Shown here: piece by piece, positions 1 through 64,000 of the stretch
Layout: each line of letters starts with the position of its first letter
Position numbering within the stretch: the first letter of the stretch is position 1
Source: Nanobdellota archaeon
Lineage (GTDB): Archaea > Nanobdellota > Nanobdellia > Pacearchaeales > GW2011-AR1
DNA: 64,000 nt
Reading direction: 5' to 3'
Assembly (NCBI GenBank): GCA_013329055.1
Contig: DUKY01000016.1
Location: 4,559-68,558 of the forward strand
The notes under the pieces: generated by a model
Seen by the model: only the letters and a program-made list of their open reading frames with translations
Told to the model about the DNA's origin: nothing
The model's database searches: none
Position numbers and translations under genes: made by a program

Positions 1-243
1 TATGATTTTGAAAAGCATGAAAAGATTTGGATTGCTAAAAGTCCTGAAGAAAAGTATTGTTCTTCTAATGGTTTAAGAGATTTAATTTTAGAAAATTCTT
101 CTAATCCAAAAGAGAGAATTGAAGCGATACTTTTAGGTTATCAAACTCAGGAAGATAATAAAAAGAATGCTCAAGATAGAAGAGATTATGATAGTTGGAA
201 AAGGGGACGTATGCAAGGACAGGACGAAGGACCTATTTTTTAG
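1..243 (+). CDS. hypothetical protein, 3' part (runs off the window start)
   Basis: Open frame from base 1 (YDFEKHEKIW...GQDEGPIF) to TAG at 241-243; no motif recognised. Confidence 0.55.
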   Translation, partial: YDFEKHEKIWIAKSPEEKYCSSNGLRDLILENSSNPKERIEAILLGYQTQEDNKKNAQDRRDYDSWKRGRMQGQDEGPIF

Positions 244-297
244 AGATGTTTTTATTAATTTTAACTTAAAAACTTTTAGATGATTTTAGAAAGAAAT

Positions 298-708
298 TTA
301 TTTTTTAAATTCATAATCTTTTCCTGAAACTTTTTCTTTTGCTTTTTGCAAAAAAGAATCATAATTCGGCAAATTTCTAAATTCTATTTCTTTACCTTGT
401 TCTTTTGCTCTTTTTATTCCATATTCCATTCCTTTAGAGATTCCTCGATCTTGATATACTACTGTTTTTTTAGCTAAATTCCCCCAAGAAATTCCGGCAT
501 TTATTCCTAAACTTCTTTCTTTTTCATCTTTATCATTTAAAATTCCGTCTTGGGTATAAAATAAATGTGAAGCATAAGGATATTCACCTCTTGTTAAACT
601 ATCATGAACACATGCTCTTGCATATAAAATATTTAATTCAGTTTCATGATATCCTTCTCCTTTAAAAGGAGATTCAATCACAACTAATTTTTCTAAATCT
701 GATTCCAT
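298..708 (-). CDS. DUF4406/nucleoside deoxyribosyltransferase-like small protein
   Basis: VVIESPF..YARAC..DSL.RGE.PYASHLFY..ER..GI.AG..W..VVY.D.GIS.GM..GI pattern of a common phage/MGE-associated family. Confidence 0.6.
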   Translation of the reverse strand: MESDLEKLVVIESPFKGEGYHETELNILYARACVHDSLTRGEYPYASHLFYTQDGILNDKDEKERSLGINAGISWGNLAKKTVVYQDRGISKGMEYGIKRAKEQGKEIEFRNLPNYDSFLQKAKEKVSGKDYEFKK

Positions 709-761
709 AAACAGATTAAACTTTTTTATTTTTTAAAGAAATATATAATTTAAAAGATATT

Positions 762-1289
762 TTATCTCATTATCCTATATTTTTCAAAAGCTTCGCCAAA
801 AGCTTCATTTATTTGTTTTTCTGTAAGAATAAATCTTTTTTCACCACGATATAAAACTAATCCTCCGGTTTTTAAATCAGTTATCATTTTTTTAGGTTCT
901 TCTAAATAATGTTTTTGAAATTCATTAAGTAACACCTCATCTTCTTGTCCTTCCGGAAAACAAATAGAAGTATTTTTTTCTCCTAAAAAATAAATGTCTA
1001 CTAGATTTTCTAATAAAACTAAATTTCCTTCTACTTTCATAAAATATTCTCTTTGTTTCATTACATTTGGTTTTATATGTGCATTTGTAATAAGAGGACC
1101 AAAAGAAAAATCTTGTTTTTTACAGATTTCTTCTAATGGATTAAAATATCTGTCTACAATTTCTTCATTGCCTCTAAAATTTCGTTCAAGATTTTCTTTA
1201 AAAAGATATGTTACAATATCAAAAGGCATTTTAACAGGAACTTCTTGGGAGATAATTCTTGAAATATATTTTTGAATTATGTTTAACAT
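762..1289 (-). CDS. hypothetical protein
   Basis: 175-aa ORF with TATA-like element upstream; no motif. Confidence 0.6.
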   Translation of the reverse strand: MLNIIQKYISRIISQEVPVKMPFDIVTYLFKENLERNFRGNEEIVDRYFNPLEEICKKQDFSFGPLITNAHIKPNVMKQREYFMKVEGNLVLLENLVDIYFLGEKNTSICFPEGQEDEVLLNEFQKHYLEEPKKMITDLKTGGLVLYRGEKRFILTEKQINEAFGEAFEKYRIMR

Positions 1290-1501
1290 ATAAAATTATT
1301 AGATTAATGCTTTTTAAGGATTATCATAAAGAAAACTGATTGGTTTTCACGAAGAAAATTTGCGAAACAAAAAGCGACCTCGTGAATTTTAATTTTTCTT
1401 TTATGAGATGGTTCCTACGACCAATAAATAAGAGAGATTGCTCACTTTTTGTTTCTTTTTTTGGAAAAAAGAAGATTTTAGCATCAAAAAAACAATGGGC
1501 C

Positions 1502-1609
1502 ACCACACACTAAAGTGTGTGGTTTGTAAAGACCCTTGTTTTTAGGATGCTCAAGAATTGAAGACAAGTAAAAGACCACATCCTAAAGGAGGAGGTTTTC
1601 AATTCTTGA
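1502..1609. mobile_element. non-autonomous IS200/IS605-like palindromic element (two TAAA-loop hairpins)
   Basis: accacacac-taaa-gtgtgtggt (1502-1523) and accacatcc-taaa-ggaggaggt (1575-1596). The second lies inside an outer inverted repeat tcaagaattgaa/ttcaattcttga (1551-1609). No transposase. Confidence 0.45.
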
Positions 1610-1674
1610 CATAAGAAATATTTATATACTCTTTATATATAAGAGATATATACTAAATATATAAAATAATAAAA

Positions 1675-1920
1675 ATGGTTCAAGCAATGATTGAAATTTC
1701 TAAAGAAGCAAATCAAATATTAAATATAATCAAAGCTAGATATAATTTAAAAACTAAAAGTGAAGCTATTTCAAAGATAGTTATTGAATGGGGTGCTAAT
1801 ATTATCGAACCAGAATTAAGACCCGAATATTTAGAAAAATTAGGGAAAATTGAAAAAGAAGGTTATGGCGAAACCTTTAATTCTATAGATCAATTAAGAA
1901 AGAAAATAGAAAAAAAGTAA
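1675..1920 (+). CDS. antitoxin (DUF2683-like)
   Basis: MVQAMIEIS..AN.ILNIIKA.Y.LK.KSEAI..EPELRPEY; directly upstream of a RelE-like gene. Confidence 0.75.
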   Translation: MVQAMIEISKEANQILNIIKARYNLKTKSEAISKIVIEWGANIIEPELRPEYLEKLGKIEKEGYGETFNSIDQLRKKIEKK

Positions 1921-1930
1921 ATTTCGCAAA

Positions 1931-2203
1931 ATGCCAAGGCAATATAAGACAAGTAAAGAGTTTGATAGAATTCTAGCTAAACTTGAAAAGAAAGACAAAC
2001 AACTTTATGAGAATCTTTTTAATAAAATGAATGAAGTTTTGAACAGCATAGATATAGACCACTATAAAAATTTAAGATACGACATGAGAGAATTTAAACG
2101 AGTTCATGTAGGGCATTTTGTTTTAGTATTCAAATTTGACAAAATAAATAATCTTATTTTATTTTCTGATTTTGACCATCATGATAAGATTTACAAAAAT
2201 TAG
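1931..2203 (+). CDS. RelE/YafQ-like mRNA interferase toxin
   Basis: YKNLRY.MREFKRVHVGHFVLVF...DFDHHDKIY. Confidence 0.8.
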   Translation: MPRQYKTSKEFDRILAKLEKKDKQLYENLFNKMNEVLNSIDIDHYKNLRYDMREFKRVHVGHFVLVFKFDKINNLILFSDFDHHDKIYKN

Positions 2204-2579
2204 TTTCTTTTCAGTCAGGCGAAAACGACAACCATTTATCAAACACAATAATGCAAAAGAGATTTTTAAGTTTTTTTCGTAAATTAGCGAGGGACAAATT
2301 AAAACTAACATCGGGATATAGAGAAGTTGTTTGCAGTAGGCAAAATTTTTGGGAGTGCCGAGCCGAGGCATTTCTATTTAAAGTGCTGTTAAACTCCTCG
2401 AACGAAGTGAAAGTAATTTTGAGAGGCGTCCATTCTAATGAACGTAGTGATACATCGAGGACAAGAAGCTAGGGACAATTTTAGTATATCAAAGTCAAAG
2501 GCTCTTTTAGTTAATACATTAGGGGAGTTCCATTTATAAATAATAAAATTTATATTGTAGAGAATATACTTTGATTATA

Positions 2580-3170
2580 ATGGCAAGAAAAAAGAAAATG
2601 TATGAGGATGGAAGTTTAGCCCATTTTGCAGATTTAGGATTCTCAAAAGTTAAAAAATATGCCAAAAGCAAAGATATAGTTGATAAACTACTAGGATTTA
2701 ATATTCTTGCATTAATACTTGTTTTAGGCTTAGCTATCTCTGATTGGTTATACAATAATCCAGTTACATTTTCTTTAGATTACATAGTTATATTAGCTGT
2801 TAGTATTGTTCTTGCAGCGGTATTGGCATATTTTTATTCATTTATTTTAGAACCAATAGTGGATTTAGCTAATCGAAATATAAATGGTTTAAGATTATCA
2901 GTAATAATTCAATTTATTGCATTAACTGTAGTATTGGGAGGTCTTTTATTTAATCTAACAATCCTGACAAATATTGGGGTGGGATTATTGGGTATTCAAA
3001 TATTATCTTTGTTTTTCGGAGGATTTATCAAAATTACTGATGAAAAATCGGAATTAACAGAAGACAAACCTAAAATATGGCAGATGCTAGGGAAAGTTGG
3101 AACACTTATAACAATAGGAACTTTTGTAGTGAATATAATTCTATTTATTATAAAAAGTATAGTAAAATGA
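2580..3170 (+). CDS. multi-pass membrane protein, unknown function
   Basis: About 5 hydrophobic segments; ATG at 2580; ATGA overlap with the next gene. Confidence 0.7.
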   Translation: MARKKKMYEDGSLAHFADLGFSKVKKYAKSKDIVDKLLGFNILALILVLGLAISDWLYNNPVTFSLDYIVILAVSIVLAAVLAYFYSFILEPIVDLANRNINGLRLSVIIQFIALTVVLGGLLFNLTILTNIGVGLLGIQILSLFFGGFIKITDEKSELTEDKPKIWQMLGKVGTLITIGTFVVNIILFIIKSIVK

Positions 3171-4858
3171 ATCATGTTGAGTTTATTACAAGAAATGGTT
3201 TTAAGTCTGCAAAAAAAGCAGCAAAACATGAAATAGATGGTTTTCTTGAAACAGTTTTCTTTAAAGAAGAAGTTCTTAAAAAATATGAATCTAATAAGGA
3301 TTTTAAGATTGGAGATGATGGGACCGTCCTTTTTGGTTATGAATGGGGATTATTTAGAGGAGTTTACAGAGTTGCTAAAGGATATATTGCAGTAAATCTA
3401 GGAGATTTAGGTGAAGGTTTTCCAAATAAAGAGTTAAAACATTGGAAACAATATAACATTGATCCAAGAAAGATTAAACTTGAAGATAGATATTTTGATT
3501 TTAGGAGCAAGATAAAACGAATGATTTATTTTATGAATCTATCAAATAAAAGAATAAAAAATTATCTTGAAAAATTCTTCCCCGAAATAGCAATTGCTAA
3601 TAAAAATATATTCATACTTGATGATACTGAAGATGTTTTGAATCATATTAAAAAAATAATAAATGATAAAACAACAATTGATGAATTTCAGAGTAGAATA
3701 ATTTTTCTTAATATCCTATTGATTGAATCTATAAATACCAAATTAATTAACGAAGTTTTTAATCAAGTTGGAGAAGATTTGAACTTAAGTTATATTAGCA
3801 TTGGTTTAAAAGAATGTTATTCTAATTTCTTAAAAAAAAATACTCCTGAGGAACTCAAAAAGTATACTAAAGGAACTATTACCCCATTGAAATCTCTTGA
3901 ACTTCTAAGAAAATTTCTATTATTTATGCGAATCCATCATGATATTATTGTTGGGAAGAAAATAAAAACACATGTAAATCTAAATAGACGAAAAAATAAA
4001 TTAAATGAAGATATAATTAAGAATTTTAAATTTTTCTACAAATATAAAACTTTCAAAAAAGAATTTCTCAATCGAAAATACTTTGATCATTATGAAACTA
4101 CTATTAATGAAAATACAGCATTTCTAAAACTGTTAAATAAGTTTAGAAACAGTTCATCAGCTCATGGATTTGATTCAAAAGAATATAAAAAAATTCTTAA
4201 GAAATTAAAAGTCTCTGAAGATGAAAAAGATTATTCAAAAATTTATGAAGTTTTAATATCTCAAGTATCATATGACATAGAGCATATTTATTTTAACTTA
4301 ATTTTGCCTGATCCTCCACTAAAAGAGCACTATATAAAATATACTAAAGAAACCTTGTTGGAATTAAAATCTTCATCTGGAAAATATCAATCAACATTTG
4401 AAAATTTATTTTCATATGTTCAAGAATTTCATAATTTATATCCTGAGATAATAAATGAAGTAAAAAAAATTTATTTATCTAAGAAAACGGATTCTGATTT
4501 CATTATTGAATTAGGATCTTTTATTGAAAATTTAAGTATGGAAATGAAGGATAAAACACAAAAATTAATTGATTATATTATTCCTGGCTTAAAATATGAA
4601 AAGGCATTATCAATAGCCCACTTTGCACATATTATAAAAAATTCAGAAAAGATAACCTCTTCTTTTCTAAAAAAAATTCTACCTATTGTTTATGAAGGGG
4701 TAAAAGATAAAAAAACAATAAATGTAAATTTTTGTTCTGAACATGTGATTTTTTGTTTGGTTGAAAAATGCCCTGAAAAACTGAATAAAAATAAACTAAG
4801 AAAATTATTCGAAGAAGAAAAAATAAATTTTGATTTAGTAAAAAATTTCCTTAAATAA
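3167..4858 (+). CDS. putative defence protein with HEPN-like Rx5H motif
   Basis: Start inferred at 3167 (ATGA overlap); N-terminal VFF.EEVL.KY..VNLGDLG..P..EL.HWK.YN block; RNSSSAH motif near 4145-4165. Confidence 0.55.
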   Translation: MNHVEFITRNGFKSAKKAAKHEIDGFLETVFFKEEVLKKYESNKDFKIGDDGTVLFGYEWGLFRGVYRVAKGYIAVNLGDLGEGFPNKELKHWKQYNIDPRKIKLEDRYFDFRSKIKRMIYFMNLSNKRIKNYLEKFFPEIAIANKNIFILDDTEDVLNHIKKIINDKTTIDEFQSRIIFLNILLIESINTKLINEVFNQVGEDLNLSYISIGLKECYSNFLKKNTPEELKKYTKGTITPLKSLELLRKFLLFMRIHHDIIVGKKIKTHVNLNRRKNKLNEDIIKNFKFFYKYKTFKKEFLNRKYFDHYETTINENTAFLKLLNKFRNSSSAHGFDSKEYKKILKKLKVSEDEKDYSKIYEVLISQVSYDIEHIYFNLILPDPPLKEHYIKYTKETLLELKSSSGKYQSTFENLFSYVQEFHNLYPEIINEVKKIYLSKKTDSDFIIELGSFIENLSMEMKDKTQKLIDYIIPGLKYEKALSIAHFAHIIKNSEKITSSFLKKILPIVYEGVKDKKTINVNFCSEHVIFCLVEKCPEKLNKNKLRKLFEEEKINFDLVKNFLK

Positions 4859-5002
4859 ACATATTGTTAGGAACCCCCCCCTTCTATTTTAAAATTGTCT
4901 CCTATCAGTTCGTGCCACTAAAATTTAATTGCATTTAAATCGGCATTTTACGAAGTTTTGCGAACAGAGATGAAACCGGGCCTCGAAAAATAAATTTGGG
5001 AG

Positions 5003-5254
5003 AGCAGGGGAAAACTTACGACGTCAACAATTCAAGCTATATTGAAAAACGCAAAAAAGAAATCTAAAATAAAAAAAAGAATTTATCCTCATTTATTGAG
5101 GCATTCATTTGCAACGCATCTACTTGAACATGGAACAGAATTAAGAATTATTTAAAGATTACTCGGTCATTCAGATATTAAAACAACCCAAATTTACACC
5201 CAAATCTCCCAAGCATTAATTAAAAATGTAAAAAGCCCATTAGATAATTTATAA
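5003..5254 (+). pseudogene. tyrosine recombinase (XerC/D-like integrase) C-terminal remnant
   Basis: Not in the ORF track. Translates [54 protein letters not shown], with in-frame TAA at 5153-5155; N-terminal part missing. Confidence 0.9.
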
Positions 5255-5259
5255 TCAAT

Positions 5260-5340
5260 TTACTCTCTACTGTATTATCTCTGCTCAATAACACAGCAGT
5301 AGTTATGTAATGGCTAGGTTACTCTCTACTGTATTATCTC
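5260..5340. repeat. 22-bp direct repeat duplicating the eif2g stop region
   Basis: ttactctctactgtattatctc at 5260-5281 and 5319-5340. Confidence 0.9.
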
Positions 5341-6516
5341 GCCAAAACCGATTAATCTCCAATGATTATCAATATTTCTTGCCATTCCAACATTATCGCC
5401 TTTTAATGCTACGATTGGGATTTTCAGGCTTAATTCTACTTCATTTTTATTAATTTTTTCAATTATCCCGACAGTAATTGTTGTATTTACATTTAACATT
5501 AACATCTCTTTAGTTTTCAAAGATTCTACAGCTTTCTTTTCTTCTGTCCCTAATACTTCTTTAAATAATTCAGATTTAATTTTAATGCTATGGCTTATTT
5601 CAGGTAAAACTCCTTTTAATGAAACTAAACATCCTGTTAATGAATCTGTTTTTGTTAAATAAGGATCTAATTCTGTTTCAATTGAAATACTTGCTCCGGG
5701 CAAAACTTCTTCTACTGATTCTGCACCTTTATGTAGTGAAAGTATTTTTGTTGTTAATGTTTGATATATTTGCTGATTTGCTTTTTTTATACTTAATCCG
5801 GGTTTAATTTCAATTTCATCACCAACTTTTAATTTTCCTTTTTTTAATATTCCGCCTAATACTCCGCCTTTTAATTTTTTTATTTCTGTCCCTGGTCTGT
5901 TAATATCAAAACTTCTTGCAACTAAGAAAATTGGCTCAGTATTAATTTCTCTTTTTGGGATTTCAATTTTACAAAGTTCCTCTAAAATCTTGTCAATATT
6001 TATTTCTTGCTGAGCAGAAATAGGGATAATGGGTGAATTTTCAGCGATAGTTCCTTTTGTAAATTCTTTAATTGTTTTGTAATTTTCTAATGCTTTTTCT
6101 TTACTGACTAAATCTATTTTATTTTGGGCAATAATTATATTTTTAATTTTTTTTGCCTGAAGTGCTAAAAGATGCTCTTTTGTTTGAGGTTTGATTCCTT
6201 CATTTGCTGCTACAACTAAAATTGCTGCATCAATTGTCGCTGCTCCTGAAAGCATTGTCGCCATTAACATTTCATGACCTGGTGCGTCGATAAAACTTAC
6301 ATATCTTTGGGGGATTCCTTTTTTTTCTGACATGAATTTATTGCCATCTTTATAAATTGTTAATTCAGCATAACCCAATTTGATTGTAATTCCCCGTTTT
6401 AATTCTTCAGAATGTGTGTCTGCAAATTTGCCGGTAATTTTACTTAATAGTGTTGTTTTCCCGTGATCAATGTGTCCTACAACTCCAACATTTAATTCAG
6501 GTAAAGATTCTGTCAT
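5326..6516 (-). CDS. eif2g: translation initiation factor aIF2 gamma subunit
   Basis: GHIDHGKTT, HSEELKRGITIKLGYA, DAPGHE, NKID, C-terminal WRLIGFG. Confidence 0.97.
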   Translation of the reverse strand: MTESLPELNVGVVGHIDHGKTTLLSKITGKFADTHSEELKRGITIKLGYAELTIYKDGNKFMSEKKGIPQRYVSFIDAPGHEMLMATMLSGAATIDAAILVVAANEGIKPQTKEHLLALQAKKIKNIIIAQNKIDLVSKEKALENYKTIKEFTKGTIAENSPIIPISAQQEINIDKILEELCKIEIPKREINTEPIFLVARSFDINRPGTEIKKLKGGVLGGILKKGKLKVGDEIEIKPGLSIKKANQQIYQTLTTKILSLHKGAESVEEVLPGASISIETELDPYLTKTDSLTGCLVSLKGVLPEISHSIKIKSELFKEVLGTEEKKAVESLKTKEMLMLNVNTTITVGIIEKINKNEVELSLKIPIVALKGDNVGMARNIDNHWRLIGFGEIIQ

Positions 6517-6578
6517 ATAATAGAATAATAGGTTTAGTTTTTAAAGATTGTTAAAGGGGACAAAGAAAAATTAATTTA

Positions 6579-6863
6579 TTATTTTTTGCAAGGATATTTT
6601 TTTAACTTCGCAAGAACTTTATTTATAAAATGGTCCTCTTTTGCAGTTTTTTCTAATTGGCTTAAATTTGGTTTTCTTCTTGAATACAAACCAAAAATAA
6701 TATTTTCACAAGCATCTTTTATTTGAGGTTCATATTCTTTTACAAAAAGATTAAATTTATCTTCAGTATAATTTGGTTTTTGAGAGAATTCTTCTTTTAG
6801 ATGAGTCAAATAAGCAGAATATAAAGTTTGCACATCTTTATCTAATTCTTGCTCTCTCATCAT
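6579..6863 (-). CDS. hypothetical protein, possible distant paralog of 7904-8527 and 8588-9151
   Basis: LY...L...T.DKF...QIKDAC..I...LY pattern. Confidence 0.55.
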   Translation of the reverse strand: MMREQELDKDVQTLYSAYLTHLKEEFSQKPNYTEDKFNLFVKEYEPQIKDACENIIFGLYSRRKPNLSQLEKTAKEDHFINKVLAKLKKYPCKK

Positions 6864-6985
6864 GTTTTTCTTAAGGATTTAAACTTTATAAATATTATTA
6901 ACTAGGGGTAACAACAATAGATGTATGAACAATAATTTTAAGAAGAATAAACATAATTATTTTTCATTAAAGAGGTTTCAAAAAA

Positions 6986-7900
6986 ATGGATATAATTACA
7001 ATAATGCTGATTATACTTGGTCTTGTTCTTTTTGAAATAATATCAAGTATTGATAATGCGATAATTAATGCTGAAGTATTATCGACAATGTCTGCAAAAG
7101 CAAAACGATGGTTTTTATTTTGGGGGATATTATTTGCAGTATTTGTTGTTCGGGGAGTTTTGCCGTTTATAATATTTTGGATGGGTAATCCTAGCTTGTC
7201 TATTAAAGAAGTTTTTACTTTGGCTCTTAGTTCAGATCCTGCAATGCTTGCAATCGTTGAGGCGTCTGCACCAGTGCTTTTAATCGGAGGAGGGGTATTT
7301 TTAATCTTCTTATTTTTTCATTGGTTGTTTTTAGAATCAAAACATTATGGATTACGAGGGGAAAAATATATTGAACGTCATGGAGTTTGGTTTTTTGCAG
7401 TAATATCAATAATTCTCTCGATAATAGTATGGTTATCAATTAAAATAAATCCTTTAATGGCTTTTAGTGCAGTTTTAGGCTCGACGGTATTTTTTATCAC
7501 CCATGGATTTAAAGAAAATGCGGCTAAGATGGAAGCTCAAATGCTTGAAGGAAAAGCATCAATGTCAGATATGAGCAAGATATTTTACCTTGAAGTTATT
7601 GACATGACTTTTTCTATTGATGGTGTTCTTGGGGCATTTGCTTTTACATTATTTGTTCCTTTGATTCTTATTGGAAATGGAGTTGGTGCAATAATTGTTA
7701 GACAATTAACAGTAAAAGGAATTAATGAGATCAAAAAATACAAATATTTGAAAAATGGTGCGATGTATTCAATATTCTTATTAGGTCTTATAATGATTTT
7801 TGATAGTTTTGGATTTAATATCCCTTCATGGGCTTCTCCAATTGCAACATTTGCAATAGTTGGTTTTTTCTTTTATAAATCAAAGAGAGAATTAAAATAA
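6986..7900 (+). CDS. DUF475/TerC-superfamily membrane protein
   Basis: FEIISSIDNAIINA and YLEVIDMTFSIDGVLGAFA motifs; many TM helices. Confidence 0.88.
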   Translation: MDIITIMLIILGLVLFEIISSIDNAIINAEVLSTMSAKAKRWFLFWGILFAVFVVRGVLPFIIFWMGNPSLSIKEVFTLALSSDPAMLAIVEASAPVLLIGGGVFLIFLFFHWLFLESKHYGLRGEKYIERHGVWFFAVISIILSIIVWLSIKINPLMAFSAVLGSTVFFITHGFKENAAKMEAQMLEGKASMSDMSKIFYLEVIDMTFSIDGVLGAFAFTLFVPLILIGNGVGAIIVRQLTVKGINEIKKYKYLKNGAMYSIFLLGLIMIFDSFGFNIPSWASPIATFAIVGFFFYKSKRELK

Positions 7901-7903
7901 AAC

Positions 7904-8527
7904 TTATTTATTATATTGAGAGCTAAGATTATCAATAATACTATCAATATTAATATCCTTAATGCCAGAGCCAAGATTATAACTCTCATCAGTTATACTT
8001 TTAGAATATTTTCTCTTGTCAGACTCCCCGCTAAACAAATAAGAATTTGTTAATTTCTCTTCTAAAGGTTTCTCATAAGGTAAATTAAAAGGATTTTTTG
8101 CATCAAAATATCTTTCTAACATTTTATAAATTTTATCAAGTTTTGATTGATTAATTGAATCTTCATCTTTATTTGGCTCTATAGGTTTATTTTGAATTTT
8201 ATAATCACCAGTTAAATAAAAATTAACAATTTCTTCATTAGTTCTTGTTGATGAATCTCCAGATTCTGAATAAGAGTAATTTTTTGGTTCATAAAATGCT
8301 TCATCAAGGGTCATGCCTTCTAGATATAATGCAGTTACAATATATTTACAAGCTTCTCGTAATTGATTATAATGCCCATCAGTAGCAGAGATGAATTTTT
8401 CAGGAGTTAATTCTATTCCTTGTTCTTGCAAATCCTGATAAACTTCTGCTAATCTCATTAAATATAATCTATCTGCATCTCTTTTTACTTCCGGATTATT
8501 TAATAAATTATCAATGTATTCTTTCAT
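7904..8527 (-). CDS. hypothetical protein (paralog of 8588-9151)
   Basis: Shared LYL..L.E.Y..L...GI.L...F...T..H.N.LR.AC..I domain. Confidence 0.7.
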   Translation of the reverse strand: MKEYIDNLLNNPEVKRDADRLYLMRLAEVYQDLQEQGIELTPEKFISATDGHYNQLREACKYIVTALYLEGMTLDEAFYEPKNYSYSESGDSSTRTNEEIVNFYLTGDYKIQNKPIEPNKDEDSINQSKLDKIYKMLERYFDAKNPFNLPYEKPLEEKLTNSYLFSGESDKRKYSKSITDESYNLGSGIKDINIDSIIDNLSSQYNK

Positions 8528-8587
8528 AATTTTTCTATTAAACTTAGACTTTATAAATATTTCGTTATTTAATAGTAGTTACAAAAA

Positions 8588-9151
8588 TTAACGTTTAATC
8601 TTTATTAATGCTTTTGCTCTTCTTTGCTGACCAGGAGTCATACCCTTTTTACGATTTTGTGCTTCTGCATAAAATTTTTCCTCTTCGTTATCCGTATCAG
8701 ATTGATTTGTTTTATCATCATTTTGGGTTATATTTTCTTTAGGAACTTCTTTTGCTTCTTTTAAACCTTCATAAGAAATAAGTTCTTTTTTCTTATCAGG
8801 TTTTTTAAAAAGATAATCAGGGGTAGAATCATAAGGGTCATACCCTGAAAAAGAATGTTGAGTTTGGTTCTCAAGCAAAAGATTGGAATGATTTAACAGG
8901 TCATCCAAATGCTTTCCATTAATACTTTGTCCATCTAATTTTCGGATAATAAATTCACAGGCTAATCTTAATGAATTAAAATGCAAATTAGTTAATTCAA
9001 CAAATTTAAAATAATCTAATTTAATTCCTTTTATAGCTAAATTCTCATAATTTTCTTTTAAAAGATTAAGATATAATTTTTTTGCAGGATCCGATAAATC
9101 ATGATAACTTAAAGATTTGGATTGAAAATCTTTAATGGTCTCATCTTTCAT
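8588..9151 (-). CDS. hypothetical protein (paralog of 7904-8527)
   Basis: Same N-terminal domain as its neighbour. Confidence 0.7.
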   Translation of the reverse strand: MKDETIKDFQSKSLSYHDLSDPAKKLYLNLLKENYENLAIKGIKLDYFKFVELTNLHFNSLRLACEFIIRKLDGQSINGKHLDDLLNHSNLLLENQTQHSFSGYDPYDSTPDYLFKKPDKKKELISYEGLKEAKEVPKENITQNDDKTNQSDTDNEEEKFYAEAQNRKKGMTPGQQRRAKALIKIKR

Positions 9152-9205
9152 AGAATTATGAAGTAATCAATGTTTAAATAAATATTTAATTTATAATATC
9201 TATAA

Positions 9206-9658
9206 CTATTCTTTTTTCTCAGCTTCTTTTTTTTCCGGAGCTTTGTTTTGCTCAGGGAAAATTTCTTGTAAAGATCTTTTTCCGACTTTTAAAGTTTTAA
9301 GATTAATTTGAGACATTGCATCTGAGATTATTTTTCCACGAACAGTTTTTCTTAATCTTAGACCTTTTGGTTTAAAGTTAGATCTTTTTTTCTTGCCTTC
9401 TCTTTTTGGTCTTTTATGCATTCCTTTTTCATAGCTTAATAATACTTTTTTTAGTCCAGAACCATCAACTTCTTTTACTGCTGTAAAACCGGATTTATCG
9501 CTTGCACCTGTAATTTCAAATTCATAACCTTCTAAGTCATCAGAAATATCTTTACCATTAATTTTATCGTTAAGCAATTTTCCGTCTAATAATGGTGCTT
9601 CTACTTCTAATTTATAGGTTTTTCCAGATTTTTCTGAAAGGTTTATTTTAAATGCCAT
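9206..9658 (-). CDS. rps6e: 30S ribosomal protein S6e
   Basis: FKINLS..G..GYEFEITGASDKSGF..GLRLRKTVRGKIIS..SQINLK. Confidence 0.95.
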   Translation of the reverse strand: MAFKINLSEKSGKTYKLEVEAPLLDGKLLNDKINGKDISDDLEGYEFEITGASDKSGFTAVKEVDGSGLKKVLLSYEKGMHKRPKREGKKKRSNFKPKGLRLRKTVRGKIISDAMSQINLKTLKVGKRSLQEIFPEQNKAPEKKEAEKKE

Positions 9659-9725
9659 GAAATAGTTACATAATTTTGGTTTTTAAATTATTTGGTTTAA
9701 TGGATTGTTTAAAAAATAAGAATTA

Positions 9726-10274
9726 TTATACTTTAGAAAATAAATGGTTTACTAAATTTCTACTTTTTTTTGGACCAATTATCTGCGAAGATATACTCTC
9801 AAAATTAGAAGCTTGTTTTAACTTAGTTAAGTATTCAATTTTTTTTGCATCTTCAGGTTTAATTTCCATAAATAGGGGTTTTAATACGCCATTTTCAAAA
9901 TAAAATGATACTGGAGCAAAAAATTCTTTGTTCGGCCAAAAGCGATTATGAAAAACCTCATTTTTTTTAGAGGAATTTAAAGCAATATCTGAAGCTAAAA
10001 AAAGTATTCTTCCTGCATATAAATTATATGTCTCTTGACCTACACTACTGGTAGAAAAAAAATCATTATCTTCAATATGCTGTCCAATAATATCTAAAGG
10101 ATGACCTTTTAAAAATTTCGTTTTTGTCATTCCTTTCTCGCTTCCATGATAACAACCGGTTACAATATAGAAATCATCGTGTAACATAGCACCTTTTTTA
10201 AGATCATATTGAGTATTGCTTATTTTTTGTAAATGTTCTATAATCCTATTTATTACATATTTTTCATCAGCCAT
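9726..10274 (-). CDS. hypothetical protein
   Basis: 182-aa ORF; no motif. Confidence 0.6.
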   Translation of the reverse strand: MADEKYVINRIIEHLQKISNTQYDLKKGAMLHDDFYIVTGCYHGSEKGMTKTKFLKGHPLDIIGQHIEDNDFFSTSSVGQETYNLYAGRILFLASDIALNSSKKNEVFHNRFWPNKEFFAPVSFYFENGVLKPLFMEIKPEDAKKIEYLTKLKQASNFESISSQIIGPKKSRNLVNHLFSKV

Positions 10275-10357
10275 AGAAAATTTATCTAGACTTCATTTAA
10301 ATAAATTTGGGAACAAAAATCACATAATTTAAATAATAAAGTTCTTTTTAAAGGGAG

Positions 10358-11140
10358 ATGGCTGAAGATAAAAAGAGTGATGTAATTATTGATTTAAGGA
10401 ATGTCTATAAGCATTATAAGATGGGTGAAACAATTGTGAAGGCAATTGATGGGATAAATATTCGTATTAAAAAAGGGGAATTTGTTGCAGTTATGGGTCC
10501 ATCCGGGTCAGGAAAATCAACGTCAATGAATTTAATTGGGAGTTTAGATGTTCCAACAAAAGGCGAAATTTATCTTGATGGGCAAAATATTTCAGAATTA
10601 GATGAATCAGATTTAGCACAAATTCGTGGCAAGAAAATTGGTTTTATTTTTCAAAGTTTTAATTTAATTCCTAATTTAACAGTTAAAGAAAATGTAAGTT
10701 TACCGATGATGTTTCAAGGAGTTAGCAAAGAAGAAAGAGATGCATATGCTGAAGAATTATTAATTAAAGTTGATTTAGGTGAAAGGATGGATCATTATCC
10801 GTCTCAAATTTCAGGGGGGCAAATGCAAAGAGTTGCAATTGCCAGAGCACTTGCAAACAATCCTGAAGTTATTTTAGCAGATGAACCTACCGGTAACCTT
10901 GATACTAAGACCGGAGAAAAAGTTATGGAATTTTTACAACAATTAAATAAAGAAGGCAAAACAATTATTATGGTTACACATGAACCTGAACTTGCCGAGG
11001 CTTATGCACAAATTGTTTATTGGTTAAGAGACGGCAAAGTTGAAAAAGTCACACGAAAAAAGAATGGATTTAATATTGAGAATGAAGAAAAAAAATTAAT
11101 ACAAAAACATCCTAATCACAAAAAAGTTGTTAAAAAATAA
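10358..11140 (+). CDS. ABC transporter ATP-binding protein (LolD/MacB type)
   Basis: Walker A GPSGSGKST, signature ISGGQMQRVAIARAL, ADEPTGNLD, VTHE. Confidence 0.96.
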   Translation: MAEDKKSDVIIDLRNVYKHYKMGETIVKAIDGINIRIKKGEFVAVMGPSGSGKSTSMNLIGSLDVPTKGEIYLDGQNISELDESDLAQIRGKKIGFIFQSFNLIPNLTVKENVSLPMMFQGVSKEERDAYAEELLIKVDLGERMDHYPSQISGGQMQRVAIARALANNPEVILADEPTGNLDTKTGEKVMEFLQQLNKEGKTIIMVTHEPELAEAYAQIVYWLRDGKVEKVTRKKNGFNIENEEKKLIQKHPNHKKVVKK

Positions 11141-11142
11141 AT

Positions 11143-11781
11143 TTATATTTCCCCGTCTACTTCTTTGTTCATTCTATCAAAAAAATTCGCCATAAATTCA
11201 TGTCTTTCTTTGGCTAATTTTTTACCTTCGTTTGTTAACATTCTATCTTTAAGAAATCTAATTTTTATCAGATATTCTCTATAAGCTGTATCATCTTTTG
11301 AATATTCTTCTGAGTTATTGATATCTATATTTTTATCATGTAATTTTGAACCAATTTCTCCTGCAAATAAAAAAATTCTTCCAAGTCCAACTGCTCCCAT
11401 AGCATCTAACTTATCAGCATCAAATAAAATTTTTGCTTCTTTTGTTAAGGGAATATTATCTCCTCTTGATCTATGAGTATTTATACAATGTGAAATTTTT
11501 TTTATTTTTTCTTCTTCTAAATTATATTTTGATAAAATTTTTTCTGCTAATTCTGCACCTTTTTTTGCATGACAAATTTGTCCTTTTGATTTATCTTCAT
11601 AACTTCTTGCAATATCGTGCAATAACGATGAGAGTTGCAAAATCTCTAAATTTGCATTTTCAATTTTTCCTATATGCAGGCATAAATTATAAACTCTTAA
11701 TGTATGATCCCAGCCATGACTTCCTTTAGAATTTTTATGAAAAGTTTCTGCTTCTTTTTTTATTTGTTCAATTAAATCCAT
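11143..11781 (-). CDS. HD-domain phosphohydrolase
   Basis: HGWDHTLRV, LLHDIAR, FDADKLDAMGAVG. Confidence 0.92.
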   Translation of the reverse strand: MDLIEQIKKEAETFHKNSKGSHGWDHTLRVYNLCLHIGKIENANLEILQLSSLLHDIARSYEDKSKGQICHAKKGAELAEKILSKYNLEEEKIKKISHCINTHRSRGDNIPLTKEAKILFDADKLDAMGAVGLGRIFLFAGEIGSKLHDKNIDINNSEEYSKDDTAYREYLIKIRFLKDRMLTNEGKKLAKERHEFMANFFDRMNKEVDGEI

Positions 11782-11835
11782 AGAATTTAAATTAATTGAA
11801 AGATTATAAAATTATTGTTAAATTTTAATTTTTTA

Positions 11836-12084
11836 TCATTCGTAAATATTCTTTCTATGCCCAATTTTTAAAACTTTTAAAATTTTAATGGAATTATCTA
11901 CATCTATAATTAAACGATAATTTCCAACTCTTAATTTATATCCATTTATTTCTTCAAGATGCTCAAGAAAGCGAAATGGTTCTTCTTTACATTGTTGAAG
12001 TTTATTCCAAATTCTTTCTTTGATTTCTTTTTCAAGTTTGTTAAGAAAATCTATTGCTTTCTTTTCAAAAATAAGGTTATACAT
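11836..12084 (-). CDS. RelE/ParE family toxin
   Basis: MYNLIFEKKA...YKLRVGNYRLII...IGHRKNIYE; ATG at 12084. Confidence 0.88.
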   Translation of the reverse strand: MYNLIFEKKAIDFLNKLEKEIKERIWNKLQQCKEEPFRFLEHLEEINGYKLRVGNYRLIIDVDNSIKILKVLKIGHRKNIYE

Positions 12085-12088
12085 CTTT

Positions 12089-12331
12089 TTACAAACCAAG
12101 AATTTTTTTAGCTTCTGCTTGGGTATAAAATTCGCCTTTTTTAATCCTTTCTCGTGCATCTTTTATTTCAAGAATAGTTTTTTGACTAAGTTTTGGTTTT
12201 TTCTCGGTTAATTTAGCTAAATAGATGAGTTTTCTTACTAATTCATCATAACTCTCGCTCTTGTATTGTTTAAAATTATCTAGTTCTGTTTTTGTTGTTT
12301 GATTAAGTCTTATTGTTGTTTCCATATACAA
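12089..12331 (-). CDS. cognate antitoxin
   Basis: TTIRL..TK.EL..FK...ESYDELV..L..IKKGEFYT..EAKKILGL; upstream of relE. Confidence 0.8.
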   Translation of the reverse strand: MYMETTIRLNQTTKTELDNFKQYKSESYDELVRKLIYLAKLTEKKPKLSQKTILEIKDARERIKKGEFYTQAEAKKILGL

Positions 12332-12396
12332 TTGTATACAAAAGTAGATTTTATAAATATTTCGTTTAATTGAAATAAATAGTGAAGATTCATCAA

Positions 12397-13092
12397 TTAA
12401 CCTTTCTTTGTTAATGAAACAACTTTTGCTTCTTTATAAAATTCATATAATGGTCCGATAAATGCTCCTGTTAAAAAAATCCAGATAAAATCTTCAATTG
12501 GAACTTTAAAAAAAGTTATACCTGATAAATTTTCAAAATACCAGGAAGCTTGTATCCAACCAGGAGTTATAAATTCCGGAATCAAATAAGCCGGTACTGA
12601 AATAATTACCAATAATATTCCGGATATTAAAGAATTGAGGATTAAATCTTTTCGCTTGAACCAAATAAAAAAGATTAATATTAAAAAAGAAATAATCGCA
12701 GAATAAAAAGTATTTAATTTAAGGATATAAAGAGAAACAAAAAAGATTATGGCAAATACAAAAACCAAAAGAAGAATCTTGTTTGATTTTAATTTTTGTT
12801 TTAATTTTTTAAATTTCAGTTTTTTTCTAAAGAGAGTAATGTATATTACCGACGCAATTCCTGCAATTACAAATCCAAAAAGAAAATCTTCAAGACTTAT
12901 TGTTGTATTTGTAATTGTTTGAGGGTGCCACCAATCAAGGAAATAAATAAATCCGGTAAAAATCCCAATAATTCCGAATATTAAAGAAATTGCCAGCATT
13001 TCTTTTCGCACATCTTTACGCAAATAAAAAAGAATTGACCAAAAAACAAGCAAAACTAAATCACCGATTAAATAACTATATTGATAAGTCAT
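12397..13092 (-). CDS. lycopene-cyclase-domain-like membrane protein
   Basis: Two internally repeated membrane halves ending W..P...(S/P)(L/I)EDF. Confidence 0.6.
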   Translation of the reverse strand: MTYQYSYLIGDLVLLVFWSILFYLRKDVRKEMLAISLIFGIIGIFTGFIYFLDWWHPQTITNTTISLEDFLFGFVIAGIASVIYITLFRKKLKFKKLKQKLKSNKILLLVFVFAIIFFVSLYILKLNTFYSAIISFLILIFFIWFKRKDLILNSLISGILLVIISVPAYLIPEFITPGWIQASWYFENLSGITFFKVPIEDFIWIFLTGAFIGPLYEFYKEAKVVSLTKKG

Positions 13093-13133
13093 TTAAATAA
13101 AATGATTTTTTGATTTATAATCTTTTTTAAAAA

Positions 13134-13625
13134 TTATCCCATATGAATAATTTTTTTTGAATCATAAACAGGTTTTTTTCCAAAAACAGCTATACCATGA
13201 TTATAAATTTCTTTTTTTCCTTCTTTTGCATGCCACTTTTTTTCTAATTCTTTATCTTCTAAAAAAGTTCTTTCAAATGAAGAGGGATCATCAAAAAATA
13301 TTTTATTTTTATCATATCCAATAGCTACAACCCAATGAAACTCATTATAAGCACTCAGAAGAATTAAAACAGGTATTTTTTTATCAAGATAATTTTGAAT
13401 ATCTTTGATAGTCATTCTTTTTGATTCATATTTTAATTTAAATTCATCTAATGTTTTGAGTATTCCTTTGATTGTAGTTCCTTTTTTTGGATTAGTTTTT
13501 GCATCTTTCATTAAAATTTCTTCTCTTAATTCTATCCCATAATATACTAATACTGCCTGCAAAGCATTTGCTCCGCAATCATATTCATAAGTTTGCCTTA
13601 ACTTTGGAAAATCTAAAAGTTTCAT
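13134..13625 (-). CDS. C39-family cysteine peptidase (stand-alone)
   Basis: QTYEYDCG, HWVVAIGYD, DDPS. Confidence 0.85.
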   Translation of the reverse strand: MKLLDFPKLRQTYEYDCGANALQAVLVYYGIELREEILMKDAKTNPKKGTTIKGILKTLDEFKLKYESKRMTIKDIQNYLDKKIPVLILLSAYNEFHWVVAIGYDKNKIFFDDPSSFERTFLEDKELEKKWHAKEGKKEIYNHGIAVFGKKPVYDSKKIIHMG

Positions 13626-13668
13626 ATTATTATAGATTATTTTATTATATAAATATTATTTTTTAATG

Positions 13669-13820
13669 GGCTTTGTAGAAAGTAAAAAATAATTTTTGAA
13701 TTTTATACTAATTTCTTGGAAATTCAAATATTTTTAAGGGCGGGTCTTTTTGCTTTAGCAAAAATTTATAGAGGGGATTTATAAAATTTAAAAAACAAAA
13801 AATAAACTTTCTACAAAGCC
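13669..13820. mobile_element. 152-bp MITE with IS5/IS903-like ends
   Basis: 15-bp perfect terminal inverted repeats ggctttgtagaaagt (13669-13683) / actttctacaaagcc (13806-13820), flanked by a 9-bp direct repeat tttttaatg. Confidence 0.85.
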
Positions 13821-13881
13821 TTTTTAATGTGATAAAAAGTTATATAAGCTTTTATTAACAATCTTTAATAAAGAGGATACA

Positions 13882-15099
13882 ATGATACAGGATTATTTTT
13901 CACTTTCGTTTAAAAATTTAAAACATAGAGGAATTAGATCTTGGCTTACACTTTTAGGAATTTTTATCGGAATTATGGCAGTTGTTTCGTTAATTACTCT
14001 CGGGAATGGGTTAAAAATGGCTGTTAATTCACAATTTGGAATAAGTTCTACACAAGTTTTAACAGTTCAGGCAGGAGGATTGAGTTATGCAGGTCCGCCA
14101 GGAACAGGAGTTTCAACGCCATTAACAATGGATGATTTAAGAGCTATAGAAAAAGTCAATAATGTTGAAAGAGTTATTCGAAGAAATATTGCTACGTCAA
14201 AATTAGAGTTTAATGAAAAGGTTACATTTAGCATTGCTCTTAATATTCCTGAAGGAGAAGACCGGAAATTTGTTTATGATCAATTAGAGATTGAAGCCGA
14301 AGAGGGTCGATTATTAAAAGATGGGGATACAAATAAAGTCTTTTTAGGGTATAATTTTTATGCAGATAAAGTTGGATTAGATAAACCTCTTAAAAGGGGG
14401 GATAAAATTTTAATTCAAGACGAGAATTTTGAAGTTGTTGGGATTGCAAAGAAAAAAGGAAGTTTCTTACTGGATAATGCAATTTATATGAATGAAGAAC
14501 CATTAAAAGAATTATTTGAATTTGGAGATGAAGTAGATATAATAGTTGTTTTAGTTAAAGATAAAGATCTTATGGATAAAACTAAAGAAGATATTGAGAA
14601 AGTTTTAAGACAGCAAAGGGATGTTAAGTTGGGAGAGGAAGATTTTGAAGTTTCTACTCCTGATGCTATGCTTTCAACAGTGAATAGTATTTTAGCGGGA
14701 ATACAGGCATTTATTATTATTATTGCTTCTTTGTCGATTATTGTTGGTGCAATAGGGATTGTTAATACTATGACTACTTCAGTTTTAGAAAGAAAAAAAG
14801 AAATTGGGATAATGAAAGCTATTGGTGCAAAGAATGAGCAAATTTTCTTTCAATTTTTTATTGAGTCCGGATTTATGGGTTTAATTGGCGGGGCTATGGG
14901 TGCATTATTTGGAATAATTATTGGATATTTTGGAACAATGGGAATTAATAATTGGATTGGTGCAGAATCACAACCGGAAATAAGTTTTATTTTAATTGCT
15001 GTTTCTTTAATGGGTAGTTTCTTGATTGGTTCAATTGCGGGAATTACTCCGGCAATGCAGGCAGCAAGACAAAATCCTGTGGAGGCATTGAAAAGTTAA
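13882..15099 (+). CDS. ABC transporter permease, MacB/FtsX family
   Basis: RSWLTLLGIFIG..GIVNTMTTSVLERKKEIGIMKAIGA..PVEALK. Confidence 0.93.
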   Translation: MIQDYFSLSFKNLKHRGIRSWLTLLGIFIGIMAVVSLITLGNGLKMAVNSQFGISSTQVLTVQAGGLSYAGPPGTGVSTPLTMDDLRAIEKVNNVERVIRRNIATSKLEFNEKVTFSIALNIPEGEDRKFVYDQLEIEAEEGRLLKDGDTNKVFLGYNFYADKVGLDKPLKRGDKILIQDENFEVVGIAKKKGSFLLDNAIYMNEEPLKELFEFGDEVDIIVVLVKDKDLMDKTKEDIEKVLRQQRDVKLGEEDFEVSTPDAMLSTVNSILAGIQAFIIIIASLSIIVGAIGIVNTMTTSVLERKKEIGIMKAIGAKNEQIFFQFFIESGFMGLIGGAMGALFGIIIGYFGTMGINNWIGAESQPEISFILIAVSLMGSFLIGSIAGITPAMQAARQNPVEALKS

Positions 15100-15165
15100 A
15101 ATGGAAAAATTAAATTTTTATCTTTTTCAAACACAAGATAGGGAAATTAAAGGAGTATTTGAAAA

Positions 15166-16374
15166 ATGTTTAGCATAGAAAATATAAAATATTCTTTACG
15201 AAATATTAAACATAGAAAAACCAGAAGTATTTTAACAATTCTTTCAATTTTTATAGGAATTACTACAATATTTATTTTTATTAGTTTTGGCTGGGGGTTA
15301 TATGCTTATATTCAGGATTTGTCTTCCAGTACTTCAGCAGATAAAATAATCATTCAACCTCGTGGAACAGGTGCTCCTGGATTAGATACAACTTTTAAAC
15401 TTACAGACGAGGATTTAGATGCAATTGAAAAAACTGCAGGAGTTTATGAAGTTACAGGGGCTTATTTTAAAGTCGCAGAGGTTCAGCAGGGACATCAAAA
15501 GTTTTATACTTTTTTAGTGGGAATGGATCCTAAAAAACCAATGTTAATGGAAATTTCAAATATTGGAATTATTAAAGGAAGAGATTTACAACCAAGAGAA
15601 ACAGGAAGTGTTGCTTTAGGTTACAATTATTTAATTGAAGATAAAATTTTTCCTAATTCTTATGATATAAATGATAATATTGAAATAAATGGACAAAAAG
15701 TTAAAATTGTTGGGTTTTACGAAGCTGTCGGAAGTCCGCAAGATGATGCACAGATTTATACTACTAATGAATTCATTGAAGAGTTATATCCAAATGATAC
15801 AAATTCGTATGGTTGGGTTGTTGCAAGAGTAGATGTAAACAATATTGATAAAGTTATACAGGATGTTGAAAAAAATTTAAGAAAAGAAAGGGGACTTGAA
15901 GAGGGTAAAGAAGATTTTTTTGTTCAGTCTTTTGAAGATATGATAGATAGTTATGCCAGTGCATTAAATATTATTATTGGTTTTGTAATTTTAATTGCAT
16001 TAATCTCGGTTGTTGTTTCAGCAGTTAATACTGCTAATACTATGATTACTTCAGTTTTGGAAAGAATTAAAGAAATTGGTATTATCAAATCAATTGGTGC
16101 CAGAAATTCTGAGATTTTTACAATATTTTTATTTGAGTCAGGATTTTTGGGTTTTGTTGCGGGGGTTTTGGGAGTCTTACTTGGTTATATTAGTACATAT
16201 ATTGTCGGTAGAGTCTTAGAGTCATTAGGCTGGGGATTTTTAGCTCCGTACTATAATATTTACTTGTTTATAGGTTGCATATTATTTGCAACAATTACCG
16301 GTGCAATTTCAGGGGTTTGGCCTGCAATGAATGCTTCAAAAATTAATCCGGTTGATGCTTTAAGATATGAATAA
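15166..16374 (+). CDS. ABC transporter permease, MacB/FtsX family
   Basis: RSILTILSIFIG..NTMITSVLERIKEIGIIKSIGA..PVDALRYE. Confidence 0.93.
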   Translation: MFSIENIKYSLRNIKHRKTRSILTILSIFIGITTIFIFISFGWGLYAYIQDLSSSTSADKIIIQPRGTGAPGLDTTFKLTDEDLDAIEKTAGVYEVTGAYFKVAEVQQGHQKFYTFLVGMDPKKPMLMEISNIGIIKGRDLQPRETGSVALGYNYLIEDKIFPNSYDINDNIEINGQKVKIVGFYEAVGSPQDDAQIYTTNEFIEELYPNDTNSYGWVVARVDVNNIDKVIQDVEKNLRKERGLEEGKEDFFVQSFEDMIDSYASALNIIIGFVILIALISVVVSAVNTANTMITSVLERIKEIGIIKSIGARNSEIFTIFLFESGFLGFVAGVLGVLLGYISTYIVGRVLESLGWGFLAPYYNIYLFIGCILFATITGAISGVWPAMNASKINPVDALRYE

Positions 16375-16378
16375 AAGT

Positions 16379-16888
16379 TTATTTTTCAAATGTATCAAGA
16401 AGAAAATTAATATTATTTTTGTATTTAATTTTTTTTGAAAAATCAGAATCCATTTCTCTTATAATAAAATTATCTATAAGTGGACTACTTCCCTGATAAA
16501 ATGCTGTTGGTAGTTTATAATCATTTATTGAGGCAATTAATTCTGTTAATGTCCCAATTCCACCTGTAATTCCTATTACAGCTTCACTTCCTTTTACTTG
16601 CAATATATTTCTTATTGGATAATCTTGATTTGTATAAATGGGTGTATCAGGTTTTATTAAAACTTCTTCTCCAACTTCTTTCATTAATTTTAATTTAGGA
16701 TAATATCCAATAAATTCACGGCCATGATTTTGTTTGTATGCTTTTGCGACTAAACCTTGCATCCCTGAACTAGGTGATGCTATCAAGATATGCCCTCTTC
16801 GAGCAATAGACATGCCTAATTCTTGTGCTTGAGGGATATATTCCTTGACTTTTTCAGGATTCCAAGAGCCTACAACTAATATCTTCAT
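16379..16888 (-). CDS. LOG/SLOG-family nucleotide-binding protein
   Basis: KILVVGS..ELG..IA.RG..GMQG..RN..GGIGTLTEL; ATG at 16888. Confidence 0.7.
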   Translation of the reverse strand: MKILVVGSWNPEKVKEYIPQAQELGMSIARRGHILIASPSSGMQGLVAKAYKQNHGREFIGYYPKLKLMKEVGEEVLIKPDTPIYTNQDYPIRNILQVKGSEAVIGITGGIGTLTELIASINDYKLPTAFYQGSSPLIDNFIIREMDSDFSKKIKYKNNINFLLDTFEK

Positions 16889-16953
16889 AAAATTCGAGAA
16901 GAGATAGTTATTTATAAATCTTAGTTTAATACAAAATAATCCCAAAAGAAAAC

Positions 16954-17808
16954 TTATTTATGTTTATGCAAATCTCTTTTCTTTTTTCTATTTCTATAAG
17001 CAAAGAAAATTAAAATTAAAATTACAGCTCCAATTAAATAATAAATATTATAAGAGTTTGTTTTTTCATCAGCTTTTCTTCCTTGAAAATATGAAGAATC
17101 AAATAAAACTTCGCTTTCAACTATTCTTCTAACATTGATATTATCTGTATAAATGATATTTATCTTAATTATTCCATTTATAGGAGTTGCCTCAAATTCA
17201 GCAGTAGTATACTCATTTGAGTCTAAATCCCCTATAATATTTCGGTTTGATCCTTTTACGATAATATTATTTTGTTTTGGAACTTCAATTGTTATTGCTT
17301 CAACATCATTTTTTCCGATGTTTAATATCTCAAATGTAATTGTATTTGTAGTATAATCGTAATCTTTTACATGAACTTCAAAATCAACCCGTGGATCTTG
17401 CACATTTAACATAAATTGTTGTGTTTCATAGACTAAGTTTGATCCTTTCTTATATTGAACTTCAATAGGATTATCGCCATTTAATGCATTTGCATCAACT
17501 CTTACTTTATATGGTGCTGTCAAAAATGAACTATAATCTTTATTATAAATTCCGGACTGAAAAATAATTTTTGGTTCATCAGTTGGATCAAATGAGATAG
17601 GATATTTATCCAGCAATTCAAATTCAACCTTTCCACATTCAGGATTTGAAACTCCATTTACCTGAAAGACTACTTTTACATAATCTCCGGGAATTGCAGG
17701 ATAAGGGTCCTGATTGATTAAAGAGATATCTAATTTACATGCTTCAGATGAAACAAATGTAAAACTAAAAAACATTATTAATAAATAAATTAATACACTC
17801 TTTTTCAT
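16954..17808 (-). CDS. COG1361-like S-layer/Ig-domain membrane-anchored protein
   Basis: Signal peptide, QDPYPAIPGDYVKVVF, EILNIG..IGDLDS, C-terminal TM plus basic tail. Confidence 0.8.
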   Translation of the reverse strand: MKKSVLIYLLIMFFSFTFVSSEACKLDISLINQDPYPAIPGDYVKVVFQVNGVSNPECGKVEFELLDKYPISFDPTDEPKIIFQSGIYNKDYSSFLTAPYKVRVDANALNGDNPIEVQYKKGSNLVYETQQFMLNVQDPRVDFEVHVKDYDYTTNTITFEILNIGKNDVEAITIEVPKQNNIIVKGSNRNIIGDLDSNEYTTAEFEATPINGIIKINIIYTDNINVRRIVESEVLFDSSYFQGRKADEKTNSYNIYYLIGAVILILIFFAYRNRKKKRDLHKHK

Positions 17809-17931
17809 ATAAGTTTAAGAGATTGATTATTTTTAAAACTATTTATTTATAATTTAAAATTAACTAATTTTTACAAGATCTTAACCAAAATTTATAAACA
17901 AGAAACGCCAAGTTTTATTAAAGATGGAATA

Positions 17932-18134
17932 ATTCAAAATCAAACTGTGCCTTCGCACAGAAAACTATTAAAGATTTTGAATACAAAGAAAATCTTGGAA
18001 AAAATTTTCTAGCATTTCCATTTCAGGAGAAATGAAAATACAAAGAAAATCTTGGAAAAAATTTTCTAGCATTTCCATTTCAGGAGAAATGAAAATACAA
18101 AGAAAATCCATAAAAAAGGAGAAATGAAAATATG
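17932..18134. repeat. hairpin element plus 57-bp tandem repeat containing an SD/ATG-like motif
   Basis: attcaaaatc..ctgtgccttcgcacag..gattttgaat, then a 57-bp unit x2 plus a partial (17980-18108); ggagaaatgaaaata occurs three times. Confidence 0.85.
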
Positions 18135-18905
18135 AATAAAAGAGGGCAAATGACTATATTTTTAATTATTGGGATAATCCTTATTGCTATTGCAATAATT
18201 TTATTTTTTTTGAACAAACAAGATATTTTAAATCCAAATCAAATAGAGGTAGATAAAAAAGAATTTTTACAGACATGCATTGAAGAACGAATTACAGAAA
18301 CAGTTAATTTAATTGCAATACAAGGCGGATCAATTAATCCAACTTTAAAGAAAACATATGATTTAGAAGATGGACTTGGAAAGAAAAATATTTCAATATT
18401 ATGTTATAATCAAAATTTTTACACGCCATGCATTAATCAGGAACCAATGCTGGTTAATCATGTTAGAGAGGAAATTGAAAAAAATATTAGTCAAGATGTT
18501 AAACAATGTTTTGATGATTTGGTTATAAGTTTAAATAAAAAAGGATTTGAAACAAGTGCATTATACAAGGGTTTTGAAATTAAATTACAACCTGATAAAG
18601 TTATTTTAGAGATTTATGGAGAGATTACAACTACCAGAACAGATGAAACTAAAAAGGAAAAAGATTTTGAAATTATAGTTAAAAGCAAGTTCTATAATTT
18701 AATAATTGTTGCTCAAGAAATACTCAGCCAAGAAGCAAGATTCTGTCATTTTGAAAATCTTGGTTATATGTTATTTTATAAAAATTTTAATATTGATAAA
18801 TTCAAAACAGGAGATTTTTATACATTTTATACTGTAGAAGACAGAGACAGCCAAGAAAAATTCAGGTTTGCAATAAGGGGGTGTGCAATTCCTCCGGGAA
18901 TATAA
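18132..18905 (+). CDS. class III (type IV pilin-like) signal peptide protein, paralog 1
   Basis: MNKRG|QMTIFLIIGII; conserved C...QGG...LCY...CINQEPML...RGCAIPPG. Confidence 0.8.
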   Translation: MNKRGQMTIFLIIGIILIAIAIILFFLNKQDILNPNQIEVDKKEFLQTCIEERITETVNLIAIQGGSINPTLKKTYDLEDGLGKKNISILCYNQNFYTPCINQEPMLVNHVREEIEKNISQDVKQCFDDLVISLNKKGFETSALYKGFEIKLQPDKVILEIYGEITTTRTDETKKEKDFEIIVKSKFYNLIIVAQEILSQEARFCHFENLGYMLFYKNFNIDKFKTGDFYTFYTVEDRDSQEKFRFAIRGCAIPPGI

Positions 18906-18909
18906 AGAG

Positions 18910-21900
18910 ATGGTAAAACATAATCAAAAAATTAATTTAATGTTAATTGTATTTTTTCAAATAATTTTAATATTAAATATGACTTTTGCAGAAAGTTATT
19001 TTTTACATCAAGCAGACCAAATAACAGAGAATATAATTAGTGATAAAAATGACAAAGATTTATCGGATTTAATTTCAAAATTTTTAATTGATTTTTTAAT
19101 TATAAAACAAATTGGAACAGTTTCTGCAATTGGCTGGAGTTGTTGCCCTGAAACAATTATAGGTGCAAAATGCCAAGAACTTGCAAGTGTTGATACTGAA
19201 AGCTGTGCTGTTGAGATGATTCCTTCTAAATGTGAAGAATTTTCAGATTGCCAACTTGGTTGCTGTGTTGATGAAATTGAAGGGCTTTGCAGTACAAAAA
19301 CTCCTAAATCAATTTGTAAAAGGGATAATGGTACTTGGAGTGAAGATGAAAATTGCTTGATTCAAGAATGCCAAAAAGGATGCTGTATGTTAGGGGAAGA
19401 AGCTTCATTTGTTACTGAAACCAGATGTGAACAGCTTTCGGATATCTCCGGAACACAAAAAGATTTCCGAGATATAAATAATGAAGTGGATTGTCTTATG
19501 CAAAAAGTAAGTTCTAAGTTAGGAGCCTGTGTATTGGATTTTGAACCAATAATGAATCGTACTAATAAAACTAATTCATCTATTACAGGAGCAATAATCT
19601 CTAATTCAACAAATAATAGAACAAGCACAAATTTTACTGATGATGAAACTTGCAGGATTGTTACAGAAAGCGAATGCTACGAAATGGGGGGAACATTTGC
19701 CGGGGGTTATTTATGTTCACACCCTGATTTAAATACCGGATGCAAAAGACAAACAACAATTAATTGTGTTGATTCAAGTGATGAAATTTTCTGGTTTGAT
19801 TCTTGCGGTAATAAAGAAAACATTTATTCTTCAGACAGGGATGCTTCATGGAATGGAGGGATGATGATGAGTAAAGAAAAAAGTTGCAATCCAGATGTAT
19901 CAAATGCAAATTCAAAGGATTGTGGGAATTGCAATTATTTTTTAGGAAGTATTTGTCAAGAGAGTAAAAACCCTAAGGTAAAAGATGGAAATTTTATCTG
20001 CAAAGATATGGATTGCATTGATGAAGATGGAACTAAAAGAAAAAACGGAGAGAGCTGGTGCATATATGATTCTTATATTGGAGACGGAAAAGATACTGTT
20101 GGAAGCAGACACTGGAAAAGAATGTGCATTGATGGAGAGATAAAAGTAGAACCTTGTGCAGATTATAGAGGAGAAATTTGTGTTCAGGCAAAAAATGAAG
20201 AAGGCGAATCGTTTTCATATGCAGCATGTGTTGTGAATGAAGCACTTGCATGTATTTTAGAGTATAATTCTTTAGAAACAGAAGAAGAACGGGATGCAAA
20301 GTGTTTAGAGAATAAAGATTGCATGATTAAAGAAGTTAAAGTGAGTAAAGACTTTACTTATGATATCTGTACTTCGAGATATCCTAAAGGATTTGATTTA
20401 GTAGAAACTGAAAAGGGTAAAACTCAAGAGAGATTATGTGATATCGGTTCACAAAATTGCACAGTTTTATTAAAGAAAGGTTGGTTTAAAAGTGATTATA
20501 CTTGTGAAAAAAATTGTGAATGCAAAACTAAATTATTTACTCAACAATTAAATGATGTTTGTATTTCCCTTGGAGACTGCGGTTCTTATATTAATTTTGT
20601 AGGAGACGGGAGCGATAATATTATTGTTAAAAATACTGAAAAGATTTCTTGGAGAGATTATATCGGTTTTGCTGAACCTGTAAAAGGTCAATTTGCTGAA
20701 CCAAAAAAGAATCGAGGACCAATGGGAGGAGAATCTAATGGAACAGACAGAAAAAGCAATGTTAAAGGGGATGATTTAAGTGGTCTTGATATGCTTGGAA
20801 CTATTGCTGGGGGTCTTGGGACATTAGTGGGAGGGGCACAATATTTATATGGGGGAGAGATACTTTATGCTTCAGGATATGGTTTTTTTGCTGCAGAGGG
20901 AGCTAGTGCAGGAGTTGGAGTTACACCAGTATTTGCTTCTTTTGGAGCAGCAGCAGCAGGTTTTGCAATTGGTTCAATAATTGGTTCTTATTGGGCTAAA
21001 TCAATTGGAGCTACTAAAGAAACTGCAATGATTATGGCAATTTCCGGAGGGGTTGCAGGAGCTGCAATAGGTTATGCTTTAGTACAAGCATCAATTTCTA
21101 CTTTCAACATTTATGTTATTGTTATAGCAATAATTATTATGATAATTGCTGCACTTTTTGGACCTAGATATAAAACTGAAAAAGTTACTTTCAAATGCCA
21201 GCAATGGTCTGCACCTACAGGAGGAGAAAATTGTGAAAAATGCAATGAAGACCCATTAAAACCATGTTCGGCATATAGATGCAGTTCACTTGGACAAGCT
21301 TGTCAACTTATGGAAAATGATACTAAAAACCCGATTTGCATTGGAAGTGATGATGATGGTAAACCCCCGATTATATTTCCATTAAATACATCAGAAGGAT
21401 ATAAATTCTTTGAGAAAACAAATGATGGAGTAAAGATACGAACAGATAATCAAAAATGCATTCCTGAATTTACAATGTTTGATTTTTCTTTAGGAACTGA
21501 TGAACTTGCTCAATGTAAGTATAGTTTTGAAAAAACAAAAGATTATGAAGAGATGACTGAAACATTCTTGGAATCAAATTCATATTCAATGAATCATTCA
21601 ACATCGTTTATGATGCCAAGTATTCAAAGTTTAGAAAATGATATTAATGACACAGAAATTACTGTTATTCAAGATTTAAAGGAAACATATGCTAAATTAA
21701 ATTTATATGTTCGTTGCCAAGATGTATATGGTAATAAAAATGTTAGAGAATATATTGTTAATCTTTGCATTAATGACGGACCTGATTTAACTGCTCCATA
21801 CATTAAACAGATGGATCCAAAAAATGGAGGCAACATTAAATTTAATTCTACACAAGCACAAATTACTGCTTATGTTAATGAACCTGCAGATTGTAAATAT

Positions 21901-22920
21901 GATACCATCCCGAAAAAAGCATATGAACAAATGAATAACTCGATGCAATGCAATACTCAATTAGATGGTTCTGGTTTATATGGCTGGCCATGTCAGGCGA
22001 CATTTAGTAATTTAAAACCTGGTGCAAATAAATTTTATCTAAAATGCAAAGACCAGCCTTGGTTAAATGAATCAAATACTTCAAGAAATGCTAATACAGA
22101 AGATTATATTTATACTTTAAATGTTGCTGAAAAAAAGTTTAATATTTCTTCTATTTCTCCTCAGGGTATAATTAAAAATGGTTTTGCTCCTTCACAGGTT
22201 AATTTAGAAGTTCAAACAATTGGCGGGGTAGAAAATGGCAAGGGAACATGCGAATATAGTTTTACACAAAATGGTGAATATTATCAATTCTTTTCTACAT
22301 TTAGTGCCAAACATAAACAAACATTTGAATTAATGGGAGGAAATTATACTATTTATGTTAAATGCGAAGATGAAACAAATGATCAAGATAGCAGAATATC
22401 ACAATTTGATTTACAGATTGATTCAACACCTCCGGTTGTAATAAATTATACTGAAGGAGAAAAAATTGAATTTTATACTGATGAAGATGCTGAATGTTAT
22501 TATCATCCTTCTAAATGTAATTTTGATTTTGAAAATGGCACTTTAATCAGTACTAAATTTACAACAGAACATCAAATTACATTTGACCCTAGCATAACAT
22601 ATCATATTAAATGCACAGATGTGTGGAAAAATACTAATCCTGATTGTGCAATTATTTTGAATGCTCCGGATTTAGACCTTCCAATGATTGTCAGGGCTTA
22701 TAATTCAAATTCTGAATTGAAGATTATGACTGATAAGATTTCTAAATGTTATTATGATTTTGAAACTTGTTTATTTAATCCGGTTAATGCTCCGTCTATG
22801 ACTGCAGATTTGACAAAAGAGCATACAGTTAATTGGATTCCCGGAAAAGTTTATCATATTAAGTGTGCAGATGCCTGGGGCAATTTTCCAATTGATTGCA
22901 CACGAAAAATTTCGATGTAA
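18910..22920 (+). CDS. large secreted Cys-rich protein with central hydrophobic Gly-zipper region and C-terminal Ig-like repeats, paralog 1
   Basis: Signal peptide; dense CC/CxxC N-half; GTIAGGLG..GAAAAGFAIG..IAIIIMIIAALFG; repeated TDE.A.C.Y...H...Y..C.D units. Confidence 0.85.
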   Translation: MVKHNQKINLMLIVFFQIILILNMTFAESYFLHQADQITENIISDKNDKDLSDLISKFLIDFLIIKQIGTVSAIGWSCCPETIIGAKCQELASVDTESCAVEMIPSKCEEFSDCQLGCCVDEIEGLCSTKTPKSICKRDNGTWSEDENCLIQECQKGCCMLGEEASFVTETRCEQLSDISGTQKDFRDINNEVDCLMQKVSSKLGACVLDFEPIMNRTNKTNSSITGAIISNSTNNRTSTNFTDDETCRIVTESECYEMGGTFAGGYLCSHPDLNTGCKRQTTINCVDSSDEIFWFDSCGNKENIYSSDRDASWNGGMMMSKEKSCNPDVSNANSKDCGNCNYFLGSICQESKNPKVKDGNFICKDMDCIDEDGTKRKNGESWCIYDSYIGDGKDTVGSRHWKRMCIDGEIKVEPCADYRGEICVQAKNEEGESFSYAACVVNEALACILEYNSLETEEERDAKCLENKDCMIKEVKVSKDFTYDICTSRYPKGFDLVETEKGKTQERLCDIGSQNCTVLLKKGWFKSDYTCEKNCECKTKLFTQQLNDVCISLGDCGSYINFVGDGSDNIIVKNTEKISWRDYIGFAEPVKGQFAEPKKNRGPMGGESNGTDRKSNVKGDDLSGLDMLGTIAGGLGTLVGGAQYLYGGEILYASGYGFFAAEGASAGVGVTPVFASFGAAAAGFAIGSIIGSYWAKSIGATKETAMIMAISGGVAGAAIGYALVQASISTFNIYVIVIAIIIMIIAALFGPRYKTEKVTFKCQQWSAPTGGENCEKCNEDPLKPCSAYRCSSLGQACQLMENDTKNPICIGSDDDGKPPIIFPLNTSEGYKFFEKTNDGVKIRTDNQKCIPEFTMFDFSLGTDELAQCKYSFEKTKDYEEMTETFLESNSYSMNHSTSFMMPSIQSLENDINDTEITVIQDLKETYAKLNLYVRCQDVYGNKNVREYIVNLCINDGPDLTAPYIKQMDPKNGGNIKFNSTQAQITAYVNEPADCKYDTIPKKAYEQMNNSMQCNTQLDGSGLYGWPCQATFSNLKPGANKFYLKCKDQPWLNESNTSRNANTEDYIYTLNVAEKKFNISSISPQGIIKNGFAPSQVNLEVQTIGGVENGKGTCEYSFTQNGEYYQFFSTFSAKHKQTFELMGGNYTIYVKCEDETNDQDSRISQFDLQIDSTPPVVINYTEGEKIEFYTDEDAECYYHPSKCNFDFENGTLISTKFTTEHQITFDPSITYHIKCTDVWKNTNPDCAIILNAPDLDLPMIVRAYNSNSELKIMTDKISKCYYDFETCLFNPVNAPSMTADLTKEHTVNWIPGKVYHIKCADAWGNFPIDCTRKISM

Positions 22921-23557
22921 CGTAGAATTTCGAAATTTTTCGTGCCACTAAATCACCAAACGCCTTGCCTACGCAAGGAAAAAAACAAGATTTAGTTTGC
23001 ATGAAAAATCTCGATGTAAAGAATGAAGTGCCACTAAATCACCAAACGCCTTGCCTACGCAAGGAAAAAAACAAGATTTAGTTTGCATGAAAAATCTCGA
23101 TGTAAAGAATGAAGTGCCACTAAACCCCCCGCTGTGTCTACACACAGAAAACTATTAAGGATTTAGTTGGCACGCAAAATTTCAATGTAAAGAATGAAGT
23201 GACACTAAATCACCTACGCCTTGCCTAAAGCAAGGAAAAAAACAAGATTTAGTTTGCATGAAAAATTCCAATGTAAAGAATGAAGTGACACTAAACCCCC
23301 CGCTGTGCCTTCAACAAGAATCAAAGATTCTCGAGCATGACAACTTCACGAAACAACAAGAAGTTGTCATACGCACAGAAAAATATTAAAGATTTAGTCG
23401 GTGCTAAAGATTCAAAGAATCTTGGTTCCACTAAATCCTGCTGTGTCTACACACAGAAACTATTAAGGATTTAGTCGGCATGAAAAATTTCGATGTAAAG
23501 AATGAAGTGCCACTAAATCACCAACGCCTTGCCTAAAGCAAGGAAAAAAACAAGATT
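22901..23557. repeat. array 1 of composite palindromic units (about 86-bp period, 7 units)
   Basis: Repeating gtgccactaaa-[inner hairpin]-gatttagtt(t/g)gca(t/c)gaaaaat.tc.atgtaaagaatgaa. Confidence 0.92.
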
Positions 23558-23597
23558 AAACCCAAAAGGTAATAAATAACAAAAATTTAAAATTAAT

Positions 23598-24395
23598 GTG
23601 AAAAAAGAGATGAGTTTTGATAAAAGAGGACAGATGACGATGTTTATTGTAATTGCGATTTTAATTATTAGCGGAATTGCACTACTAATATTTTTTAATA
23701 AAGGGACTCCATTAATCGGAAGTCATCAGGAAATTAATAAAAAAGAATTTTTAGAAAGTTGTGTTGAAGAAGAGGTCAAAAATACATTAGAAATAATTGG
23801 TTTACAAGGAGGATATTTTAGCGAGAGCAAAATAATGACTAAGCCATTTAGTTCAGGAAGTACATATGGACAAAAAAACATTGCAGTTTTATGTTATAAT
23901 AAAAATTATTTTGATCCTTGCATTAATCAGGATCCTATGTTAATTCAGCATTTAAATGATGAAATTAAATTGGGGATTTCTAAAACTGTTAAAGATTGTT
24001 TTGATGCTTTAACATTAAGTTTGGAAAATCAAGGATTTGAGGTACAAGCAAAATATAATGGGTTTGATGTCCAATTATTGCCTGAAAAATTAAAATTAGA
24101 TATTAAGGGGGAAATTACAATAAGTCAAACAGGATCTACAACAAAAGAAAAAGATTTTGAAATTCTTTTTAGAACCAGATTATATGATATCGCAATAGTT
24201 GCCCAGAATATTATTAATCAGGAAGCTTCAACATGTTCATTTGACCATTCAGGGTTCATGTTATATTTTAAAGAATTTAGTATTGATAAAATAAGAACTT
24301 CAGATTCATTTGATATATTTGCAGTTAAATCTAAAGATAGTTATGAAATATTTAATTTTGCATTAAGAGGATGTGTAATTCCTCCGGGAGTATAA
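23598..24395 (+). CDS. class III signal peptide protein, paralog 2
   Basis: DKRG|QMTMFIVIAIL; ends RGCVIPPGV; start may be the ATG at 23610. Confidence 0.8.
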   Translation: MKKEMSFDKRGQMTMFIVIAILIISGIALLIFFNKGTPLIGSHQEINKKEFLESCVEEEVKNTLEIIGLQGGYFSESKIMTKPFSSGSTYGQKNIAVLCYNKNYFDPCINQDPMLIQHLNDEIKLGISKTVKDCFDALTLSLENQGFEVQAKYNGFDVQLLPEKLKLDIKGEITISQTGSTTKEKDFEILFRTRLYDIAIVAQNIINQEASTCSFDHSGFMLYFKEFSIDKIRTSDSFDIFAVKSKDSYEIFNFALRGCVIPPGV

Positions 24396-24396
24396 A

Positions 24397-27300
24397 ATGG
24401 ATAATAAAATTAAATTCAAATTAGGACTAATTGTTTTCTTAATTGGATTTTTAATTATGAACAACATTTATGCTTTGGATATTAATTGCTGTCCAAAAAT
24501 GATTGATAAATCCATATGCCAAGAAATCCTTGATACAGATACATCAACATGTTCTGTATCTCCACTTCCGGTTAGATGTGAAGAGTTTTCGGATTGCCAA
24601 TTAGGATGTTGCATTGATAAAACTGAAGGTCTTTGCACAACTCAAGCTCCAAGATCAGCCTGTGAAGATAATAATGGAACTTGGGAAGATGATGCATCAT
24701 GTTCTATTTCAGAATGTCAAAAAGGTTGTTGTGTAATTCAGGAGAATAGTTTATTTGTAACTGACCAAAGATGCGACCAGCTTTCAAATATTTCAGGAGT
24801 TGAAAAAGATTTTAGAGAAGTACAAACAGAGATGCAATGTCTGATGTTAAAAGGAAGCGGTGACAAAGGTGCTTGTGTTTTTGGATTTGTACCACGTATT
24901 AATGAAACTAATAATACAAAAAATAATTCCAAAACTATTAAACCTTATACTTCTAATAATACTATTAATAATTCTAATTCTACGAATAATACAAATTCGT
25001 CTATCACAGGTTACCTTGTTTCAAATAATTCAAGAATGCCCAGAGAATCAAATGAATCAGAAGAAGATAATGGTGCTTGCAGGATTACAACTGAATCTGA
25101 ATGTTATGACATGGGGGGAATGTTTGCTAATAGCTATTTATGTTCTCACCCTGATTTAAATACCGGATGTAAAAGACAGACAAGTATTGATTGTTCTGAT
25201 ACAAGTGATGAAATTTTTTGGTTTGATTCCTGCGGGAATAAAGAGAACATTTATTCTTCAAATAAAGATGCTTCGTGGAATGGCGGGATGATGATGAGCA
25301 AAGAACAAAGTTGTGGAGCAGGTTCTTCAAATGCTAATTCACAAGATTGCGGTAACTGTAATTATATTTTGGGAAGTATTTGTGCTGAAAGTGAAAACCC
25401 TAAAGTTAAAGACGGAGATTTTATCTGCAAAGATATGAATTGTGTTGAGAAAGATGGGACCAAAAGACAAAATGGTGAAAGCTGGTGTGTATATGATTCT
25501 TATATTGGCGACGGAAAAGATACTGTTGGAAGCAGACACTGGAAAAGACTCTGCACTGATGGGGAGATAGATGTTGAACCTTGTGCAGATTATAGAGCAG
25601 AACTTTGTGCACAAAAAGTAACAGAAGTTGAAATGCCTGAAGGGGGAAAAAAATCACTTACTGTTGCTAAGTGTGTTATTAATGAAGGGTTAAATTGCAT
25701 CTTTGATTATAATGACCCCAAGGATGCTGAAAAAACTGCAAAATGTTTGAAGAATACTGATTGTATGATTAATCATGTTTATGTAAGTGAATACTTTCAA
25801 TTTGATTTTTGCACTGCAAGGTATCCAAAAGGATTTGAATTAAAAAATGAAGATGATAAAGAAGACAGGGGGGTTAAACAAAAAGCATTATGCTCAATGA
25901 GTTCACAAAATTGCACAGTTATCTATGAAAAAAAGAGAAAAGGAATGTTTGGCAGTAAATGGGTGTGTGTTGCTAACTGTGAATGCCAAACAGATGCATT
26001 TATCGCAGAAATGAATGATCTTTGCATCTCTATGGGAGATTGCGGAACTTACATTAATTATATTGGAGAAGGAACAAAGAATATTGGTTTAGTGAATAAC
26101 CCTGGAGATGTTGCTTGGGAAGCATACAAACATTTTGCAGAACCAGTTAAGGGTCAATTTGTTGCACCAAAAGAATTTAGAGGTCCACAAGGAGAGGCTG
26201 GAGGAGAAGAGGAGATTAATACTTATAGACATAAATATACTAATGGTTATAGCGGAGAAGTTAATATTTGGGGAACTAATCCGGATGATGGATGGATTGC
26301 TAATTGGAACGGGCATGTTGAGATAAAATGGCTTTCAAAAACTTTTGGAATGGATGATTATGATGCTTATATGTGGTCGCAATTAACAACAGTAATTATT
26401 AAAAAAGAACTTTTGGGAGTTTATGAAACTGGTAGTTATGGAATTCCTTCAATTGTATGGGTGATTATTGATTGGATACAGGGAATTGGAAAAACTAAAA
26501 AAGTAATTGTTGAATTTCATTGTAATCCTTGGAAAGCTCCGTTAGGAGGGATAAATTGTGAAAAATGCAATGGTGATTTATTAAAACCTTGTTCAAAATA
26601 TAGATGTGATTCTTTAGGGCAAGCGTGTATGTTATCAAATTTAAGTGTTGAATTTCCACTTTGTTTATCTGCAGATGCTAATGACGGTAAACCGCCAGTT
26701 ATTTCTCCACTTAATGTTTCTAAAGGTTACAAATTCATGGAAGAAACAGCAAATGGAGTAAAGATTAGAACTGAAGATGGAAAATGCATACCGGAGTTTA
26801 CTACTGTTAAATTTTCTTTGAAAACAGATAAATTTGCTCAATGCAAATACAGTTTAAATAGAACTAAAGATTATACAGATATGGATTTATCTTTTGCAGA
26901 AACAACTGCTTTTACGAAAAATCATACAACCTCTTTTATGATGCCTAGTTATGATAGTTTAATTAATGAACTCGATCCTGAGGTAGAATTTAGTCGGGAT
27001 AAATTTGCAAATTTCGATATGTTTGTCAGATGTCAAGATGGATATGGCAATGTGAATAAAGTTGAATATGTTGTTAATCTTTGTGTTAATGATGGACCGG
27101 ATAAAACTGCTCCGTGGATAACAAGAGTTATTCCGGAAAATGGGAAAACTTTAAGATTTAATACTACAAGTAGTCCAGTTACAGTCTATGTAAATGAACC
27201 TGCAAATTGCAGATATGATACAATTGCAAATAAAAAATATGAAAATATGACTTATAACATGACATGCCAAACTGAACTTTCACAGGTAAGTCTTGGTGGC

Positions 27301-28236
27301 TGGCCTTGTTCTGCAAATCTTACTAATTTAAGTTTAGGAAATAATAATTTTTATTTTAAATGCAAAGATCAGCCTTGGTTACCGGAAGATAATGAAACAA
27401 GGAATGTTAATTCAGAAGATTATGTTTATTCGTTGTATGTTTCAGAACATAAATTTAATATTAGTTCAATTTCTCCTCAGGATATAATCAAAAACGGATT
27501 TGAGCCTGCTCCTGTAACATTAAAAGCTCAAACTTTTGGGGGAGTAGATTCAGGAAAAGGTACATGTGAATATAGTTTTGCACAAAACGGAAGTTATTAT
27601 CAATTCCTTAAAACATTTGGATATACTCATACGCAAGTATTTGATTTAATGGGAGGAAATTATACTATTTATGTTAAATGCCATGATGAATCAGACGACG
27701 AAGCTTATGGAACTGCAAATTTTGAATTACAAATTGATACAACTCCGCCAGTTATAATTAATTATTCTGAGGATGGAAAAATTGAACTTTATACAGATGA
27801 AAAAGCTGAATGCTTTTATCATCCGACTAAATGCAACTTTGATATTGATAATGCTACTTCGATGACTGTTGGTTTTTCACAAGAACATTTTGCAAATTGG
27901 GACCCAGGTATTACTTATCATGTTAAATGTGCAGATGTTTGGGGTAATACTAATCCAGATTGTGCAGTTATTTTGAATTCTCCGGATTTAGAACTTCCAA
28001 TTATTACCAGAGCATATAATGCGGGCAATTCATTAAATATTATTACTAGTGAAATTGCTAAATGTTATTATGATTTTGAAACGTGTTATTTTAAACCGGA
28101 AAATGCTCCATCTATGACTCCGGATTTAGAAACAGAACATACAGTTAATTGGATTCCTGGAAAGGTTTATCATATTAAATGTGCTGATGCATGGGGCAAT
28201 TATCCTATGGATTGCTCACGAAAAATTTCGATGTAG
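24397..28236 (+). CDS. large secreted Cys-rich protein, paralog 2 (different central region)
   Basis: Collinear with paralog 1 (e.g. YDSYIGDGKDTVGSRHWKR, ends RKISM) except for the central segment. Confidence 0.85.
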   Translation: MDNKIKFKLGLIVFLIGFLIMNNIYALDINCCPKMIDKSICQEILDTDTSTCSVSPLPVRCEEFSDCQLGCCIDKTEGLCTTQAPRSACEDNNGTWEDDASCSISECQKGCCVIQENSLFVTDQRCDQLSNISGVEKDFREVQTEMQCLMLKGSGDKGACVFGFVPRINETNNTKNNSKTIKPYTSNNTINNSNSTNNTNSSITGYLVSNNSRMPRESNESEEDNGACRITTESECYDMGGMFANSYLCSHPDLNTGCKRQTSIDCSDTSDEIFWFDSCGNKENIYSSNKDASWNGGMMMSKEQSCGAGSSNANSQDCGNCNYILGSICAESENPKVKDGDFICKDMNCVEKDGTKRQNGESWCVYDSYIGDGKDTVGSRHWKRLCTDGEIDVEPCADYRAELCAQKVTEVEMPEGGKKSLTVAKCVINEGLNCIFDYNDPKDAEKTAKCLKNTDCMINHVYVSEYFQFDFCTARYPKGFELKNEDDKEDRGVKQKALCSMSSQNCTVIYEKKRKGMFGSKWVCVANCECQTDAFIAEMNDLCISMGDCGTYINYIGEGTKNIGLVNNPGDVAWEAYKHFAEPVKGQFVAPKEFRGPQGEAGGEEEINTYRHKYTNGYSGEVNIWGTNPDDGWIANWNGHVEIKWLSKTFGMDDYDAYMWSQLTTVIIKKELLGVYETGSYGIPSIVWVIIDWIQGIGKTKKVIVEFHCNPWKAPLGGINCEKCNGDLLKPCSKYRCDSLGQACMLSNLSVEFPLCLSADANDGKPPVISPLNVSKGYKFMEETANGVKIRTEDGKCIPEFTTVKFSLKTDKFAQCKYSLNRTKDYTDMDLSFAETTAFTKNHTTSFMMPSYDSLINELDPEVEFSRDKFANFDMFVRCQDGYGNVNKVEYVVNLCVNDGPDKTAPWITRVIPENGKTLRFNTTSSPVTVYVNEPANCRYDTIANKKYENMTYNMTCQTELSQVSLGGWPCSANLTNLSLGNNNFYFKCKDQPWLPEDNETRNVNSEDYVYSLYVSEHKFNISSISPQDIIKNGFEPAPVTLKAQTFGGVDSGKGTCEYSFAQNGSYYQFLKTFGYTHTQVFDLMGGNYTIYVKCHDESDDEAYGTANFELQIDTTPPVIINYSEDGKIELYTDEKAECFYHPTKCNFDIDNATSMTVGFSQEHFANWDPGITYHVKCADVWGNTNPDCAVILNSPDLELPIITRAYNAGNSLNIITSEIAKCYYDFETCYFKPENAPSMTPDLETEHTVNWIPGKVYHIKCADAWGNYPMDCSRKISM

Positions 28237-28895
28237 GGAAATTTCGAAATTTTTCGTGCAACTAAACCCCCCACTGTCCTTCAACGAGAATCAAAGATTC
28301 TCGAGCATGACAACTTCACGAAACAACAAGAAGTTGTCATACGCACAGAAAAATATTAAAGATTTAGTTGGCATGAAAAATTTCAATGTAAAGAATAAAA
28401 TGCCACTAAATCACCAAACCTTAAGCAAGATTTAGTTTGCATGAAAAATTTTAATGTAAGTTTAGAAAAACTAAATCAACCAACGCCTTGCCTACAATGA
28501 GAATCAAAGATTCTCAAGCATGACAACTTCGCGAAACAACAAGAAGTTGTCATACGCAAGGATTAAAACAAGATTTAGTTGGCATGAAAAATTCCAATGT
28601 AAAGAATGAAGTACAACTAAATCACCAAACGCCTTGCCTACGCAAGGATTAAAACAAGATTTAGTTTGCATGAAAAATTCCAATGTAAAGCGAAAGTTTA
28701 GTGCCACTAAACCCCCGCTGTGCCTTCAACGAGAATCAAAGATTCTCGAGCATGACAACTTCATGAAACAACAAGAAGTTGTCATACGCACAGAAAAATA
28801 TTAAAGATTTAGTCGGTGCTAAAGATTCAAAAAATCTTGGCACAACTAAATCACCAAACCTTAAGCAAGATTTAGTTTGCATGAAAAATTCCAAG
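28217..28895. repeat. array 2 of composite palindromic units (6 units, 3 with the nested 60-bp insert)
   Basis: Same actaaa...tttagt outer stem and gcatgaaaaatt.caatgtaa linker as array 1. Confidence 0.92.
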
Positions 28896-28947
28896 AGTAA
28901 ATTTCAATTTGGTTAACTATATAAATAATAAATTACATAAAATAAAT

Positions 28948-29703
28948 ATGAAAAGGGGACAGGTTACATTATTTATAATCATGGGTATGATGATTATTAT
29001 ATTAGGTATTTTATTATTCCTTTTTTCTCCAAAAATACAAGATCTTTTCTTAACTGAAACAAAAAATCCTTCTTCGTTTATTCAGGATTGCATTGAAGAA
29101 GATATCAGTTTAGCAGTTAATGTATTATCTTTAAATGGGGGAAGCATTAATCCTGAACATTATTTTGTTTATGATGGTTCAAGATTAGAATATTTGTGTT
29201 ATATCGAGGGATTTTATCAAACTTGTGTTGTTCAGCAACCTATGTTAAAGAGACATATTGAGATGGAAATTGAAAAAGCAATTACTCAAAAATCTGAAGA
29301 ATGTTTTGCGGATTTAAAAGAAAGTTATGAAAGGAAAGGTTATCAAGTAAGTTTATCTAAAGGAGAGATTGATGTTGAACTTTTGCCTCAAAAAATTGTT
29401 ACGACTTTTAATAATTCTTTAACTTTGACTAAAGAATCAACAGAAAGTTATAAATCAGTAAGAGTTGTAATAAATAATAATCTTTATGAATTGGTAAGTA
29501 TTGCTAATAGTATTATAGATTGGGAATCAAAATACGGAGATTCTGAAACAACAGTTTATATGAATCTTTATCATGATTTAAAGGTTGAAAAGAAAGTACA
29601 TTCCGAGGGTACAACGGTTTATGTTTTAACAGATAGAGATAATTTAAATAAATTCCAATTTGCTTCAAGAAGTGTGGCATGGCCACCAGGATATGGATTT
29701 TAA
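28948..29703 (+). CDS. class III signal peptide protein, paralog 3
   Basis: MKRG|QVTLFIIMG; FIQDCIE..GGSI.P..YLCY..CVVQQPML..RSVAWPPG. Confidence 0.8.
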   Translation: MKRGQVTLFIIMGMMIIILGILLFLFSPKIQDLFLTETKNPSSFIQDCIEEDISLAVNVLSLNGGSINPEHYFVYDGSRLEYLCYIEGFYQTCVVQQPMLKRHIEMEIEKAITQKSEECFADLKESYERKGYQVSLSKGEIDVELLPQKIVTTFNNSLTLTKESTESYKSVRVVINNNLYELVSIANSIIDWESKYGDSETTVYMNLYHDLKVEKKVHSEGTTVYVLTDRDNLNKFQFASRSVAWPPGYGF

Positions 29704-29704
29704 A

Positions 29705-30055
29705 ATGAAAGAAGAATTTAAACAATGGTTACAAATGGCTAAAGAAGACAGTAACGAAAAATTATTAAAAGATTTTAAAGATAAACTTTCAAATCATATT
29801 CCGATAACTAAAATGTTATTATTTGGTTCAAGAGCAAGAAGAGATGAAAATAAATGGAGTGATTTTGATTTAATAATTGTCAGTGATAATTTTCAAAATA
29901 AAGACACATTACACAGACCTTTTGAGTTATATGATTATTGGGATTTAGATTATCCTGTAGATTTTATATGCTACACTCCTAAAGAATATAATAAACTCAA
30001 AAATAAAATGGCTATTTTAAAAAATGCATTAAAAGAGGGAATAGAAATAAAATGA
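29705..30055 (+). CDS. MNT nucleotidyltransferase fused to a HEPN N-terminal stub
   Basis: LFGSRAR...SDFDLIIVS; the N-terminal MKEEFKQWLQMAKED resembles a HEPN first helix. Confidence 0.75.
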   Translation: MKEEFKQWLQMAKEDSNEKLLKDFKDKLSNHIPITKMLLFGSRARRDENKWSDFDLIIVSDNFQNKDTLHRPFELYDYWDLDYPVDFICYTPKEYNKLKNKMAILKNALKEGIEIK

Positions 30056-31596
30056 AAAACAAAATAATTTTTAGTTTGGTGTTAGGTATCTTTTTAATTA
30101 GTTTAGCTTATGCAGATATATCTTATTGTTGTGAAAAAACAGTTAATGGTGCGTGGTGCCAAAATTCTCCAAAAGAAAATTGTGACGAGGGATTTAGAAG
30201 CACTCCTGCTTCATGTGAAGCTACTTCTTATTGTAAACTTGGAACTTGTATGGATAGTCAAGAAGGGACTTGCATGGAAAATTCTCCTCAAAAAGTTTGT
30301 GAAGAAAGCGGGGGAGTTTGGAAGTTAGGTTCTGCTGATGAAATTCCACAATGTTCTTTAGGTTGCTGTGCAATTGGTGACGGGGCAGCGTTTGTTACTC
30401 AAACAAGATGTAAAAGACTTTCATCAATTTATTCATTAAAGACTGATTTTAGGACAGATGTTGCAAGTGAATTTGAATGTATTTCAAGTGCTAAATCAAG
30501 TGCTAAGGGTGCTTGTGTATTTGAAAGTGAATACCAAAGAACTTGTTTACTTTTAAGTCAGGCAGAATGTTCAGAGAGGGGGGGAACAAATGAAAGTGAA
30601 TTTCACGAGGGATATTTATGTTCTGATGAATCATTAGGTACAGATTGCGGTCCAACTGAACAAACAAGATGTGTTGAGAATAGAGATGAAGTTTATTTTG
30701 TTGATAGTTGCGGTAATTTGGCGAATATTTACGATGCTTCAAAAATAAAGGATAAAAATTATTGGTCTAAGATTTATGATAAAACACAAAGTTGCGGGAC
30801 TGATTCCGGAAATGCTAATTCTGCTTCTTGTGGTAATTGTGATTATTATTTAGGTAGTATGTGCAAAGAATATAAAAGAGATGCTGATAAAGTTCAGCCA
30901 AATTATGGGAATTTTATTTGCAGAGATTTAAGCTGTAATTTTGATGGTAAAAAATATAATCATGGTGAAACATGGTGTCAAAATAGTGAAGGTGTAGATA
31001 AGAATTTACCTGGAAGCAGATATTTTAGGGCAGTATGTTACAATGGGGAAGTCAGTATTGAACCTTGTGCAGATTTTAGACAAGAAATTTGTTTAGAATC
31101 AAAGGTTGAAAGTTTTTCTGCTGCTGGTTGCATTGCAAATAAATGGCAAGATTGTTTTAGTCAAAGTAGTCAAAAAGATTGCGAAAACCAAGATAGAAGG
31201 GATTGTGTTTGGATGGAGAAGGTAAATCTTACCGGGGGAAATACTTCTAAAGGAGTTCAATGTGTTGCTAAATTTGCTCCGGGATTTAAATTCTGGGAAT
31301 CCGGAAGTCAGACACAAACGAGTACAACACCCACAACAACTACTGGAAATGCTAGTGCTGGTGCAGGTTCTAATAGTTCTAATTTTGGTGCGATGCCTTC
31401 TCAATCTCAGTCATTATGTTCACTTGCAGATTCTAAATGTACAGTGCAGTATGAAAAAAAATTGTTTGGCAGTAAAAAATGTGTTAAAAATTGTGAATGT
31501 TTAGACCAAAAATGGCAGGAAACTCAAAATGAAATTTGTGTTTCAATCGGGGATTGCGGAAATTCTACTAATTTTATTGGTGTTAAGGGATATTAA
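30052..31596 (+). CDS. secreted Cys-rich protein, paralog 3 (N-terminal half only)
   Basis: CCEKT..CQ..LGCC..FVTQTRC..DSCGN..GSRYF..EPCADFRQEIC..; stops at IGDCG..NFIG. Confidence 0.82.
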   Translation: MKNKIIFSLVLGIFLISLAYADISYCCEKTVNGAWCQNSPKENCDEGFRSTPASCEATSYCKLGTCMDSQEGTCMENSPQKVCEESGGVWKLGSADEIPQCSLGCCAIGDGAAFVTQTRCKRLSSIYSLKTDFRTDVASEFECISSAKSSAKGACVFESEYQRTCLLLSQAECSERGGTNESEFHEGYLCSDESLGTDCGPTEQTRCVENRDEVYFVDSCGNLANIYDASKIKDKNYWSKIYDKTQSCGTDSGNANSASCGNCDYYLGSMCKEYKRDADKVQPNYGNFICRDLSCNFDGKKYNHGETWCQNSEGVDKNLPGSRYFRAVCYNGEVSIEPCADFRQEICLESKVESFSAAGCIANKWQDCFSQSSQKDCENQDRRDCVWMEKVNLTGGNTSKGVQCVAKFAPGFKFWESGSQTQTSTTPTTTTGNASAGAGSNSSNFGAMPSQSQSLCSLADSKCTVQYEKKLFGSKKCVKNCECLDQKWQETQNEICVSIGDCGNSTNFIGVKGY

Positions 31597-31657
31597 TTAC
31601 CAGAAAAAATTATTTTGAATGGATTAACTTTATATAATTTAAAGAATTAGAAAATAC

Positions 31658-32365
31658 ATGAAAGGAGTTATTTTAGCAGGAGGAACAGGATCAAGATTAT
31701 TTCCTTTAACAAAAGTTACAAATAAACATTTACTTCCAATTTATAATAAGCCAATGATTTATTATCCCCTTCAAACATTAATTAGTGCAAATATTAAGGA
31801 GGTTTTAATAATTTCAGGTCCAGAACATGCAGGGCATTTCTTAAATTTGCTTGGTTCAGGAAAAGAATTTGGAGTAAAATTTACTTATGAAATTCAAGAA
31901 AAAGCGGGAGGAATTGCTCAAGCTCTTAGTCTTGCAGAGGATTTTTCCAATAATGGTCCGATTACAGTAATTCTTGGGGATAATATCTATGAAGATAACT
32001 TTAGTGAAGAAATAAAATCTTTTGAAAAAGGAGGGATGATTTTTTTAAAAGAAGTACAAGATCCGGAAAGATTCGGTGTTGCTGAATTAAATGGAAAAAA
32101 TGTAATTAAAATAGAAGAAAAGCCAAAAATACCAAAATCAAATTATTGTGTTACGGGACTTTATGTTTATGATAATGAAGTATTTAGTGTCATTAAGACT
32201 TTAAAACCATCTAAAAGGGGAGAACTGGAAATAACAGATGTGAATAATTATTATATAGATAAAAATGCTATGAAAGCAGAATTTGTAAAGGGTTTTTGGA
32301 GTGATGCTGGAACTTTTGAAAGTTTAATTAAAGCTTCTAATTTAATTAGAGAGAAAATTAATTAG
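31658..32365 (+). CDS. rmlA: glucose-1-phosphate thymidylyltransferase (short form)
   Basis: GVILAGGTGSRLFPLT..NKHLLPIYNKPMIYY, PSKRGELEITD, WSDAGT. Confidence 0.9.
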   Translation: MKGVILAGGTGSRLFPLTKVTNKHLLPIYNKPMIYYPLQTLISANIKEVLIISGPEHAGHFLNLLGSGKEFGVKFTYEIQEKAGGIAQALSLAEDFSNNGPITVILGDNIYEDNFSEEIKSFEKGGMIFLKEVQDPERFGVAELNGKNVIKIEEKPKIPKSNYCVTGLYVYDNEVFSVIKTLKPSKRGELEITDVNNYYIDKNAMKAEFVKGFWSDAGTFESLIKASNLIREKIN

Positions 32366-32386
32366 TTTTTTAAATATTAAAAAGAT

Positions 32387-32548
32387 TTAATATTTTGCTA
32401 ATTCTTTAAATAAAAGCTCATCTTCTTTTAATACAATTTCCCCAGCAATTTTTACAAGTTTCAAAAATTTAAGATCATTTTTTGAAAGTTTGTCTTTTTT
32501 TGAAAATTCATATACAATTTTTTTAGTTACTTTTATATCACTATCCAT
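32387..32548 (-). CDS. small putative antitoxin
   Basis: Ends EDELLFKELAKY, like Doc-associated antitoxins; overlaps the doc stop. Confidence 0.5.
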   Translation of the reverse strand: MDSDIKVTKKIVYEFSKKDKLSKNDLKFLKLVKIAGEIVLKEDELLFKELAKY

Positions 32549-32889
32549 TTTCTTCATCTCCCAACATGATATTAACAAAAGTTCTACTTAAATAATTTTC
32601 TAATATTTTTTCACTAACAGGTATACAATTCTCTTGAATCCAGACTTTAATTTCATCAAATGTTACTTTACTATTATATTCGGCAATCTTTATAATAAAA
32701 TTAGTTGCTTCTTTATATTTAATTTTCAAATGACATTTATTAACTAACATCAAAGTTTTAGCAATAGCATACGCAGTTTTTTTATTTCCATCCATAAAAT
32801 AATGCCTACGAGCAAATTCATTTAATGCAAATGCACCAATATTTGAGGGAGAATTTTTTTTTATTCTGATAATTTAACAATTTATACAT
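32541..32889 (-). pseudogene. Fic/Doc toxin, 5'-disrupted
   Basis: Frame upstream of the annotated Met reads NIGAFALNEFARRHYFMDGNKKTA (Fic motif); the ATG at 32889 is out of frame across an A9 run. Confidence 0.75.
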
Positions 32890-33076
32890 TGAATTATAAA
32901 TTCCTCCTTCATCACGAATACCATTTGTTCCTCCATTTTTCGAGGTTTATTCCAATAAGAACTTTTACATTTTGGACAAACTTTAGGGATAATATTTTTT
33001 CGAGGCTTCCAATTATGATAGCACCTAAAACAAAAAAGATTATTATCCTTAACCCTATATACCTATATTTAGGCAT
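32874..33076 (-). pseudogene. Zn-ribbon small protein, frameshifted
   Basis: LFCFRCYHNWKPRKNIIPKVCPKCKSSYWNKP; the ATG at 33076 is shifted by an apparent TATAGG duplication. Confidence 0.65.
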
Positions 33077-33140
33077 ATATCAAAACTTTTCTTTTTTAAT
33101 TAATGGGATATTTTAAATAATCAATAAATTTATTTTCTAG

Positions 33141-34322
33141 ATGTTAATTGGTCTTGTTGGCAAGCCTTCTGTGGGAAAGAGTACTTTTTTTAAAGCGGCA
33201 ACTTTGGCAGAGGTTGAAATTGCTTCTTATCCTTTTACTACAATTAAGGCAAATCATGGTGTTGGTTATGTTAAAGTTGATTGCATTGAGAAGGAATTTC
33301 ACACAAAATGCAACCCAAACAAAGGTTTTTGCATTAATCAAAATAGATTTGTTCCTATTGATTTAATGGATGTTGCGGGTTTAGTTCCCGGGGCTTCAGA
33401 AGGGAAGGGTTTAGGAAATCAATTTTTAAATGATTTAAGGGATGCTAATGCTTTTATTCATATTGTTGATTCTTCCGGAACAACAGATACTGAAGGTAAA
33501 CCGACTAAAGATCATGACCCTTGCAAGGATATTATATTTTTGGAAGATGAGTTAAATAAATGGTATTATAATATTTTAATTAAGGCTTGGAGAACTTTTG
33601 CCAGAAAAGCTGAGATGCAAGATATTAGTTTTAGCGAAGCGATTGTAAAACAATTTTCCGGCTTGAAGGTTACTGAAAATCAGGTTAAAGATGTTTTATT
33701 GAAAGCTAAATTACCGGAAAAACCTACAAATTGGTCTGATGAAGATTTAATGACTTTTTCCGCGAGATTAAGAGAAGTTAGTAAGCCTATGATTTTGGCG
33801 GCAAATAAGTGTGATTCAGATAAGTCTAAAGAAAATATTGAGAAAATGAGAAAAACTTTTCCAAATATACTGATTTATCCTTGTTCTGCGGATTCAGAAC
33901 TTGCGTTAAGGCAGGCAGCTAAAGCAGAGATTATTGAGTATATACCTGGTGAAAGTCATTTTAAGATTAAGAAAGAATTAAATCCTAAGCAATCTGAAGC
34001 TCTTAACAGGATTCAGGAAGATGTTCTAAATGTTTATGGGGGTACAGGAGTTCAGGAGATTCTTAATAAAGTTGTTTTTGATTTGTTGGATTATTTGGCT
34101 ATTTTTCCTGCTTCTGCAAATAAGCTTGGAGATAGCAAAGGGAACATACTGCCTGATTGTTTTTTGTTAAAAAATGGTTCTACTGCATTAGATTTTGCTT
34201 ATTATTTACATACTGATTTTGGAAAAAATTTTATTAAGGCGATTGATGCAAAGACTAAGCAGATAAAAGGTAAAGAGTATAAGTTAAAGAATCGAGATGC
34301 ACTAGAGATTATCACAAGATAA
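33141..34322 (+). CDS. ychF: redox-regulated ATPase YchF (archaeal Obg-family)
   Basis: GKPSVGKST, YPFTTI, DVAGLVPGASEGKGLGNQFL, NKCD, TGS domain. Confidence 0.95.
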   Translation: MLIGLVGKPSVGKSTFFKAATLAEVEIASYPFTTIKANHGVGYVKVDCIEKEFHTKCNPNKGFCINQNRFVPIDLMDVAGLVPGASEGKGLGNQFLNDLRDANAFIHIVDSSGTTDTEGKPTKDHDPCKDIIFLEDELNKWYYNILIKAWRTFARKAEMQDISFSEAIVKQFSGLKVTENQVKDVLLKAKLPEKPTNWSDEDLMTFSARLREVSKPMILAANKCDSDKSKENIEKMRKTFPNILIYPCSADSELALRQAAKAEIIEYIPGESHFKIKKELNPKQSEALNRIQEDVLNVYGGTGVQEILNKVVFDLLDYLAIFPASANKLGDSKGNILPDCFLLKNGSTALDFAYYLHTDFGKNFIKAIDAKTKQIKGKEYKLKNRDALEIITR

Positions 34323-34416
34323 TCTCTGTGCCACTAAACCCCAACTGCTGTGCCTACGCACAGAAAGTACCAAAGGTTTAGTTGACACTAGAGATCATCA
34401 CAAGATAATTTCTGTG
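34300..34416. repeat. single palindromic unit flanked by a duplicated ychF terminus
   Basis: cactagagat(t/c)atcacaagataat(c/t)tctgtg at 34300-34330 and 34386-34416, around ccactaaacc..ctgtgcctacgcacag..ggtttagttg. Confidence 0.9.
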
Positions 34417-34493
34417 AGGCTTATCCAAATTATTTTGTTGACACCAAAAAATTTGTTTTAGAACTAGAAAAAATTATTAAAAAAGCTGGATAA
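34416..34493 (+). pseudogene. C-terminal relic resembling RelA/SpoT-domain (small alarmone synthetase) proteins
   Basis: EAYPNYFVDTKKFVLELEKIIKKAG*. Confidence 0.45.
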
Positions 34494-34778
34494 TTTATTT
34501 TATTAAAAGTTTGAACTAAATTTACTCCTTAAAAATTATCAGTTTTAAATTTTAAAACTTCCATATAATAATTTTTAGATTAAACTGAAAGATTTCTTTT
34601 AAAATAATTATTTTACCACACAAAATTAACCTAAAAATAAATATTTTTAATTATTTTTTAAACATAAAAATTCTAATAATTTTTTGAAACTTTTTTATTT
34701 AAATTAATTTCAATTTTATTTTTTATCTTCTTTAAAAAAACAAGGTTTAAATAGTTACAGCACATTTTTTTCATAACC

Positions 34779-37655
34779 ATGGTGTATAAGAGGTATATCA
34801 AAAAAAAGGTGAATGGAGAGTGGAAAACTTTCGGTCCGTATTACTATGAAAGTTATAGGGATAGTAATGGGATAACCAAAACAAGATATATCCTGGAACC
34901 GAAAAAGATTACAAAATTGCGTGCTGTAACCGAAAAGATTTATAGGGAATCTCGAAAGTTATTTGTAGTTTTGGGAATTTTATGTCTTGTTGTTTTGTCT
35001 TTTTTCCTTTTGTCAAATATTGATTTGACTGGAAAGGCTGTAATGTCTATTGATCAGGATTATTCAATAGGCGAACAAATTACAGGGGATTTAAAATTAT
35101 TATTAGAGTCTAATGAGTTTATTCCGGGTTCAACAAAAGTTGTGATAAATAATGCGGGTGAAGAATTTATTTTTTTATTGAGTGATTTAGTTAAAGAAAA
35201 TTTAAGTGAAGGTGAATTTTATTTAGTTGGTACAAATGTTTCTGGTTTTGGTTTGGGTTATGGAATAAGTGAAATTGAATATCCGAAAGTTGCGTTTGTT
35301 TTAGATGTATATAGAACCAATTTGACAAATCAAATTGGTGAAGAAATAGTTGAACCAGAAGTAGAGATTATTCCAGAAGAACAACCTCAAGAAAACATTA
35401 CTGAAATAGAAAACGAAACTATTGAAGAACCGCAAGAAAATGTTACAATAGAAGAACCAGCAGAACCAGTTTTAAATGAAACAGAAGAAATAATCCCAGA
35501 AATAGAAACAACTGAAACTCCTACTGAAACTATAACCCCTGAAACTGAAACTTCAGAAACTCCAACTGAAACTCCTACTGAAACTATAACTCCTGAAGTT
35601 ACTCCTGAAACTTCAGAAACTCCAACTGAAATTCCTACTGAAACTATAACCCCTGAAGTTACTCCTGAAACTACCCCTTCTGAAACCCCAACTCCAGAAA
35701 TAACACCAGAAACTACAAAAGCAGAGAAAGAAATAGAAAAGGAAGTTAAAAAAGAAGAAAAACAAGAACCTGCATCAGAACCAGAAACAGAAACAACAAT
35801 TACAGGAGAAATCATAAAAACTCTTGTTAATACTTTTAATGCTATTTTATCTATTACAGGAAATGCTGTAATTGGTGAAGAAATTTCCGGAGAAGTAGCT
35901 TACGGAGAAACTTTCACTTATGATTTAGCTGAAAACCAAACTGCTAGAATTATCTCTTCAGAACAGGATATTGAACTAACCATTAATAATAACCAAGCTA
36001 TTATTACTACTAATTATACTGGGGGAATTGAAAAAGAAATTTTAATTGATTTATCAAACTTGAATTTGACTGCTAAAGATGGAGAATTTAAAGTTAGTTT
36101 AGTTTATGAAGGAACCGAAATTGTTTCTGCAAGTAAAAATATTAATGTTGAAAATTTGACAATTGTTAATGAAACAATCCAAAATATTACATTAATTAAT
36201 GTTTCAGAGATTATTGAAAATATTACGACAAAACAATATAAAGCAATTATTGGCAGACCCGTTAAATCACTTAAAATTTTAAACATCACTCAAATTAAAA
36301 CTCAAAATGTTACAGATATTAATATTACTCTTCCAAAAAAAGCAACAAATATTTCAGTTTTAACCGGTCAGGAAATTAAAGATGCTTTAAAAGAAATTGA
36401 TGATTTTGAAGAAACAGTAAACAATACTGAAAAAGAAGATTTGGTTTCAGGGGTTATTACGGGGCAAGTTTCTTTAGATATTGAAATGGGAGAGAGTATT
36501 TTTTCCAGAATTTGGAAAAAAATTTCTAAGTTGGGTATTACAGGAAAAGTAATTGATGAAAAAGATATTGAGTCGAGTATAATTGAAACTAATGACAATA
36601 AGATTGTTGAAATTAATGAAGTTGTGGATTTTGAATTACTTGAAGAAGTTGCTGTGGGTTATTATACTGATGCACCTTTGGCTGTTGAAGAAAATTTGGC
36701 AAATGGTAAAAGAGTTACAATTTCTGCTCCTGATGAATTGAATTATACAGATATTTTGGCTTATTCTTTAGTTGATAAACAAATTAAGTTAGTTGATGCA
36801 GAAAAGAAAATTAGGCTTTATTGGTATACTACTTCTGAAAGCCCTATTATTATAAGTAATGAAACAATACCTGAGACAGTTTTTTCAAATGAAACTGCTA
36901 TTATTAATGAATCAATAATTGAAGAAAACATTTCTAATGAGAGTCTAGAAGAAAATTTGACAATTATTAATGAAACCGTTGAAAATGTTACAATTATTGT
37001 AAATGAAACAATAGAAGAATCTGAAAATACAACAATCCCTCAGGAAAATGAAACAGTTATTTCAAATGAAACAAGTAGTTTTTCAATTACTGGACAAGTT
37101 ACTAAAGAAGATAATAAATCAAAAGAAAAAAATAATTCTAAAAAACAGGATATTGAAGAAACTAATGAGTCAATAATTCTAAATGAGACAGTGATTAATA
37201 ATTCTATTGAAATTAATTATTCTGAAGTAATCATAAATGAAAATCCTATTGTTAATAATATTGTGAGGGTGCAAGTTGGTTTTGATGCTTATGATTTGGA
37301 TAATGATTCTTATGTTGATTATATTGAATGGATTGTTCCGCATTTATCTAACCAAACTTATGATATTATTTATATTACTAAAGCAGAACATTTAGATGAA
37401 AATAGAACTTTTATCGAGGATATTTCTGATGAGGTTAAATATTTAGACGGAAATTGGAGTAAACCAATTAATGATAGTGAATATGTGAGAGTTACTTTTG
37501 AAATTCCATTAGATAATACGAGGGATATTACTGTTTTTGCTCGTAGTGCTTGTCTTTCCGGAGAAGGTTTTGTTATGATTAATGATACTCAAGTCCCTTG
37601 CGAAATTTATCAAAAGAGGAAACGAATTGAGGAGATTAGGAGGGAATTAGGATGA
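34779..37655 (+). CDS. large acidic membrane-anchored surface protein with Thr/Pro/Glu repeats
   Basis: Basic N-terminus (GPYYYESYR), one TM helix, TPETSETPTE repeats at about 35500-35710, many NxT/S sequons, basic C-terminal helix. Confidence 0.8.
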   Translation: MVYKRYIKKKVNGEWKTFGPYYYESYRDSNGITKTRYILEPKKITKLRAVTEKIYRESRKLFVVLGILCLVVLSFFLLSNIDLTGKAVMSIDQDYSIGEQITGDLKLLLESNEFIPGSTKVVINNAGEEFIFLLSDLVKENLSEGEFYLVGTNVSGFGLGYGISEIEYPKVAFVLDVYRTNLTNQIGEEIVEPEVEIIPEEQPQENITEIENETIEEPQENVTIEEPAEPVLNETEEIIPEIETTETPTETITPETETSETPTETPTETITPEVTPETSETPTEIPTETITPEVTPETTPSETPTPEITPETTKAEKEIEKEVKKEEKQEPASEPETETTITGEIIKTLVNTFNAILSITGNAVIGEEISGEVAYGETFTYDLAENQTARIISSEQDIELTINNNQAIITTNYTGGIEKEILIDLSNLNLTAKDGEFKVSLVYEGTEIVSASKNINVENLTIVNETIQNITLINVSEIIENITTKQYKAIIGRPVKSLKILNITQIKTQNVTDINITLPKKATNISVLTGQEIKDALKEIDDFEETVNNTEKEDLVSGVITGQVSLDIEMGESIFSRIWKKISKLGITGKVIDEKDIESSIIETNDNKIVEINEVVDFELLEEVAVGYYTDAPLAVEENLANGKRVTISAPDELNYTDILAYSLVDKQIKLVDAEKKIRLYWYTTSESPIIISNETIPETVFSNETAIINESIIEENISNESLEENLTIINETVENVTIIVNETIEESENTTIPQENETVISNETSSFSITGQVTKEDNKSKEKNNSKKQDIEETNESIILNETVINNSIEINYSEVIINENPIVNNIVRVQVGFDAYDLDNDSYVDYIEWIVPHLSNQTYDIIYITKAEHLDENRTFIEDISDEVKYLDGNWSKPINDSEYVRVTFEIPLDNTRDITVFARSACLSGEGFVMINDTQVPCEIYQKRKRIEEIRRELG

Positions 37656-37769
37656 AAACAATGATAGATAAAAAAAGAATCACTAAAAATTTGCAAGCAA
37701 ATTTTGGTGCCACTAAATCCCCAACGAGGGTAAAGGATTTAGTTGGTGAGGAAATTCGGAGGGAATTAG
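37628..37769. repeat. palindromic unit between two copies of the 958-aa gene terminus
   Basis: tgaggagattaggagggaattag (37628-37650) vs tgaggaaattcggagggaattag (37747-37769), with gtgccactaaatcc..ggatttagttgg between. Confidence 0.85.
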
Positions 37770-37770
37770 T

Positions 37771-38286
37771 ATGAACACAGAGAAATTAATTCTTTTTGAA
37801 GGGAAAAAAATTAGAAAAATTTTACATAATGAAGAATGGTATTTTTCAGTAATAGATGTAATTTTTGCACTTACTAATTCAGATAACCCACGAAATTATT
37901 GGAATATGCTAAAAAGTAGAGAATTCCAAAATGGGATTCAGTTGTCCACAAATTGTGTACAGTTGAAATTAGAATCTTCTGATGGAAAATTTTATTCTAC
38001 AGATTGTGCAAATAAAGAGAATTTTATGAAAACCTTAAAATTCTCTAACTTTCTTTTTGAAGGCAAGCAAAGCTTGCATGAGATTTATCAAAAAGAAAAT
38101 AAAGAGAATTTTATACCAACCCAAAAATTCTCTAACTTCCTTTTTGAAGGCAAGCAAAGCTTGCATGAGATTTATCAAAAAGAAAGCAAAGAAGGAATTT
38201 TTAGAATTATTCAATCAATTCCTTCAAAGAATAGCAATAATATTATTGTAAATAATGAAAAGATTATCAAAGAGGTGGCAAAATGA
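37771..38286 (+). pseudogene. Bro-N-domain protein, truncated, with 2x87-bp in-frame palindromic insert
   Basis: FEGKKIRK..EWYFSVIDVI.ALT.S..PRNYW..LK..QLKL.SSDGK.Y.TDCAN-[insert]-KEGIFRIIQSIPS, then diverges. Confidence 0.8.
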
Positions 38287-39623
38287 ATAAACAAGAACTT
38301 ATAAATTTAATAAAAACAGGTGAAGGTTTAATGTTAGAATTTAAAGAGGGATTTAATCTTCCTGCTCTTGGAAAGGAAATTTGTGCATTTGCAAATTCAA
38401 ATGGCGGAAAAATAATTTTAGGAGTTAATGATGAGGGACAGGTTAAAGGATTTAATCTAAGTAATTTTCAAACATCACAAATACAACAAATAGCAAGGAG
38501 CATGGACCCTTCATTTGAAGTTTCAGTAGATAAAGTTGATAATCTTGTTGTAATTAATGTTCATGAAGGAAAAAATAAACCTTATTCTATAAATAGTAAA
38601 TTTTATTTAAGAGTTGGGGCTAATTCTCAGCAATTAAAAAGGGATGAATTAAGAGAATTTTTTAAAGAAGAAGGATTAATTTCATTTGATGAAAAAATAA
38701 ATAAAGATTTTGATTTAAAAGAAGATTTTGATGAAAACAAATTTAAGAATTTTTTAAAATTAGCTAAAATAACAGAGAACCAAGATAAAATTTCTATTCT
38801 TAAAAATTTAGGTTTAATTGAAAAAAATAATTTAGTGAATGCAGGAGTTTTGTTATTTTGTCACAGGATTTCTAAGTTCTTTTTGCAGGGAAAAGTTACT
38901 TGTGTTTTGTTTGAAGGGACTTCAAGTAATATAATTGATAAAAAAGAGTTTGATGCAGATTTTATTTCAAATTATGAAAATGCTTATAATTTTATTGTTT
39001 CAAAGTTAAATACAAAATTCATTATTGAAAGATACAGGGAAGAAAAATTAGAGCTTCCAAAAGATGCGATTCGGGAAGCATTAATGAATGCTTTTGTCCA
39101 CAGAGATTATTTTTCTAATGGACATGTTCAGGTTAATATTTTTATTGATAGAATAGAAATAAGCAGTCCAGGGGGTTTAATGAAAGCATTAAAAAAGGAA
39201 GACTTTGGGAAATTGAGTTTACCAAGAAACTCTTTATTGTTTGATTTAATGGCAAGAACAGATTATGTTGAAAAAGCAGGTACGGGAATTAAAAGAATTC
39301 AAGATGCTATGAAAGAATATGGTTTAGAGGTTGAATTCAAAAGTACTGGGTTTTTTACAGTTATTTTTAAGAGGGAAAGATTTGGGGCTTTAAAGAAAGA
39401 CGGTGTAAAGGTGACAGAAAAGGTGACAGAAAAGGTGACAGAAAATCAAAATAAAATAATAAAATTGATTCAAGAAAATAAATTTATCACTATCTTAGAA
39501 CTTTCTAAATTGATTGGAATGAGCAAGAAGAATGTTAAAGAGAACTTAAGGAAAATAAAAGAAAAAAATTTACTTAAAAGAATCGGTCCTGCAAAGGGGG
39601 GATATTGGGAGGTAACAGAATGA
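38283..39623 (+). CDS. AlbA_2 (Schlafen-like) + HATPase-like + wHTH protein
   Basis: GEG..LEFK..EICAFANSNGG..GVND; AIREALMNAFVHRDY..DRIEISSPGG..GTGI; RIGPAKGGYW. Confidence 0.9.
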   Translation: MNKQELINLIKTGEGLMLEFKEGFNLPALGKEICAFANSNGGKIILGVNDEGQVKGFNLSNFQTSQIQQIARSMDPSFEVSVDKVDNLVVINVHEGKNKPYSINSKFYLRVGANSQQLKRDELREFFKEEGLISFDEKINKDFDLKEDFDENKFKNFLKLAKITENQDKISILKNLGLIEKNNLVNAGVLLFCHRISKFFLQGKVTCVLFEGTSSNIIDKKEFDADFISNYENAYNFIVSKLNTKFIIERYREEKLELPKDAIREALMNAFVHRDYFSNGHVQVNIFIDRIEISSPGGLMKALKKEDFGKLSLPRNSLLFDLMARTDYVEKAGTGIKRIQDAMKEYGLEVEFKSTGFFTVIFKRERFGALKKDGVKVTEKVTEKVTENQNKIIKLIQENKFITILELSKLIGMSKKNVKENLRKIKEKNLLKRIGPAKGGYWEVTE

Positions 39624-40084
39624 GAAAAAAAGAATTTGATTATTATATATTTATTGATTATTCTGAAGATTTAATTGGATACAATATTATTGAAAATAAT
39701 AATGTAGATAAAATACTTCCAAAAATCTCGAGATTTAGACATTATAAGGGTTCTAAAGATAGAAAAATTTATTTACAGCATATCAAAGATATGATTCAAC
39801 GAGAAAAAATAAAATCTTACTTTTTAAAATTAAAAATTTGTGATATGAGAGATAATATGGAGGTATTTATTGATGTTTTGGATTTTATTAATAAACATGA
39901 TAACTGTATTATTTTTATTTGTGTAGATAACAATCAATATTCTAATTTTAAGAAACTTGTAGGAATTGTTGATGGTGAAAAGACAAAAGTTGTAAAAGAA
40001 AGCAGTTTGAAGAAAAAAAGTTCGGAATATCAATTAAGTTTAATCCTTGATAATTTATTAAATATAGAAAGGAGGAAACGATAG
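39620..40084 (+). CDS. possible DUF3800-like (RNase H fold) protein
   Basis: YIFIDYS N-terminus, FICVD, C-terminal Q..LILD; divergent. Confidence 0.5.
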   Translation: MRKKEFDYYIFIDYSEDLIGYNIIENNNVDKILPKISRFRHYKGSKDRKIYLQHIKDMIQREKIKSYFLKLKICDMRDNMEVFIDVLDFINKHDNCIIFICVDNNQYSNFKKLVGIVDGEKTKVVKESSLKKKSSEYQLSLILDNLLNIERRKR

Positions 40085-40150
40085 AGTAAGTAGGTCCGTC
40101 TATCCTACTAACCGCATCAAGTACGGGATTCGTCAGGACCTGTTCCTCTA
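40082..40150 (+). ncRNA. candidate structured RNA downstream of the DUF3800-like gene
   Basis: GC-rich island; tagag/ctcta and aggtcc/ggacct closing stems. Confidence 0.4.
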
Positions 40151-40169
40151 ACTTAAAAAAAGAAGCAAA

Positions 40170-43100
40170 ATGAAATATAAAAAGGTTTTGGTTGATATGA
40201 AAAATAAATTATTAATTCTAACTTTAGTTGCTTTGACAATTATAGGGGTTGTTATCGCACAAAACCAAAGTTTAGAGGAAGAATTAGCAAGTCTTGAAGA
40301 AGAGTTAGTTAATGCAGGATTTGACTGGTTAGTCAATGCAACGATTGATGAAAACTTAGATACTTCAACCATTGAAGTTTTCACCCAAAATGGAAATGAA
40401 ACTCTTGCAGTATTTGAAAACATTCAAGAAGAAAAATTTTACAAAATTTATTTAACTAATTTAAACGGAACACAGGATGTTTTTGATTTAAGGATTAATG
40501 GAAGTATTGAATTTGACCAGATTTTGGACCCCGCTCCAACAATGTCAACAGTTAAAATAAACTCCACAACAAACGCATCAAACGAAAATCTTAAAGGATA
40601 TTGTAATGCAACAGATGCTGATGGAGATGATTTAGCATATCAATATCAGTGGTATAATGGTTCAACTGTTTATTTGAATGGAACTTTGTTTAAGGAAGGA
40701 ACGATTTCTACAGGAAATCTTCACACTTGTGGGATTAGAGCAAATGATTCAAGAGTATTATGCTGGGGGGAAGGAGCCAATGGAAGATTAGGAGATGAAG
40801 GGACTGGAGATAATACCGTTCCAAATATTACGACAGATAATTCTCCCTATTCAAGTGTGAGTGCGGGATATCAACACACTTGTGGTATTAGACAAAATGA
40901 TTCAAGAGTTTTATGTTGGGGATATGGTGATTTTGGGCAACTTGGAGATGGAAATTCTACAAGCCATAATGTTTTAAACCCAAATTTAACTACAGATTCA
41001 TCTGCCTATTCAAGTGTAAGTGCAGGATATATACACACCTGTGGAATTCGAGCAAATGATTCAAGAGTTTTATGCTGGGGATATGGTGGTTCTGGAAGAT
41101 TGGGAGATGGAGATTCTACAAGTCATAATGTTTCAAACCCGAATTTAACTACAGATTCATCGGCTTATTTAAGTGTTAGTTCAGGAATTTCTTCTCATAC
41201 TTGTGGTATTCGAGCTAATGACTCAAGAGTTTTATGTTGGGGAGATTCAGGATCTGGAAAACTTGGAGATGGACAAGCTTCAACAGATAGAACTTCACCT
41301 TATCCCACGACAGATAATTCTTCTTATTCAAGTGTAAGTGCAGGATATTCACACACTTGTGGAATTAGAACTAATGATTCGAGAATTTTATGTTGGGGGC
41401 AAGGAGATTATGGACAGCTTGGAGATGGTAGTACTTCTGCACATTACAGTTCTGATCCAAATGTCACTACTGATTCTTCTGCTTATGCAAATATAAATGC
41501 AGGAGATTACCATACTTGTGGTATTAGAGCTAATGATTCGAGAGTTTTATGTTGGGGAACTGGAGATGATGGGCAAGTTGGTGATGGAACAAGTACTGAG
41601 AGAACAAATCCAACCCTTACATCAGATACATCTGCTTACTCAAGTATAAGTGCTGGAGGAGACAATGCTCTTGGCAGGAGTCATACATGTGGTATTCGAG
41701 CTAGTGATGGAAGAGTTTTATGCTGGGGGGATGGAGGTTATTATCAAACAGGAGATGGAGGGACTACAGATAATACTGTACCGACTCTTACATCAGACAG
41801 TTCACCTTATAAAAAAGGATTTTCTTCAGGCGAAGAAATCCTAATTTCAATCTTAGGAAATTCTTTTTTAAATAAAAATAATATCTGGAAATTGAGTTGC
41901 AGAGCTTATGATTTTACAGAATATTCATCTTGGATGAATAGTTCAACTGTTACTATTTCTGATGGTCGTTCTCCAATAATGGTCATAAATTCTCCGCAAA
42001 ATATTACTTACACAACATCAACAATAATATTTAATATAACTGCTACAGATGAAAGTGGTGTTGGTGTTTGCAAATATTCTTTAGATGGAGCAACCAATAA
42101 ATCAATGACAAACATTACTGCAAGTCAATGGAATGCAACAAATTCGTCTATGACAAATCAAACTCATACTGTAAAATTCTATTGCAATGATTCTTTAGGA
42201 AATATGGGCGACACTCAAACTATATTTAGGATTAATAATAATCCGATAGTTCAAACAGCAACAATAAACTCAACAACAAATAAATCAAATGAAAGCATAA
42301 AAGGATATTGCAATGCAACTGATACAGATGGCGATGATTTGATTTACCAATATCAATGGTATAATGGTTCAACAGTTTATTATAACGGAACTTTGTTTAA
42401 GGAAGATAGTATTTCTGCTAGTTTTGAATATACTTGTGGTATTCGAGCAAGTGACTCAAGAGTTTTATGTTGGGGAGAAGGATCATACGGAAGACAGGGT
42501 GATGGAAGTACTACAGATAATTTAGTACCAACCCTAACCTCAGACATATCCCCCTACATAAGTGTAAGTACAGGATATCAACATACTTGCGGTATTAGAG
42601 TTAATGATTCAAGAGTTTTATGCTGGGGAGAATCTTTATATGGAAGATTAGGTGATGGACAAAATGGAGTAGATGTTTTGAACCCAAATTTAACTACAGA
42701 TAATTCTTCTTACATAAGTGTAAGTGCTGGATACTATTTCTCTTGTGGAATACGAGCTAATGATTCAAGAGTTTTATGTTGGGGAGATTCATTATATGGA
42801 CAATTAGGAGACGGACAAACCACTTTTGATATGAATACATCAACTTTAACAACAGATACTTCAGCTTATTCAAGCATCAGTGCAGGATATCAACATACTT
42901 GCGGTATTAGAGTTAATGACTCAAGAGTATTATGTTGGGGAGAAACTGCAAATGGAAGAGTTGGTGATGGACAAACAACCACAGACAGAACTTCACCATA
43001 TCAAACCACAGATTCATCTGCCTATTCAAGTGTAAGTGCTGGAAGTTTGCATACTTGTGGGATTAGAGCAAATGATTCAAGAGTTTTATGTTGGGGGGAA

Positions 43101-46100
43101 TCTTTATATGGAAGATTAGGAGATGGACAAAATGGAGTAGATGTTTTAAATCCAAATCTTACAACAGATTCTTCTGCTTATACAAGTATAAGTGCAGGAA
43201 TGAGACATACTTGTGGAATTAGAACTAATGATTCAAGAATTTTATGTTGGGGAGAAGGAGAATATGGAAGACTTGGGGATGGAAATAATTCTATACATAA
43301 TGTAGTAAGTCCAAATATTACTACTGATTCTTCTGTCTATTCAAGTGTAAGTGCAGGAGATTACCATACTTGCGGTATTCGGGCAAGTGATGGGAGAGTA
43401 TTATGTTGGGGACAATCTGATTATTATCAACTCGGAGATGGACAAAATACTTTAGACAGAAATGAATCAACTTTAACAACAGACACTTCTGCCTACAAAA
43501 AAGGTTTTGGTTCTGGTAATGAAACTTTAGTTTCAATTTTAGGAAATGCTTTTATTAAAAAAGGCGAAATATGGAAAATGGGTTGCCGAGCTTATGATTT
43601 TAATGGTTATTCCTCTTGGATGAATAGTTCAACTATTACTATTTTAAGTGGTCCACCAACAATGGCAACTGTTAAAATAAACTCAACGACAAGTACTACT
43701 TCAGATAATATTAATGGTTACTGTAATGCAACAGACAAAGACGGCGACGATTTAGCATACCAATATCAATGGTATAACGGCTCAACTGTTTATTTTAACG
43801 GAACGATTTTCAAGGATGGAAGTATTTCTACTGGATACTATTTCTCTTGTGGAATTCGAGCGAATGATTCAAGAGTTTTATGTTGGGGACAGGGATTATA
43901 CGGACAACTTGGAGATGGGCAAAATACTATTAATAGAACTTCCCCTTATCTGACAACAGATATATCTTCTTACAAAATGATAAGTGCAGGATATTATCAT
44001 ACTTGTGGTATTAGAGCTAATGATTCAAGAGTATTATGTTGGGGAGAAACAGCAAACGGAAGGGTTGGTGATGGGCAAACCACTACAGATAGAACTTCAC
44101 CATATCAAACCACAGACACATCAGCTTATTCAAGTATAAGTGCAGGACTATTGCATACTTGTGGTATAAGAACTAATGATTCAAGAGTATTATGTTGGGG
44201 AGAATCTTTATATGGAAGATTAGGTGATGGACAAAATGGTGTAGATGTTTTAAATCCAAATGTTACTACAGATAATTCTTCTTATTTTAGTGTAAGTGCA
44301 GGAGGGTATCATTCTTGTGGAATTCGAGCAAATGATTCAAGGGTTTTATGCTGGGGATATGGACTTTATGGACAAGTAGGAAATAGTGGAACAACAGACA
44401 ATCTGATTCCAAACGTTACCACAGATACATCTTCTTACAAAAGTGCAAGTGCAGGATATTATCATACCTGTGGTATTAGAAATAATGATTCAAGAGTTTT
44501 ATGCTGGGGAAGGGGAGATTGGGGAAATTTAGGGGATAGTGAAATAACAAACAATTTGGTTCCAAATTTAACAACAGACACATCTCCTTATACTATTGCA
44601 AATGCAGGATATGTACATACATGCGGAATTAGAACAAATGACTCGCGAGTATTATGCTGGGGATATGGAGCTAATGGACAAGTAGGAGATGGAGAAACAA
44701 CAAACAATCTTGTTCCAAATATTACCACAGATTCATCTATTTATTCAAGTGTAAGTCCAGGAGGTTATCATACTTGCGGAATTCGAGCAAATGATTCAAG
44801 AGTTCTTTGTTGGGGATATGGGACATACGGGCAACTTGGTGATGGTAATAATGCTTCACATAGTGTTTTACGTCCAAATATCACTACAAGCTCATCACCT
44901 TACAAAAAAAGTTTTTCATCCAGCGAAGAAATCTTAGTCTCAATTTTAGGAAATGCATATCTAAATGTCGGTGAAAATTGGTCATTAGGTTGCAGATCTT
45001 ATGATTTTACAGACTATTCATCTTGGATGAATAGTTCAATCTTAACAATTAATTTCCCCCCAGTTATTCAAACAGTTAAAATAAACTCAACAACAAACAA
45101 ATCAAATGAAAATATAAAAGGATATTGCAATGCAACAGACACAGATGGGAATGATTTAATTTATAATTATACTTGGTATAATGGCTCTACTGCTTATATC
45201 AACGGGACTTTGTTTAAAGAAGGAACTATTTCAGCAGGATATGGGCATTCTTGTGGTATTAGAGCTAATGACTCAAGAGTTTTATGTTGGGGAGAAGGAT
45301 CAAATGGAAGACAAGGAGATGGACAAGTAACAGATAATTTAATCCCAACTTTAACTACAGATATCTCTGCCTATTCAAGTGTAAGTGCTGGTGGATATTT
45401 TCATACTTGTGGTATTCGAGCAAATGACTCAAGAGTTTTATGTTGGGGAGATTCGGCATATGGACAAATCGGAGATGGGCAAATCACCACTGATAGAACT
45501 TCACCATATCAAACCACAGACACATCGGCTTATTCAAGTATAAGTGCAGGAGATTTTCATACTTGTGGTATTCGAGCAAATGACTCAAGAGTTTTATGCT
45601 GGGGAGAATCTGCAAATGGAAGATTAGGAAATGGACAAACCACACCAGATCAATCTAATCCAAATGTTACAACAGACACATCTGCCTATTCAAGCATTAG
45701 TGCAGGAGAACAACATACTTGCGGAATTCGGGCAAATGACTCACGAGTATTATGTTGGGGAGATTCGGCATATGGACAATTAGGAGATGGACAAATTACT
45801 ACTGACAGAACTTCACCGTATTTAACAACAGATTCTTCTGCCTATTCAAGTATAAGTGCAGGGGGTATTCATACTTGTGGTATTAGAACTAATGATTCAA
45901 GAGTACTATGTTGGGGAGAATCTTTGGATGGTAGATTATGGGATGGGCAAGATGGGGTAAATGTTTTAAATCCAAATTTAACTACTGATTCATCTGCTTA
46001 TACAAGTATAAGTGCTGGAGGGTATCATACTTGCGGGATTCGACAAAGTGACTCAAGAGTTTTATGCTGGGGATATTCGGCTTATGGAGCATTAGGAAGC

Positions 46101-49100
46101 GTTTCTGGAGGTCTAACTACTGATTCTTCTGCTTATTTGAGTGTAAGTGCAGGGGGGGATTCTGTTAGAATTCGTGGACATACTTGTGGAATTCGTGCAA
46201 ATGATTCAAGAGTTTTATGTTGGGGAGAATCTGAAAATGGAAGATTAGGAGATGGGCAAGACGGGGTAAATGTATGGAATCCAAATTTAACTACAGATTC
46301 TTCTGCTTATAAAAAAGGTTTTTTTTCCGGAGAAGAAGTTTTAATCTCAACTTTAATGAGTTCTTTCATAACAGCCGGTGAAAGTTGGAAATTCAGTTGC
46401 AGTGCTTATGACTTTATAGAATATTCATCATGGGTAAACAGTACGGCAATGACAATTTTAAGTAGTCCGCCAACAATGTCAACTGTTAAAATAAATTCAA
46501 CTACTAACACAAAAAATGATCCAATTTATGGTTATTGCAATGCAACTGACGAGGAAAGCGACGATTTAATATATCAATACCAATGGTATAACGGTTCAAC
46601 TGTTTATTTTAACGGGACTTTGTTTAAGGATGGGAGTATTTCAGCAGGATGGTATCATACTTGTGGTATTAGACAAAATGATTCAAGGGTATTATGTTGG
46701 GGAAGGGGAGATAATGGAAGACTAGGAGATGGAATTACTGCTAACCATAATAATTCTAACCCAAATATAACTACTGATTCATCTGCTTATTCAAGCGTGA
46801 GTGCAGGATATACTCATACTTGTGGAATCAGATCTAATGATTCAAGAATACTTTGTTGGGGGTATGGACTATGGGGAAATCTGGGAGATGGAGAAACTAC
46901 AGATAACTCAAATCCTAATGTTACTACAGATTTTTCTGCCTATTTAAGTATAAGTGCAGGATACACTCATACTTGTGGAATTCGAGCTAATGATTCAAGA
47001 GTATTATGTTGGGGAAGGGGAAATTATGGAACCCTTGGAGATGGTAGCACTTCTACACATAATACATTAAACCCAAATTTAACCACAGATACATCGGCTT
47101 ATTCAAGTGTAAGTGCGGGATATGTACATACATGCGGAATTAGAACAAATGACTCGCGAGTATTATGTTGGGGATATGGTAATTTTGGACACCTTGGAGA
47201 TGGTAGTACTTCTGCACATAATGTTGGTAATCCAAACATTACAACAAGCACATCTCCTTATTCAAGTATTAGTGCAAGTGCGGGATACCACCATACTTGT
47301 GGCATTCGAGCAAATGATTCAAGAGTACTTTGTTGGGGATATGGTAATAATGGACAATTAGGGGATGGAAGTGCAACGGCTCATAATAATTCTAATCCTA
47401 ATGTTACTACAGATTCATCTTCTTATTCAAGTATAAGTGCAGGGGGATATCACAATTGTGGGATTCGGGCAAATGACTCAAGAGTTCTGTGTTGGGGATA
47501 TGGAACTCAAGGACAGCTGGGAGATGGAGCAGGTGCTGGAAGACCAAACCCCACTCTTATATCAGGTTCATCCATTTATTCAAGTGTTAGTGCAGGAAGT
47601 TATTATCATACATGCGGAATTAGAGCTAATGATAGTAGAGTTTTATGTTGGGGATATGGAAATGACGGGGAATTAGGAGATGGAAGTACCGCTTCACATA
47701 ATGTTTTAAACCCAAATATTACCACAGATTCTTCCCCCTACAAAAAAGGTTTTTCATCCAGCGAAGAAGTCTTAGTTTCAATCTTAGGAAATGCTTATAT
47801 TAATGCAGGTCAAAATTGGTCATTAGGTTGTAGATCATATGATTTTTCTAGTTATTCAGATTGGATGAATAGTTCAGTTATGACTATTAACACTGCACCA
47901 GTTATGCAAACAGTTAAAATAAATTCCACAACTAACACCTCAACAGAAAGCATAAAAGGATACTGCAACGCTACTGATTTTGAAGGAAGTGATTTAGGAT
48001 ACCAATACCAATGGTACAATGGCTCTACACTTTCTATTAATGGAACGATTTTCAAGGAAGGGAGTATTTCTGCAGGATGGTATTCTGCTTGTGGTATTCG
48101 AGCAAATGATTCAAGAGTTGTTTGTTGGGGATATGGAGCATTTGGAGTATTAGGAGATGGTAGTACAACAGATAATCTTATTCCAAATGTAACAGCTGAT
48201 ACATCAGCTTATAAAAGTGTAAGTGTTGGAGATTCTCATGCTTGTGGAATTAGGCAAAATGATTCACGAGTTTTATGTTGGGGAAGATGTTCAAATGATG
48301 CGTGTGGAGATGGGCAAACAACTATAGATAGATATACACCATATCCTATGACTGATTCTTCAGAATATTTGATGATAAGTGCAAGTAACTATTATACTTG
48401 TGGTATTAGAGCTAATGATTCAAGAGTCTTATGCTGGGGATGGGGAGACAGAGGAGAAATGGGAGATGGAATATCAGCAGATCATACAAATCCAATTGCG
48501 ACATTAACAACAGATACTTCCGGATATAAATTTATAATAACAGGGGATGACAGTAGTACACACTCCTGTGGAATTCGAGCAAATGATTCAAGAGTTCTGT
48601 GCTGGGGAGAAGGCAGTGATGGCCAACTTGGAGATGGAGATAATTCTTCACATAATAATCCTAATCCAAACATTACTACAGATTCTTCAGCTTATACAAG
48701 TATAGCTTTAGGATATCTTCATACTTGCGGAATACGAGCAAATGATTCGAGGGTTTTATGTTGGGGAAATGGCTATGCAGGACAATTGGGAGATGGAATT
48801 ATTGCATCACATGAAGTAGGAAATCCTACATTAATTAATGATGCCTCCCCTTATTTAATTATAACATCGGGATATGAAAATACTTGCGGAATTAGACAAA
48901 GTGATAAAAGGGTTTTATGCTGGGGAAGTGGAACTCTGGGAGGGATCGGAAATGGAAATAATGTTGATGTGGGAACGCCAACACTTACATTAGATTCATC
49001 AGCTTATTCAAGGATTACGGGTGGATTTGAGTATTATTGTGGTATTCGAACAAATGATTCAAGAGTTTTATGTTGGGGATATGGAGATTATGGAGCATTA

Positions 49101-52100
49101 GGAGATAGTAGTACAGCAGTGCATAATACATTATTTCCAAATTTAACTGTAGATAATTCTTCTTATGTAAAAGGTTTTTCTTCAGGTAATGAAACTTTAG
49201 TTTCAACTTTAGCGAGTTCTTTCATTAAAAAAGGTGAAAATTGGAAGATAAGTTGCAGAGCTTATGACTTTACAAGTTATTCATCTTGGATGAATAGCAC
49301 AGCAATGACTATTTTAAATGGTCCGCCAGTAATGGCAACAGTAAAAATAAATTCAACTACTAATACAAAAAATGACAGCATTTACGGTTATTGTAATGCG
49401 ACAGATAAAGACGAAGACGATTTAGCTTATCAATACCAATGGTATAACGGCTCAACAGTTTATTTTAATGGGACGATTTTCAAGGAAGGGAGTATTTCTA
49501 CTGGACATTATTTCTCTTGTGGAATTCGGGCTAATGATTCAAGAGTTTTATGCTGGGGACAGGGATTATATGGACAACTTGGAGATGGGCAAAATACTAT
49601 TAATAGAACTTCCCCTTATTTGACAACAGATATATCTTCTTATTCAAGTATAAGTACTGGATATTTTCATGCTTGTGGGATTAGAGCTAATGATTCAAGA
49701 GTATTATGTTGGGGAAGGGGAGAGTGGGGAAATTTAGGGGATAGTGAAATAACAAACAATTTGGTTCCAAATTTAACTACTGATTCATCTGCTTATTCAA
49801 GCGTAAGTGCAGGGGGTTATCATACATGCGGAATTAGAGCTAATGATTCGAGAGTTCTATGTTGGGGATATGGTAATTTTGGGGAACTCGGAGATAGTGA
49901 AACAGGAAATAACTTACGACCAAATATCACAACAGATTCATCTTCTTATTCAAATATAAATACAGGAGGTTATCATACATGTGGAATTAGAACAAATGAT
50001 TCAAGAGTATTATGTTGGGGATATGGATTATATGGACAACGTGGAGATGGACAAACTACAAATACCCAATCAAATCCAAATGTTACGAAAGATACATCTG
50101 CTTACTCAAGTATAAGTGCGGGTGAGGTTCATACTTGTGGGATTAGAGCTAATGACTCTAGAGTATTATGCTGGGGAGAATCACAATATGGAAGGTTAGG
50201 AGATACACAAAATGGAGTAGATGTTTTAAATCCAAATTTAACTACAGATTCATCACCTTATACTATTGCAAATGCTGGATATTTACATACATGCGGAATT
50301 AGACAAAATGATTCAAGAGTTTTATGCTGGGGATATGGAGCTAATGGACAATTGGGAGATGGAGAAAATCCAAATAATTTAATTCCAAATATTACCACAG
50401 ATTCGTCTATTTATTCAAGTGTAAGTCCAGGAGGTTATCATACTTGTGGTATTAGAGCTAATGACTCAAGAGTTTTATGCTGGGGATTTGGGACATATGG
50501 GCAATTAGGTGACGGAAGTAATGCATCGCACAATACATTAAACCCAAACCTCACAACAGATTCATCACCCTACAAAAAAGGTTTCTCATCAAGCGAAGAA
50601 GTCCTAGTCTCAATCTTAGGAAGTGCTTATTTAAACGTAGGTCAAAATTGGAGTTTTGGTTGCCGTGCTTATGATTTTACTAATTATTCATCATGGATGA
50701 ATAGTTCAATTTTAATTGTTAATACTGCACCGATTATGCGAACAGTTAAAATAAACTCTACAACAAATTCTTCAACAGAGAATATAAAAGGATATTGCAA
50801 TGCAACAGATTTTGAAGGGAGTAACTTAGCTTATGGTTATACTTGGTATAACGGTTCAACTGTTTATTTTGATGGAACTTATTTTAGAAAAAATTCTCTG
50901 GCATTAGGAGAAAATCATGTCTGTGGAATTCGAGCAAATGACTCAAGAGTGCTTTGTTGGGGAGATTCAGCATATGGACAATTAGGAGATGGACAAACAA
51001 CTACTGACAGAGCATCACCATATTTAACAAATGATTCTTTAGAATATCTTGGAATTTCTGCAGAAAAAGAATATACTTGTGGTATTCGAGCAAATGATTC
51101 AAGAGTTTTATGTTGGGGAAAATGCGATTTTGGAAGATGTGGAGACGGAAATCTTACAACACATAATAATTTAAATCTAACATTAACGACAGATACTTCT
51201 GCCTATGCAAGTATAAGTGTAGGAGAAGATCATGTCTGCGGTATTAGAGCAAATGATTCAAGGGTTTTATGTTGGGGAGAATGTGATTCTGGAAAATGTG
51301 GAGATGGAAATATATCTAACCATGATGTCGGAAATCCAAATTTAACCACTGATACATCAGCTTATTCAATAATTGCTGCAGGAGGATATCATACTTGTGG
51401 AATTCGGGCTAATGATTCAAGAGTTTTATGTTGGGGATTAGGTGGTAATGGAGAATTGGGTAATGGCTCAATAAGTGATTCTGGAAATCCTCAAATAACA
51501 AGTGATAATTCTGCTTATTCAATGATTACCACTGGATATATATTAACTTGTGGTATAAGGAAAAGTGATTCAAGAGTTTTATGTTGGGGATATTGTGATC
51601 AATATGGAACTTGCGGGGATGGAAATTTTATAGATCATAATAATTTAAATCCAACATTAACTACAGATAGTTCTTCATATAGCACAGTAAAAACAAATGA
51701 TATGTATGCATGTGGTATAAGAAATAGTGATTCGAGAGTTTTATGTTGGGGATACAATTATTATGGAACATTGGGAGATGGAACAACCACTGATAAAGCA
51801 GATCCAACATTAACAACTGATAATTCTGCTTATTTGGATGTTAATATGAATTATCATCACACTTGCGGAATTCGTGCAAATGATTCAAGAGTTTTATGCT
51901 GGGGTAATAATTGGTATGGTGAATTAGGAAATGGCACCACTTCTAGTTATACCTCTTATTCACCAAGAGTCACAGTTGATACTTCACCTTATATTTCAGA
52001 TTTATCTGTACAAGGCAATGAAACTTTAGTTTCAATTTTAGGAAGTGCTTTTTTAAATGCTGGAGAAACTTGGAAGTTCGGTTGCAGAGCATATGATTTT

Positions 52101-53597
52101 TCTAGTTATTCATCGTGGATGAATAGTTCAACGATGTATTTTGCTCCTCCGAGTTGTGAGATTCAAAGTATTACTGAATTAACTAATACTTCTTATCAGG
52201 ATGTTGATGGTAATTATATTTGGTATTATAATCCATCTTACGATGGTTCTGTTCAGATTTTAGTAAATACTACTGATACAGATGTTGATACTATAAGTTT
52301 CCCAACTACTGTTAGTGCAGGTGCTAACGACACTACTGACCCATATTCAGTAGATTATACTTGGGATACTGCAGATACTTATAATCAAACTACTACGATA
52401 ACAATTAATGATTCTTCGGGTAACCTTGGAAATTGTTCATTTGATATTTATAGAGATAGTGGTGCACCGATATATCACGGATATAATTATGTTGGTGGAG
52501 CTAGTTATGTTAATGGTACTGATTATTGGGTTACAGGGGGAGATAATTTTTTAATTAAGGTTAATCATTCTGATGTTGGTTCAGGTGTATGGAGACAATA
52601 TTTTGGATATAATAAAGATGACTGCAATCCAAATGGATGTGGTGGTTCGCCTTATGAAATTAAATCTTATAAAGATACTGTTTATGCAGATTGGTATGTA
52701 AATAATAGTTATTTAGATATTATTAGTGCAACTTGTAATATTTCTGAATGTTATGATAGTTTGAATGTTAGTAATGTTTGGAATACTACTGTTGCTTTGA
52801 TTAGTGAAGATTGGGATTTTAAGATGCATACTTATGAGTATGATATGGTGACTAGAGGTTTAGGATATACTGATATGGGCATTTGGTTAAAGGTTGATAA
52901 TTCTGCTCCTATTTCAAATGGTACAACGCAAAGTTCATCATATGTTAATGATTTTAATGTTAGTACTTATGATTTTGATAATCGGTCAGGTTTAAGTTCA
53001 TGTAGTTATAGAATTCATAATGGCAGTGCTTATTCTTTAGGATGGACTTCTAGAACTTGTAATGCGAATATTAATGTTGATATTTCAAGTTATTGTGCTT
53101 CTGGGCAAAACTGCACTATTGTGTTAAATAGCACAGATCAGGTTGGACTTACAAGCAGTACTTTTAATGTTAGTGTTTCTATTACAAGTGTTTCGTCTGG
53201 AGCAGGATTTTTTATTACTAATAATACCAATGGAAATGTTGCATTGTTTGATAAAAATGGTAATTTTTATCTTAAGGGCAAGAAAAATTCTAATCAGGGT
53301 ACTTTGAATGCTCCGGCAAATTCTTTTGTTCTGCAAAATTCTTCAGGAACTACTATTGCTTATGTTAATTCAACAGGTTCTTTATTTATGAGGGGAAGCA
53401 TTTCTGAGGGTTCAAGTTTGACCGGAAAAACTAGTTCAAATTTAGAGTTTAAGAATTCAACAGACAATTTAATTGGATTTTTTGATAACCAGGGTAATTT
53501 AAAACTTAAGGGATATGTTGTGGAAAATTATTTTAGTTATATTTTAAGTTTGTTTAACAGAATGGGATTATTTCAATCTGGAGGTTATAGAAAATAG
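40170..53597 (+). CDS. giant secreted protein with 8 RCC1/BLIP-II-like 7-bladed propellers, each within an Ig-like domain
   Basis: Signal peptide; 8 Y(Q/T)WYNG blocks mostly about 1.41 kb apart, each followed by HTCGIRANDSRVLCWG repeats (7 counted in modules 1-2); C-terminal triple F..N..G..(V/I)A..D..GN..L(K/R)G motif. Confidence 0.92.
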   Translation: MKYKKVLVDMKNKLLILTLVALTIIGVVIAQNQSLEEELASLEEELVNAGFDWLVNATIDENLDTSTIEVFTQNGNETLAVFENIQEEKFYKIYLTNLNGTQDVFDLRINGSIEFDQILDPAPTMSTVKINSTTNASNENLKGYCNATDADGDDLAYQYQWYNGSTVYLNGTLFKEGTISTGNLHTCGIRANDSRVLCWGEGANGRLGDEGTGDNTVPNITTDNSPYSSVSAGYQHTCGIRQNDSRVLCWGYGDFGQLGDGNSTSHNVLNPNLTTDSSAYSSVSAGYIHTCGIRANDSRVLCWGYGGSGRLGDGDSTSHNVSNPNLTTDSSAYLSVSSGISSHTCGIRANDSRVLCWGDSGSGKLGDGQASTDRTSPYPTTDNSSYSSVSAGYSHTCGIRTNDSRILCWGQGDYGQLGDGSTSAHYSSDPNVTTDSSAYANINAGDYHTCGIRANDSRVLCWGTGDDGQVGDGTSTERTNPTLTSDTSAYSSISAGGDNALGRSHTCGIRASDGRVLCWGDGGYYQTGDGGTTDNTVPTLTSDSSPYKKGFSSGEEILISILGNSFLNKNNIWKLSCRAYDFTEYSSWMNSSTVTISDGRSPIMVINSPQNITYTTSTIIFNITATDESGVGVCKYSLDGATNKSMTNITASQWNATNSSMTNQTHTVKFYCNDSLGNMGDTQTIFRINNNPIVQTATINSTTNKSNESIKGYCNATDTDGDDLIYQYQWYNGSTVYYNGTLFKEDSISASFEYTCGIRASDSRVLCWGEGSYGRQGDGSTTDNLVPTLTSDISPYISVSTGYQHTCGIRVNDSRVLCWGESLYGRLGDGQNGVDVLNPNLTTDNSSYISVSAGYYFSCGIRANDSRVLCWGDSLYGQLGDGQTTFDMNTSTLTTDTSAYSSISAGYQHTCGIRVNDSRVLCWGETANGRVGDGQTTTDRTSPYQTTDSSAYSSVSAGSLHTCGIRANDSRVLCWGESLYGRLGDGQNGVDVLNPNLTTDSSAYTSISAGMRHTCGIRTNDSRILCWGEGEYGRLGDGNNSIHNVVSPNITTDSSVYSSVSAGDYHTCGIRASDGRVLCWGQSDYYQLGDGQNTLDRNESTLTTDTSAYKKGFGSGNETLVSILGNAFIKKGEIWKMGCRAYDFNGYSSWMNSSTITILSGPPTMATVKINSTTSTTSDNINGYCNATDKDGDDLAYQYQWYNGSTVYFNGTIFKDGSISTGYYFSCGIRANDSRVLCWGQGLYGQLGDGQNTINRTSPYLTTDISSYKMISAGYYHTCGIRANDSRVLCWGETANGRVGDGQTTTDRTSPYQTTDTSAYSSISAGLLHTCGIRTNDSRVLCWGESLYGRLGDGQNGVDVLNPNVTTDNSSYFSVSAGGYHSCGIRANDSRVLCWGYGLYGQVGNSGTTDNLIPNVTTDTSSYKSASAGYYHTCGIRNNDSRVLCWGRGDWGNLGDSEITNNLVPNLTTDTSPYTIANAGYVHTCGIRTNDSRVLCWGYGANGQVGDGETTNNLVPNITTDSSIYSSVSPGGYHTCGIRANDSRVLCWGYGTYGQLGDGNNASHSVLRPNITTSSSPYKKSFSSSEEILVSILGNAYLNVGENWSLGCRSYDFTDYSSWMNSSILTINFPPVIQTVKINSTTNKSNENIKGYCNATDTDGNDLIYNYTWYNGSTAYINGTLFKEGTISAGYGHSCGIRANDSRVLCWGEGSNGRQGDGQVTDNLIPTLTTDISAYSSVSAGGYFHTCGIRANDSRVLCWGDSAYGQIGDGQITTDRTSPYQTTDTSAYSSISAGDFHTCGIRANDSRVLCWGESANGRLGNGQTTPDQSNPNVTTDTSAYSSISAGEQHTCGIRANDSRVLCWGDSAYGQLGDGQITTDRTSPYLTTDSSAYSSISAGGIHTCGIRTNDSRVLCWGESLDGRLWDGQDGVNVLNPNLTTDSSAYTSISAGGYHTCGIRQSDSRVLCWGYSAYGALGSVSGGLTTDSSAYLSVSAGGDSVRIRGHTCGIRANDSRVLCWGESENGRLGDGQDGVNVWNPNLTTDSSAYKKGFFSGEEVLISTLMSSFITAGESWKFSCSAYDFIEYSSWVNSTAMTILSSPPTMSTVKINSTTNTKNDPIYGYCNATDEESDDLIYQYQWYNGSTVYFNGTLFKDGSISAGWYHTCGIRQNDSRVLCWGRGDNGRLGDGITANHNNSNPNITTDSSAYSSVSAGYTHTCGIRSNDSRILCWGYGLWGNLGDGETTDNSNPNVTTDFSAYLSISAGYTHTCGIRANDSRVLCWGRGNYGTLGDGSTSTHNTLNPNLTTDTSAYSSVSAGYVHTCGIRTNDSRVLCWGYGNFGHLGDGSTSAHNVGNPNITTSTSPYSSISASAGYHHTCGIRANDSRVLCWGYGNNGQLGDGSATAHNNSNPNVTTDSSSYSSISAGGYHNCGIRANDSRVLCWGYGTQGQLGDGAGAGRPNPTLISGSSIYSSVSAGSYYHTCGIRANDSRVLCWGYGNDGELGDGSTASHNVLNPNITTDSSPYKKGFSSSEEVLVSILGNAYINAGQNWSLGCRSYDFSSYSDWMNSSVMTINTAPVMQTVKINSTTNTSTESIKGYCNATDFEGSDLGYQYQWYNGSTLSINGTIFKEGSISAGWYSACGIRANDSRVVCWGYGAFGVLGDGSTTDNLIPNVTADTSAYKSVSVGDSHACGIRQNDSRVLCWGRCSNDACGDGQTTIDRYTPYPMTDSSEYLMISASNYYTCGIRANDSRVLCWGWGDRGEMGDGISADHTNPIATLTTDTSGYKFIITGDDSSTHSCGIRANDSRVLCWGEGSDGQLGDGDNSSHNNPNPNITTDSSAYTSIALGYLHTCGIRANDSRVLCWGNGYAGQLGDGIIASHEVGNPTLINDASPYLIITSGYENTCGIRQSDKRVLCWGSGTLGGIGNGNNVDVGTPTLTLDSSAYSRITGGFEYYCGIRTNDSRVLCWGYGDYGALGDSSTAVHNTLFPNLTVDNSSYVKGFSSGNETLVSTLASSFIKKGENWKISCRAYDFTSYSSWMNSTAMTILNGPPVMATVKINSTTNTKNDSIYGYCNATDKDEDDLAYQYQWYNGSTVYFNGTIFKEGSISTGHYFSCGIRANDSRVLCWGQGLYGQLGDGQNTINRTSPYLTTDISSYSSISTGYFHACGIRANDSRVLCWGRGEWGNLGDSEITNNLVPNLTTDSSAYSSVSAGGYHTCGIRANDSRVLCWGYGNFGELGDSETGNNLRPNITTDSSSYSNINTGGYHTCGIRTNDSRVLCWGYGLYGQRGDGQTTNTQSNPNVTKDTSAYSSISAGEVHTCGIRANDSRVLCWGESQYGRLGDTQNGVDVLNPNLTTDSSPYTIANAGYLHTCGIRQNDSRVLCWGYGANGQLGDGENPNNLIPNITTDSSIYSSVSPGGYHTCGIRANDSRVLCWGFGTYGQLGDGSNASHNTLNPNLTTDSSPYKKGFSSSEEVLVSILGSAYLNVGQNWSFGCRAYDFTNYSSWMNSSILIVNTAPIMRTVKINSTTNSSTENIKGYCNATDFEGSNLAYGYTWYNGSTVYFDGTYFRKNSLALGENHVCGIRANDSRVLCWGDSAYGQLGDGQTTTDRASPYLTNDSLEYLGISAEKEYTCGIRANDSRVLCWGKCDFGRCGDGNLTTHNNLNLTLTTDTSAYASISVGEDHVCGIRANDSRVLCWGECDSGKCGDGNISNHDVGNPNLTTDTSAYSIIAAGGYHTCGIRANDSRVLCWGLGGNGELGNGSISDSGNPQITSDNSAYSMITTGYILTCGIRKSDSRVLCWGYCDQYGTCGDGNFIDHNNLNPTLTTDSSSYSTVKTNDMYACGIRNSDSRVLCWGYNYYGTLGDGTTTDKADPTLTTDNSAYLDVNMNYHHTCGIRANDSRVLCWGNNWYGELGNGTTSSYTSYSPRVTVDTSPYISDLSVQGNETLVSILGSAFLNAGETWKFGCRAYDFSSYSSWMNSSTMYFAPPSCEIQSITELTNTSYQDVDGNYIWYYNPSYDGSVQILVNTTDTDVDTISFPTTVSAGANDTTDPYSVDYTWDTADTYNQTTTITINDSSGNLGNCSFDIYRDSGAPIYHGYNYVGGASYVNGTDYWVTGGDNFLIKVNHSDVGSGVWRQYFGYNKDDCNPNGCGGSPYEIKSYKDTVYADWYVNNSYLDIISATCNISECYDSLNVSNVWNTTVALISEDWDFKMHTYEYDMVTRGLGYTDMGIWLKVDNSAPISNGTTQSSSYVNDFNVSTYDFDNRSGLSSCSYRIHNGSAYSLGWTSRTCNANINVDISSYCASGQNCTIVLNSTDQVGLTSSTFNVSVSITSVSSGAGFFITNNTNGNVALFDKNGNFYLKGKKNSNQGTLNAPANSFVLQNSSGTTIAYVNSTGSLFMRGSISEGSSLTGKTSSNLEFKNSTDNLIGFFDNQGNLKLKGYVVENYFSYILSLFNRMGLFQSGGYRK

Positions 53598-53708
53598 GAG
53601 ATAAAATTATTAAAGGCTTACTGATATATAATAATATAAAAATTAGAGGTTAAATGATAAATAAAAAAATTTATAAAGACAAAAAGTCTAAAAATAATAT
53701 GATACTCC

Positions 53709-53742
53709 CCGGTGATCCTAAGGGGTTGCCGGATGATTTTTC
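53709..53742 (+). promoter_or_regulatory. hairpin motif copy 1 (orphan; NYN gene apparently lost)
   Basis: ccggtgatcc-taag-gggttgccgg-atgatttttc, 39 nt after TTTATAAA at 53670. Confidence 0.65.
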
Positions 53743-53886
53743 TAATGCTATTATTTTTGTGGATAATGCTTCTAAGGGTATTTATAATGTTGTTTTGAGT
53801 GGGGTTAATTTATATGGAGAAAAAATGAATAACAAAATTGGTGTGTTGAGTTTAAAATTGAAAGGGGGAAGTTTTAAAAGTCTTAG

Positions 53887-54096
53887 GTGCTAAAAGAGAT
53901 TATGGAAAATGTTAGTTTCGATATACTGAATAAGAAGATTATTGATTTAGCAAATGCTGTTGAGGAGATTAAGATTCAGATAAATCTTTTAAAAAATAAT
54001 TCTTTAAACATTTATGATTCTGAATTAAGAGAAGAGTTAAATGAGTGGGATAAATTGAGTACACAAACTTTAGAAAACTTTGAATCTAAGATATGA
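53887..54096 (+). CDS. antitoxin partner of MazF-like toxin
   Basis: Small acidic ORF (EELNEWDKLS..L.NFE) with ATGA overlap to mazF. Confidence 0.65.
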   Translation: MLKEIMENVSFDILNKKIIDLANAVEEIKIQINLLKNNSLNIYDSELREELNEWDKLSTQTLENFESKI

Positions 54097-54419
54097 AAAA
54101 AGGAGAGATATTTAATGTTAACTTAATTGGAAGGGGGCATGAACAAAAAGGTTTTAGACCAGCAATTGTTTATTCTAGTGTTATTGCAGGAATTGTAGCA
54201 ATAATTCCTTTAACTAGCATTGAAAAGGCATTAAAGTATGATGGTTCTTTAAAAATTATAAAATCCAATACTAATGGATTAAATAGTGATTCTGTCGCTT
54301 TGATTTTTCACATAAAAACAATTGATGCAAGATTCCTAAAGAATAAAATTGGTGAATTAGATGAAAAGAATTTGCATTTAATAAATAATAAATTAAGAGA
54401 ATTTTTAGATCTAAAATGA
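54093..54419 (+). CDS. mazF: MazF/PemK toxin
   Basis: GHEQKGFRPAIV..IIPLTS..NGLNSDSVAL..IKTID.R..IGEL. Confidence 0.88.
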   Translation: MKKGEIFNVNLIGRGHEQKGFRPAIVYSSVIAGIVAIIPLTSIEKALKYDGSLKIIKSNTNGLNSDSVALIFHIKTIDARFLKNKIGELDEKNLHLINNKLREFLDLK

Positions 54420-54572
54420 TAAATAAAGAGGTGATAAAAATACAAATGAATTTTTTACTCTTTGTAATTGGTATTGTTTTACTTCTTAGTTTTGTTTCTG
54501 CTATTCCTCAGACTTTTAGTATTCACGGTAAATTAGAAAATAATGCGGGTAGTCCGCTTGAGGGGACTTATA
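54416..54572 (+). pseudogene. relic 5' end of the tail-fibre-like gene
   Basis: Signal peptide plus SAIPQTFSIHGKLENNAGSPLEGTY, nearly identical to the N-terminus of 55266-58805. Confidence 0.88.
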
Positions 54573-54616
54573 GTAAAATTTATAAATCTTCACTACATAT
54601 TTTTAATAACATGTTC

Positions 54617-54650
54617 CCAGTGATCTTTTTAGGTCACTGGATGACTTTTC
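54617..54650 (+). promoter_or_regulatory. hairpin motif copy 2 in the NYN gene leader
   Basis: ccagtgatct-tttt-aggtcactgg-atgacttttc, 38 nt after TTTATAAA at 54579. Confidence 0.65.
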
Positions 54651-54681
54651 ATTCTAGTAAATTTTTGGAGATTTTGAAATA

Positions 54682-55269
54682 ATGGCAAATTCTACTCTTG
54701 TTTTTGTAGATGCAGGATTCTTATCTGAATTATCTAAACATTTTGGTGAAGGTAAACATTTAAAATTTGATTATCTTAAATTTTTTAAATTTCTGGCAGA
54801 AAAAAGAAAACTAAATCTAAAGAAGGTTTTTTATTATACTGCTCCACCTTTTCAGTCTAATACTCATAATAAAAAAGAGGTTTTAAGAAAGAAGGGTTAT
54901 GATAGTTTTATTAACAAAATTAAAAAAGACCTTTTAATTCAGATTAGAGAAGGGAGGGTACAAAAATTAATGAGTGTTTATGGAGAGGAATTTAATCAAA
55001 AAGGAGTTGATACTTTAATGACTTTAGATTTGGTTTTAGTGAAAGATAAATTTCCAGAGATAGATGAACTTATTTTAATAACTAGTGATACTGATTTTTG
55101 TCCTGTGATTAAAGAAATCAAAAGATTTGGGATTAAAACTATTTTATATACTTATATTGAAAGGAAAAGAGATTCTAAATTTTTTCTTTCTCATCACTTA
55201 ATTGACTGTTGTGATAAAGTTGAATATCTAAAAAAGGAGGATATGATAAAATTTTCGTTTAAAAAATGA
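54682..55269 (+). CDS. NYN-domain (LabA/DUF88, PIN-like) nuclease
   Basis: VFVDAG, FYYTA, QKGVDTLMTLD, LITSDTDF.P. Confidence 0.9.
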   Translation: MANSTLVFVDAGFLSELSKHFGEGKHLKFDYLKFFKFLAEKRKLNLKKVFYYTAPPFQSNTHNKKEVLRKKGYDSFINKIKKDLLIQIREGRVQKLMSVYGEEFNQKGVDTLMTLDLVLVKDKFPEIDELILITSDTDFCPVIKEIKRFGIKTILYTYIERKRDSKFFLSHHLIDCCDKVEYLKKEDMIKFSFKK

Positions 55270-58200
55270 TGAATAAAAAAAGAGGTTTGTTGGTTCTTTG
55301 TATGATTCTTTTACTTGGGAGTTTAGTTTCTGCTATCCCTCAGACTTTTAGCGTCCATGGTAAATTAGAAAATAATGCAGGTAGTCCGTTAGAAGGAACT
55401 TATAATATGAGTTTTAATATTTATACGACTTATACTGGTGGAAGTGCGTCGTGGACTTTGTCAAATCAGGATGTGACGACTGATTCAAATGGTATTTATA
55501 ATATTGTTTTGACAAATGTTAATTTGAATTTTTCTACACAATATTATTTGGGTGTTGCTGTTGGTAATGATTCTGAAATGAGTCCGAGGATTAATTTGAC
55601 TTCTTCGCCTTATGCATTTGAGGCACAAAATGTTAGTGTGTCTGGGGTGAGGTTTAATTCTAATGTTGATTTTGGAACTGATTATAATTTTACTTTTGAT
55701 TCTGGGACTTTGTTTGTTGACGGGAGCAAAGGGTATGTGGGGATTGGGACTACGAGCCCACAAGCAATTTTCCATATTCAAACTACTGGGACTGGAAACA
55801 AAACTGGTTTAATTGTGGGTAGAAATACGGCAAACACCAACGATATTTCCAGTATAGTCTTTAATTCTGCGGATTTGGGAGACCAGGGTGCGATTGATTC
55901 TATAATTTTAAGTGGTTCTACGGCTGATTTAGCATTTAGAACTCGTACCGCAAGTGCATTAACGGAAAAGGTCAGAATAACAACAACCGGCTACGTCGGA
56001 ATCGGCACGACGAATCCCACGAGTAAACTTGGCATTAAGGATACAGCGACAAATGGAGCATTAACTTCTACTTTGAGATTATGGCAAGAAGGTTCTGGAA
56101 GTGGAACGGGAGCATCTATTGAACTTGGCTTTGCTGATAACTCGTTAAGTTCAGCGAGTATCGGCGGATTTTATGATGGAGCAGGAAGAGGGTTGTCTTT
56201 TAACACAGCTCTTTCAGGAGTGGCATTATCGGAAAAGGTGCGAATCACAAGTGCTGGCAACGTAGGTATCGGCACAACAACACCACAACAAAAACTTCAT
56301 GTAAACGGAAGTATTCTTGCTAATGGGACCATTAATGCTACAAGTGATGTTTGTATTCAAGGGGGGGCTTGTTTGTCCACAGTTAGTTCAAGTGCGGGGG
56401 GGTGGACGAAAACAGGTACACAGGTTGCTTTGACAACTGCGACAGATAATGTAAGTATTGGTTCAACGGATTTTTTTGTGGATAATAGTAAGGGCTATGT
56501 GGGTATTGGGACGACGACGCCTAATGCAACATTACATATTGTAAAACCTGGAGTATCAGGGGATAATGTAACTATAATTCATTCAGGTGGAGGGGCTAAT
56601 GATTTAATGTTGATAGGGAATAGTGGCTATCCTTATGCTGTATTTTCTGAAGCTAACACGAATGACCCCGGTAACTTGCAATTAAAATATGGAGGGAACA
56701 CAACAATTAGCTTACTTGCCAATGGAAATACTTATTTTAATAATGGCAACGTAGGTATCGGCACAACAACACCCCAACAAAAACTTCACGTTAACGGAAG
56801 TATTCTTGCGAATGGGACGATTAATGCAACTACAGATTTATGTATTCAAGGGGGGGCTTGTTTGTCCACAGTTAGTTCAAGTGCGGGGGGGTGGACGAAA
56901 ACAGGTACACAGGTTGCTTTGACAACTGCGACAGATAATGTGAGTATTGGTTCTACGGATTTTTTTGTAGATAACAGCAAGGGGTATGTCGGTATTGGGA
57001 CGACGAGTCCGGAAGGAAGACTAGAGGTCTCAAATTTAGATACAGACACAGCTAATACTCTCTTGATTAGAAAACCAACTGAAGCTACTGGAACAGATGT
57101 TGGAGGTTTAAGATTTGTTACGGGTTCAGGGGCAATTAGCTCATCAAACGCAATAGCAGGAATAGAAGCAGACATTACGCAAGCAAACCCAAGTTCATTA
57201 AAAGGAGAATTAACTTTCAGTACAAACAGAGGGGATTCATATACTGAAGCTATGAGAATTGATGACACCGGTTACGTCGGTATCGGCACAACAGCCCCCG
57301 CAACTCCACTCGATATAGATACTGGTTCAAATTCTTTAGGTTTACGATTGAGGGGATTAGCAGAAACAGTTGAAATAGGAGATATGTATATGGGTACTAA
57401 TGGAGAAATGATTATTTCTACCGTTGGAGGAAGTGGTGGTCAAGCATTTATAGATTTGAGATCAGAAGATGATAACTATGGATTAATACTTAGACAATCA
57501 AATGGAACAGGAATATCTCCTTACGCTAACTTTTATGTTACTGATGCTGCTACAGATTATCTAAATATTGTTGTTAATGTTGCACAAGGTACCAAAGGAT
57601 TAGTTATTGATGAAAATGAGAACGTCGGAATCGGCACAACAACCCCACAACAAAAACTTCATGTAAACGGAAATATCCTCGCGAATGGAACGATTAACGC
57701 AACTACAGATTTATGTATTCAAGGGGGGGCTTGTTTGTCCACAGTTAGTTCAAGTGCGGGGGGTTGGACTAAAACAGGAACACAGGTTGCATTAACTACT
57801 GCGACAGATAATGTGAGTATTGGTTCAACGGATTTTTTTGTGGATAACAGCAAGGGGTATGTAGGAATTGGGACGACGAGCCCTGCGACACAGCTACATG
57901 TTGTAAACCGTGGATTGTTTGACACTGCGGGTGTTGGAACCGCTAGTGTTGTTTCGTTGGGAGTTGGTAGTGAAAACACAGGATTTACATGGAACACTGG
58001 TAATGCTCTTGGTATTAGCACTAACGGTGGTGAAAGAATTAGGATTGATAATACAGGCAGCGTCGGCATTGGGACAACAAGCCCCGGAGCAACTTTAGAT
58101 ATAAATGGTGCAAATGATGTTACACAGCTCCGTATACGAGATGATGATGCTAGCCCAACAGTTGCAACAGTAAATATATCCAGGTCAGATAATTTAGCAA

Positions 58201-58805
58201 TAAACAATTACAACAATTCTCTTTTATATTTAAGAGATCATTCATATAATGTCCCCCTTTATATAACAGACAATAACTTCAATCCTTTATTTATAGTTAA
58301 TGGTTCAGGAAATGTCGGTATCGGAACTACGAGTCCGGGGAATCTCTTAACAGTTGGGGAACCAGCTTCAGCTAAGAACAATGTAAATGCTACCTTAAAG
58401 ATTCAGGGAATGAGTGTTTCGGATGGAGGGGGAGGTTATTATGGAAGTTATGGTGGTGCATTACTTAGTGCTACCAACGAATTTACGACTGGTGCGAGAA
58501 TGTATTTGATTACTAACGCATTGGGACTAAATAAATTTGCTATAATAAGAAGTGCAGACGTTGCAACTACTCCCACGCTGGGAACTAATGGGGTCATAAC
58601 TTCTGGGACAGCTGATTTCGTGATGGATAATACAGGCAACGTCGGTATCGGCACAACAGCTCCTACGAAAAAGTTTGAAGTTAATGGAACAGCTGGGGCA
58701 TTTAATGTTAATCCAGATAATGCTGGAGGTCCTTTACTTAATACTACTTCTGGAAATGTCACAATTACTTCTGCTGGTGGAAGTGTTATTATAAGATTAG
58801 GTTAA
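55266..58805 (+). CDS. secreted tail-fibre/trimeric-adhesin-like protein with VGIGTTxP repeats
   Basis: Signal peptide; N-terminal domain ending PRINLTSSPYA; about 11 (N/Y)VGIGTTxP motifs; three near-identical about 86-aa blocks. Confidence 0.85.
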   Translation: MMNKKRGLLVLCMILLLGSLVSAIPQTFSVHGKLENNAGSPLEGTYNMSFNIYTTYTGGSASWTLSNQDVTTDSNGIYNIVLTNVNLNFSTQYYLGVAVGNDSEMSPRINLTSSPYAFEAQNVSVSGVRFNSNVDFGTDYNFTFDSGTLFVDGSKGYVGIGTTSPQAIFHIQTTGTGNKTGLIVGRNTANTNDISSIVFNSADLGDQGAIDSIILSGSTADLAFRTRTASALTEKVRITTTGYVGIGTTNPTSKLGIKDTATNGALTSTLRLWQEGSGSGTGASIELGFADNSLSSASIGGFYDGAGRGLSFNTALSGVALSEKVRITSAGNVGIGTTTPQQKLHVNGSILANGTINATSDVCIQGGACLSTVSSSAGGWTKTGTQVALTTATDNVSIGSTDFFVDNSKGYVGIGTTTPNATLHIVKPGVSGDNVTIIHSGGGANDLMLIGNSGYPYAVFSEANTNDPGNLQLKYGGNTTISLLANGNTYFNNGNVGIGTTTPQQKLHVNGSILANGTINATTDLCIQGGACLSTVSSSAGGWTKTGTQVALTTATDNVSIGSTDFFVDNSKGYVGIGTTSPEGRLEVSNLDTDTANTLLIRKPTEATGTDVGGLRFVTGSGAISSSNAIAGIEADITQANPSSLKGELTFSTNRGDSYTEAMRIDDTGYVGIGTTAPATPLDIDTGSNSLGLRLRGLAETVEIGDMYMGTNGEMIISTVGGSGGQAFIDLRSEDDNYGLILRQSNGTGISPYANFYVTDAATDYLNIVVNVAQGTKGLVIDENENVGIGTTTPQQKLHVNGNILANGTINATTDLCIQGGACLSTVSSSAGGWTKTGTQVALTTATDNVSIGSTDFFVDNSKGYVGIGTTSPATQLHVVNRGLFDTAGVGTASVVSLGVGSENTGFTWNTGNALGISTNGGERIRIDNTGSVGIGTTSPGATLDINGANDVTQLRIRDDDASPTVATVNISRSDNLAINNYNNSLLYLRDHSYNVPLYITDNNFNPLFIVNGSGNVGIGTTSPGNLLTVGEPASAKNNVNATLKIQGMSVSDGGGGYYGSYGGALLSATNEFTTGARMYLITNALGLNKFAIIRSADVATTPTLGTNGVITSGTADFVMDNTGNVGIGTTAPTKKFEVNGTAGAFNVNPDNAGGPLLNTTSGNVTITSAGGSVIIRLG

Positions 58806-58829
58806 TTTTCAAAGAAAAGTTTGAAGTTA

Positions 58830-59014
58830 TAGAGAATTGATTTTTAGAGAATTCTTTAAAAAATCAATTCTCTAAGAAGACATTTGAACCAACGGAAATT
58901 GAGGAAAATTATTTATTCAAATGTCTCTATACAGAATTGTGGGGGATTACAATTCTCTAAGAAGACATTTGAACCAACGGAAATTGAGGAAAACTATTTA
59001 TTCAAATGTCTCTA
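58830..59014. repeat. tandem palindromic units (85-bp period)
   Basis: caattctctaagaagacatttgaa...ttcaaatgtctcta at 58865-58929 and 58950-59014, each preceded by a gaattg..caattc hairpin. Confidence 0.85.
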
Positions 59015-59370
59015 ATGGAACTGCTGGGGCATTTAATGTTGATCCAAATAATGCTGGGGGTCCTTTACTTAATACTACTTCTGGTTTAGAGATTCATTGA
59101 TATGAATCTCTAATAATCTTTTTGAAGGCAAGCAAAGCTTGCATGAGATTAAACAAAAAGATGATAATGTTACAATTACTTCTGCAGGTGGAAGTGTGAT
59201 TATAAGATTAGGTTAATGATGTTACAATTACTTCTGCTTACTCGCAACTTCGCACAGTGGAAGTGTGATATAGAGATTCATTGATATGAATCTCTAATAA
59301 TCTTTTTGAACAACGGCACAGCAAAGCTTGCATGAGATTAAACAAAAAGATCATTATTAGATGGGGTTAA
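59014..59370 (+). pseudogene. two relic copies of the fibre gene 3' end interrupted by palindromic inserts
   Basis: NGTAGAFNVDPNNAGGPLLNTTSG-[80 bp]-NVTITSAGGSVIIRLG* (to 59216); VTITSA-[ins]-GSV-[ins]-IIRWG* (to 59370). Confidence 0.88.
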
Positions 59371-59427
59371 TTATTTAAATTTGAATTGTGTGATAAGATA
59401 TATAAATATAATTTCTTTTTAACATAA

Positions 59428-59721
59428 ATGGAATTAACTAAAGAATTAATATTAACAACGATAAAAAAAAATAAAAGAAAATTAAGTGAACATAATGTAA
59501 AAAAAATTGGATTATTTGGTTCATTTGTGAAAGAACAACAAAAATCCACAAGTGATATTGATATTTTAATTGAATTTACAAAAGTGAATATTGATAAATA
59601 TCTTTATGTTTTAAATTTATTAGAAAAATTGTTTAATAAAAAAGTTGATTTGGTTATTGAAAAAAATTTAAAACCGGAATTAAAATATGTAATAAAAGAA
59701 GCTGAATATGTCAAAATATGA
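59428..59721 (+). CDS. MNT nucleotidyltransferase antitoxin
   Basis: IGLFGSFVK.QQ...SDIDILIEF..KKVDLV. Confidence 0.9.
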   Translation: MELTKELILTTIKKNKRKLSEHNVKKIGLFGSFVKEQQKSTSDIDILIEFTKVNIDKYLYVLNLLEKLFNKKVDLVIEKNLKPELKYVIKEAEYVKI

Positions 59722-60052
59722 TTTATATCTAAATGATATTCTTAGAGCAATTAATTCAATTGAAACATCCATTCTAAAAAAGACATTTAAAGATTTTGAA
59801 TTGGATAATAATTTAATTGATGCCTCGTCCATGAGACTTCAAATAATTGGTGAATCAGTAAATAAATTATCTCCAATACATAATAAATATAAGAATGTTA
59901 ATTGGAAAAAATACCTTCAAACAAGAAATATAATTAGTCATGCTTATTTTGCAATTGATTTAGATATTATCTGGTCGATAATAAAAAAAGATATTCCTAA
60001 ACTAAAAAAAGAAATTCAAGAGATAATACAAAAAGAAAATTTACTGGAATAA
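59708..60052 (+). CDS. HepT/DUF86 HEPN toxin
   Basis: LQIIGES..W....TRNIISHAYF.ID..IIW. Confidence 0.9.
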   Translation: MSKYDLYLNDILRAINSIETSILKKTFKDFELDNNLIDASSMRLQIIGESVNKLSPIHNKYKNVNWKKYLQTRNIISHAYFAIDLDIIWSIIKKDIPKLKKEIQEIIQKENLLE

Positions 60053-60061
60053 ATTAATTAA

Positions 60062-60106
60062 ACAATTACCAGTAAAGGTGGAAGTGTTATTATTATATGG
60101 GGTTAA
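60062..60106 (+). pseudogene. third relic of the fibre gene 3' end
   Basis: TITSKGGSVIIIWG* followed by the same ttatttaaatttgaattg flank as at 59371. Confidence 0.8.
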
Positions 60107-60136
60107 TTATTTAAATTTGAATTGATTAGGAGCTTT

Positions 60137-60535
60137 ATGAAAAAAGAAAGATTTTTATTGTATGATTCAGGTAAAGAGAAAGTTAGTATTGAAGTTTTTT
60201 TCAAAGATGAAAATATATGGTTGACACAAAAATTAATGGCTGAGCTTTTTGGAGTTGATAGAAGTGTAATTACAAAGCATTTGAGAAATATCTTTGAAGA
60301 TCAAGAACTAAACGAAAGTTCAGTATGTGCAAATTTTGCACATACTGCTAAAGATAAAAAAATTTATACTACTAAGTATTATAATCTTGATGCAATTATT
60401 TCTGTGGGGTACAGAGTGAATTCTCAAAAAGCAACTAAATTTAGAATTTGGGCGACAAAAAAATTAAAAGAATACATCTTGAAAGGGTTTGTTTTGAATG
60501 ATGAACGACTAAAAAATTCTATAATTATTCTTTAA
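60137..60535 (+). pseudogene. RhuM-family protein, N-terminal fragment
   Basis: WLTQKLMAELFGV..ITKHL.NIF..YNLDAIISVGYRVNS..ATKFRIWAT..LKEYILKGFVLNDERLK, then ends against the convergent gene. Confidence 0.8.
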
Positions 60536-61927
60536 TCTCCCAATGTCCCCCTTTATCGGGACCTATTCTCTTTATTTTCTTCTGACTCTTTAATTGGTTT
60601 AAATTAAACTTGATTCCATCTTCGGTAATTCCTATCTTTTTTGCTAGTTCTCTTCTTGATATCTTTGGATTTTCTTTAATTAACTCCAATATTTTCTGGG
60701 TAGTTTTCTGGGTAGTTTTCTGGGTAGTTTTCTGGGTAGTTTTCTGGGTAGTTTTCTGGGTAGTTTTCTGGGTAGTTGTTTCTCCAGCCATTTTACCGAG
60801 CTCTTCTTGAGTTGGTCTAAATAAAGTAACAGCGAAGAATTTACCAAACTGAAATACTGGCTCTTTTAATCCTGCTTTCTTCATTTCTCCCTTAATTCTG
60901 CCTATCCCACTCCCTATATGTTCAACCAATTCTAATTTATTGAATAAACTAAAAATTGTAGGATTCCTAGATAAGCTTCTCGTTCCAAATTCCGACTCTT
61001 TAATAATTAATCCCCCCGGGTTACTTATCTCAACCCTATCATCAAAAATATCCACCTGAATAAAAGCTCCTTTTTCAGAATAATCTCTATGAGTCATAGC
61101 ATTAATGATGCACTCCTTTAATGCTTTATCTGGAATTTCTAACATTTCTTTTCTAGGACCAAATCCCTCCATTCTATAAACTATTTTCAAATTGGTATAA
61201 AGAAACTTTAAAACTTCTTCATAATTAGAAGAAATATCTAATTTGAAATCTTTTTTATCTAAAATAAATTGTTTATCTAATCCCTTAAATAAAACACAGG
61301 TTACGATTGCTTGAGAGATAAACTTCTCAACATTATCGCAAAAGAATAATACTCCCGCATTCTTGAATTTTCTATTTTCAGTGAGAACTCCCATATTCTT
61401 TAGAATAGTCTCATCAGGAATAACTCTGCTTAATTTTGCCTTATTCAAATAAGAAGTAAGCTTTGTTTTATCATAGCCATTATCAAAACTAAATGTTGGA
61501 TGGATTGCTTCATCAAAAAGGATCTTTCTCTCCTTGTTAAAGAATTCCCTAATTTCATCTGTTGATAATTTTTGAGAATTGCTTCCTTGCCTTAGATAAA
61601 AACCTGCTGAGCATCTGTAAGGTTTGTTTATTCCTTCATCAACATCTACGATAAGAATATTATCTATTGTCTCTAAGTTAATTACAATAGAAGGATCGCA
61701 CCCCTTGCTAAATCCTGAATTTCAGATTTCAGCTTATTTGTTATTTGAATACCCTTAACTTTACCATGATCATCTACTCCAATAAAGATTCTTCCTCCTT
61801 CGGTATTCGCAAAAGCTACAATTTCTTTACCTAAATTTTTAGAATCATAATTCTCTTTAAACTCTAATTTCAATCCTTCTCCCTGTTTTAATAAAAATTC
61901 AAACTCTTTTTTATCCATAATTTCCAT
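60525..61927 (-). pseudogene. AlbA_2 + HATPase-like + wHTH paralog, frameshifted
   Basis: The two track ORFs join with +1 nt at the G4 run (61701-61704): ..DLAR|CDPSIVINLE..NKPY; (TTQK)x7 linker. Confidence 0.85.
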
Positions 61928-62061
61928 AAGATTCCTATGTTTTAAAGTTTAACTAAAACAAGCTTCATGTAGAATCCATTGACATATGTCCCTTGATTGC
62001 ACAGGTTAATAGTTAAAAAGTTAAAGAAAAATTTAAATAGTTTTGAGGAGATTATCTGAGT

Positions 62062-62265
62062 ATGGATTTTAATATAATTATTGAAAAAGGTGAAGATGGA
62101 TATCTGATTTCAGAAGTAGTTGAACTTTCAGGATACCATACTCAGGCAAAGGATATGAATGAACTTATCACACGAACAAAAGAAGCTATTTCTTTATGTC
62201 TGAAAGAAGAAGGTGTTGAATTTGAGAAAACTAATTTTATCGGAGTTCAGGAAATAGAGGTGTGA
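62062..62265 (+). CDS. hicB: HicB-family antitoxin (orphan)
   Basis: IIEKGEDGYLISEV.ELSG.HTQA..M.EL....KEAI.L. Confidence 0.82.
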   Translation: MDFNIIIEKGEDGYLISEVVELSGYHTQAKDMNELITRTKEAISLCLKEEGVEFEKTNFIGVQEIEV

Positions 62266-62266
62266 T

Positions 62267-62782
62267 ATGATTTTCATTGTCTTTCTTTCTGCAATCGCAA
62301 TCCTATTTTTTTTCATCGTCAGTATTTCTATGAAAAATATTAAAAATATGAAGATACTTTTTATTATATTTAGTATATTTACTATTATTCCATTACTTGT
62401 CCTAATGTCTTCCGTTATTAACTTAGCTATGGACAGCACTCTTTTTAATATGGGCGATGGCTTGGGTTATATAACTCTAATGTTTTTCTTTGGCCCTATG
62501 TTTTTAATCTCACTCATTTTGTATTTTATTAATTTTTATTTTTTGCAAAAAACAATAAAAGATGAAAAAGTCGTTGCTAATTGGAATTTTTATAAATATG
62601 TAAACATAGCAACAGGCTTTAGTATAATGTTTGGTATAGTGTTTACTTTATTTGTGGAAAATGGAGGATTTGACGAGGTATTAGAAAATATTTTTATAAT
62701 CATTATAGCTTCTGTAATAATATACTTACCCTTTGGGAAAATTTTTAGAATAATAAATTCGTTCGAAAAAAGATATTCCTAA
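62267..62782 (+). CDS. membrane protein, unknown function
   Basis: About 5 TM segments; its stop lies inside the duplicated HepT terminus. Confidence 0.6.
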   Translation: MIFIVFLSAIAILFFFIVSISMKNIKNMKILFIIFSIFTIIPLLVLMSSVINLAMDSTLFNMGDGLGYITLMFFFGPMFLISLILYFINFYFLQKTIKDEKVVANWNFYKYVNIATGFSIMFGIVFTLFVENGGFDEVLENIFIIIIASVIIYLPFGKIFRIINSFEKRYS

Positions 62783-62831
62783 ACTAAAAAAAGAAATTCA
62801 AGAGATAATAAAGGAAGAGAACCTTCAATAA
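62766..62831 (+). repeat. relic copy of the HepT 3' end
   Basis: 45 bp identical to 59984-60028, then KEENLQ* instead of QKENLLE*. Confidence 0.9.
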
Positions 62832-62943
62832 AAAATTAAATATTTAAATAAAAGAAAAAAATTAATTCTTTTTAAAATATCAGTTATACGAAAAAATCGT
62901 GCAACTGAAATTAGAATTTTTGATGGAAAAACTTGACAGTTAT

Positions 62944-63348
62944 TTATGAAGATAATTTAATTAATTCTTCTGTTGTTAATACTGGAATTAAAGATTGTTC
63001 TTTTAAGTGCTTGTCATTTGACCAAATTACAGAATTGGTTGAGAGTGCTAAAGCTAAAAAATCTATGTCTTTTTCATCTGAAATTGACTTCTTTGCAGTT
63101 TTGAAGAAATGCTTATATTCTAATTCATTGATAAATCTAACTGATTCTTCAATCTGTTTTAATCTTGATTTAAATTCTTGCAAAGAAAGTTTTGACTTTA
63201 GCAAACAAACCTTTTTATGTTTCTCAAATTCTGATTTTATAAATTCAGGAGCAATAAATTTAGAATTTAGTGAAAAGAATAAAAAAGATGCTGTTGAATT
63301 TGGGTTCATCAATGAAAATAGTATGTTGCTATCCAATACTAATTTCAT
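62944..63348 (-). CDS. PIN-domain (VapC-like) toxin
   Basis: LVLDSNILFS..D.KDIDFLALAL...IWSNDKHLK. Confidence 0.88.
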   Translation of the reverse strand: MKLVLDSNILFSLMNPNSTASFLFFSLNSKFIAPEFIKSEFEKHKKVCLLKSKLSLQEFKSRLKQIEESVRFINELEYKHFFKTAKKSISDEKDIDFLALALSTNSVIWSNDKHLKEQSLIPVLTTEELIKLSS

Positions 63349-63597
63349 CTACAATAATTTCCTCTTTTTCAAATCTTTAAGTCTTTCTTCTTTTGCTTTT
63401 CTTCCAAGCTCAACAGACCATTTGATTAGTTCTTGTTCTTCTGGAGAATTTAATTTTTCTAACATCTCTTGTTTCCAAGCTAGTTCTTTTGCCTTGGATT
63501 CAATGCAAGAACGAACAAATGCAGACCAGTTTATCTCTGAAAACCTTTTCATTTGTTCTCTTACTTCTTCAGGAATAGATAAAGTGATTGATACCAT
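63349..63597 (-). CDS. RHH antitoxin (VapB-like)
   Basis: MVSITLSIPEEVREQMK.F.EINWS..VR. Confidence 0.82.
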   Translation of the reverse strand: MVSITLSIPEEVREQMKRFSEINWSAFVRSCIESKAKELAWKQEMLEKLNSPEEQELIKWSVELGRKAKEERLKDLKKRKLL

Positions 63598-63757
63598 TAA
63601 AAAACATAAATACGTTGAAATATTTAAATCTTTGGTTTTGGAAAAATCAACAAATGCTTCAAATTTATGGCAGGTAATTTAAGAAATAAAATATATTCCT
63701 GCATATTAGCTAAATTTATTATTTTATAAAAATGTAGTCTACAACTTTTATTTAGTT

Positions 63758-64000
63758 TTATCTAATCAATCTTTCTAGTTTTGTAACTCTCTCTAAAAGA
63801 TCTTTTATTTCTTTTTTATTTTCTTCAAGAATAGTCTTACTGTCATTTGGAATTTTACTTTTTTCAATCCCAAAATATTTTTCAGTTTCCCGTCTAAGAA
63901 TTCCCGCTTTATCCAATTTTTCCCATTTAAATTCCGGTTCATTTCTTCCAAAATGCCCGTAAGTTGCAGTCTTTTTGTAAATCGGTTTTTTTAAATCAAG
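63758..64000 (-). CDS. metK: S-adenosylmethionine synthetase, bacterial/eukaryotic type, 3' end (partial)
   Basis: Not in the ORF track: [32 protein letters not shown].., stop at 63758. Confidence 0.85.

Follow-up and report, generated by a model that had tools for sequence, protein, structure and literature searches.

In the stretch of archaeal DNA considered here (the window, 64,000 nucleotides from a tiny Nanobdellota archaeon of groundwater), listing and translation of open reading frames reveal three tandem pairs of genes. In each pair one gene, A, specifies a protein bearing a class III signal peptide, and the other, C, a protein rich in Cys. A sequence-only reading of the same DNA had described these pairs, and they are confirmed, all three A proteins starting with KRGQ followed by a hydrophobic stretch. 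The features of the locus, in coordinates of the window, are the following.

17941..18093, no strand: hairpin-repeat copies upstream of A1 (repeat families D10, D15 and D17)
18132..18905, + strand: A1, 257 aa, KRGQ and a hydrophobic helix, then a globular domain with four invariant Cys
18910..22920, + strand: C1, canonical full-length form with signal peptide, Cys-rich head, predicted four-helix Gly-rich anchor and Ig-like tail
20458..20505, + strand: Cys-bounded loop of C1 with a Lys/Trp/Gly tip, aa 526-541
20776..21161, + strand: central hydrophobic region of C1, four helices predicted in the AlphaFold2 model (aa 632-655, 682-708, 712-735 and 740-759)
22921..23597, no strand: intergenic array of ~86-nt hairpin repeats between pairs 1 and 2
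23598..24395, + strand: A2, grouping with A1 as its sister in the tree of A proteins
24397..28236, + strand: C2, lineage-specific duplicate of C1, head and tail intact, anchor replaced
25912..25968, + strand: Cys-bounded loop of C2, aa 506-524
26176..26514, + strand: orphan Trp-rich central segment of C2, aa 594-706
28237..28908, no strand: intergenic array between pairs 2 and 3, with hairpin repeats as between pairs 1 and 2
28909..29703, + strand: A3, probable ATG at 28948, belonging to an ancient second clade of A genes found ahead of head-only C genes
29660..30055, + strand: lone gene for a minimal nucleotidyltransferase of MNT type, an insertion between A3 and C3
30052..31596, + strand: C3, 514 aa, consisting of the head alone and orthologous to the conserved head of the split type
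31438..31482, + strand: Cys-bounded loop of C3, aa 463-477

The C1 frame opens at a GTG at 18883, its probable start being the ATG at 18910, 4 nt past the A1 stop, and its tail carries one additional C-terminal repeat; upstream of A1 lies a perfect 57-nt tandem duplication (17980-18093). In contigs from four DNA runs each of the 30 bins of 17800-31800 is represented, in pieces of which no single one spans the whole stretch; no RNA run for the locus was found among the 20 runs listed. Searches against Pfam, NCBIfam and PDB sequence families returned no family match for either A or C. The A-C arrangement is far beyond chance, and the adjacency recurs in 79 loci fetched from other genomes.

Homologs of C number 204 at E<=1e-3; among the 120 listed, every source is a DPANN-type archaeon or an unclassified 'archaeon', and nearly all of them are annotated as hypothetical. 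A further view is given by species-representative genomes, with 457 matching stretches. In most of the 79 loci the gene order is A-C-A'-C_N-C_C, so that the usual operon would combine one full-length A-C pair with one split pair, made up of A', a head-only C and a separate anchor-plus-tail gene. Of 301 genomes sampled from the phylum, 76 have the head, which is thus not a general feature of DPANN archaea. A full-text literature search found no paper on the A/C family.

The association between the two proteins extends well beyond the window, as the sequence-only reading had anticipated: an A gene lies ahead of 79 of the 85 full-length C genes, with a gap of no more than 20 nt in 64 of these 79 cases, and ahead of all 58 head-only C genes, and the A and C trees indicate that pairs were duplicated together. 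The earlier suggestion that C be modelled with its pilin-like partner also bears fruit. The A3-C3 complex reaches ipSAE values, which express the confidence of the model and are not a measurement, of 0.82, 0.82 and 0.81, the best of three controls being 0.00; solved complexes attain the corresponding mark in 58 of 80 cases and mismatched pairs in 2 of 110, a calibration that is valid only roughly here, own alignments having been used. The runs have at least 56% of contacts in common, with partner pLDDT of at least 86, and the contacts include the invariant YLCY...C..Q.P and PPG motifs of A. The globular domain of A is therefore predicted by the model to clasp the head of C, and gene linkage and modelling together support a functional link between A and C.

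The identity of A itself is less straightforward. The class III criterion employed, N-terminal [KR]G followed by Q/A/S and ~20 hydrophobic residues, describes A1-A3, and at least 108 of 146 A homologs match its strict pattern; in an alignment of 69 A sequences, the residue that follows the G is always Q. The globular domain that follows is of ~220 aa, with two conserved Cys pairs, and a model of A1 in the ESM Atlas (pLDDT 0.84) has structural neighbours that are all from DPANN. These features could place the A proteins among the minor pilins of a type IV filament, with C at its tip or base as in the association of minor pilins with PilY1, and it would be consistent with a true pilus that four more genes with class III signals belong to the same conserved operon and that the genome encodes a prepilin peptidase (Peptidase_A24, one match over the cut-off, contig C14, E 2.8e-11), two T2SSE ATPases and two T2SSF platform proteins. 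This machinery is, however, located on contigs C13 and C14, away from both halves of the operon, no type IV filament ATPase or platform gene being found on the window's contig (C15) or on that of the second operon half (C18). Furthermore, C possesses an anchor of its own, the A profile retrieves nothing significant from PDB sequences (the best match is a flagellin N-terminus, E 0.4, and no pilin is matched), and an excerpt of PMC13705601 describes type IV filament systems as not widespread in DPANN. A true pilus is thus a possible but doubtful reading.

The segment between the head and tail of C, referred to here as the slot, was the feature on which the sequence-only reading had concentrated. 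It had proposed a polymorphic, exchangeable membrane-inserting payload, be it a pore, a fusogen or a TraN-like element, that a pilus-associated apparatus would bring to a host membrane, and a number of observations could be accommodated by such an idea: the slot is wholly different in C1 and C2 although its flanks are collinear, the canonical slot resembles a Gly-zipper (Gly-zipper_YMGG, E 0.007, below the Pfam cut-off), and the Cys-bounded hairpin, with Trp/Gly/Lys at its tip, is conserved. The same reading had held that an ordinary transmembrane anchor in homologs would count against it, and this is what the homolog alignment reveals. At least two hydrophobic segments occupy the slot in 79 of 85 full-length locus homologs, a strongly hydrophobic segment is found there in 80 of those 83 database homologs whose slot boundaries could be set, and Gly positions within the anchor are conserved. 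The Gly/Ala-rich stretch of C1 thus appears, from alignment and modelling, to be the usual membrane anchor of the C family, and a glycine-zipper pore-former or exchangeable toxic module in this position is not supported, given that conservation. Since the slot variant of C2 is moreover limited to one 90% cluster and its variants, and the head shows no likeness to fusogens, TraN or pore-formers (see below), the payload reading is largely refuted by the alignment and can be regarded as highly improbable.

The description of C as a secreted Cys-rich protein holds for its Cys content, but C1 is predicted to be membrane-anchored, which goes beyond simple secretion. The anchor-plus-tail model of C1 has a pLDDT of 82.7, the first anchor helix being of low confidence (about 50). 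Lys and Arg residues follow the last anchor helix, an arrangement that under the positive-inside rule would make the tail cytoplasmic. The third helix of the split C_C form is amphipathic, so that the number of membrane crossings is not readable from sequence. Two N-x-S/T sequons are conserved in C (78% and 68% of 112 homologs), and these, together with invariant Cys pairs and Ig-like folds, lend indirect support to a tail outside the cell. In Foldseek searches the tail is recognized as a string of Ig-like domains, with at least 500 PDB matches at E<=0.001 (best 1.4e-15), and Pfam Y_Y_Y scores E 1.8e-5, just below cut-off. PTP-delta, contactins, titin and the grappling-hook protein GhpA are among the matches (E 1e-15 to 1e-9, probability 1.00), but the likeness to these Ig/FnIII ectodomains is one of generic fold only, with ~10% identity and a whole-chain TM-score of about 0.2, and no common function with them is inferable.

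The head is of a different nature. The C3 head model (pLDDT 82.8) yields no Foldseek match at E<=0.001 in PDB or BFVD, and the head profile finds nothing significant among PDB sequences. Local likeness is confined to modules of fibronectin type I and von Willebrand C type, with probabilities of 0.75-0.91 over about 47-80 columns and E-values that are all >=0.026, while the whole 500-aa head is without match (TM by query <=0.12). Structure prediction followed by Foldseek had been proposed as a means to recognize fusexins, TraN or pore-formers, and points to none of them: no fusexin or class II fusogen fold is apparent, no fusogen figures among the best 50 PDB matches listed, and for TraN, of which structures are present in the PDB, there is no match in Pfam, in PDB sequences or by Foldseek. 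The models thus indicate a novel, disulfide-rich fold. The Cys-bounded loop noted earlier in all three paralogs does exist, and it is a feature of the family, with an aromatic residue inside it in 102 of 112 aligned homologs; in the C3 model it forms a beta-hairpin (block-mean pLDDT about 86-89) that is not among the confident contacts with A3.

A three-way alignment bears out the collinearity of C1 and C2 outside the central segment, which corresponds to aa about 624-760 of C1 and aa 594-706 of C2. The former is Gly/Ala-rich and hydrophobic, and the latter is unrelated to it: it contains eight Trp when delimited as 121 aa, and its last ~25 aa alone align to the last helix and the GKTK motif of the family. 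No 19-aa window of the C2 slot attains the hydrophobicity threshold of >=1.2, and in a Wimley-White interfacial scan its windows are not exceptional. With regard to its origin, a frameshift is rejected: its other frames are full of stops and hold no C1 sequence, neither segment is obtained by reading the other in a different frame, and at the DNA level the two fail to align. A dispersed mobile insert is likewise rejected, as the genome contains the segment only once (best other match E 0.1). A phmmer search against 1.84 billion representatives returned, for the C2 slot, only its own cluster and three marginal matches at ~E 1e-4, one of which, to an ankyrin-repeat protein (E 1.2e-4 over 26 aa), was discarded, no Pfam family reaching E<=10; an Atlas feature search gave a score of 0.78, below chance level.

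In trees calculated with FastTree, and thus with local support only, C1 and C2 are sisters (100), as are A1 and A2 (97). C2 is therefore a lineage-specific duplicate from pair 1, in which the anchor has been replaced by an orphan Trp-rich segment. That C2 could be a redundant copy in decay, with anchor loss as degeneration and the Trp-rich segment as filler, might be suggested by its longer branch (0.38 vs 0.28 for C1), by a slot without relatives and by the further deletions carried by a related variant, P0002. Yet its 1279-aa frame is intact, every family-invariant column is kept, and 13 full-length alleles of 94-100% identity retain the slot, with 9 variable columns in aa 585-715; both slot junctions are covered by independent metagenome contigs. 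C2 is maintained. Anchor-poor copies (<=1 hydrophobic segment) are, in addition, recurrent in other lineages, making up 4 of 5 supernumerary full-length copies (C2 and those of loci L009, L032 and L075, that of L007 being the exception) vs 2 of 81 others, which suggests a tolerated or selected state. Decay is thus distinctly unlikely.

The third pair is of another kind. It is correct that C3 ends (GVKGY) directly before the slot, but it is not a truncated paralog: head-only C genes are a conserved form, C3 is nested inside their clade, and A3 falls inside the A' clade. The corresponding anchor-plus-tail half is found on another contig of the same genome (C18), followed by four genes with class III signals, and the same four genes trail C_C in other genomes too. 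A 958-aa gene of the window (34779-37655) was considered as a diverged anchor-plus-tail partner and discarded, as the C profile does not match it (E 1). The interval between A3 and C3 also holds a 131-aa nucleotidyltransferase that had escaped the earlier reading (PF01909, E 1.6e-10). Complete pairs of the type VII toxin-antitoxin system MNT/HepT (HEPN) occupy the same operon position in loci L001, L007 and L020, whereas the window gene is of MNT type with its HEPN partner apparently missing and scores below the cut-off of NF047752 MntA (E 5.8e-6, 26.1 bits, cut-off 60 bits); no ORF of >=60 aa in the interval fits as a HEPN partner, the Pfam scan having covered ORFs of >=120 aa.

The second half of the operon adjoins an S-layer-like gene of 802 aa, and the family keeps its gene order and is not hypervariable. 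These two facts could be explained by a structural component of the envelope that, for example, anchors an S-layer or scaffolds the cell wall and takes no part in host contact. The restricted distribution of the head among the sampled genomes would nonetheless be odd for a core envelope part, and copy number varies while extra copies diverge fast, as is typical of interaction proteins; such a component is therefore unlikely.

The explanation that we consider probable is that the locus represents a rearranged and expanded form of an operon, conserved in some DPANN members of Pacearchaeota/Woesearchaeota type, that builds a cell-surface complex not previously described. In such a complex, C would begin with a signal peptide, continue with the novel disulfide-rich head and, beyond a Gly-rich membrane anchor of four helices, end in an Ig-like stalk, while A, which has an archaeal prepilin-type N-terminal helix, would hold the head by its globular domain. 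Pair 1 was duplicated here, probably via recombination between the flanking arrays of hairpin repeats; C2, having lost the multi-helix anchor in favour of the orphan linker, would then either be released or stay at the surface only via A2 or other subunits. The third pair is the conserved split pair, its anchor-plus-tail gene now lying on another contig. Beyond the anatomy, conservation, duplication history and fold classes documented above, we infer that both head and tail are extracellular and tethered in this manner, with a role in attachment or host contact that is plausible for the A-C complex.

Attachment to hosts is the presumed way of life of most DPANN archaea, and we know of no attachment structure in the large, uncultivated Pacearchaeota/Woesearchaeota groups. 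It is tempting, but speculative, and to be given little weight, to imagine that A-C is the host-attachment machine of these archaea, with the pilin-like subunit gripping the head, host range widened by extra heads that shed their anchor and remain on A alone or are released, and the split between head and stalk genes showing that the head is detachable. A conserved operon with a strongly predicted A-head interface offers a concrete protein pair to express, and repeated anchor loss in extra copies, together with the natural head/stalk split, reveals modular parts; the attractive notion of a polymorphic membrane-inserting payload is corrected as wrong.

With respect to known systems, parts of the C head align locally with fibronectin type I, von Willebrand C and TNFR-like modules, whereas the whole head does not. 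Minor pilins with PilY1 provide an example, within type IV filament systems, of a module that associates minor pilins with a large adhesin, and, as in the present locus, small prepilin-type proteins are encoded beside a large surface protein, for which binding is predicted here, with several pilin-like genes in one operon. In contrast to that module, the A-C locus has no linked ATPase or platform gene, C has its own predicted four-helix anchor, and its head shows no sequence or fold likeness to known adhesins in the PDB searches. A second parallel is offered by the sugar-binding proteins of the Sulfolobus bindosome, archaeal surface proteins that carry class III signal peptides and are not pilins. 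Like A, these are globular extracellular proteins of considerable size whose prepilin-type signal serves surface anchoring or assembly and not the building of a long filament; A differs from them in matching no substrate-binding-protein family and in having a Cys-rich partner.

In the stretch under study, three tandem pairs of a gene for a class III signal-peptide, pilin-like protein (A1-A3) and a gene for a Cys-rich partner (C1-C3), as the sequence-only reading had described them, were confirmed through ORF listing, translation and three-way alignment. The window has a G+C content of ~30% and derives from contig C15 of a 1.19-Mb DPANN-type genome (G000). A full-length C protein comprises a signal peptide, a Cys-rich head, a central slot and an Ig-like tail; C1 and C2 are collinear save for the slot, and C3 ends just short of it, again as previously noted. 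The N-termini of A1, A2 and A3 all carry KRGQ followed by a hydrophobic helix, and a profile scan assigned neither A nor C proteins to any Pfam or NCBIfam family above cut-off.

Genes of the three pairs in the window
18132-31596, plus strand: three A-C gene pairs (ORF listing, translation)
Pair 1, plus strand: A1, 257 aa
Pair 1, plus strand: C1, 1345 aa counted from GTG 18883; ATG 18910 lies 4 nt past the A1 stop
Pair 2, plus strand: A2, 265 aa
Pair 2, plus strand: C2, 1279 aa, starting 1 nt past the A2 stop
Pair 3, plus strand: A3, 264 aa
Pair 3, plus strand: C3, 514 aa
29660-30055: nucleotidyltransferase gene, 131 aa, between A3 and C3 (PF01909, E 1.6e-10)

C1 and most homologs possess two N-terminal hydrophobic segments ahead of the first CC motif (18883-19140 in C1), whereas C2 and C3 have one simple signal peptide. 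An extra C-terminal Ig-like repeat, where profile positions 1152-1233 match a second time, is present in C1 (22669-22917) and C2 (27985-28233) and in only ~4% of aligned homologs. Two other products of the window look like further surface proteins. One, a 4475-aa ORF (40170-53597), weakly matches the Ig-like portion of the C profile (E 1.2e-4); the other (34779-37655) is acidic, 958 aa long and without a Pfam family, and displays Thr/Pro/Glu repeats and an N-terminal hydrophobic segment.

The hydrophobic slot of C1 had been proposed to be a swappable, membrane-inserting payload, an idea that is not borne out, since this segment is the usual anchor of the family, an outcome that the sequence-only reading had itself listed as counting against it. 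A strongly hydrophobic 19-aa window occurs in 80 of the 83 slots that could be delimited among 120 listed C2 homologs, the exceptions being C2 itself, P0076 and P0111, and among 85 full-length homologs from the fetched loci and the window, 79 have at least two hydrophobic segments and 75 at least three. Several Gly columns of this region vary hardly or not at all. When C1 residues 624-1345 were modelled with AlphaFold2 (85-row alignment, mean pLDDT 82.7), four helices resulted, at aa 632-655 (with low confidence), 682-708, 712-735 and 740-759, with beta-rich domains after them.

It is the C2 slot (aa 594-706; 26176-26514) that departs from the family. Its DNA has nothing in common with that of the C1 slot, a frameshifted C1 slot was ruled out by comparison of frames, and alignment with the last helix of the family and the GKTK motif that follows is confined to its final ~25 residues. 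No second copy was found in the genome, nor any Pfam family at E<=10 or match to a Pfam ankyrin model; a search of 1.84 billion representative proteins gave, beyond its own cluster, only three marginal hits, one of which is an ankyrin-repeat protein (phmmer E 1.2e-4 over 26 aa). A portion of the slot resembles a single ankyrin-type repeat. The slot is kept in 13 full-length alleles that are 94-100% identical; all 30 bins of 17800-31800 are covered by contigs of four runs not flagged as possible sources of the window's DNA, with listed pieces entering the slot from either side (26011-26391 and 26464-26901). No RNA dataset turned up among 20 listed runs.

Supernumerary full-length C copies occur in five loci, and in four of these (C2 and the copies in L009, L032 and L075, loci of other genomes) the slot is short, with 77-121 aa and 0-1 hydrophobic segments, while in L007 both full-length copies retain anchors. 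Equally few hydrophobic segments are found in only 2 of 81 other full-length C genes. In a FastTree tree with long branches, C2 clusters with C1 and the L009 and L032 copies cluster together, which implies that anchor-poor extra copies would have arisen at least twice independently.

A total of 204 C2 homologs were found in the database at E<=1e-3; the 120 listed are nearly all annotated as hypothetical, and their source names, where given, are all DPANN-type archaea or an unclassified 'archaeon'. The head was found in 76 of 301 sampled genomes of the phylum, including 12 of the 13 from the family to which the window belongs, and full-text literature searches turned up no description of the protein family. 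A scan of species-representative genomes gave 457 matching stretches, from which 79 loci were fetched and all their ORFs profile-searched, revealing a recurring gene order: A, full-length C, a second A (A'), a head-only C of ~500 aa and an anchor-plus-tail gene. An A gene lies ahead of 79 of 85 full-length C genes (gap of at most 20 nt in 64 of the 79) and precedes all 58 head-only C genes. A gene of ~190-260 aa, which may be an additional conserved component, often lies between the head-only and anchor-plus-tail genes (L018 12074-12712, L040 12295-12948, L046 12679-13362, L008 9388-10164 and similar loci); four of four tested had no Pfam match.

In the head-domain tree (143 rows), C1 and C2 are sisters (support 100), and C3 falls within the head-only clade, nearest to a head-only C of Pacearchaeota (66% identity); the full-length or head-only label requires 4 changes on this tree, as opposed to 45 with shuffled labels. 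The A tree (134 rows) mirrors it, with A1 and A2 as sisters (support 97) and A3 in the A' clade. Judged from these concordant trees, pair 2 arose from pair 1 through a lineage-specific duplication, and pair 3 represents the ancient split pair. Hairpin-forming repeats of ~86 nt fill all intergenic spaces between A-C units, and may plausibly have served as substrate when pair 1 was duplicated. At 17980-18093 there is a perfect tandem duplication of 57 nt.

Hairpin repeats of ~86 nt (repeat search)
22921-23597: array between A-C units
28237-28908: array between A-C units
17941-18093: further copies

The anchor-plus-tail gene missing from the window was located on contig C18 of the same genome; it encodes a 749-aa protein that has an N-terminal signal or anchor segment of its own, and is followed by genes for four small proteins with a class III signal (247, 311, 194 and 171 aa), which recur after it in other genomes, and, past these and two small unrelated ORFs, by one for an S-layer-like protein of 802 aa. 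The A-C operon is therefore split in two in G000.

Second half of the operon
L083 (G000:C18:110000-129999), 10035-19121: anchor-plus-tail gene, four class III-signal genes, S-layer-like gene

The space separating A' from the head-only C gene is a recurrent landing site of MNT/HEPN (HepT) toxin-antitoxin pairs, to which six of six small ORFs tested in three loci belong. The nucleotidyltransferase of the window (29660-30055) stands there without a HEPN partner. A joint from 29700 to 30048, skipping 347 nt, occurs in contigs of three of four runs and, its shorter side being only 30 nt, weakly hints at alleles without this insert.

MNT/HEPN pairs in the gap
L001, 8713-9325
L007, 8822-9480
L020, 10522-11143

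A3 (aa 44-264) and C3 (aa 22-514) were predicted to associate with ipSAE values of 0.82, 0.82 and 0.81, the best of three controls reaching 0.00; the runs had at least 56% of contacts in common and partner pLDDT of at least 86. Among 80 solved complexes, 58 reached the same mark, as did 2 of 110 mismatched pairs; these counts serve only as a rough guide here, where own alignments were used. The predicted contacts take in the invariant motifs of A, supporting, short of proving, that the two proteins bind. Such binding would offer head-only and anchor-less C forms a way to stay on the surface, held by the N-terminal helix of A. An anchor of four helices would leave head and tail facing one side of the membrane, and the outside of the cell is favored by invariant Cys pairs, Ig-like folds and two conserved sequons. 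The number of membrane crossings is uncertain, since basic residues follow the last anchor helix and the third helix of the anchor-plus-tail protein is amphipathic.

Genes for a prepilin peptidase, two ATPases and two platform proteins are present in G000, none of them linked to the A-C operon; PMC13705601 describes type IV filament systems as not widespread in DPANN. The Cys-bounded loop of the head is a conserved hairpin, of 14-15 residues in 89 of 112 sequences (15 in 68), whose consensus resembles C-T-V-I-Y-x-K-D-W-K-G-x-W-x-C, and it is absent from the confident A contacts of the A3-C3 prediction. For the model of the C3 head (60-row alignment, pLDDT 82.8, pTM 0.62), Foldseek gave no match in PDB or BFVD at E<=0.001, and its likeness to disulfide modules such as fibronectin type I and von Willebrand C is local only. 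The C tail matches tandem Ig/FnIII ectodomains with E values down to 1.4e-15.

Follow-up and report, generated by a model that had tools for sequence, protein, structure and literature searches.

Bacterial MITEs make short target duplications of fixed length and have recognisable parent insertion sequences. REPs cause no duplication of their target and need a RAYT of the Y1 HUH type. Cas1 duplicates a repeat of about 30 nt during CRISPR spacer integration and 14-15 nt in casposons, tyrosine recombinases acting at secondary sites share just a few bases with them, and integron attC sites combine a conserved outer stem with a variable inner stem. In the window, by which we mean the whole 64,000-nt stretch of DNA analysed here, we found small hairpin-forming cassettes that a tiny groundwater archaeon has accumulated after several of its genes, each beside a second copy of the end of the adjacent gene. 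We put the probability at about 0.5 that the arrays arose by tandem accumulation of a small non-coding cassette that was inserted at gene borders with target duplication and then reshuffled within arrays, the mode of insertion itself being deduced. The cassettes and the duplicated gene ends would then point to an undescribed route by which DNA is added at gene borders while the genes stay unbroken.

The first-pass annotation had described arrays of seven and six units behind two Cys-rich genes, an inverted copy of the gene end, inner types A, B and C and a particular unit order in each array, and all of these were present in the sequence far beyond chance (Table 1). The orders were A,A,B,A,B+,B,A(truncated) in array 1 and B+,C,A+,A,B+,C in array 2. 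The outer stem was also present but longer than first described: the module, termed Y, spans 32-110 nt, and inside its 11-bp terminal inverted repeat (GTGCCACTAAA / TTTAGT(T)GGCAC) lie an asymmetric internal loop rich in A and an upper hairpin of 6 bp, whose CTAC-type loop is able to hold additional hairpin modules. In particular, B+ is type B with a two-hairpin module of roughly 60 nt within its upper loop, and the loop of A+ holds the same module in a type A unit. The companion module X is a near-palindrome, rich in AT, that carries a GC clamp and a single bulged base. Across the whole 1.19-Mb assembly, the outer stem ACTAAAYC...GRTTTAGT occurred as 14 complete copies and one 3'-truncated copy (seven in array 1, six in array 2 and one each at ychF and the 958-aa gene), all on the + strand at 22.9-37.8 kb of the window. 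Both arrays, taken as single strands, folded far better than shuffles (z -9.4 and -14.6; 0/20 shuffles each). The promoter region of a 265-aa gene comes after the last unit of array 1.

Table 1. Coordinates of the genes, hairpins, units and border copies within the window.
Feature	Position	Strand	Basis or remark
Y element related to the units, B core, lower stem ATTCAAAATC, upstream of 257-aa gene	17932-17982	+	conserved in L043
Cys-rich gene 1, 1345 aa	18883-22920	+	
X0 hairpin, 15-nt perfect inverted repeat	22901-22944; arms 22901-22915 / 22930-22944	+	inverted-repeat search
Array 1 unit 1, type A, upper stem CCTTGC-CTAC-GCAAGG	22947-22996	+	
Array 1 unit 2, type A	23033-23082	+	
Array 1 unit 3, type B, CTGTGT-CTAC-ACACAG	23119-23167	+	
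Array 1 unit 4, type A with CTAAA loop	23204-23253	+	counterpart present in L043
Array 1 unit 5, type B+	23290-23398	+	97% identity to array 2 B+ units
X-like spacer hairpin GGTGCTAAAGATTC..GAATCTTGG, array 1, replacing a terminus copy	23401-23431	+	
Array 1 unit 6, type B	23430-23475	+	
Array 1 unit 7, type A, 3' outer stem truncated	23512-23560	+	positional counterpart in L043
Five terminus-like spacers, array 1	22999-23019, 23085-23105, 23170-23190, 23256-23276, 23478-23498	+	motif search
Cys-rich gene 2, paralogous to gene 1, 1279 aa	24397-28236	+	
X0' hairpin around gene 2 stop codon	28217-28258; arms 28217-28231 / 28244-28258	+	inverted-repeat search
Array 2 unit 1, type B+	28261-28368	+	
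Array 2 unit 2, type C, made up of just the outer stem with loop ACCAAACCTTAAGCAA	28405-28436	+	
Array 2 unit 3, type A+	28470-28579	+	
Array 2 unit 4, type A	28616-28665	+	
Array 2 unit 5, type B+	28706-28813	+	X-like spacer hairpin of array 1 recurs after it
Array 2 unit 6, type C	28845-28876	+	followed by final degenerate terminus copy to about 28905
Four terminus-like spacers, array 2	28371-28391, 28439-28459, 28582-28602, 28668-28688	+	motif search
ychF end, copy 1, codons ..LEIITR*	34300-34330	+	
Lone type-B unit 3' of ychF	34333-34382	+	
ychF end, copy 2, less perfect palindrome	34386-34416	+	
958-aa gene end, copy 1, with the gene's TGA	37629-37656	+	
Canonical X hairpin CACTAAAAATTTGC-AA-GCAAATTTTGGTG after 958-aa gene	37681-37709	+	
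Short Y unit ACTAAATCC..GGATTTAGT after 958-aa gene	37712-37743	+	
958-aa gene junction, copy 2	37748-37775	+	now bears ribosome-binding site and ATG (37771) of 171-aa gene

The paralogous Cys-rich genes (68-87% identity) terminate in CACGAAAAATTTCGATGTAA (gene 1) and CACGAAAAATTTCGATGTAG (gene 2). A 15-nt perfect inverted copy lies 3' of each gene end, and the stop codon is therefore within a hairpin loop; in gene 1, the final six codons and the stop lie in the 5' arm and loop of X0, a hairpin that L043, a syntenic contig, has retained. With at most two mismatches allowed, the 21-nt motif of the terminus, GCAYGAAAAATYYCRATGTAA, was found 11 times, with none expected from 100 shuffles. The RKISM tail was absent from the 24 homologues of the Cys-rich genes in other genera, and what is re-copied as a "terminus" is probably one arm of an element, that is, the 5' arm and loop of an X-type hairpin in which the ORF stops by chance; the spacer copies would mostly be degenerate X arms, and both ORFs would end inside the first X hairpin.

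Native gene ends were duplicated at single elements. Lone elements behind ychF and the 958-aa gene, each between two copies of that gene's own end, were confirmed, with zero such copies expected by chance. At ychF, the two 31-nt copies differ at two positions, the first together with 8 nt past the stop forms a perfect 10-bp hairpin, and the C-terminus RDALEIITR* is native and conserved. The 28-nt copies at the 958-aa gene have three mismatches; here the element does lie between two end copies, but the X hairpin and 20 nt of filler separate copy 1 from it. The border copies differ mostly by synonymous changes (5/5 substitutions in the ychF case of G005 and 2/3 at the 958-aa gene), which is not what neutral decay of a target duplication predicts. 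New sites with native targets were ychF, the junction of the 958-aa and 171-aa genes, an HtpX-like gene (metagenome contig L107) and eIF2-gamma. Events of the same type were also seen at further places in this genome and in other metagenomes.

Judged by comparison with relatives, the units are insertions, because the corresponding sites lack them: the element after ychF was absent in 19/19 relatives, and neither array nor terminal duplicate was found in any of the 24 homologues of the Cys-rich genes from other genera (best match 17/24 nt). No same-species empty-site allele was seen for ychF or the 958-aa gene. The proposal of non-coding insertions at gene borders was borne out, with direct border copies of 22-40 nt and empty sites in relatives. 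We suggest that a cassette would be copied into a gene border in a step, either staggered breaks or a template switch of replication at a hairpin, that duplicates 20-40 nt of target, so that the gene on either side would keep its stop codon, ribosome-binding site or start codon. Through slippage or unequal recombination, arrays then gain, lose and swap entire units, which the duplicated border copies and the shared stems make possible.

The arrays vary between strains, as had been predicted. In contig L043, whose flanking genes are 92.5-92.8% identical to those of the window, the array has four units (A, A*, C, A-truncated) compared with seven here, and the first and last units are conserved. 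Units 1 and 2 of array 1, each with its spacer, are identical over 86 nt, and the window, unlike L043, has a tandem duplication of 57 nt in which a ribosome-binding site is copied again; slippage or unequal crossing-over therefore acts, and the earlier idea that each step of array growth duplicates 25-35 bp of target became unnecessary. The B+ units of the two arrays, 5.3 kb apart, share 96-97% identity, against 68-87% for the paralogous Cys-rich genes, which indicates recent movement or exchange. Unit 5 of array 2 with its X-like spacer hairpin matches array 1 over a 147-nt block at 94.6% identity. At least part of the growth of the arrays is simple tandem duplication and exchange from one array to the other.

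It is also conceivable, although rather unlikely, that nothing has transposed: replication slippage, template switching and gene conversion would have amplified and locally rearranged an old hairpin at each site; stable hairpins would stall forks, and duplicated gene ends would be by-products of out-of-register restarts. The 86-nt identity and the 57-nt duplication fit this explanation, all 15 ACTAAAYC copies lie within 15 kb on one strand exactly as local copying predicts, and the inverted gene-end copy is an expected strand-switch product. However, at three unrelated native gene ends the copies enclose one and the same cassette, again with the 11-bp inverted ends, and the empty ychF sites of all 19 relatives also speak against an old hairpin. 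The exact 16-nt B core was found in 4/120 genomes, belonging to four genera, at non-orthologous sites and always with different lower stems, which likewise counts against local copying. Short-range direct repeats are intergenic in 129 of 268 cases despite 86% ORF coverage of the genome, and no transposase was found in the 85%-complete assembly, both in keeping with local copying; a template switch would still require a donor copy, at which point this explanation shades into enzyme-free copy-in transposition.

Gene-end duplication is a genome-wide habit: a copy of at least 19/24 nt followed within 300 nt downstream of 21/1198 ORF ends, compared with 1/1198 in the permuted control. Among near-exact repeat pairs, 17 overlap a stop codon, and in 16 of these the real stop belongs to the upstream copy. 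The duplications vary widely in length, from 13 to >40 nt, which is unlike any single known transposase. The targeting of protein-gene termini was borne out as regards gene borders but was not specific, since related elements lie within or behind T-arm copies of tRNAs and also between ribosome-binding site and start codon.

The window units form a local subfamily within a broader X-Y superfamily of modular hairpins, whose members occur in DPANN genomes of the Woesearchaeota type at gene borders and beside or within tRNA T-arm copies. The X pattern occurred 21 times in this genome and was present in 16/120 family genomes (reversed-pattern controls, 0-1). Of 29 Y elements, 25 had a lower stem of 7 bp or more without any mismatch, compared with 3.8% of shuffles; in the Y upper stem, 97.1% of cells were paired and 5/6 pairs had changed on both sides, which 0/500 shuffles matched. 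Both stems are thus maintained by compensatory changes, and the folded strand is therefore read by selection or by a copying machinery.

Selection on the fold would also be expected if the modules were kept mainly as hairpins at transcript borders, where they could stabilise 3' ends, serve in termination or processing or shape 5' leaders; the tRNA splicing endonuclease might even excise them (EndA is encoded in the genome), and spread and duplications would be secondary. Stop codons lie within strong hairpins at four independent gene ends, and a B-core hairpin together with a second hairpin stands in sense just upstream of the P0-P1, S28e-L24e and S12 ribosomal-protein genes of other genera; 16/20 intergenic modules with a downstream feature in this genome face as that feature does, the cases not being independent. 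We nevertheless consider this role unlikely as the main explanation, as Rfam gave no match to the modules at gathering or E<=5, module positions are not conserved between genera and the copies behind tRNAs are antisense to them. Those copies are X-Y modules within partial T-arm or 3'-end copies of the tRNA, whose end is re-copied with every unit. In G055, X-Y modules interrupt full tRNA-like genes; cassette-free copies exist for both interrupted tRNAs, and splicing is therefore not required. The T-arm insertions showed no evident bulge-helix-bulge.

A partial copy of a tRNA 3' end lying behind the intact tRNA is the trace classically left by tyrosine recombinases, and the cassettes could accordingly be stubs of integrative elements that entered at gene and tRNA 3' ends, with the repeated gene ends as attachment sites and the arrays as successive, later decayed integrations. 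The only tyrosine recombinase match in the 85%-complete genome was a XerC/D-like pseudogene fragment at 5006-5209, which adjoins a 22-nt duplication of the eIF2-gamma end, and no intact integrase was found there. The claim that the window holds no enzyme therefore stands only in part: no candidate enzyme was found in the genome, but this fragment is in the window. We regard integrase scars as very doubtful, since a hairpin with inverted ends abutting the repeats accounts for the entire insert without the look of decayed cargo, one insert is shared among unrelated targets, and recombination at secondary sites would share few bases instead of 22-40 nt. Integrating elements have, in PMC3293823, been proposed to cause gain of tRNA fragments and introns, which agrees with such scars. 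The assembly also gave no match to Y1_Tnp, the TnpB domain, RVT_1, Cas1, IS110 or rve. HUH genes did not co-occur with the modules (5/16 module-bearing genomes vs 38/120 overall), and the analogy with REP/RAYT drawn at first failed on this and on the missing Y1 gene.

Compared with known systems, the cassettes resemble the Correia/NEMIS, RUP and ERIC MITEs in being short, non-coding, multi-copy and intergenic, with terminal inverted repeats and hairpin folds, and in being able to supply transcript-border signals. Unlike MITEs, they show target duplications of variable length and modules that are nested and have recombined, and this genome yielded neither a parent element nor a transposase. With REP/BIME/REPIN they share extragenic imperfect palindromes, a bulged base and clustered mosaics after genes, but they have target duplications, and neither a Y1 gene here nor co-occurrence across 120 genomes was found. 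Cas1 systems (CRISPR and casposons) similarly show long duplication of a palindromic target by a gene or tRNA 3' end and stepwise array growth, whereas here cas1 was not found in this genome and was found in 1/5 module-rich relatives, and the inserts are a few recurring hairpins and not unique spacers. The non-canonical or transposed introns of archaeal tRNAs and integration-derived tRNA fragments (PMC3293823) are likewise short structured T-arm inserts, with partial tRNA copies nearby and hosts having a broad-specificity splicing endonuclease; in contrast, the interrupted tRNA-like genes of G055 are redundant, no bulge-helix-bulge was seen, and modules also stand behind protein genes. Finally, integron attC sites have the same two-stem hairpin, with an outer stem, an unpaired spacer, an inner stem, a variable terminal structure and extrahelical bases, and likewise form arrays of structurally similar, sequence-diverse sites. 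RYYYAAC/GTTRRRY core sites, ORF cassettes and an integron integrase were not seen here by eye, and the pattern of conservation is the reverse of that in attC: in the cassettes, the inner stem is conserved and the outer stem is variable.

Direct reading of the region, together with repeat tools, matched the description in the first-pass annotation almost line by line. Both large Cys-rich genes ended in the common terminus reported there, and an inverted copy of it, perfect over 15 nt, was found 12-14 nt past each gene end, which places the stop codon in the loop of a strong hairpin (X0). Array 1, behind Cys-rich gene 1, contained seven units in the order A, A, B, A, B+, B, A (truncated), and array 2, behind Cys-rich gene 2, contained six in the order B+, C, A+, A, B+, C; letters denote the unit type, and a plus sign marks an extra module in the upper loop. 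Both shared the outer stem ACTAAAYC...GRTTTAGT. Re-copying of the terminus was evident from a 21-nt terminus-like motif, of which the window contained 11 occurrences where 0 were expected. Single-strand folding of the two arrays gave z-scores of -9.4 and -14.6. The outer stem proved longer than had been described, since GTGCCACTAAA and TTTAGT(T)GGCAC form a duplex in which one T is bulged, and the ends of the spacers (the terminus-like sequence between units) are thus themselves part of the hairpins. This ACTAAAYC-type element was present in 15 copies of 32-110 nt, ending in GTGCCACTAAA and TTTAGT(T)GGCAC, and its outer stem was restricted to 15 kb of the window, on one strand throughout. The single unit after ychF was flanked by two 31-nt copies of the gene end with 2 mismatches, and the end of the 958-aa gene was duplicated with 3 mismatches in 28 nt. 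The window contained no tRNA. Small ORFs of 27-43 codons cross the units; as real genes they were judged unconvincing beside the covariation of the stems. The defence-island-like genes elsewhere in the window include a minimal nucleotidyltransferase (PDC-S09/M05A-like), a 171-aa PDC-S13/Bro-N-like protein, a 446-aa Schlafen/AlbA_2 ATPase with a winged helix and an NYN nuclease, a relative of which lies at a different place in the metagenome contig L043.

Coordinates of the features discussed (window positions unless a contig, C, of the source genome assembly is named)
Feature	Location	Strand	Details
XerC/D-like tyrosine recombinase, C-terminal fragment	5006-5251	+	in-frame TAA; no recognisable N-terminal part; only Phage_integrase match in the 85%-complete source assembly
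eIF2-gamma end duplication	5260-5281 and 5319-5340		gene 5326-6516, minus strand; exact 22-nt direct repeat across the stop, 37-nt insert between
Tandem repeat	17980-18108		57-nt unit, 2.3 exact copies; X-like hairpin and ribosome-binding region of the 257-aa gene in each; extra 92 nt absent from L043
Cys-rich gene 1	18883-22920		1345 aa; ends in CACGAAAAATTTCGATGTA(A/G)
Cys-rich gene 2	24397-28236		1279 aa; ends in CACGAAAAATTTCGATGTA(A/G)
Defence-island-like genes	29660-40084 and 54682-55269
Tandem repeat with hairpins	38010-38201		87 nt x 2.2 copies, within the 171-aa ORF
Giant ORF	40170-53597		4475 aa; largely repeats, period about 153-159 nt (roughly 52 aa)
Tandem repeat with hairpins	58865-59033		85 nt x 2.0 copies, directly after the 1179-aa gene
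Second structured repeat family	C11:43373-46231, C24:33692-34544	-
Second structured repeat family	C13:16756-17302, C18:130706-130972, C5:1-141, C9:7425-7543

Comparison with related loci showed that the cassettes are insertions with long flanking duplications, that their units have been gained, lost and exchanged, and that their structure is conserved. The C-terminus of YchF (RDALEIITR, then the stop) is native. It was conserved across 19 relatives from other genera, and all 19 lacked the element after ychF. At 24 loci of Cys-rich homologues from other genera, the stop was followed directly by the promoter region of the next gene, no terminal duplicate was found (best match, 17/24 nt), and the RKISM tail was not conserved; one of these loci (L176) carried unrelated hairpins. 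L043 was syntenic with the window, with flanking genes 92.5-92.8% identical, and revealed the same array architecture in an independent assembly. Its array held four units (A, A-star, C, A-truncated) compared with seven in the window; X0, the first unit and the last unit were all retained. The arrays are therefore not invariant across strains, a point on which the first-pass reading depended; this comparison covered array 1 and its surroundings. The metagenome scan with a loose pattern returned 116 loci, among which only L043 and a second contig, L107, were true relatives, the rest being chance or coding matches.

Two different processes were apparent in the change of the arrays. Unit 1 with its spacer was identical to unit 2 with its spacer over 86 nt, and upstream a 57-nt repeat, absent in L043, re-copied the ribosome-binding site of the next gene; both are straightforward tandem duplications. 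Between the two arrays, B+ units were 96-97% identical, compared with 68-87% for the preceding paralogous genes, and the same cassette was found at ychF and the 958-aa gene, which indicates that units moved or were exchanged between sites. The earlier proposal is supported in the long flanking duplications and the differing arrays, but one target duplication per insertion event is not needed for array growth. Purely local slippage and conversion, to which the tandem repeats would conform and a shared cassette between copies of unrelated native gene ends would not, is in our view an unlikely explanation of the whole.

Gene borders are habitually duplicated throughout the source genome. A copy of the last 24 nt (at least 19 matches) was found within 300 nt downstream of 21 of 1198 ORF ends, against 1 in a permuted control, and among 17 near-exact short-range repeat pairs overlapping a stop codon the real stop lay in the upstream copy in 16. 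At the 953-aa gene, a 40-nt duplication ending exactly at the stop surrounded a 152-nt structured insert that contained both module types, Y (a lower stem with an upper hairpin) and X (an AT-rich near-palindrome). Similar arrangements were present elsewhere: ychF of the family genome G005 was followed by a different hairpin and then a second copy of the terminus, and the HtpX-like gene on L107 had a duplicated end with a ACTAAATC-stem element. At four independent gene ends, the gene-proximal copy formed a strong hairpin including the stop codon and the distal copy a poorer palindrome. The flanking duplications measured 22, 28-33, 31 and 40 nt, and 13 to at least 36 nt behind tRNAs. The 958-aa and 171-aa genes formerly overlapped (ATGA), and the duplication gives each its own copy of the junction. 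The eIF2-gamma end repeat directly adjoins the recombinase fragment. We also observed a second structured repeat family in the source genome, a hairpin GTGGYATY-CACGAAGG..-RATRCCAC closed by ACCCG../..CGGGT, some copies of which hold Y and X; it is likewise flanked by 35-98-nt copies of adjacent gene ends.

The elements belong to a wider family of X-Y modules. The upper hairpin CTGTGCCTWCGCACAG with an A-rich 3' linker occurred at nine places in the source genome, within different, perfectly pairing lower stems, and the lower stem reached at least 7 bp in 25 of 29 such Y elements compared with 3.8% of shuffled controls. In the Y upper stem, 97.1% of cells were paired and both sides had changed at 5 of 6 pairs, a result reached by none of 500 shuffles. 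The X module has the form G(T/G)(G/C)CTAAAAAATT..AATTTTTGG(C/G)AAC, with a covarying clamp and a bulged A, and stands before Y-type hairpins. Its pattern was found 21 times in the source genome and in 16 of 120 family genomes, none of which is of the same genus, with 0-1 matches for reversed-pattern controls; the exact 16-nt core of the type B hairpin was present in 4 of the 120. Module-rich genomes were the source genome, G050, G126, G055 and G074, whereas about 100 genomes carried no module. About 5 of 22 matches in the collection of species genomes were real and the rest chance, the real ones being recorded as Woesearchaeota, Pacearchaeota or 'archaeon', plus one titled Omnitrophota. Among viral contigs, the X-Y pattern gave no match, and the four B-core matches, all of about 50% G+C, were unrelated. 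A+ and B+ hold a two-hairpin module of identical type, about 60 nt long, within the upper loop, which indicates that modules nest in the loops of other modules.

This modular build also bears on the re-copied terminus. X0 resembles the canonical X module (..GAAATTTTTCGTGCCAC compared with ..GAAATTTTTGGCAAC), the spacers correspond to X0 without its 3' arm, and the six C-terminal codons of the Cys-rich genes are lineage-specific; from these likenesses we infer that the two ORFs probably read on into an X hairpin, with their stop codons in its loop. Both arrays would then be of the form (X-Y)n, as is the X-Y-X-Y run found on contig C26. At ychF and the 958-aa gene, unlike the arrays, the duplicated sequence was the native target.

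In the source genome, most X-Y modules lay directly behind tRNA genes, in antisense orientation and embedded in partial copies of the tRNA's T-arm and acceptor 3' strand; relatives showed the same arrangement. At multi-unit sites each unit re-copied the tRNA 3' end, over 13 nt on C26 and at least 36 nt on C20. In the family genome G055 the module interrupts the T-arm, and deletion of X-Y restored full tRNA-Ile(GAT) and tRNA-Arg(CCT). Module-free copies of both were present among 40 Infernal matches in this genome, so splicing of X-Y is not required there, which speaks against an obligatory tRNA intron. The splice motif of archaeal tRNA introns consists of two 3-nt bulges around a 4-bp helix; no such bulge-helix-bulge was visible around the insertions in minimum-energy folds and by eye. 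As a separate observation, G055 (L026, L027, L224) has a tRNA-like gene family sharing an acceptor stem and a leader-trailer helix (TAGATGG..CCATCTA); three members are interrupted by X-Y, and an uninterrupted one, with the anticodon-loop sequence CTTCAAT, was missed by ARAGORN. Without its intron mode, ARAGORN found only 25 tRNA genes in the source genome. Several contigs of this assembly (C4, C20, C26) end inside X-Y or Y modules, and the repeats therefore probably break the assembly.

Could the elements be primarily functional RNA hairpins at transcript borders? In other genera the B-core hairpin with a second hairpin lies in the sense orientation just upstream of the ribosomal-protein genes P0-P1, S28e-L24e and S12. 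These positions were not shared with the source genome. Rfam gave no match at the gathering threshold for the window as a whole; for 22800-29000, a cutoff of E<=5 also brought up nothing relevant. The window stretch was present in 20 sequencing runs from 12 studies, with no RNA run among those listed. We regard a primarily RNA-level role as distinctly unlikely. H/ACA or C/D guide RNA, K-turn, hammerhead, promoter and palindromic operator were each rejected for the Y hairpin, as their boxes were absent and both half-sites covaried (by eye against the consensus).

How the first cassette copy enters is a step that we infer. We give a probability of roughly one half to a model in which staggered breaks, or a template switch provoked by a hairpin, would copy a cassette in and duplicate 20-40 nt of the border, with unequal recombination to follow. 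The differences between border copies, mostly synonymous (5/5 in ychF of G005, 2/3 at the 958-aa gene), fit neatly neither this copy-in model nor any rival. The gene-border bias may be explained by selection in an 86%-coding genome, without target specificity, because only insertions duplicating a stop, a ribosome-binding site or start signals would survive. More tentatively, and with odds well below even, the copy-in events might reflect a new insertion process in this DPANN family, which would recognise folded hairpins (tRNA T-arms, stop-codon hairpins, loops of earlier cassettes), copy small structured cassettes in and duplicate 20-40 nt or more of border; its agent might be an unrecognised integrase acting like Cas1 on a palindromic target, or enzyme-free replication template switching. 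If so, selfish or regulatory hairpins could colonise ultra-compact genomes without breaking genes and build CRISPR-like stepwise arrays.

The usual picture of DPANN genomes is one of streamlining and little mobile DNA; this one 1.19-Mb genome holds modular hairpin cassettes by the dozen, at the borders of genes and tRNAs. In practical terms, the arrays probably disrupt assembly, keep tRNA-like genes from being recognised by standard finders and alter annotated protein C-termini. The T-arm insertions may also bear on the long-standing question of how archaeal tRNA genes gain inserts and fragments, for which PMC3293823 proposes integrating elements as a source of tRNA introns and fragments.

Searches of the 85%-complete source assembly found no Y1 HUH (profile PF01797), TnpB, reverse transcriptase, Cas1, IS110 or rve genes. 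Genes present in several copies often go missing at contig ends, so these negatives are not proof of absence. The co-occurrence with HUH enzymes that had been suggested as a check was not seen, as PF01797 was present in 5 of 16 genomes with the X module compared with 38 of 120 overall; Cas1 was present in one of five module-rich relatives. The statement that the enzyme is not in the window stood insofar as no intact recombinase was found, although a XerC/D-like fragment with an in-frame stop is present. The 958-aa and 514-aa proteins were rejected as candidate enzymes, with no Pfam, NCBIfam, PHROG or PADLOC match and no usable Atlas match. Relatives in the family, as seen in G074 (L254, L255), have a number of divergent Y1 transposase genes of IS200 type. 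Many of these lie at contig ends, and GTCCC-NNN-GGGAC hairpins flank them; the copies were rejected because these hairpins differ from, and are unrelated to, X-Y.

Among known systems, attachment sites of integrative elements (accretion, CIME-like) share direct repeats equal to the target gene 3' end. Such sites enclose an integrase and cargo or their remains, whereas the insert here is wholly hairpin and no recombinase was found other than a fragment at a distance of 18 kb; decayed accretions of this kind are very improbable. A CRISPR array has identical repeats, unique spacers and cas genes, whereas here both alternating parts recur and no cas1 was found in the source genome. Cas1-type integration is similar in its long duplication at a palindromic target and its stepwise arrays, and differs in that the inserts recur and no cas1 was found. 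PATEs derived from IS200/IS605 have a TnpA/TnpB partner, not found here, and insert 3' of a fixed short motif without duplication. Integron attC sites have conserved R''/R' core sites and an integron integrase; in a comparison by eye with the consensus, no such core sites were evident. The proposed analogy to REP/BIME/REPIN held insofar as the hairpin repeats are small and form mosaic clusters at the borders of genes, a likeness shared with MITEs, but no RAYT was found in the source genome, Y1 HUH genes did not co-occur with the modules across the family, and flanking duplications, absent on REP/REPIN insertion, are present. As in MITEs, the elements are short, non-coding and multi-copy (15 copies) with terminal inverted repeats. 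However, MITEs have a short target duplication of a length fixed by the transposase, compared with a variable 22 to 40 nt here (13 to at least 36 nt behind tRNAs), and an autonomous parent with the same ends, compared with no transposase family in the source genome and ends confined to the 15-kb region. Our full-text literature search found no description of such elements in DPANN. The cassettes are of interest for how long their duplications are, which is unusual, for the way their modules nest and for the link to the tRNA T-arm; with duplications far longer than in known miniature transposons and no known transposase found, the cassettes offer a testable system for the gain of DNA at the borders of compact genomes.

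Follow-up and report, generated by a model that had tools for sequence, protein, structure and literature searches.

The window analysed here, a stretch of 64,000 nt from the genome of a tiny archaeon whose source habitat is groundwater, contains two tandem arrays of hairpins, and in four of these units a 60-nt double hairpin is found inside the loop of another hairpin. The question raised by this locus is how one structured element came to lie within another at a single nucleotide position, and whether it was placed there as mobile DNA or copied as part of a composite.

The arrays and their filled units

The host hairpin, here called Y, is a dispersed element of ~50 nt, in which a covarying outer stem encloses the inner hairpin CTGTGC-CTWC-GCACAG. 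We call a Y unit filled (Y+) when it carries the insert, and the module family to which the insert belongs M2H. The relevant features of the window are the following, with the score of each filled unit against our model R1.

17932..18131, + strand: canonical arrangement of an empty Y, M2H units and then the ATG of the first pilin-like gene (18132)
22901..22944, + strand: hairpin H0, with a 15-bp stem, which holds the stop codon of a gene for a 1345-aa Cys-rich surface protein (18883-22920)
22947..23557, + strand: array 1, seven directly repeated Y units (types A, A, B, A', B+ and B, and a truncated A'), of ~86 nt each including spacer
23290..23398, + strand: filled Y unit (B+) with outer stem ACTAAA../..TTTAGT and inner stem CTGTGC/GCACAG; insert at 23311-23370, equivalently 23313-23372; 126.6 bits
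28217..28258, + strand: hairpin H0 of array 2, which holds the stop codon of a paralogous 1279-aa gene (24397-28236)
28261..28368, + strand: filled Y unit (B+) with one G missing from the 5' arm of the inner stem; insert at 28281-28340; 120.5 bits
28405..28436, + strand: short 'C' unit, a Y unit that has lost the tip of its inner hairpin by deletion, together with part of its 3' linker; second copy at 28845-28876
28470..28579, + strand: filled Y unit of type A (CCTTGC/GCAAGG); insert at 28494-28553; 112 bits
28706..28813, + strand: filled Y unit (B+); insert at 28726-28785; 127.6 bits
34333..34382, + strand: solitary empty Y, 11 nt after a GTPase gene, flanked by a 31-nt direct repeat

Both arrays are intercistronic and on the coding strand of an operon for pilin-like and giant surface proteins. 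All of their units are in direct orientation, and the spacers between units are diverged copies of the 5' part of H0. In the canonical arrangement, Y (17932-17982) is followed by two 57-nt M2H units (17983-18039 and 18040-18096) and a partial unit (18097-18131), with GGAG and ATG located inside the 3' arm of hairpin 2. The direct repeat around the solitary Y (34300-34330 and 34386-34416, 29/31 identical) includes the stop codon of the GTPase gene. We detected no tRNA genes in the window and no Rfam match at gathering score, the only matches in 22700-29000 being at chance level (E >= 5).

An initial annotation had described four 60-bp copies of the insert, each between CCT on the left and ACGCA on the right, three in type-B loops and one in a type-A loop. 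BLAST and direct reading of the sequence bear out the four copies, and the unit sequences bear out their flanks and hosts, with the inner stem CTGTGC/GCACAG in type B and CCTTGC/GCAAGG in type A. The copies are 95-100% alike and all lie within the two arrays. When copy 1 was searched against the whole 1.19-Mb genome (84.9% complete), the full-size matches were 100, 98.3 and 96.7% identical over 60 nt and 96.3% identical over 54 nt (E values of 6e-29 to 1e-20); no further copy was found, the remaining matches being fragments of 12-22 nt. What might have been a fifth copy, where contig C18 ends, was rejected, a single A-type Y unit joining the start of C26 to the end of C18 being the better explanation. 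The empty sites reported by the annotation are also present: TGCCTACGCA occurs in the units at 22947, 23033 and 28616, and in the solitary Y at 34333-34382 that follows the Obg/YchF-like GTPase gene.

The insert lies where the CTWC tetraloop of the Y inner hairpin ends on its 3' side. The first base of the 60-mer, which varies between T and A, is position 3 of the tetraloop, CTTC or CTAC, that belongs to the host, and an equally valid and simpler reading of the boundaries would be an insert AAYGAG...GTCATRC placed after CTWC. The annotation's statement that there is no target duplication requires qualification, since up to 3 nt are common to the two sides: the exact junction can be shifted over 3 nt (TAC...TAC) in the type-A copy and in both copies from another genus (G165), and over 1 nt in the three type-B copies and in a copy from a related strain, with a perfect TAC repeat in only 3/7 filled units. 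In this lineage the same insert position is found in three host-stem variants (CCTTGC/GCAAGG, CTGTGC/GCACAG and CTGTGT/ACACAG), and a fourth host is found in another genus, so that one structured element does indeed sit inside the apical loop of another at an identical nucleotide in different host stems.

Folding and the M2H module family

Both hairpins fold in the way given by the initial annotation, with an RNA z-score of -5.1 for the 60-mer and 0/200 shuffles folding as well; the filled units have z-scores of -4.7 to -7.5, again with 0/200 shuffles folding as well. The stem of hairpin 1 is 7-8 bp long and closes a 3-nt loop, that of hairpin 2 is 11-13 bp long with a loop of 12 nt, and the two hairpins have no common sequence. 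In this lineage and one other genus, the position of M2H at the edge of the Y tetraloop gives a three-way junction, which is the predicted minimum-energy fold of the filled units. Across the seven of them, 94.5% of cells pair, against 22-43% in slid controls, and six pairs have changed on both sides, a value matched by 0/500 shuffles. Between this genome and G165-C31, six of seven substitutions fall in the 15 loop bases (binomial P ~0.001), and hairpin 1 of the type-A filled unit bears a compensatory C:G to U:A change. The helices are backed by compensatory change in a second alignment as well, which leans towards the model because it was fitted to it. A MAFFT alignment of 18 empty Y units, in which the outer stems were mis-registered, was left out of model building. 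Y+ is kept by selection on base pairing.

These folds bear on two other readings of the 60-mer. According to the first, a Y RNA would have acquired it as an archaeal intron of the endonuclease type, through intron transposition as proposed for tRNA genes of Thermoproteales. The host is an archaeon with a splicing endonuclease gene (PF01974, 98.4 bits, C6:7612-7866), removal of the insert gives back a perfect tetraloop hairpin, and both size and precedent are suitable, archaeal introns being described in passages of PMC4090602 as spanning 11 to 129 nt, with similar introns at different positions in different tRNAs interpreted as transposition. The bulge-helix-bulge is defined there as a 4-bp helix between two 3-nt bulges at the junctions (PMC4090602), and a scripted search of the seven filled units with five cut placements each found none, 4/4 pairs with an outer helix of at least 2 bp never being reached. 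The best candidate had a central helix with 3/4 pairs beside an outer helix of 0-1 bp; to form it, the host stem and hairpin 2 would have to be melted, against the predicted three-way junctions. With no sign of Y as a stand-alone RNA gene, we consider an intron very improbable.

The second reading, that the insert encodes a peptide, is scarcely credible. The reverse complement of the B copies (23311, 28281 and 28726) does run from ATG to TGA with exactly 19 codons plus stop. This strand is opposite to the operon, a different loop base removes the stop from the A copy and from G165, and substitutions between genera in the hairpin loops alter the peptide; the mini-ORF was rejected on these sequence grounds alone.

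The 60-mer is a copy of M2H and not a private element. This two-hairpin module consists of hairpin 1 (RAGAAW-loop-WTTCTY), the linker AGCAT, hairpin 2 and a 3' end ATAY. The left 26 nt of the insert are identical (26/26) to a module of another genus, G385, which precedes a different hairpin and an ATG, and in the present genome an IscS-like gene has two tandem module copies at its 5' end. M2H is widespread in this archaeal family (at least 10 genera), and its usual place is directly after Y or a stop codon, ending at a start codon. Run over a 150-genome sample of the family, model R1 gave stand-alone matches to its positions 21-83 in other genera, and three of the four inspected have an ORF-opening ATG within 8 nt of the module end. 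The order Y, M2H, ATG was found at 17932-18131 of the window, on C1, in G165, G315 and G355, and for 8/8 copies in G232. Stand-alone copies are co-oriented with the gene and end at or near the ATG in most inspected cases, and Y is co-oriented in 7 of ~9 informative intergenic regions. Among 13 stand-alone copies listed by eye, 11 are preceded by TAC, AAC or TTC. A genome-wide scan for 'hairpin-AGCAT-hairpin' showed no enrichment over control pentamers (46/2605, against 10-81 for the controls), and membership in M2H therefore rests on the inspected cases and the covariance model. A hairpin-rich stretch in polB (C13, ~29961-30070) was rejected as a different module.

The nested copies are likewise co-oriented, but in this genome no start codon follows them. 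All of them have one particular hairpin 2, here without a Shine-Dalgarno-like loop, whereas that of stand-alone copies is locus-specific. Solitary Y and M2H copies can have flanking direct repeats of 27-35 nt, against at most 3 nt common at the nested insert, so nesting took place without that footprint.

Filled units are also found in a related strain, in which a single one constitutes the entire array at the same locus (contig L049), and in G165, at two different loci. Both G165 units have a common outer stem, CCACGAAATC/GATTTCGTTG, and the inner-stem change GCATAG, and they carry compensatory changes. Because these host mutations are shared, host and insert were copied together there and the composite was inherited as a unit. 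A tight search pattern for filled loops missed the two units because of the GCATAG arm and a relaxed one found them; a loose pattern was noise, its controls being as high as its matches, and the tight and relaxed patterns were used instead. The G165 insert is 88% identical to the one described here, across genera whose flanking proteins are 29-64% identical. A DNA search with a 317-nt array piece against 40 relatives gave only weak matches outside this genome (E >= 1.6e-4).

The arrays vary between strains. Among assembled contigs from four sequencing runs, those from three runs join 28258 of array 2 directly to 28614, skipping 355 nt, or three units. In array 2, the tip-deleted C units indicate that hairpin tips have been lost by deletion. 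A contig present in two runs, in which the A+ unit has its 5' linker joined to an empty unit with a CTAAA loop, was left out of the counts.

Origin of the nested copies

The initial annotation had attributed the nesting to an HUH enzyme of IS200/IS605 or RAYT type, which would target hairpin loops in single-stranded DNA and place the element 3' to a short target without duplicating it. In all cases the insert does follow CTWC, with 1-3 nt in common at the junction, and a hairpin lies near each end of it. IS608 inserts 3' of TTAC without duplication. However, elements of the IS200/IS605 group have two subterminal hairpins that resemble each other and are recognised by a single enzyme, and the two hairpins of the insert are dissimilar in sequence, stem length and loop. 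A profile search for Y1_Tnp (PF01797) gave no match in this genome (84.9% complete), although 6 of 14 control genomes matched in the same search, and no TnpB (PF07282) was found in it either. The copies are confined to the arrays and not dispersed in the genome, and hairpin 2 is absent from all other records of the species-genome collection (0 matches), with one locus in a metagenome collection. Given also the joint duplication of host and insert in G165, the attribution is not supported, and we regard such transposition as improbable. Genes for IS110 and Cas1 were not found in the same 84.9% of the genome. The element does not resemble a DDE-type MITE, as its ends (AACGAG... and ...GTCATAC) are not inverted repeats and TAC is repeated in only 3/7 units, or a REP/REPIN, as PF01797 has no match and the units are direct and not paired inverted.

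M2H may nonetheless be an active non-autonomous mobile module whose machinery, not necessarily of HUH type, recognises the WAC/WTC motif exposed by the tetraloop of Y; the copies in A, B and G165 would then be independent insertions. The identical position in four different host stems points this way, as do the TAC, AAC or TTC before most stand-alone copies and the divergence of the inserts, far below that of their hosts: A+ and B+ inserts differ at only 3-4/60 positions, against three inner-stem pairs and both linkers in the hosts. The 26-nt core occurs in another genus in a different context, and its 26/26 identity, together with the 88% identity to G165, could also mean recent mobility. On the other side, filled loops are rare and local relative to strict-pattern empty ones (4, all at one locus, against 12 in this genome; 2 against 5 in G165; 0 against 8 in G232), and in G165 at least the composite was copied as a unit. 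Moreover, the nested copies have their single hairpin 2 and lack the 27-35-nt flanking repeats of some solitary modules. No transposase-like gene was found in the genome; since this is only 84.9% complete, the enzyme could be missing from the assembly. We consider independent insertion possible but doubtful.

Our preferred explanation, to which we assign a probability of about one half, is that of a selected three-way-junction composite amplified with its array, with Y+ not the product of repeated HUH-type transposition. The four copies in the window would have arisen by strain-variable tandem amplification of array units. The type-A host may have been filled from an adjacent unit, through local exchange in the form of gene conversion or template switching, or else by another insertion route, and the TAC common to the loop and the module 3' end would help such exchange. 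For the original nesting, two TAC-microhomology deletions in a Y-M2H-Y array could suffice, since M2H in its native setting follows (T)AC and has ATAC at its end. As the arrays lie on the coding strand between cistrons, the composite would most likely act as RNA in the operon transcript, where it may be a stabiliser, a processing site or a translation-control structure.

Several observations weigh against the amplified composite. The A+ and B+ inserts are far closer than their hosts, so the insert moved between hosts after these had diverged. Conversion needs both end points to fall within 5-7 nt of common sequence, a situation unfavourable for ordinary homologous recombination. Closing pairs of both kinds (C:G and T:A) are present in this lineage in filled as well as empty units, in all four combinations, which means recurrent precise gain or loss. 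The initial annotation had named two findings as contrary to its own proposal: confinement of the insert to the arrays, which is what we see in this genome, and a type-A copy that is a simple recombinant, which it is not as a single crossover, because A-type sequence is present on both sides up to the loop.

A broader suggestion, which we advance only tentatively and think somewhat unlikely, is that Y and M2H are the two halves of a modular leader/intercistronic RNA system, not described before, of Pacearchaeota-type (DPANN) archaea that is also self-propagating DNA. Host replication/repair, or an enzyme outside the known transposase families, would copy its modules beside gene ends, where 20-35 nt of target would be duplicated, and at WAC motifs within the loops of the other module.

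Comparison with known systems

Small structured repeats are well known in bacteria and hardly described in DPANN archaea, for which our literature search found no description; in the part of a 2024 review that concerns archaeal MITEs, these are given only for Sulfolobus, haloarchaea and a few others (PMC10969869). The present case shows two modules as regular partners at cistron boundaries, which can fuse into a stable three-way junction evolving under structural constraint and whose arrays vary between co-existing strains. It offers a handle on the activity that places such repeats, and on their nature as regulatory RNA, as selfish DNA or as both.

The arrays resemble those of REP/BIME elements, as far as these are described in the sources cited here, in that small intergenic hairpin repeats are clustered at gene ends and a hairpin repeat hosts another element. 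In enterobacteria and pseudomonads, a hairpin repeat is the specific landing site of the REP-targeting insertion sequences IS1397, ISPa11, ISPsy8 and others, as outlined in PMC1525189 (for IS1397 also by a title cited in PMC3116915). Unlike REP/BIME, the units here are all direct, no RAYT gene was found and the host is a DPANN-type archaeon; unlike the REP-targeting insertion sequences, the nested element has only 60 nt, carries no transposase gene or inverted ends and has at most 3 nt in common at its junction. Gene-less hairpin-forming repeats spread in a reduced genome are also seen in Rickettsia, whose palindromic elements and MITE-like repeats are portrayed in passages of PMC10969869 as short and tolerated at or inside gene ends. 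The Rickettsia palindromic elements are of ~150 bp and known for in-frame insertions in genes, whereas M2H lies at a regular place and in a regular orientation with respect to start codons, and is found inside a partner element.

Transposed archaeal tRNA introns (Fujishima et al. 2010, in the account given by PMC4090602) likewise place the same short insert at a structurally defined site in different structured hosts, but the bulge-helix-bulge motif is absent here and the host is not a tRNA. With IS200/IS605-derived palindrome-associated elements, the insert shares a hairpin near each end and a position beside a fixed tetranucleotide without clear duplication, 1-3 nt being common at the junction here, although here no enzyme was found, the hairpins are unlike and the copies are not dispersed. 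The Nostoc-type cyanobacterial SDR, which Elhai et al. are said to have described in 2008, reportedly are very small repeats with no known transposase that can nest and keep local secondary structure. They belong to another domain of life and have other sequences.

Insert copies and their operon setting

G000, the Nanobdellota genome that holds the window, comprises 1,187,295 bases in 26 contigs, with a G+C content of about 28% and a completeness of 84.9%; the window corresponds to C15:4559-68558. An eIF2-gamma gene marks G000 as archaeal, and genomes of its relatives range from 0.4 to 1.6 Mb. All four 60-nt copies listed in the initial annotation are there, and a whole-genome search finds no further one in G000. 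They lie in two intergenic arrays, each 3' of one of two paralogous giant Cys-rich genes, neither of which has a Pfam match, and each followed by a small gene of a further paralogous set:

18883-22920, giant Cys-rich gene
23311-23370, 60-nt copy
23598-24395, small gene downstream of the array
24397-28236, giant Cys-rich gene, paralog
28281-28340, 60-nt copy
28494-28553, 60-nt copy
28726-28785, 60-nt copy
28909-29703, small gene downstream of the array

The two gene/array blocks are a tandem segmental duplication, offset by 5316 nt. Judging by the N-terminus read at 18132, the small genes are putatively pilin-like. Downstream of the operon is a single open reading frame of 4475 aa (40170-53597).

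Each copy is nested in the CTWC tetraloop of Y, a dispersed hairpin element whose inner stem is of type A (CCTTGC/GCAAGG) or type B (CTGTGC/GCACAG). The annotation's description of the flanks, of the hosts (three of type B, one of type A) and of the empty sites is correct, and the 60-mer does fold into two hairpins (7-8 bp and 11 bp; z = -5.1, no dinucleotide shuffle matching the fold). The variable base with which it begins is position three of the host tetraloop (CTTC or CTAC), and an equivalent reading puts the insert, as AAYGAG...GTCATRC, 3' of CTWC. The extent of junction ambiguity varies: 3 nt (TAC...TAC) for the A copy and for the pair in G165, a genome of a different genus, and 1 nt for the B copies and for L049, a metagenome contig of a close relative. 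Because of this ambiguity, the claimed absence of target duplication is not strictly established.

The Y host family

Y consists of a covarying outer stem of 6-13 bp akin to xAAAAYC (for example ACTAAATC/GATTTAGT, GCAAAAAC/GTTTTTGC and CAGGATT/AATCCTG), linkers of 1-8 nt on the 5' side and 9-14 nt, A-rich, on the 3' side, and a near-invariant inner hairpin, CTGTGC-CTWC-GCACAG. Of 28 distinct copies whose flanks are long enough to judge, all have an outer stem of at least 6 bp and 27 one of at least 7 bp, with per-copy shuffle frequencies of 0-0.07. The strict 16-nt inner pattern has 12 copies in G000, and a scan of 301 genomes of the order finds it in 4, including G165 (5 copies), G232 (8) and G231 (1); its reversed control did not occur in the same search. 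Types A and B differ at three pairs, all fully compensated, and a second A-type copy sits at a contig end in G000. No long ORF crosses Y at any of the 21 loci checked, and Y is co-oriented with the genes in 7 of about 9 regions between same-direction genes.

In G315 (L075, ~1480-1520), the otherwise invariant inner stem carries a compensated change, CTGCGC/GCGCAG. Several paralogous small genes of G232 (L037, L040, L042, L044) have Y 20-40 nt past an ATG with in-frame read-through (..FQNLSCAFAQIAIKDFE..), which may reflect either translation of Y or true starts located further downstream. The start of C26 and the end of C18 in G000 overlap by AAAA and would jointly form one complete A-type unit, so that the two contigs probably adjoin each other or have further array between them.

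Filled units and M2H modules in relatives

At the orthologous site 3' of the second giant gene, L049 has a lone, filled unit with the host stem CTGTGT/ACACAG, in which the final two insert bases lengthen hairpin 2 to 13 bp. This variant recurs in contigs of two other runs, and contigs of three runs link 28258 directly to 28614, with three units missing. G165 has two filled units, one in a homologous operon at a different gene junction, the other on another contig with a 63-nt insert in which hairpin 1 has a G:C pair compensated to A:U and hairpin 2 gains 1 bp. Both share their outer stem and an inner-stem change (GCATAG, a G:U pair), which indicates that host and insert were duplicated together. 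The G000 and G165-C31 inserts differ at 7 positions, 6 of them within 15 loop positions. Taken together, the seven filled units keep pairing in 94.5% of cells, with two-sided changes at six pairs (shuffles reaching this, 0/500); slid controls pair at 22-43%.

The insert is a nested copy of M2H, a two-hairpin module family (hairpin 1 - AGCAT - hairpin 2). A search of 400 family genomes for AAYGAGAAT-N3-9-ATTCTCRAGCAT gave matches in 3, and G385 has a 26-nt core identical to that of two B+ (filled type B) copies of the window, followed by a different hairpin and a start codon. A covariance model built on the seven filled units, R1, was searched against 150 family genomes and matched in 29, with the full composite confined to four copies in G000, which score 112-128 bits, and two in G165, with scores of 100 and 113 bits. 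Full-length matches then drop to 41.5 bits in G368, where M2H sits within a different 4-bp stem and not in Y. Many matches are restricted to model positions 21-83 and represent stand-alone modules, as do four of the ten aligned matches (G321, G144, G325, G350); three of these four follow the order stop codon, module, ATG, with a purine-rich hairpin 2 loop containing GGAG or AGGA. The usual order is Y, M2H, ATG (window 17932-18131, C1, G165 at L030, G315, G355 and 8/8 G232 copies). Over ten genomes, pairing holds in 94.8% of cells, and of the 34 pairs in the model 29 change on both sides (shuffles reaching this, 0/500), in an alignment that was fitted to R1 and hence leans towards structure.

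Two exact 57-nt tandem units and a partial one (17983-18131) precede the first pilin-like gene, each repeating the gene's GGAG and ATG region within the hairpin 3' arm, so that decoy start sites precede the true start. Two tandem M2H also stand at the 5' end of an IscS-like gene (L025, G000:C16:59400-59800, minus strand, ~100-240), where a duplication of ~31 nt takes in the ribosome-binding region plus 14 bases from the beginning of the coding sequence, and hairpin 2 carries in its 5' arm the complement of the start of the gene itself. These units measure 68 and 71 nt, both 2 mod 3, so the short frame from each decoy ATG closes on a TGA that shares bases with the following ATG (ATGA).

A second abundant composite of G000 reads CTCA-RAGAAT-loop-ATTCTY-TGGGAC, then a TTCAAAAG...CTTTTGAAG hairpin, then TNAATCGAAC. 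It has about 20 copies, several at contig ends, and read in reverse complement it looks like a tRNA T-arm with CCA. Sites include:

C11:108280-108810, second composite
C2:48100-48300, second composite
C19:98640-98810, second composite
C13:25150-25300, second composite
C23:56800-56920, second composite

Gain, loss and possible role

A+ and B+ inserts differ at only 3-4 of 60 positions, two of them a compensated pair; the A and B hosts are set apart by three inner-stem pairs and by both linkers. Either closing pair is seen filled and empty in the G000 lineage, so the insert was precisely gained or lost there more than once. Short-patch conversion or template switching between neighbouring units would fit, as would precise loss by slippage between TAC repeats over a strongly folded segment, or a genuine site-specific insertion activity. 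The HUH-type enzyme considered in the annotation finds no support: Y1_Tnp, TnpB, IS110 and Cas1 are all without a match in the 84.9%-complete genome, and the sole match of the recombinase search of G000 is one tyrosine-recombinase fragment with an internal stop codon. We favour the local, enzyme-free routes because filled units are rare and limited to one locus, were copied with their hosts in G165, share their array with tip-deleted units that show such slippage, and contain a module natively bounded by (T)AC...ATAC. With the module so bounded, the observed junctions are, by inference, exactly what a pair of microhomology deletions within a Y-M2H-Y array would leave.

The tyrosine-recombinase match (~5006-5209; G000:C15:9564-9767) is open over 86 aa apart from a single internal TAA and may be a broken XerA-like gene.

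Direct repeats of 27-35 nt of neighbouring sequence flank solitary Y (3' of a GTPase gene, and on C16) and likewise bound the M2H copies at the IscS-like gene; with a repeat of at most 3 nt, the nested insert is without this footprint. G000 has a splicing endonuclease gene, and an intron reading is very unlikely, as none of the seven filled units shows a bulge-helix-bulge at any of the equivalent cut placements, by the definition in PMC4090602. The two ends of the insert do not form inverted repeats, which speaks against a MITE.

A limited search of open-access text found nothing relevant on comparable repeats in DPANN or Pacearchaeota, which does not prove their absence. Because Y and M2H elements lie on the coding strand between cistrons, compensatory changes maintain their helices, and G:U occurs among the pairs in the G165 genus, the evidence points to a putative role in the operon transcript, which may be comparable to that of REP-type stabilisers or translation-initiation hairpins.

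Follow-up and report, generated by a model that had tools for sequence, protein, structure and literature searches.

Gene-end copies bracketing toxin–antitoxin genes around a tail-fibre-like gene in an archaeon point to serial terminal displacement

Known routes to replaced gene ends

Integrative elements such as e14, which enters icd of Escherichia coli at its 3′ end and supplies a replacement end, keep the gene intact through this substitute and leave the old end as a pseudo-end on the far side. Rhs/CDI loci carry arrays of displaced C-termini (Jackson et al. 2009, as listed in PMC5361080). For T6SS loci of Vibrio cholerae, Kirchberger et al. (2017; PMC5361080) propose that sequential displacement of effector–immunity modules proceeds by homology-facilitated illegitimate recombination, and the excerpts of that paper used here cite the same idea for Rhs. 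Such recombination has been described in transformable bacteria (de Vries & Wackernagel 2002, Prudhomme et al. 2002 and Meier & Wackernagel 2003; cited in PMC5361080). Ghaly et al. (2022; PMC9668308), in the portions of their paper drawn on here, report integron cassette arrays and integrase-less attC clusters (CALINs) in Archaea, including Nanoarchaeota/DPANN.

Here we describe an unusually rich case of this known type of recombination scar: it is multi-layered, affects both ends of a gene and lies in an archaeon. The DNA analysed is a 64,000-nt stretch (the window) from a metagenome-assembled genome that is 84.9% complete. Its host is an uncultured and very small groundwater archaeon, DPANN-like with a small genome. 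According to the excerpts of PMC5361080, Rhs/CDI and T6SS arrays resemble the locus in that the homology anchor is the conserved part of a gene for a long surface or secreted protein, an alternative 3′ end arriving with its neighbours replaces the resident end, truncated old ends and their neighbours accumulate downstream in the same orientation, and stacks can move en bloc with no dedicated recombinase. As far as the same excerpts describe them, those arrays displace divergent toxin domains accompanied by cognate immunity genes, whereas the displaced ends in the window are near-identical alleles of one conserved 45-residue terminus and the cargo consists of unrelated type II toxin–antitoxin and nuclease genes; the window also has stacks at the 5′ end, an archaeal host and relics with small hairpin insertions. 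In contrast to e14-type elements, the inserts (0.7-2.7 kb) are without integrase or phage genes, and they occur in several layers at both gene ends.

A fibre gene with copies of both its ends

The central gene encodes a tail-fibre-like surface protein whose product matches PHROG tail fibre families (phrog_9942, E 4e-44; phrog_18345, E 6e-39), and its GC content is about 42% compared with about 26% in the flanks. Upstream of the gene stand partial copies of its 5′ end, and downstream three such copies of its 3′ end; MazEF, NYN, MNT-HepT and a RhuM fragment are interspersed among these. The recurrence of the gene's ends on both sides, reported by an initial annotation of this DNA, was borne out by blastn of the gene against its flanks (best E values 4e-29, 2e-27 and 3e-17). 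The upstream features and the gene itself are as follows.

53654-53775 (+): NYN gene 5′-end relic: TATA-like TTTATAAA, a leader hairpin at 53709-53732 and some 10 initial codons
53767-53811 (+): fibre fragment found by blastn, codons about 73-87, fused to the NYN relic; missing in L013
53825-53886 (+): short fibre-start relic and region 5′ of the MazE-like gene; common to L013 (9405-9471)
53887-54096 (+): putative antitoxin in the MazE position, 69 aa; 4-nt overlap with MazF
54093-54419 (+): MazF/PemK toxin (PF02452, E 7e-19)
54416-54575 (+): fibre gene 5′ relic, with start codon, different signal peptide and 26 mature codons
54576-54681 (+): NYN promoter-like TTTATAAA and leader hairpin (54617-54640); leader as upstream of relatives' NYN
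54682-55269 (+): NYN-domain nuclease gene (PF01936, E 3e-11); stop overlaps the fibre start
55266-58805 (+): live tail-fibre-like surface protein gene, 1179 codons, with signal peptide and internal 280-nt repeats

The better of the two upstream matches pairs 54459-54575 with 55295-55407 of the fibre gene (83% over 117 nt, E 4e-29), and the other pairs 53767-53811 with 55481-55525 (80% over 45 nt, E 3e-6). The outermost 5′ copy had been read as fibre. This holds for 53767-53811, but 53654-53775 is a relic of an NYN promoter and leader: it is 80% identical over 87 nt to an NYN paralog at G000:C18:142090-142176, and its type of leader was found 5′ of NYN in 10/10 relatives examined. The stop/start overlaps (ATGA) by which MazF and NYN were said to run into a fibre start of the form M(I/M)NK were confirmed. 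The signal peptide of the 5′ relic is shared by 0/28 database matches, among which no live protein with it was found, and the 69-aa ORF in the MazE position has no match in Pfam or NCBIfam.

Comparison with L013, a syntenic close relative (MazE-like gene 97% identical, to L013 9472-9681; MazF 94%; fibre tail 95%), revealed an empty site: the NYN block (54576-55262) has no counterpart there, and the stretch 53670-53824 is also absent. In the L013 counterpart of 53825-53886, the first 26 nt are those of L013's own live fibre start. MazEF–fibre and NYN–fibre adjacency is seen again in relatives (L013, G005, G111 and G067); MazEF and NYN look like alternative upstream neighbours of the fibre gene and not imported cargo alone. 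Among the NYN loci of 10 relatives, a flanking duplication was strong in one, modest in one and weak in one.

Interrupted 3′ relics and their cargo

The downstream side comprises three relics of the fibre 3′ end, the small elements that interrupt them and the genes between and beyond.

58815-58829 (+): relic 1, piece a′, the start of the relic; 15/15 nt to the gene; longer form in L013
58830-59014 (+): element X, 185 nt, a perfect hairpin and two 84/85-nt tandem units; inserted at TA
59015-59085 (+): relic 1, piece b′; 94% to the gene; 24/24 residues as in the P0145 end
59086-59165 (+): element Y, 80 nt, two hairpins; interrupts relic 1; 93% to Y′
59166-59217 (+): relic 1, piece c′, including the stop codon; 94% to the gene; 16/16 residues as in P0145
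59220-59370 (+): relic 2, the last ~50 nt of the fibre gene, split by an 18-nt Z fragment (59239-59256) and 85-nt Y′ (59270-59354)
59428-59721 and 59708-60052 (+): MNT and HepT, a toxin–antitoxin pair (PF18765/PF01909 and PF01934)
60056-60106 (+): relic 3, decayed fibre 3′ end with an in-frame stop; 75% over 52 nt, 87% over 30 nt
60122-60535 (+): truncated RhuM, N-terminal 137 aa (PF13310, E 4e-27; match covers profile positions 1-70 of 252)
61682-61927 and 60525-61448 (−): AlbA_2/HATPase_c_4/wHTH gene in two pieces (Pfam)
62062-62265 (+): solitary HicB-like antitoxin, no HicA partner; 35% identical (E 3e-6) to the protein 5′ of the G034 HicA
62267-62782 (+): membrane ORF, 171 aa; its end runs into the HepT-end relic
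62766-62831 (+): HepT 3′-end relic of the L013/C11 allele type, by sequence similarity

In blastn against the fibre gene, relic 1 is represented by 59013-59084 (to 58682-58753; 94%, E 2e-27), 59166-59216 (to 58755-58805; 94%, E 3e-17) and 58815-58829 (to 58669-58683; 15/15 nt, E 0.05 taken alone), relic 2 by 59219-59238 (to 58756-58775; 95%, E 0.004) and relic 3 by 60077-60106 (to 58776-58805; 87%, E 1e-4). The interrupting elements recur elsewhere. Element X has a single-unit copy at the same relic site in L013 and a further copy at L013 5522-5693; element Y is 89-91% identical to two units at 38042-38096 and 38129-38183 of the window, and the protein P0147 terminates at a Y-type element at the site that Y occupies in relic 1. 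At the Z site of relic 2, L013 has a full 60-nt Z, and relic B of G034 carries a Z-like insert.

Substitutions between relics and gene had been described as mostly synonymous, and in the well-preserved copies they are: relic 1 differs from the live gene in 8 codons (6 synonymous, 2 non-synonymous), and the VSA..GTY stretch of the 5′ relic (26 codons) has 7 synonymous changes and 1 non-synonymous. No such bias exists in relic 3, with its in-frame stop and replacements, or in the signal-peptide portion of the 5′ relic. The relic-1 orthologues of the window and L013 have 8 differences, at 0/90 first and second positions and 8/45 third positions (calculated p ~1e-4 for all 8 falling in third positions). 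This would be unexpected of a dead relic, and continued exchange with live alleles or selection is needed to account for it.

On either side of the MNT-HepT pair lies a 36-nt stretch (59353-59388 and 60089-60124), the two being 97% alike. The duplication of the HepT end, also noted earlier, was recovered (59984-60060 and 62766-62842, 84% over 77 nt, the first 45 nt identical), and the outer copy matches C11:20764-20843 (89% over 80 nt) and L013 21136-21244 (82% over 110 nt). In L013, RhuM is a full gene (336 aa, 18853-19863) and the AlbA_2/HATPase_c_4/wHTH homologue is intact (464 aa, 16563-17957). Pfam gave no match for the HicB-like ORF, nor family searches for the 171-aa membrane ORF.

Relic ends are live elsewhere

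Relics had been expected to match the live termini of other strains with the same adjacent cargo, as displaced, once-functional allelic ends; relic 1 does so in protein sequence, and relic 3 together with its cargo. With X and Y excised, relic 1 encodes KFEVNGTAGAFNVDPNNAGGPLLNTTSGNVTITSAGGSVIIRLG, identical over 24/24 and 16/16 residues to the C-terminus of P0145, a 1475-aa protein present on 14 contigs; the window's own live end differs from this terminus by an N/D swap. P0148, P0004 and P0005 end as P0145 does. The window's N-terminus is common to P0145, P0004 and P0005, and P0148 is an N-terminally incomplete fragment of 534 aa. The many short 'src' fibre variants derive from a single source, and assembly chimeras may be among them; other sources are represented only by P0145 to P0148. 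Relic 3 and RhuM together match L013 18793-19248 at 85% identity. In that stretch of L013 the fibre end is a live one: the end of the second L013 fibre gene is followed directly by the full RhuM gene, at the same junction as in the window.

Relic 1, with element X at an identical insertion site, is common to both assemblies; relative to RhuM it is the inner layer in the window and the outer one in L013. Because the layer orders conflict, one-by-one displacement is insufficient unless en-bloc transfer or unequal crossing-over took place as well. The stack is thus no simple chronological record of acquisitions, as had been supposed; whole stacks seem to move, or unequal crossing-over to reshuffle their layers. 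Other genera have comparable stacks. On the 3′ side of G034, the live tail is followed by a 141-aa gene, MazE/ParE, a PD-(D/E)XK nuclease, HicBA, relic A, HEPN-MNT and relic B. The 5′ side of G005 has a fibre 5′ relic, NYN and the live fibre gene, with 73-nt and 27-nt stretches of relic and gene 100% identical. In G180 the fibre gene is followed by a conserved small membrane gene, and the relic is absent.

Alternative explanations

It is extremely unlikely that an assembler strung together strain variants of the fibre end, even for a metagenome-assembled genome from a population that is clearly heterogeneous at this gene. The same relic, with element X at a matching position and like bracketing, is present in L013, an independent assembly; the architecture is also found in other genera (G034 and G005); the 80-185-nt elements that split the relics are absent from the live gene and would not arise from collapsed or concatenated strain variants; and in 15 of the 20 public runs listed, at least half of the 31-mers sampled from 53600-63000 are present (index shares). 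Nor do the downstream copies probably serve as the template repeat of a diversity-generating retroelement (DGR) or as pilS-like silent cassettes for gene conversion into the live end, a role we regard as very unlikely. The first fibre gene of L013 is a DGR target (bAvd, RT and 18/18 TR/VR mismatches at TR adenines), the coding capacity of relic 1 is perfect across two strains, and relic and live ends co-vary within genomes (identical patches in G005, relic B of G034 at 89% to its own tail, and codon 6 the same in relic and live end within each strain). But the same three differences between live end and relic are fixed in both strains, indicating no ongoing diversification, and the relic-to-live distance is only two residues. 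Furthermore, A stands in the relic at only 2 of 8 tail-versus-relic differences and in the gene at 4, frame-breaking insertions interrupt the relics, and no RT was found in the window's genome. A local history without import, in which tandem fibre paralogs were duplicated and whittled by deletions so that relics are resident stumps among small genes that were always present, is unlikely. The same junctions carry different cargo in close relatives (presence or absence of NYN, position of RhuM, MNT-HepT alleles), the HepT-end relic is of the allele type of another locus (C11) and of L013, P0145 is a single gene with the window's N-terminus and the relic-1 allele as its only end, and other genera combine the same architecture with different cargo. 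Relic alleles as live ends of a single gene with matching cargo are partly seen, at the protein level only. Tandem fibre genes do exist in L013 (10001-12145 and 17950-18837), the window's gene being a combination of the first one's N-terminus and the second one's tail; P0011 is a fusion of like kind, internal repeats favour deletion, and P0147 has a long fibre ORF with a Y-cut type-C end.

A recombinase acting in trans, whether integron-like as in CALINs or an integrase using the fibre terminus, would make the end copies att sites and the cargo true cassettes; we consider this quite unlikely. As in the integrons and CALINs of Nanoarchaeota/DPANN, in which toxin–antitoxin is the commonest annotated cassette function according to the portions of PMC9668308 used here, the cargo is small, in a single orientation, rich in toxin–antitoxin genes and separated by repeats, and all 3′ copies have the right-hand boundary ..GGTTAA(T) in common. 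In contrast to the arrays described in those portions, however, the units are separated by coding ends of the adjacent gene, live elsewhere as alleles, and not by attC hairpins: 53600-63000 contains 0 canonical R''/R' pairs 50-150 nt apart on either strand, and no IntI was found. The left boundaries, lengths (16 to ~150 nt) and identities (75 to 100%) of the copies vary, and one duplication extends 17 nt beyond the stop codon into the RhuM upstream region. No intact tyrosine recombinase was found in the window's genome (~85% complete), in 8.2 kb of G034 or in a Pfam scan of 10 L013 proteins (about 4.9-16.5 kb; L013 ORFs downstream were judged by their translations). The sole Phage_integrase match in the window's genome, on the same contig, is an 86-aa open-frame fragment (window 5006-5209) with one in-frame TAA and a longest ORF of 37 aa, and neither a Y1 (IS200/IS605) transposase nor TnpB or a reverse transcriptase was found in this ~85% complete genome. 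Its missing portion could encode a recombinase, or one could work from a different replicon. The description of the stack as integrase-free agrees with these searches. The cassette-stack reading is supported in its claim of displaced allelic ends with cargo; its time-ordered record does not stand, nor, for most of the outer 5′ relic, does its identity as fibre.

Proposed history of the locus

The locus was probably shaped by serial displacement of the ends of a mosaic surface-fibre gene and by recombination between repeats, with toxin–antitoxin genes as hitchhikers. The repeats, their allelic nature, the polymorphism between strains, the recurrence in other genera and the negative outcome of the searches for recombinase and attC signatures are observed; how recombination proceeded and which way each event ran are what we infer. 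The displacement mechanism has precedent: Kirchberger et al. propose like recombination at T6SS loci in the excerpts of PMC5361080 used here. One anchor and one illegitimate joint would fit the constant terminus boundary and the variable inner boundaries of the relics; homology-facilitated illegitimate recombination would be a candidate in the window's archaeal group.

On this displacement model, the locus would be a recombination hot spot around a tail-fibre-like gene whose N-terminal and C-terminal modules are interchangeable in the population, internal repeats and short terminal stretches of high conservation being common to them. DNA from a related strain, carrying another fibre end and adjoining small genes, would recombine in with conserved fibre sequence as the anchor, the second junction being illegitimate or within another copy of the fibre end. 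What had been the resident end would be pushed outward along with its neighbours and persist as a truncated copy. Once at least two end copies are present, unequal homologous recombination could stack, reorder, move en bloc or delete the genes between them. MazEF, NYN, MNT-HepT, RhuM and HicB would then be hitchhikers that are difficult to lose, and the dead end copies may afterwards gather small hairpin elements. The signature is also present elsewhere in the window's genome: at C11:20704-21800, a duplicate of the neighbouring gene's 3′ end (57 nt, 98% identical) brackets another MNT-HepT pair.

Copies of both fibre-gene ends are layered around cargo genes

The fibre gene (55266-58805) encodes a tail-fibre-like surface protein of 1179 amino acids with a signal peptide, which matches PHROGs tail-fibre families (phrog_9942, E 4e-44; phrog_18345, E 6e-39) and nothing above threshold in Pfam or NCBIfam. 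A blastn comparison of the gene with its flanks revealed truncated copies beyond the live ends, all in the same orientation, three of the 3′ end and at least two of the 5′ end, as the initial annotation had described. The 5′ copies lie at 54459-54575 (83% identity, E 4e-29) and 53767-53811 (80%, E 3e-6). Matches to the 3′ end lie at 59013-59084 (94%, E 2e-27), 59166-59216 (94%, E 3e-17), 59219-59238 (95%) and 60077-60106 (87%, E 1e-4), and at 58815-58829 (15/15 match). Only part of the recurrence claimed further upstream stands: the two 5′ copies derive from the fibre gene, but 53654-53775 is the 5′ region of an NYN gene. The stretch aligns with the 5′ region of a second NYN gene of the genome, the paralog on contig C18 (80% over 87 nt), and also with what lies upstream of NYN in the window. 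In it, a TATA-like TTTATAAA and a 9-bp hairpin precede around ten NYN codons, which are fused to fibre codons ~73-87.

The cargo genes are those that the initial annotation had named (MazF, NYN, MNT, HepT and RhuM), and the duplicated HepT end that it reported is present at 62766-62831. The partial copies of the fibre ends are referred to here as relics, and the small hairpin elements inside them as X, Y, Y′ and Z.

Relics, hairpin elements and cargo genes around the fibre gene
54093-54419: MazF, preceded by the gene for a 69-aa partner
54682-55269: NYN
58815-58829, 59015-59085 and 59166-59217: relic 1, a complete copy of the last ~137 nt of the fibre gene in three pieces
58830-59014: X, a perfect hairpin and two tandem 84/85-nt units, between the first two pieces of relic 1
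59086-59165: Y, two hairpins, between the last two pieces of relic 1
59220-59370: relic 2, the last ~50 nt of the fibre gene, broken up by 18 nt of Z and by Y′
59239-59256: Z fragment, 18 nt, in relic 2
59270-59354: Y′, 93% identical to Y, in relic 2
59428-59721: MNT
59708-60052: HepT
60056-60106: relic 3, decayed, carrying an in-frame stop plus two replacements close to its end
60122-60535: RhuM, first 137 aa only
Minus strand: AlbA_2/HATPase_c_4/wHTH gene, broken
Beyond the other cargo: PIN/VapB pair

A 36-nt repeat with 97% identity flanks MNT-HepT on both sides (59353-59388 and 60089-60124) and extends 17 nt beyond the fibre stop codon. Another MNT-HepT pair, of the allele type found in the syntenic close relative L013, occurs elsewhere in the window's own genome (C11:20704-21800), bracketed by a 57-nt, 98% identical duplicate of the 3′ end of a neighbouring 96-aa membrane gene; in L013 (20207-21516) the pair sits between two whole copies of that gene. 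The same cassette lies at different genomic positions in the two strains, and the HepT-end relic at 62766-62831 is of the C11/L013 allele type. Within the broken AlbA_2/HATPase_c_4/wHTH gene, seven tandem 12-nt units (60680-60789) encode a (TTQK)n run in its linker, and the L013 homologue carries an (NGTL)n run at the corresponding place.

Relatives carry different cargo at the same junctions

The L013 sequence covers 21.5 kb of a metagenome contig of 180 kb, with identities to the window of 97% in the MazE-like gene, 94% in MazF, 86% in the 5′ part of the fibre gene and 95% in its tail. Its order runs from an RCC1-repeat protein through a 26-nt perfect fibre-start copy, MazEF, fibre gene 1, a diversity-generating retroelement (DGR), an AlbA_2 gene and fibre gene 2, the tail of which is the window's tail, to a full 336-aa RhuM, a fibre-end relic, the 96-aa membrane gene, MNT-HepT and the second copy of the 96-aa gene. 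MazEF is bracketed by fibre-start copies here too, and both the NYN block (54576-55262) and the 53670-53824 piece are absent. Against the two fibre genes of L013, the window has a single one that resembles a fusion, with the N-terminus of gene 1 and the tail of gene 2.

The relic behind RhuM in L013 contains X at the same site as the window's relic 1, together with a 60-nt Z; relic 1 is older than the split between the two strains. RhuM in L013 lies directly behind the live fibre end, with the same junction sequence as that after the window's relic 3. The proposal that a relic should match a live terminus with the same adjacent cargo is thereby borne out for relic 3 and RhuM. The two orders conflict: relic 1 lies inside RhuM in the window and outside it in L013.

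The L013 DGR is complete (10001-16510) and acts on fibre gene 1, with an FGE-sulfatase-type variable region (VR, 12020-12141), bAvd (12271-12615), template repeat (TR, 12644-12765) and reverse transcriptase (15419-16510), as well as a sub-threshold RT-14 RNA match (12762-12911). All 18 of the 18 TR/VR mismatches fall at template adenines.

Similar arrangements recur in two other genera. In G034, downstream of the live fibre tail lie a 141-aa gene, MazE/ParE, a PD-(D/E)XK nuclease and HicB/HicA, and after these a decayed tail copy, HEPN-MNT, a second tail copy (89% identical to its own live tail, with a Z-like insert at the same position) and a conserved small membrane gene; a scan of genome contigs for the tail pattern returned only a contig of G034, with two copies. 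In another relative, G180, the conserved small membrane gene follows the fibre gene with no relic between. G005 has a fibre 5′ relic, an NYN leader, NYN and the live fibre gene in that order; its relic includes stretches of 73 nt and 27 nt that are 100% identical to the live gene, and a 63-nt insert. The cargo at the same junction thus differs among relatives: the NYN block is absent in L013, RhuM takes another position and G034 carries different cargo.

Relic 1 matches a live terminus of other strains

Using fibre residues 1090-1179 as the query, we obtained 260 proteins at E <= 1e-5, and from the best 120 of 260 we compared the sequences of 8, plus 3 further members of one cluster. Without X, Y and Z, relic 1 and its L013 counterpart both translate stop-free to KFEVNGTAGAFNVDPNNAGGPLLNTTSGNVTITSAGGSVIIRLG, whereas the live fibre ends of the window and L013 read ..NVNPDN... 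Among the proteins compared, P0145 (1475 aa, on 14 contigs from several sources), P0004 and P0005 join the window's N-terminus to the exact relic-type C-terminus, with ..GIGTSTPTKKFEV before it, and the N-terminally incomplete 534-aa fragment P0148 has the same end. The L013 relic retains the matching TPT codons. When the last 200 residues of P0145 were searched against the genome with tblastn, two relic pieces matched at 24/24 and 16/16 residues and the live tail at 93%. At the protein level, relic 1 is therefore the end of P0145 and P0148, as expected if relics are termini that are live in other strains. The same expectation failed for the signal peptide of the 5′ relic (54416-54575), which none of 28 hits matched; all 28 matched the mature part only.

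P0147, a 522-aa fibre fragment with an end of the relic-1 type (type C), stops in ..NTTSGIEIH, a Y-type element, at the very site of Y in the window's relic 1 (..NTTSGLEIH). Little weight is placed on the many short fibre variants from a single source, some of which may be chimeras assembled from this repeat-rich gene.

Orthologous relics differ only at third positions

Relic 1 differs from the L013 relic at 8 nt, all of them synonymous third positions (0/90 first and second positions changed, 8/45 third positions). The expected synonymous share of random changes in this sequence is 0.26-0.30, and the calculated chance of all eight falling at third positions is ~1e-4. The live tails of the two strains show the same pattern (9/9 differences synonymous), and nearby non-coding DNA differs by ~12-13%. 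Such divergence is unexpected of a relic that was already dead when the strains split. The relic and live clades are told apart by just three differences, the same in both strains (N14D, D16N and GTT>GTG), and within each strain the relic and live copy share a synonymous variant at codon 6. The simplest account is continued homologous exchange with live type-C ends of other strains, or gene conversion; relic 1 may also be under direct selection.

NYN genes recur beside surface proteins and share a leader

NYN lies upstream of a secreted surface protein in three relatives (G005, G111 and G067), so that NYN-fibre and MazEF-fibre neighbourhoods recur. A role for NYN as mobile agent is not supported: at the NYN loci of 10 relatives, flanking duplication was strong in one, modest in one (33 nt, E 2e-5), weak in one (E 0.009) and absent in seven, and the C18 copy stands among housekeeping genes.

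TTTATAAA lies upstream of every NYN gene examined (10 relatives, L002 and L062-L070, the window gene, its relic and the C18 paralog), the leader regions in the window being 54576-54681 and 53654-53760. Around 25-35 nt past it comes a conserved 9-bp hairpin (CCNGTGATC..GGTYRCNGG), then GATG and a run of T. Across 12 aligned sequences, 95% of cells pair and two pairs show compensatory changes, and 0/500 shuffles attain the covariation score; the hairpin is possibly a leader for self-regulation by the NYN nuclease. In P0124, a predicted protein of 554 aa, NYN residues 1-173 continue in frame into the fibre, entering it partway through the signal peptide; an assembly chimera may be the cause, or else a deletion at the NYN-fibre junction in another sample.

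Small hairpin elements occupy fixed sites in the relics

Elements of the X, Y and Z types were not seen in live genes read as DNA in the window, L013, G005 and G034. X has TA at both ends, which we read as a target duplication. The elements in the L013 relic lie at 19870-19956 and 20049-20108, and the 63-nt insert of the G005 5′ relic is GC-rich. Z lies at the centre of a palindromic target, ACTTCTGCT|GGTGGAAGT, in L013; the window has a truncated copy and G034 a Z-like insert.

We considered what kind of element these might be. As IS200/IS605-type or MITE insertions they find no support, with neither Y1_Tnp nor TnpB in the genome and with X and Y confined to the window's contig. Rfam returned no family at threshold, only sub-threshold microRNA-like hairpin matches on X. 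Bulge-helix-bulge introns we reject. With flanks of 20 nt, X, Y, Y′, Z and the 63-nt G005 insert fold into internal hairpins, and exon-exon pairing appeared in Z only, from its palindromic target; the bulges do not match such introns, and the G034 insert lacks the inner helix of Z.

Units related to Y occur elsewhere. An 86-nt unit forms an eight-copy tandem array in L013 (12950-13660), between the DGR template repeat and the reverse transcriptase, and two 86-nt units lie in the window at 38010-38201, inside the 3′ half of an ORF (37771-38286) whose N-terminal part matches phrog_15286. Each unit is a hairpin with an AGAGA../..TCTCT base and no Rfam match.

Proposed terminal-module displacement and its alternatives

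We favour terminal-module displacement, by analogy with what has been proposed for Rhs, CDI and T6SS effector loci. The stop-codon boundary is common to all 3′ copies, their inner boundaries vary and the cargo ORFs abut them tightly, a pattern that fits such displacement. The conserved fibre stretch would anchor homologous pairing and the far joint would be illegitimate; homology-facilitated illegitimate recombination and the en-bloc movement of whole arrays are both discussed in passages of Kirchberger et al. (PMC5361080). Two routes could account for the conflicting positions of relic 1: transfer into the window of a block in which relics 1-2 and MNT-HepT were already present, or unequal crossing-over among the end copies. 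Whereas the Rhs, CDI and T6SS loci pair a toxin with its cognate immunity gene, no displaced end forms such a pair with the adjacent gene here: the fibre ends are near-identical non-toxin termini, and the cargo consists of unrelated, self-contained toxin-antitoxin pairs and nucleases.

A site-specific cassette system, such as an integron or CALIN, keeps some weight because the genome is incomplete (84.9%) and the attC test is motif-based. Integrons and CALINs are known in Nanoarchaeota, frequently with toxin-antitoxin cassettes (PMC9668308). Taking attC sites as inverted R''...R' cores, 57-141 nt, at cassette 3′ ends, the motif test found no RYYYAAC...GTTRRRY pair 50-150 nt apart on either strand of 53600-63000. 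The sole PF00589 (Phage_integrase) match in this 84.9% complete genome is an 86-aa open-frame, C-terminal fragment at 5006-5209 with one in-frame TAA and a longest ORF of 37 aa (5042-5155, ..LLRHSFATHLLEHG..). For an integrase-mediated island in a gene 3′ end, which would have an integrase gene at one end and an identical core at every junction, no integrase turned up; GGTTAA at the stop is common to all 3′ copies, yet it is also a plain conserved gene end. The tyrosine-recombinase fragment adjoins the translation initiation factor 2 gamma gene.

That an end copy might serve as a DGR template repeat we reject: the genome contains no RVT_1 (nor Y1 transposase or TnpB), the relic has A at only 2/8 differences and the tail/relic pair is not diversifying, in contrast to the adenine-specific mismatches of the true DGR in L013. 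Assembly chimerism is unlikely, since independent assemblies show the pattern and the relics are interrupted by elements. Purely local duplication and decay explains part of the locus, namely why the window's gene seems fused when set beside the two genes of L013, but leaves the strain-specific cargo and the allelic relics unexplained.

The locus adds a thoroughly documented archaeal example, with several layers and two affected gene ends, to a known type of scar, and is not a new mechanism. Particular to it are the archaeal host, layers at both gene ends with three on the 3′ side, recurrence at the homologous gene in other genera, a relic allele that is live elsewhere, the third-position-only divergence of orthologous relics and hairpin elements at fixed sites. 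Very small archaea that depend on hosts and have few or no recognisable enzymes of mobile elements would, on this view, still be able to acquire defence and toxin-antitoxin genes, pile them up and exchange them, by ordinary recombination with the conserved ends of a hypervariable surface-fibre gene as its anchor. This ties surface-protein module swapping, including the DGR-bearing allele in L013, to the turnover of addiction and defence genes, and the several alleles and public groundwater data sets with the locus offer a population-genomic test bed.

A more far-reaching reading, which we regard as improbable, is that conserved fibre termini are portable homology arms of a recombinase-free cassette exchange system that works across genera, with relics refreshed by exchange and X, Y and Z as parts of the system. 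Toxin-antitoxin and nuclease cassettes would then spread into any genome with a fibre gene by travelling with a fibre-end copy, and relics would be kept coding-like through continual exchange with live alleles. X, Y and Z, at the same precise sites across strains and genera, would be more than mere debris, and might block deletion between repeats or mark a silent copy.

Genome setting

The genome (G000) comprises 1.19 Mb in 26 contigs at ~28% GC, the window being G000:C15:4559-68558, and its rRNA genes match archaeal Rfam models (SSU, 1226 bits, and the start of the LSU). In public groundwater and soil metagenomes, 15/20 listed runs from 12 studies contained at least half of the words sampled from 53600-63000; as shares of a run index, these give weak support for the DNA existing in several samples. 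Viral contigs contain only distant relatives of the fibre, at 28-39% identity, and there is thus no sign that the locus is a provirus. Upstream, the window encodes an RCC1-type repeat protein of 4475 aa with around six large modules (40170-53597), whereas the L013 counterpart is only 1191 aa long, which makes for a great expansion or contraction of the gene between close relatives.
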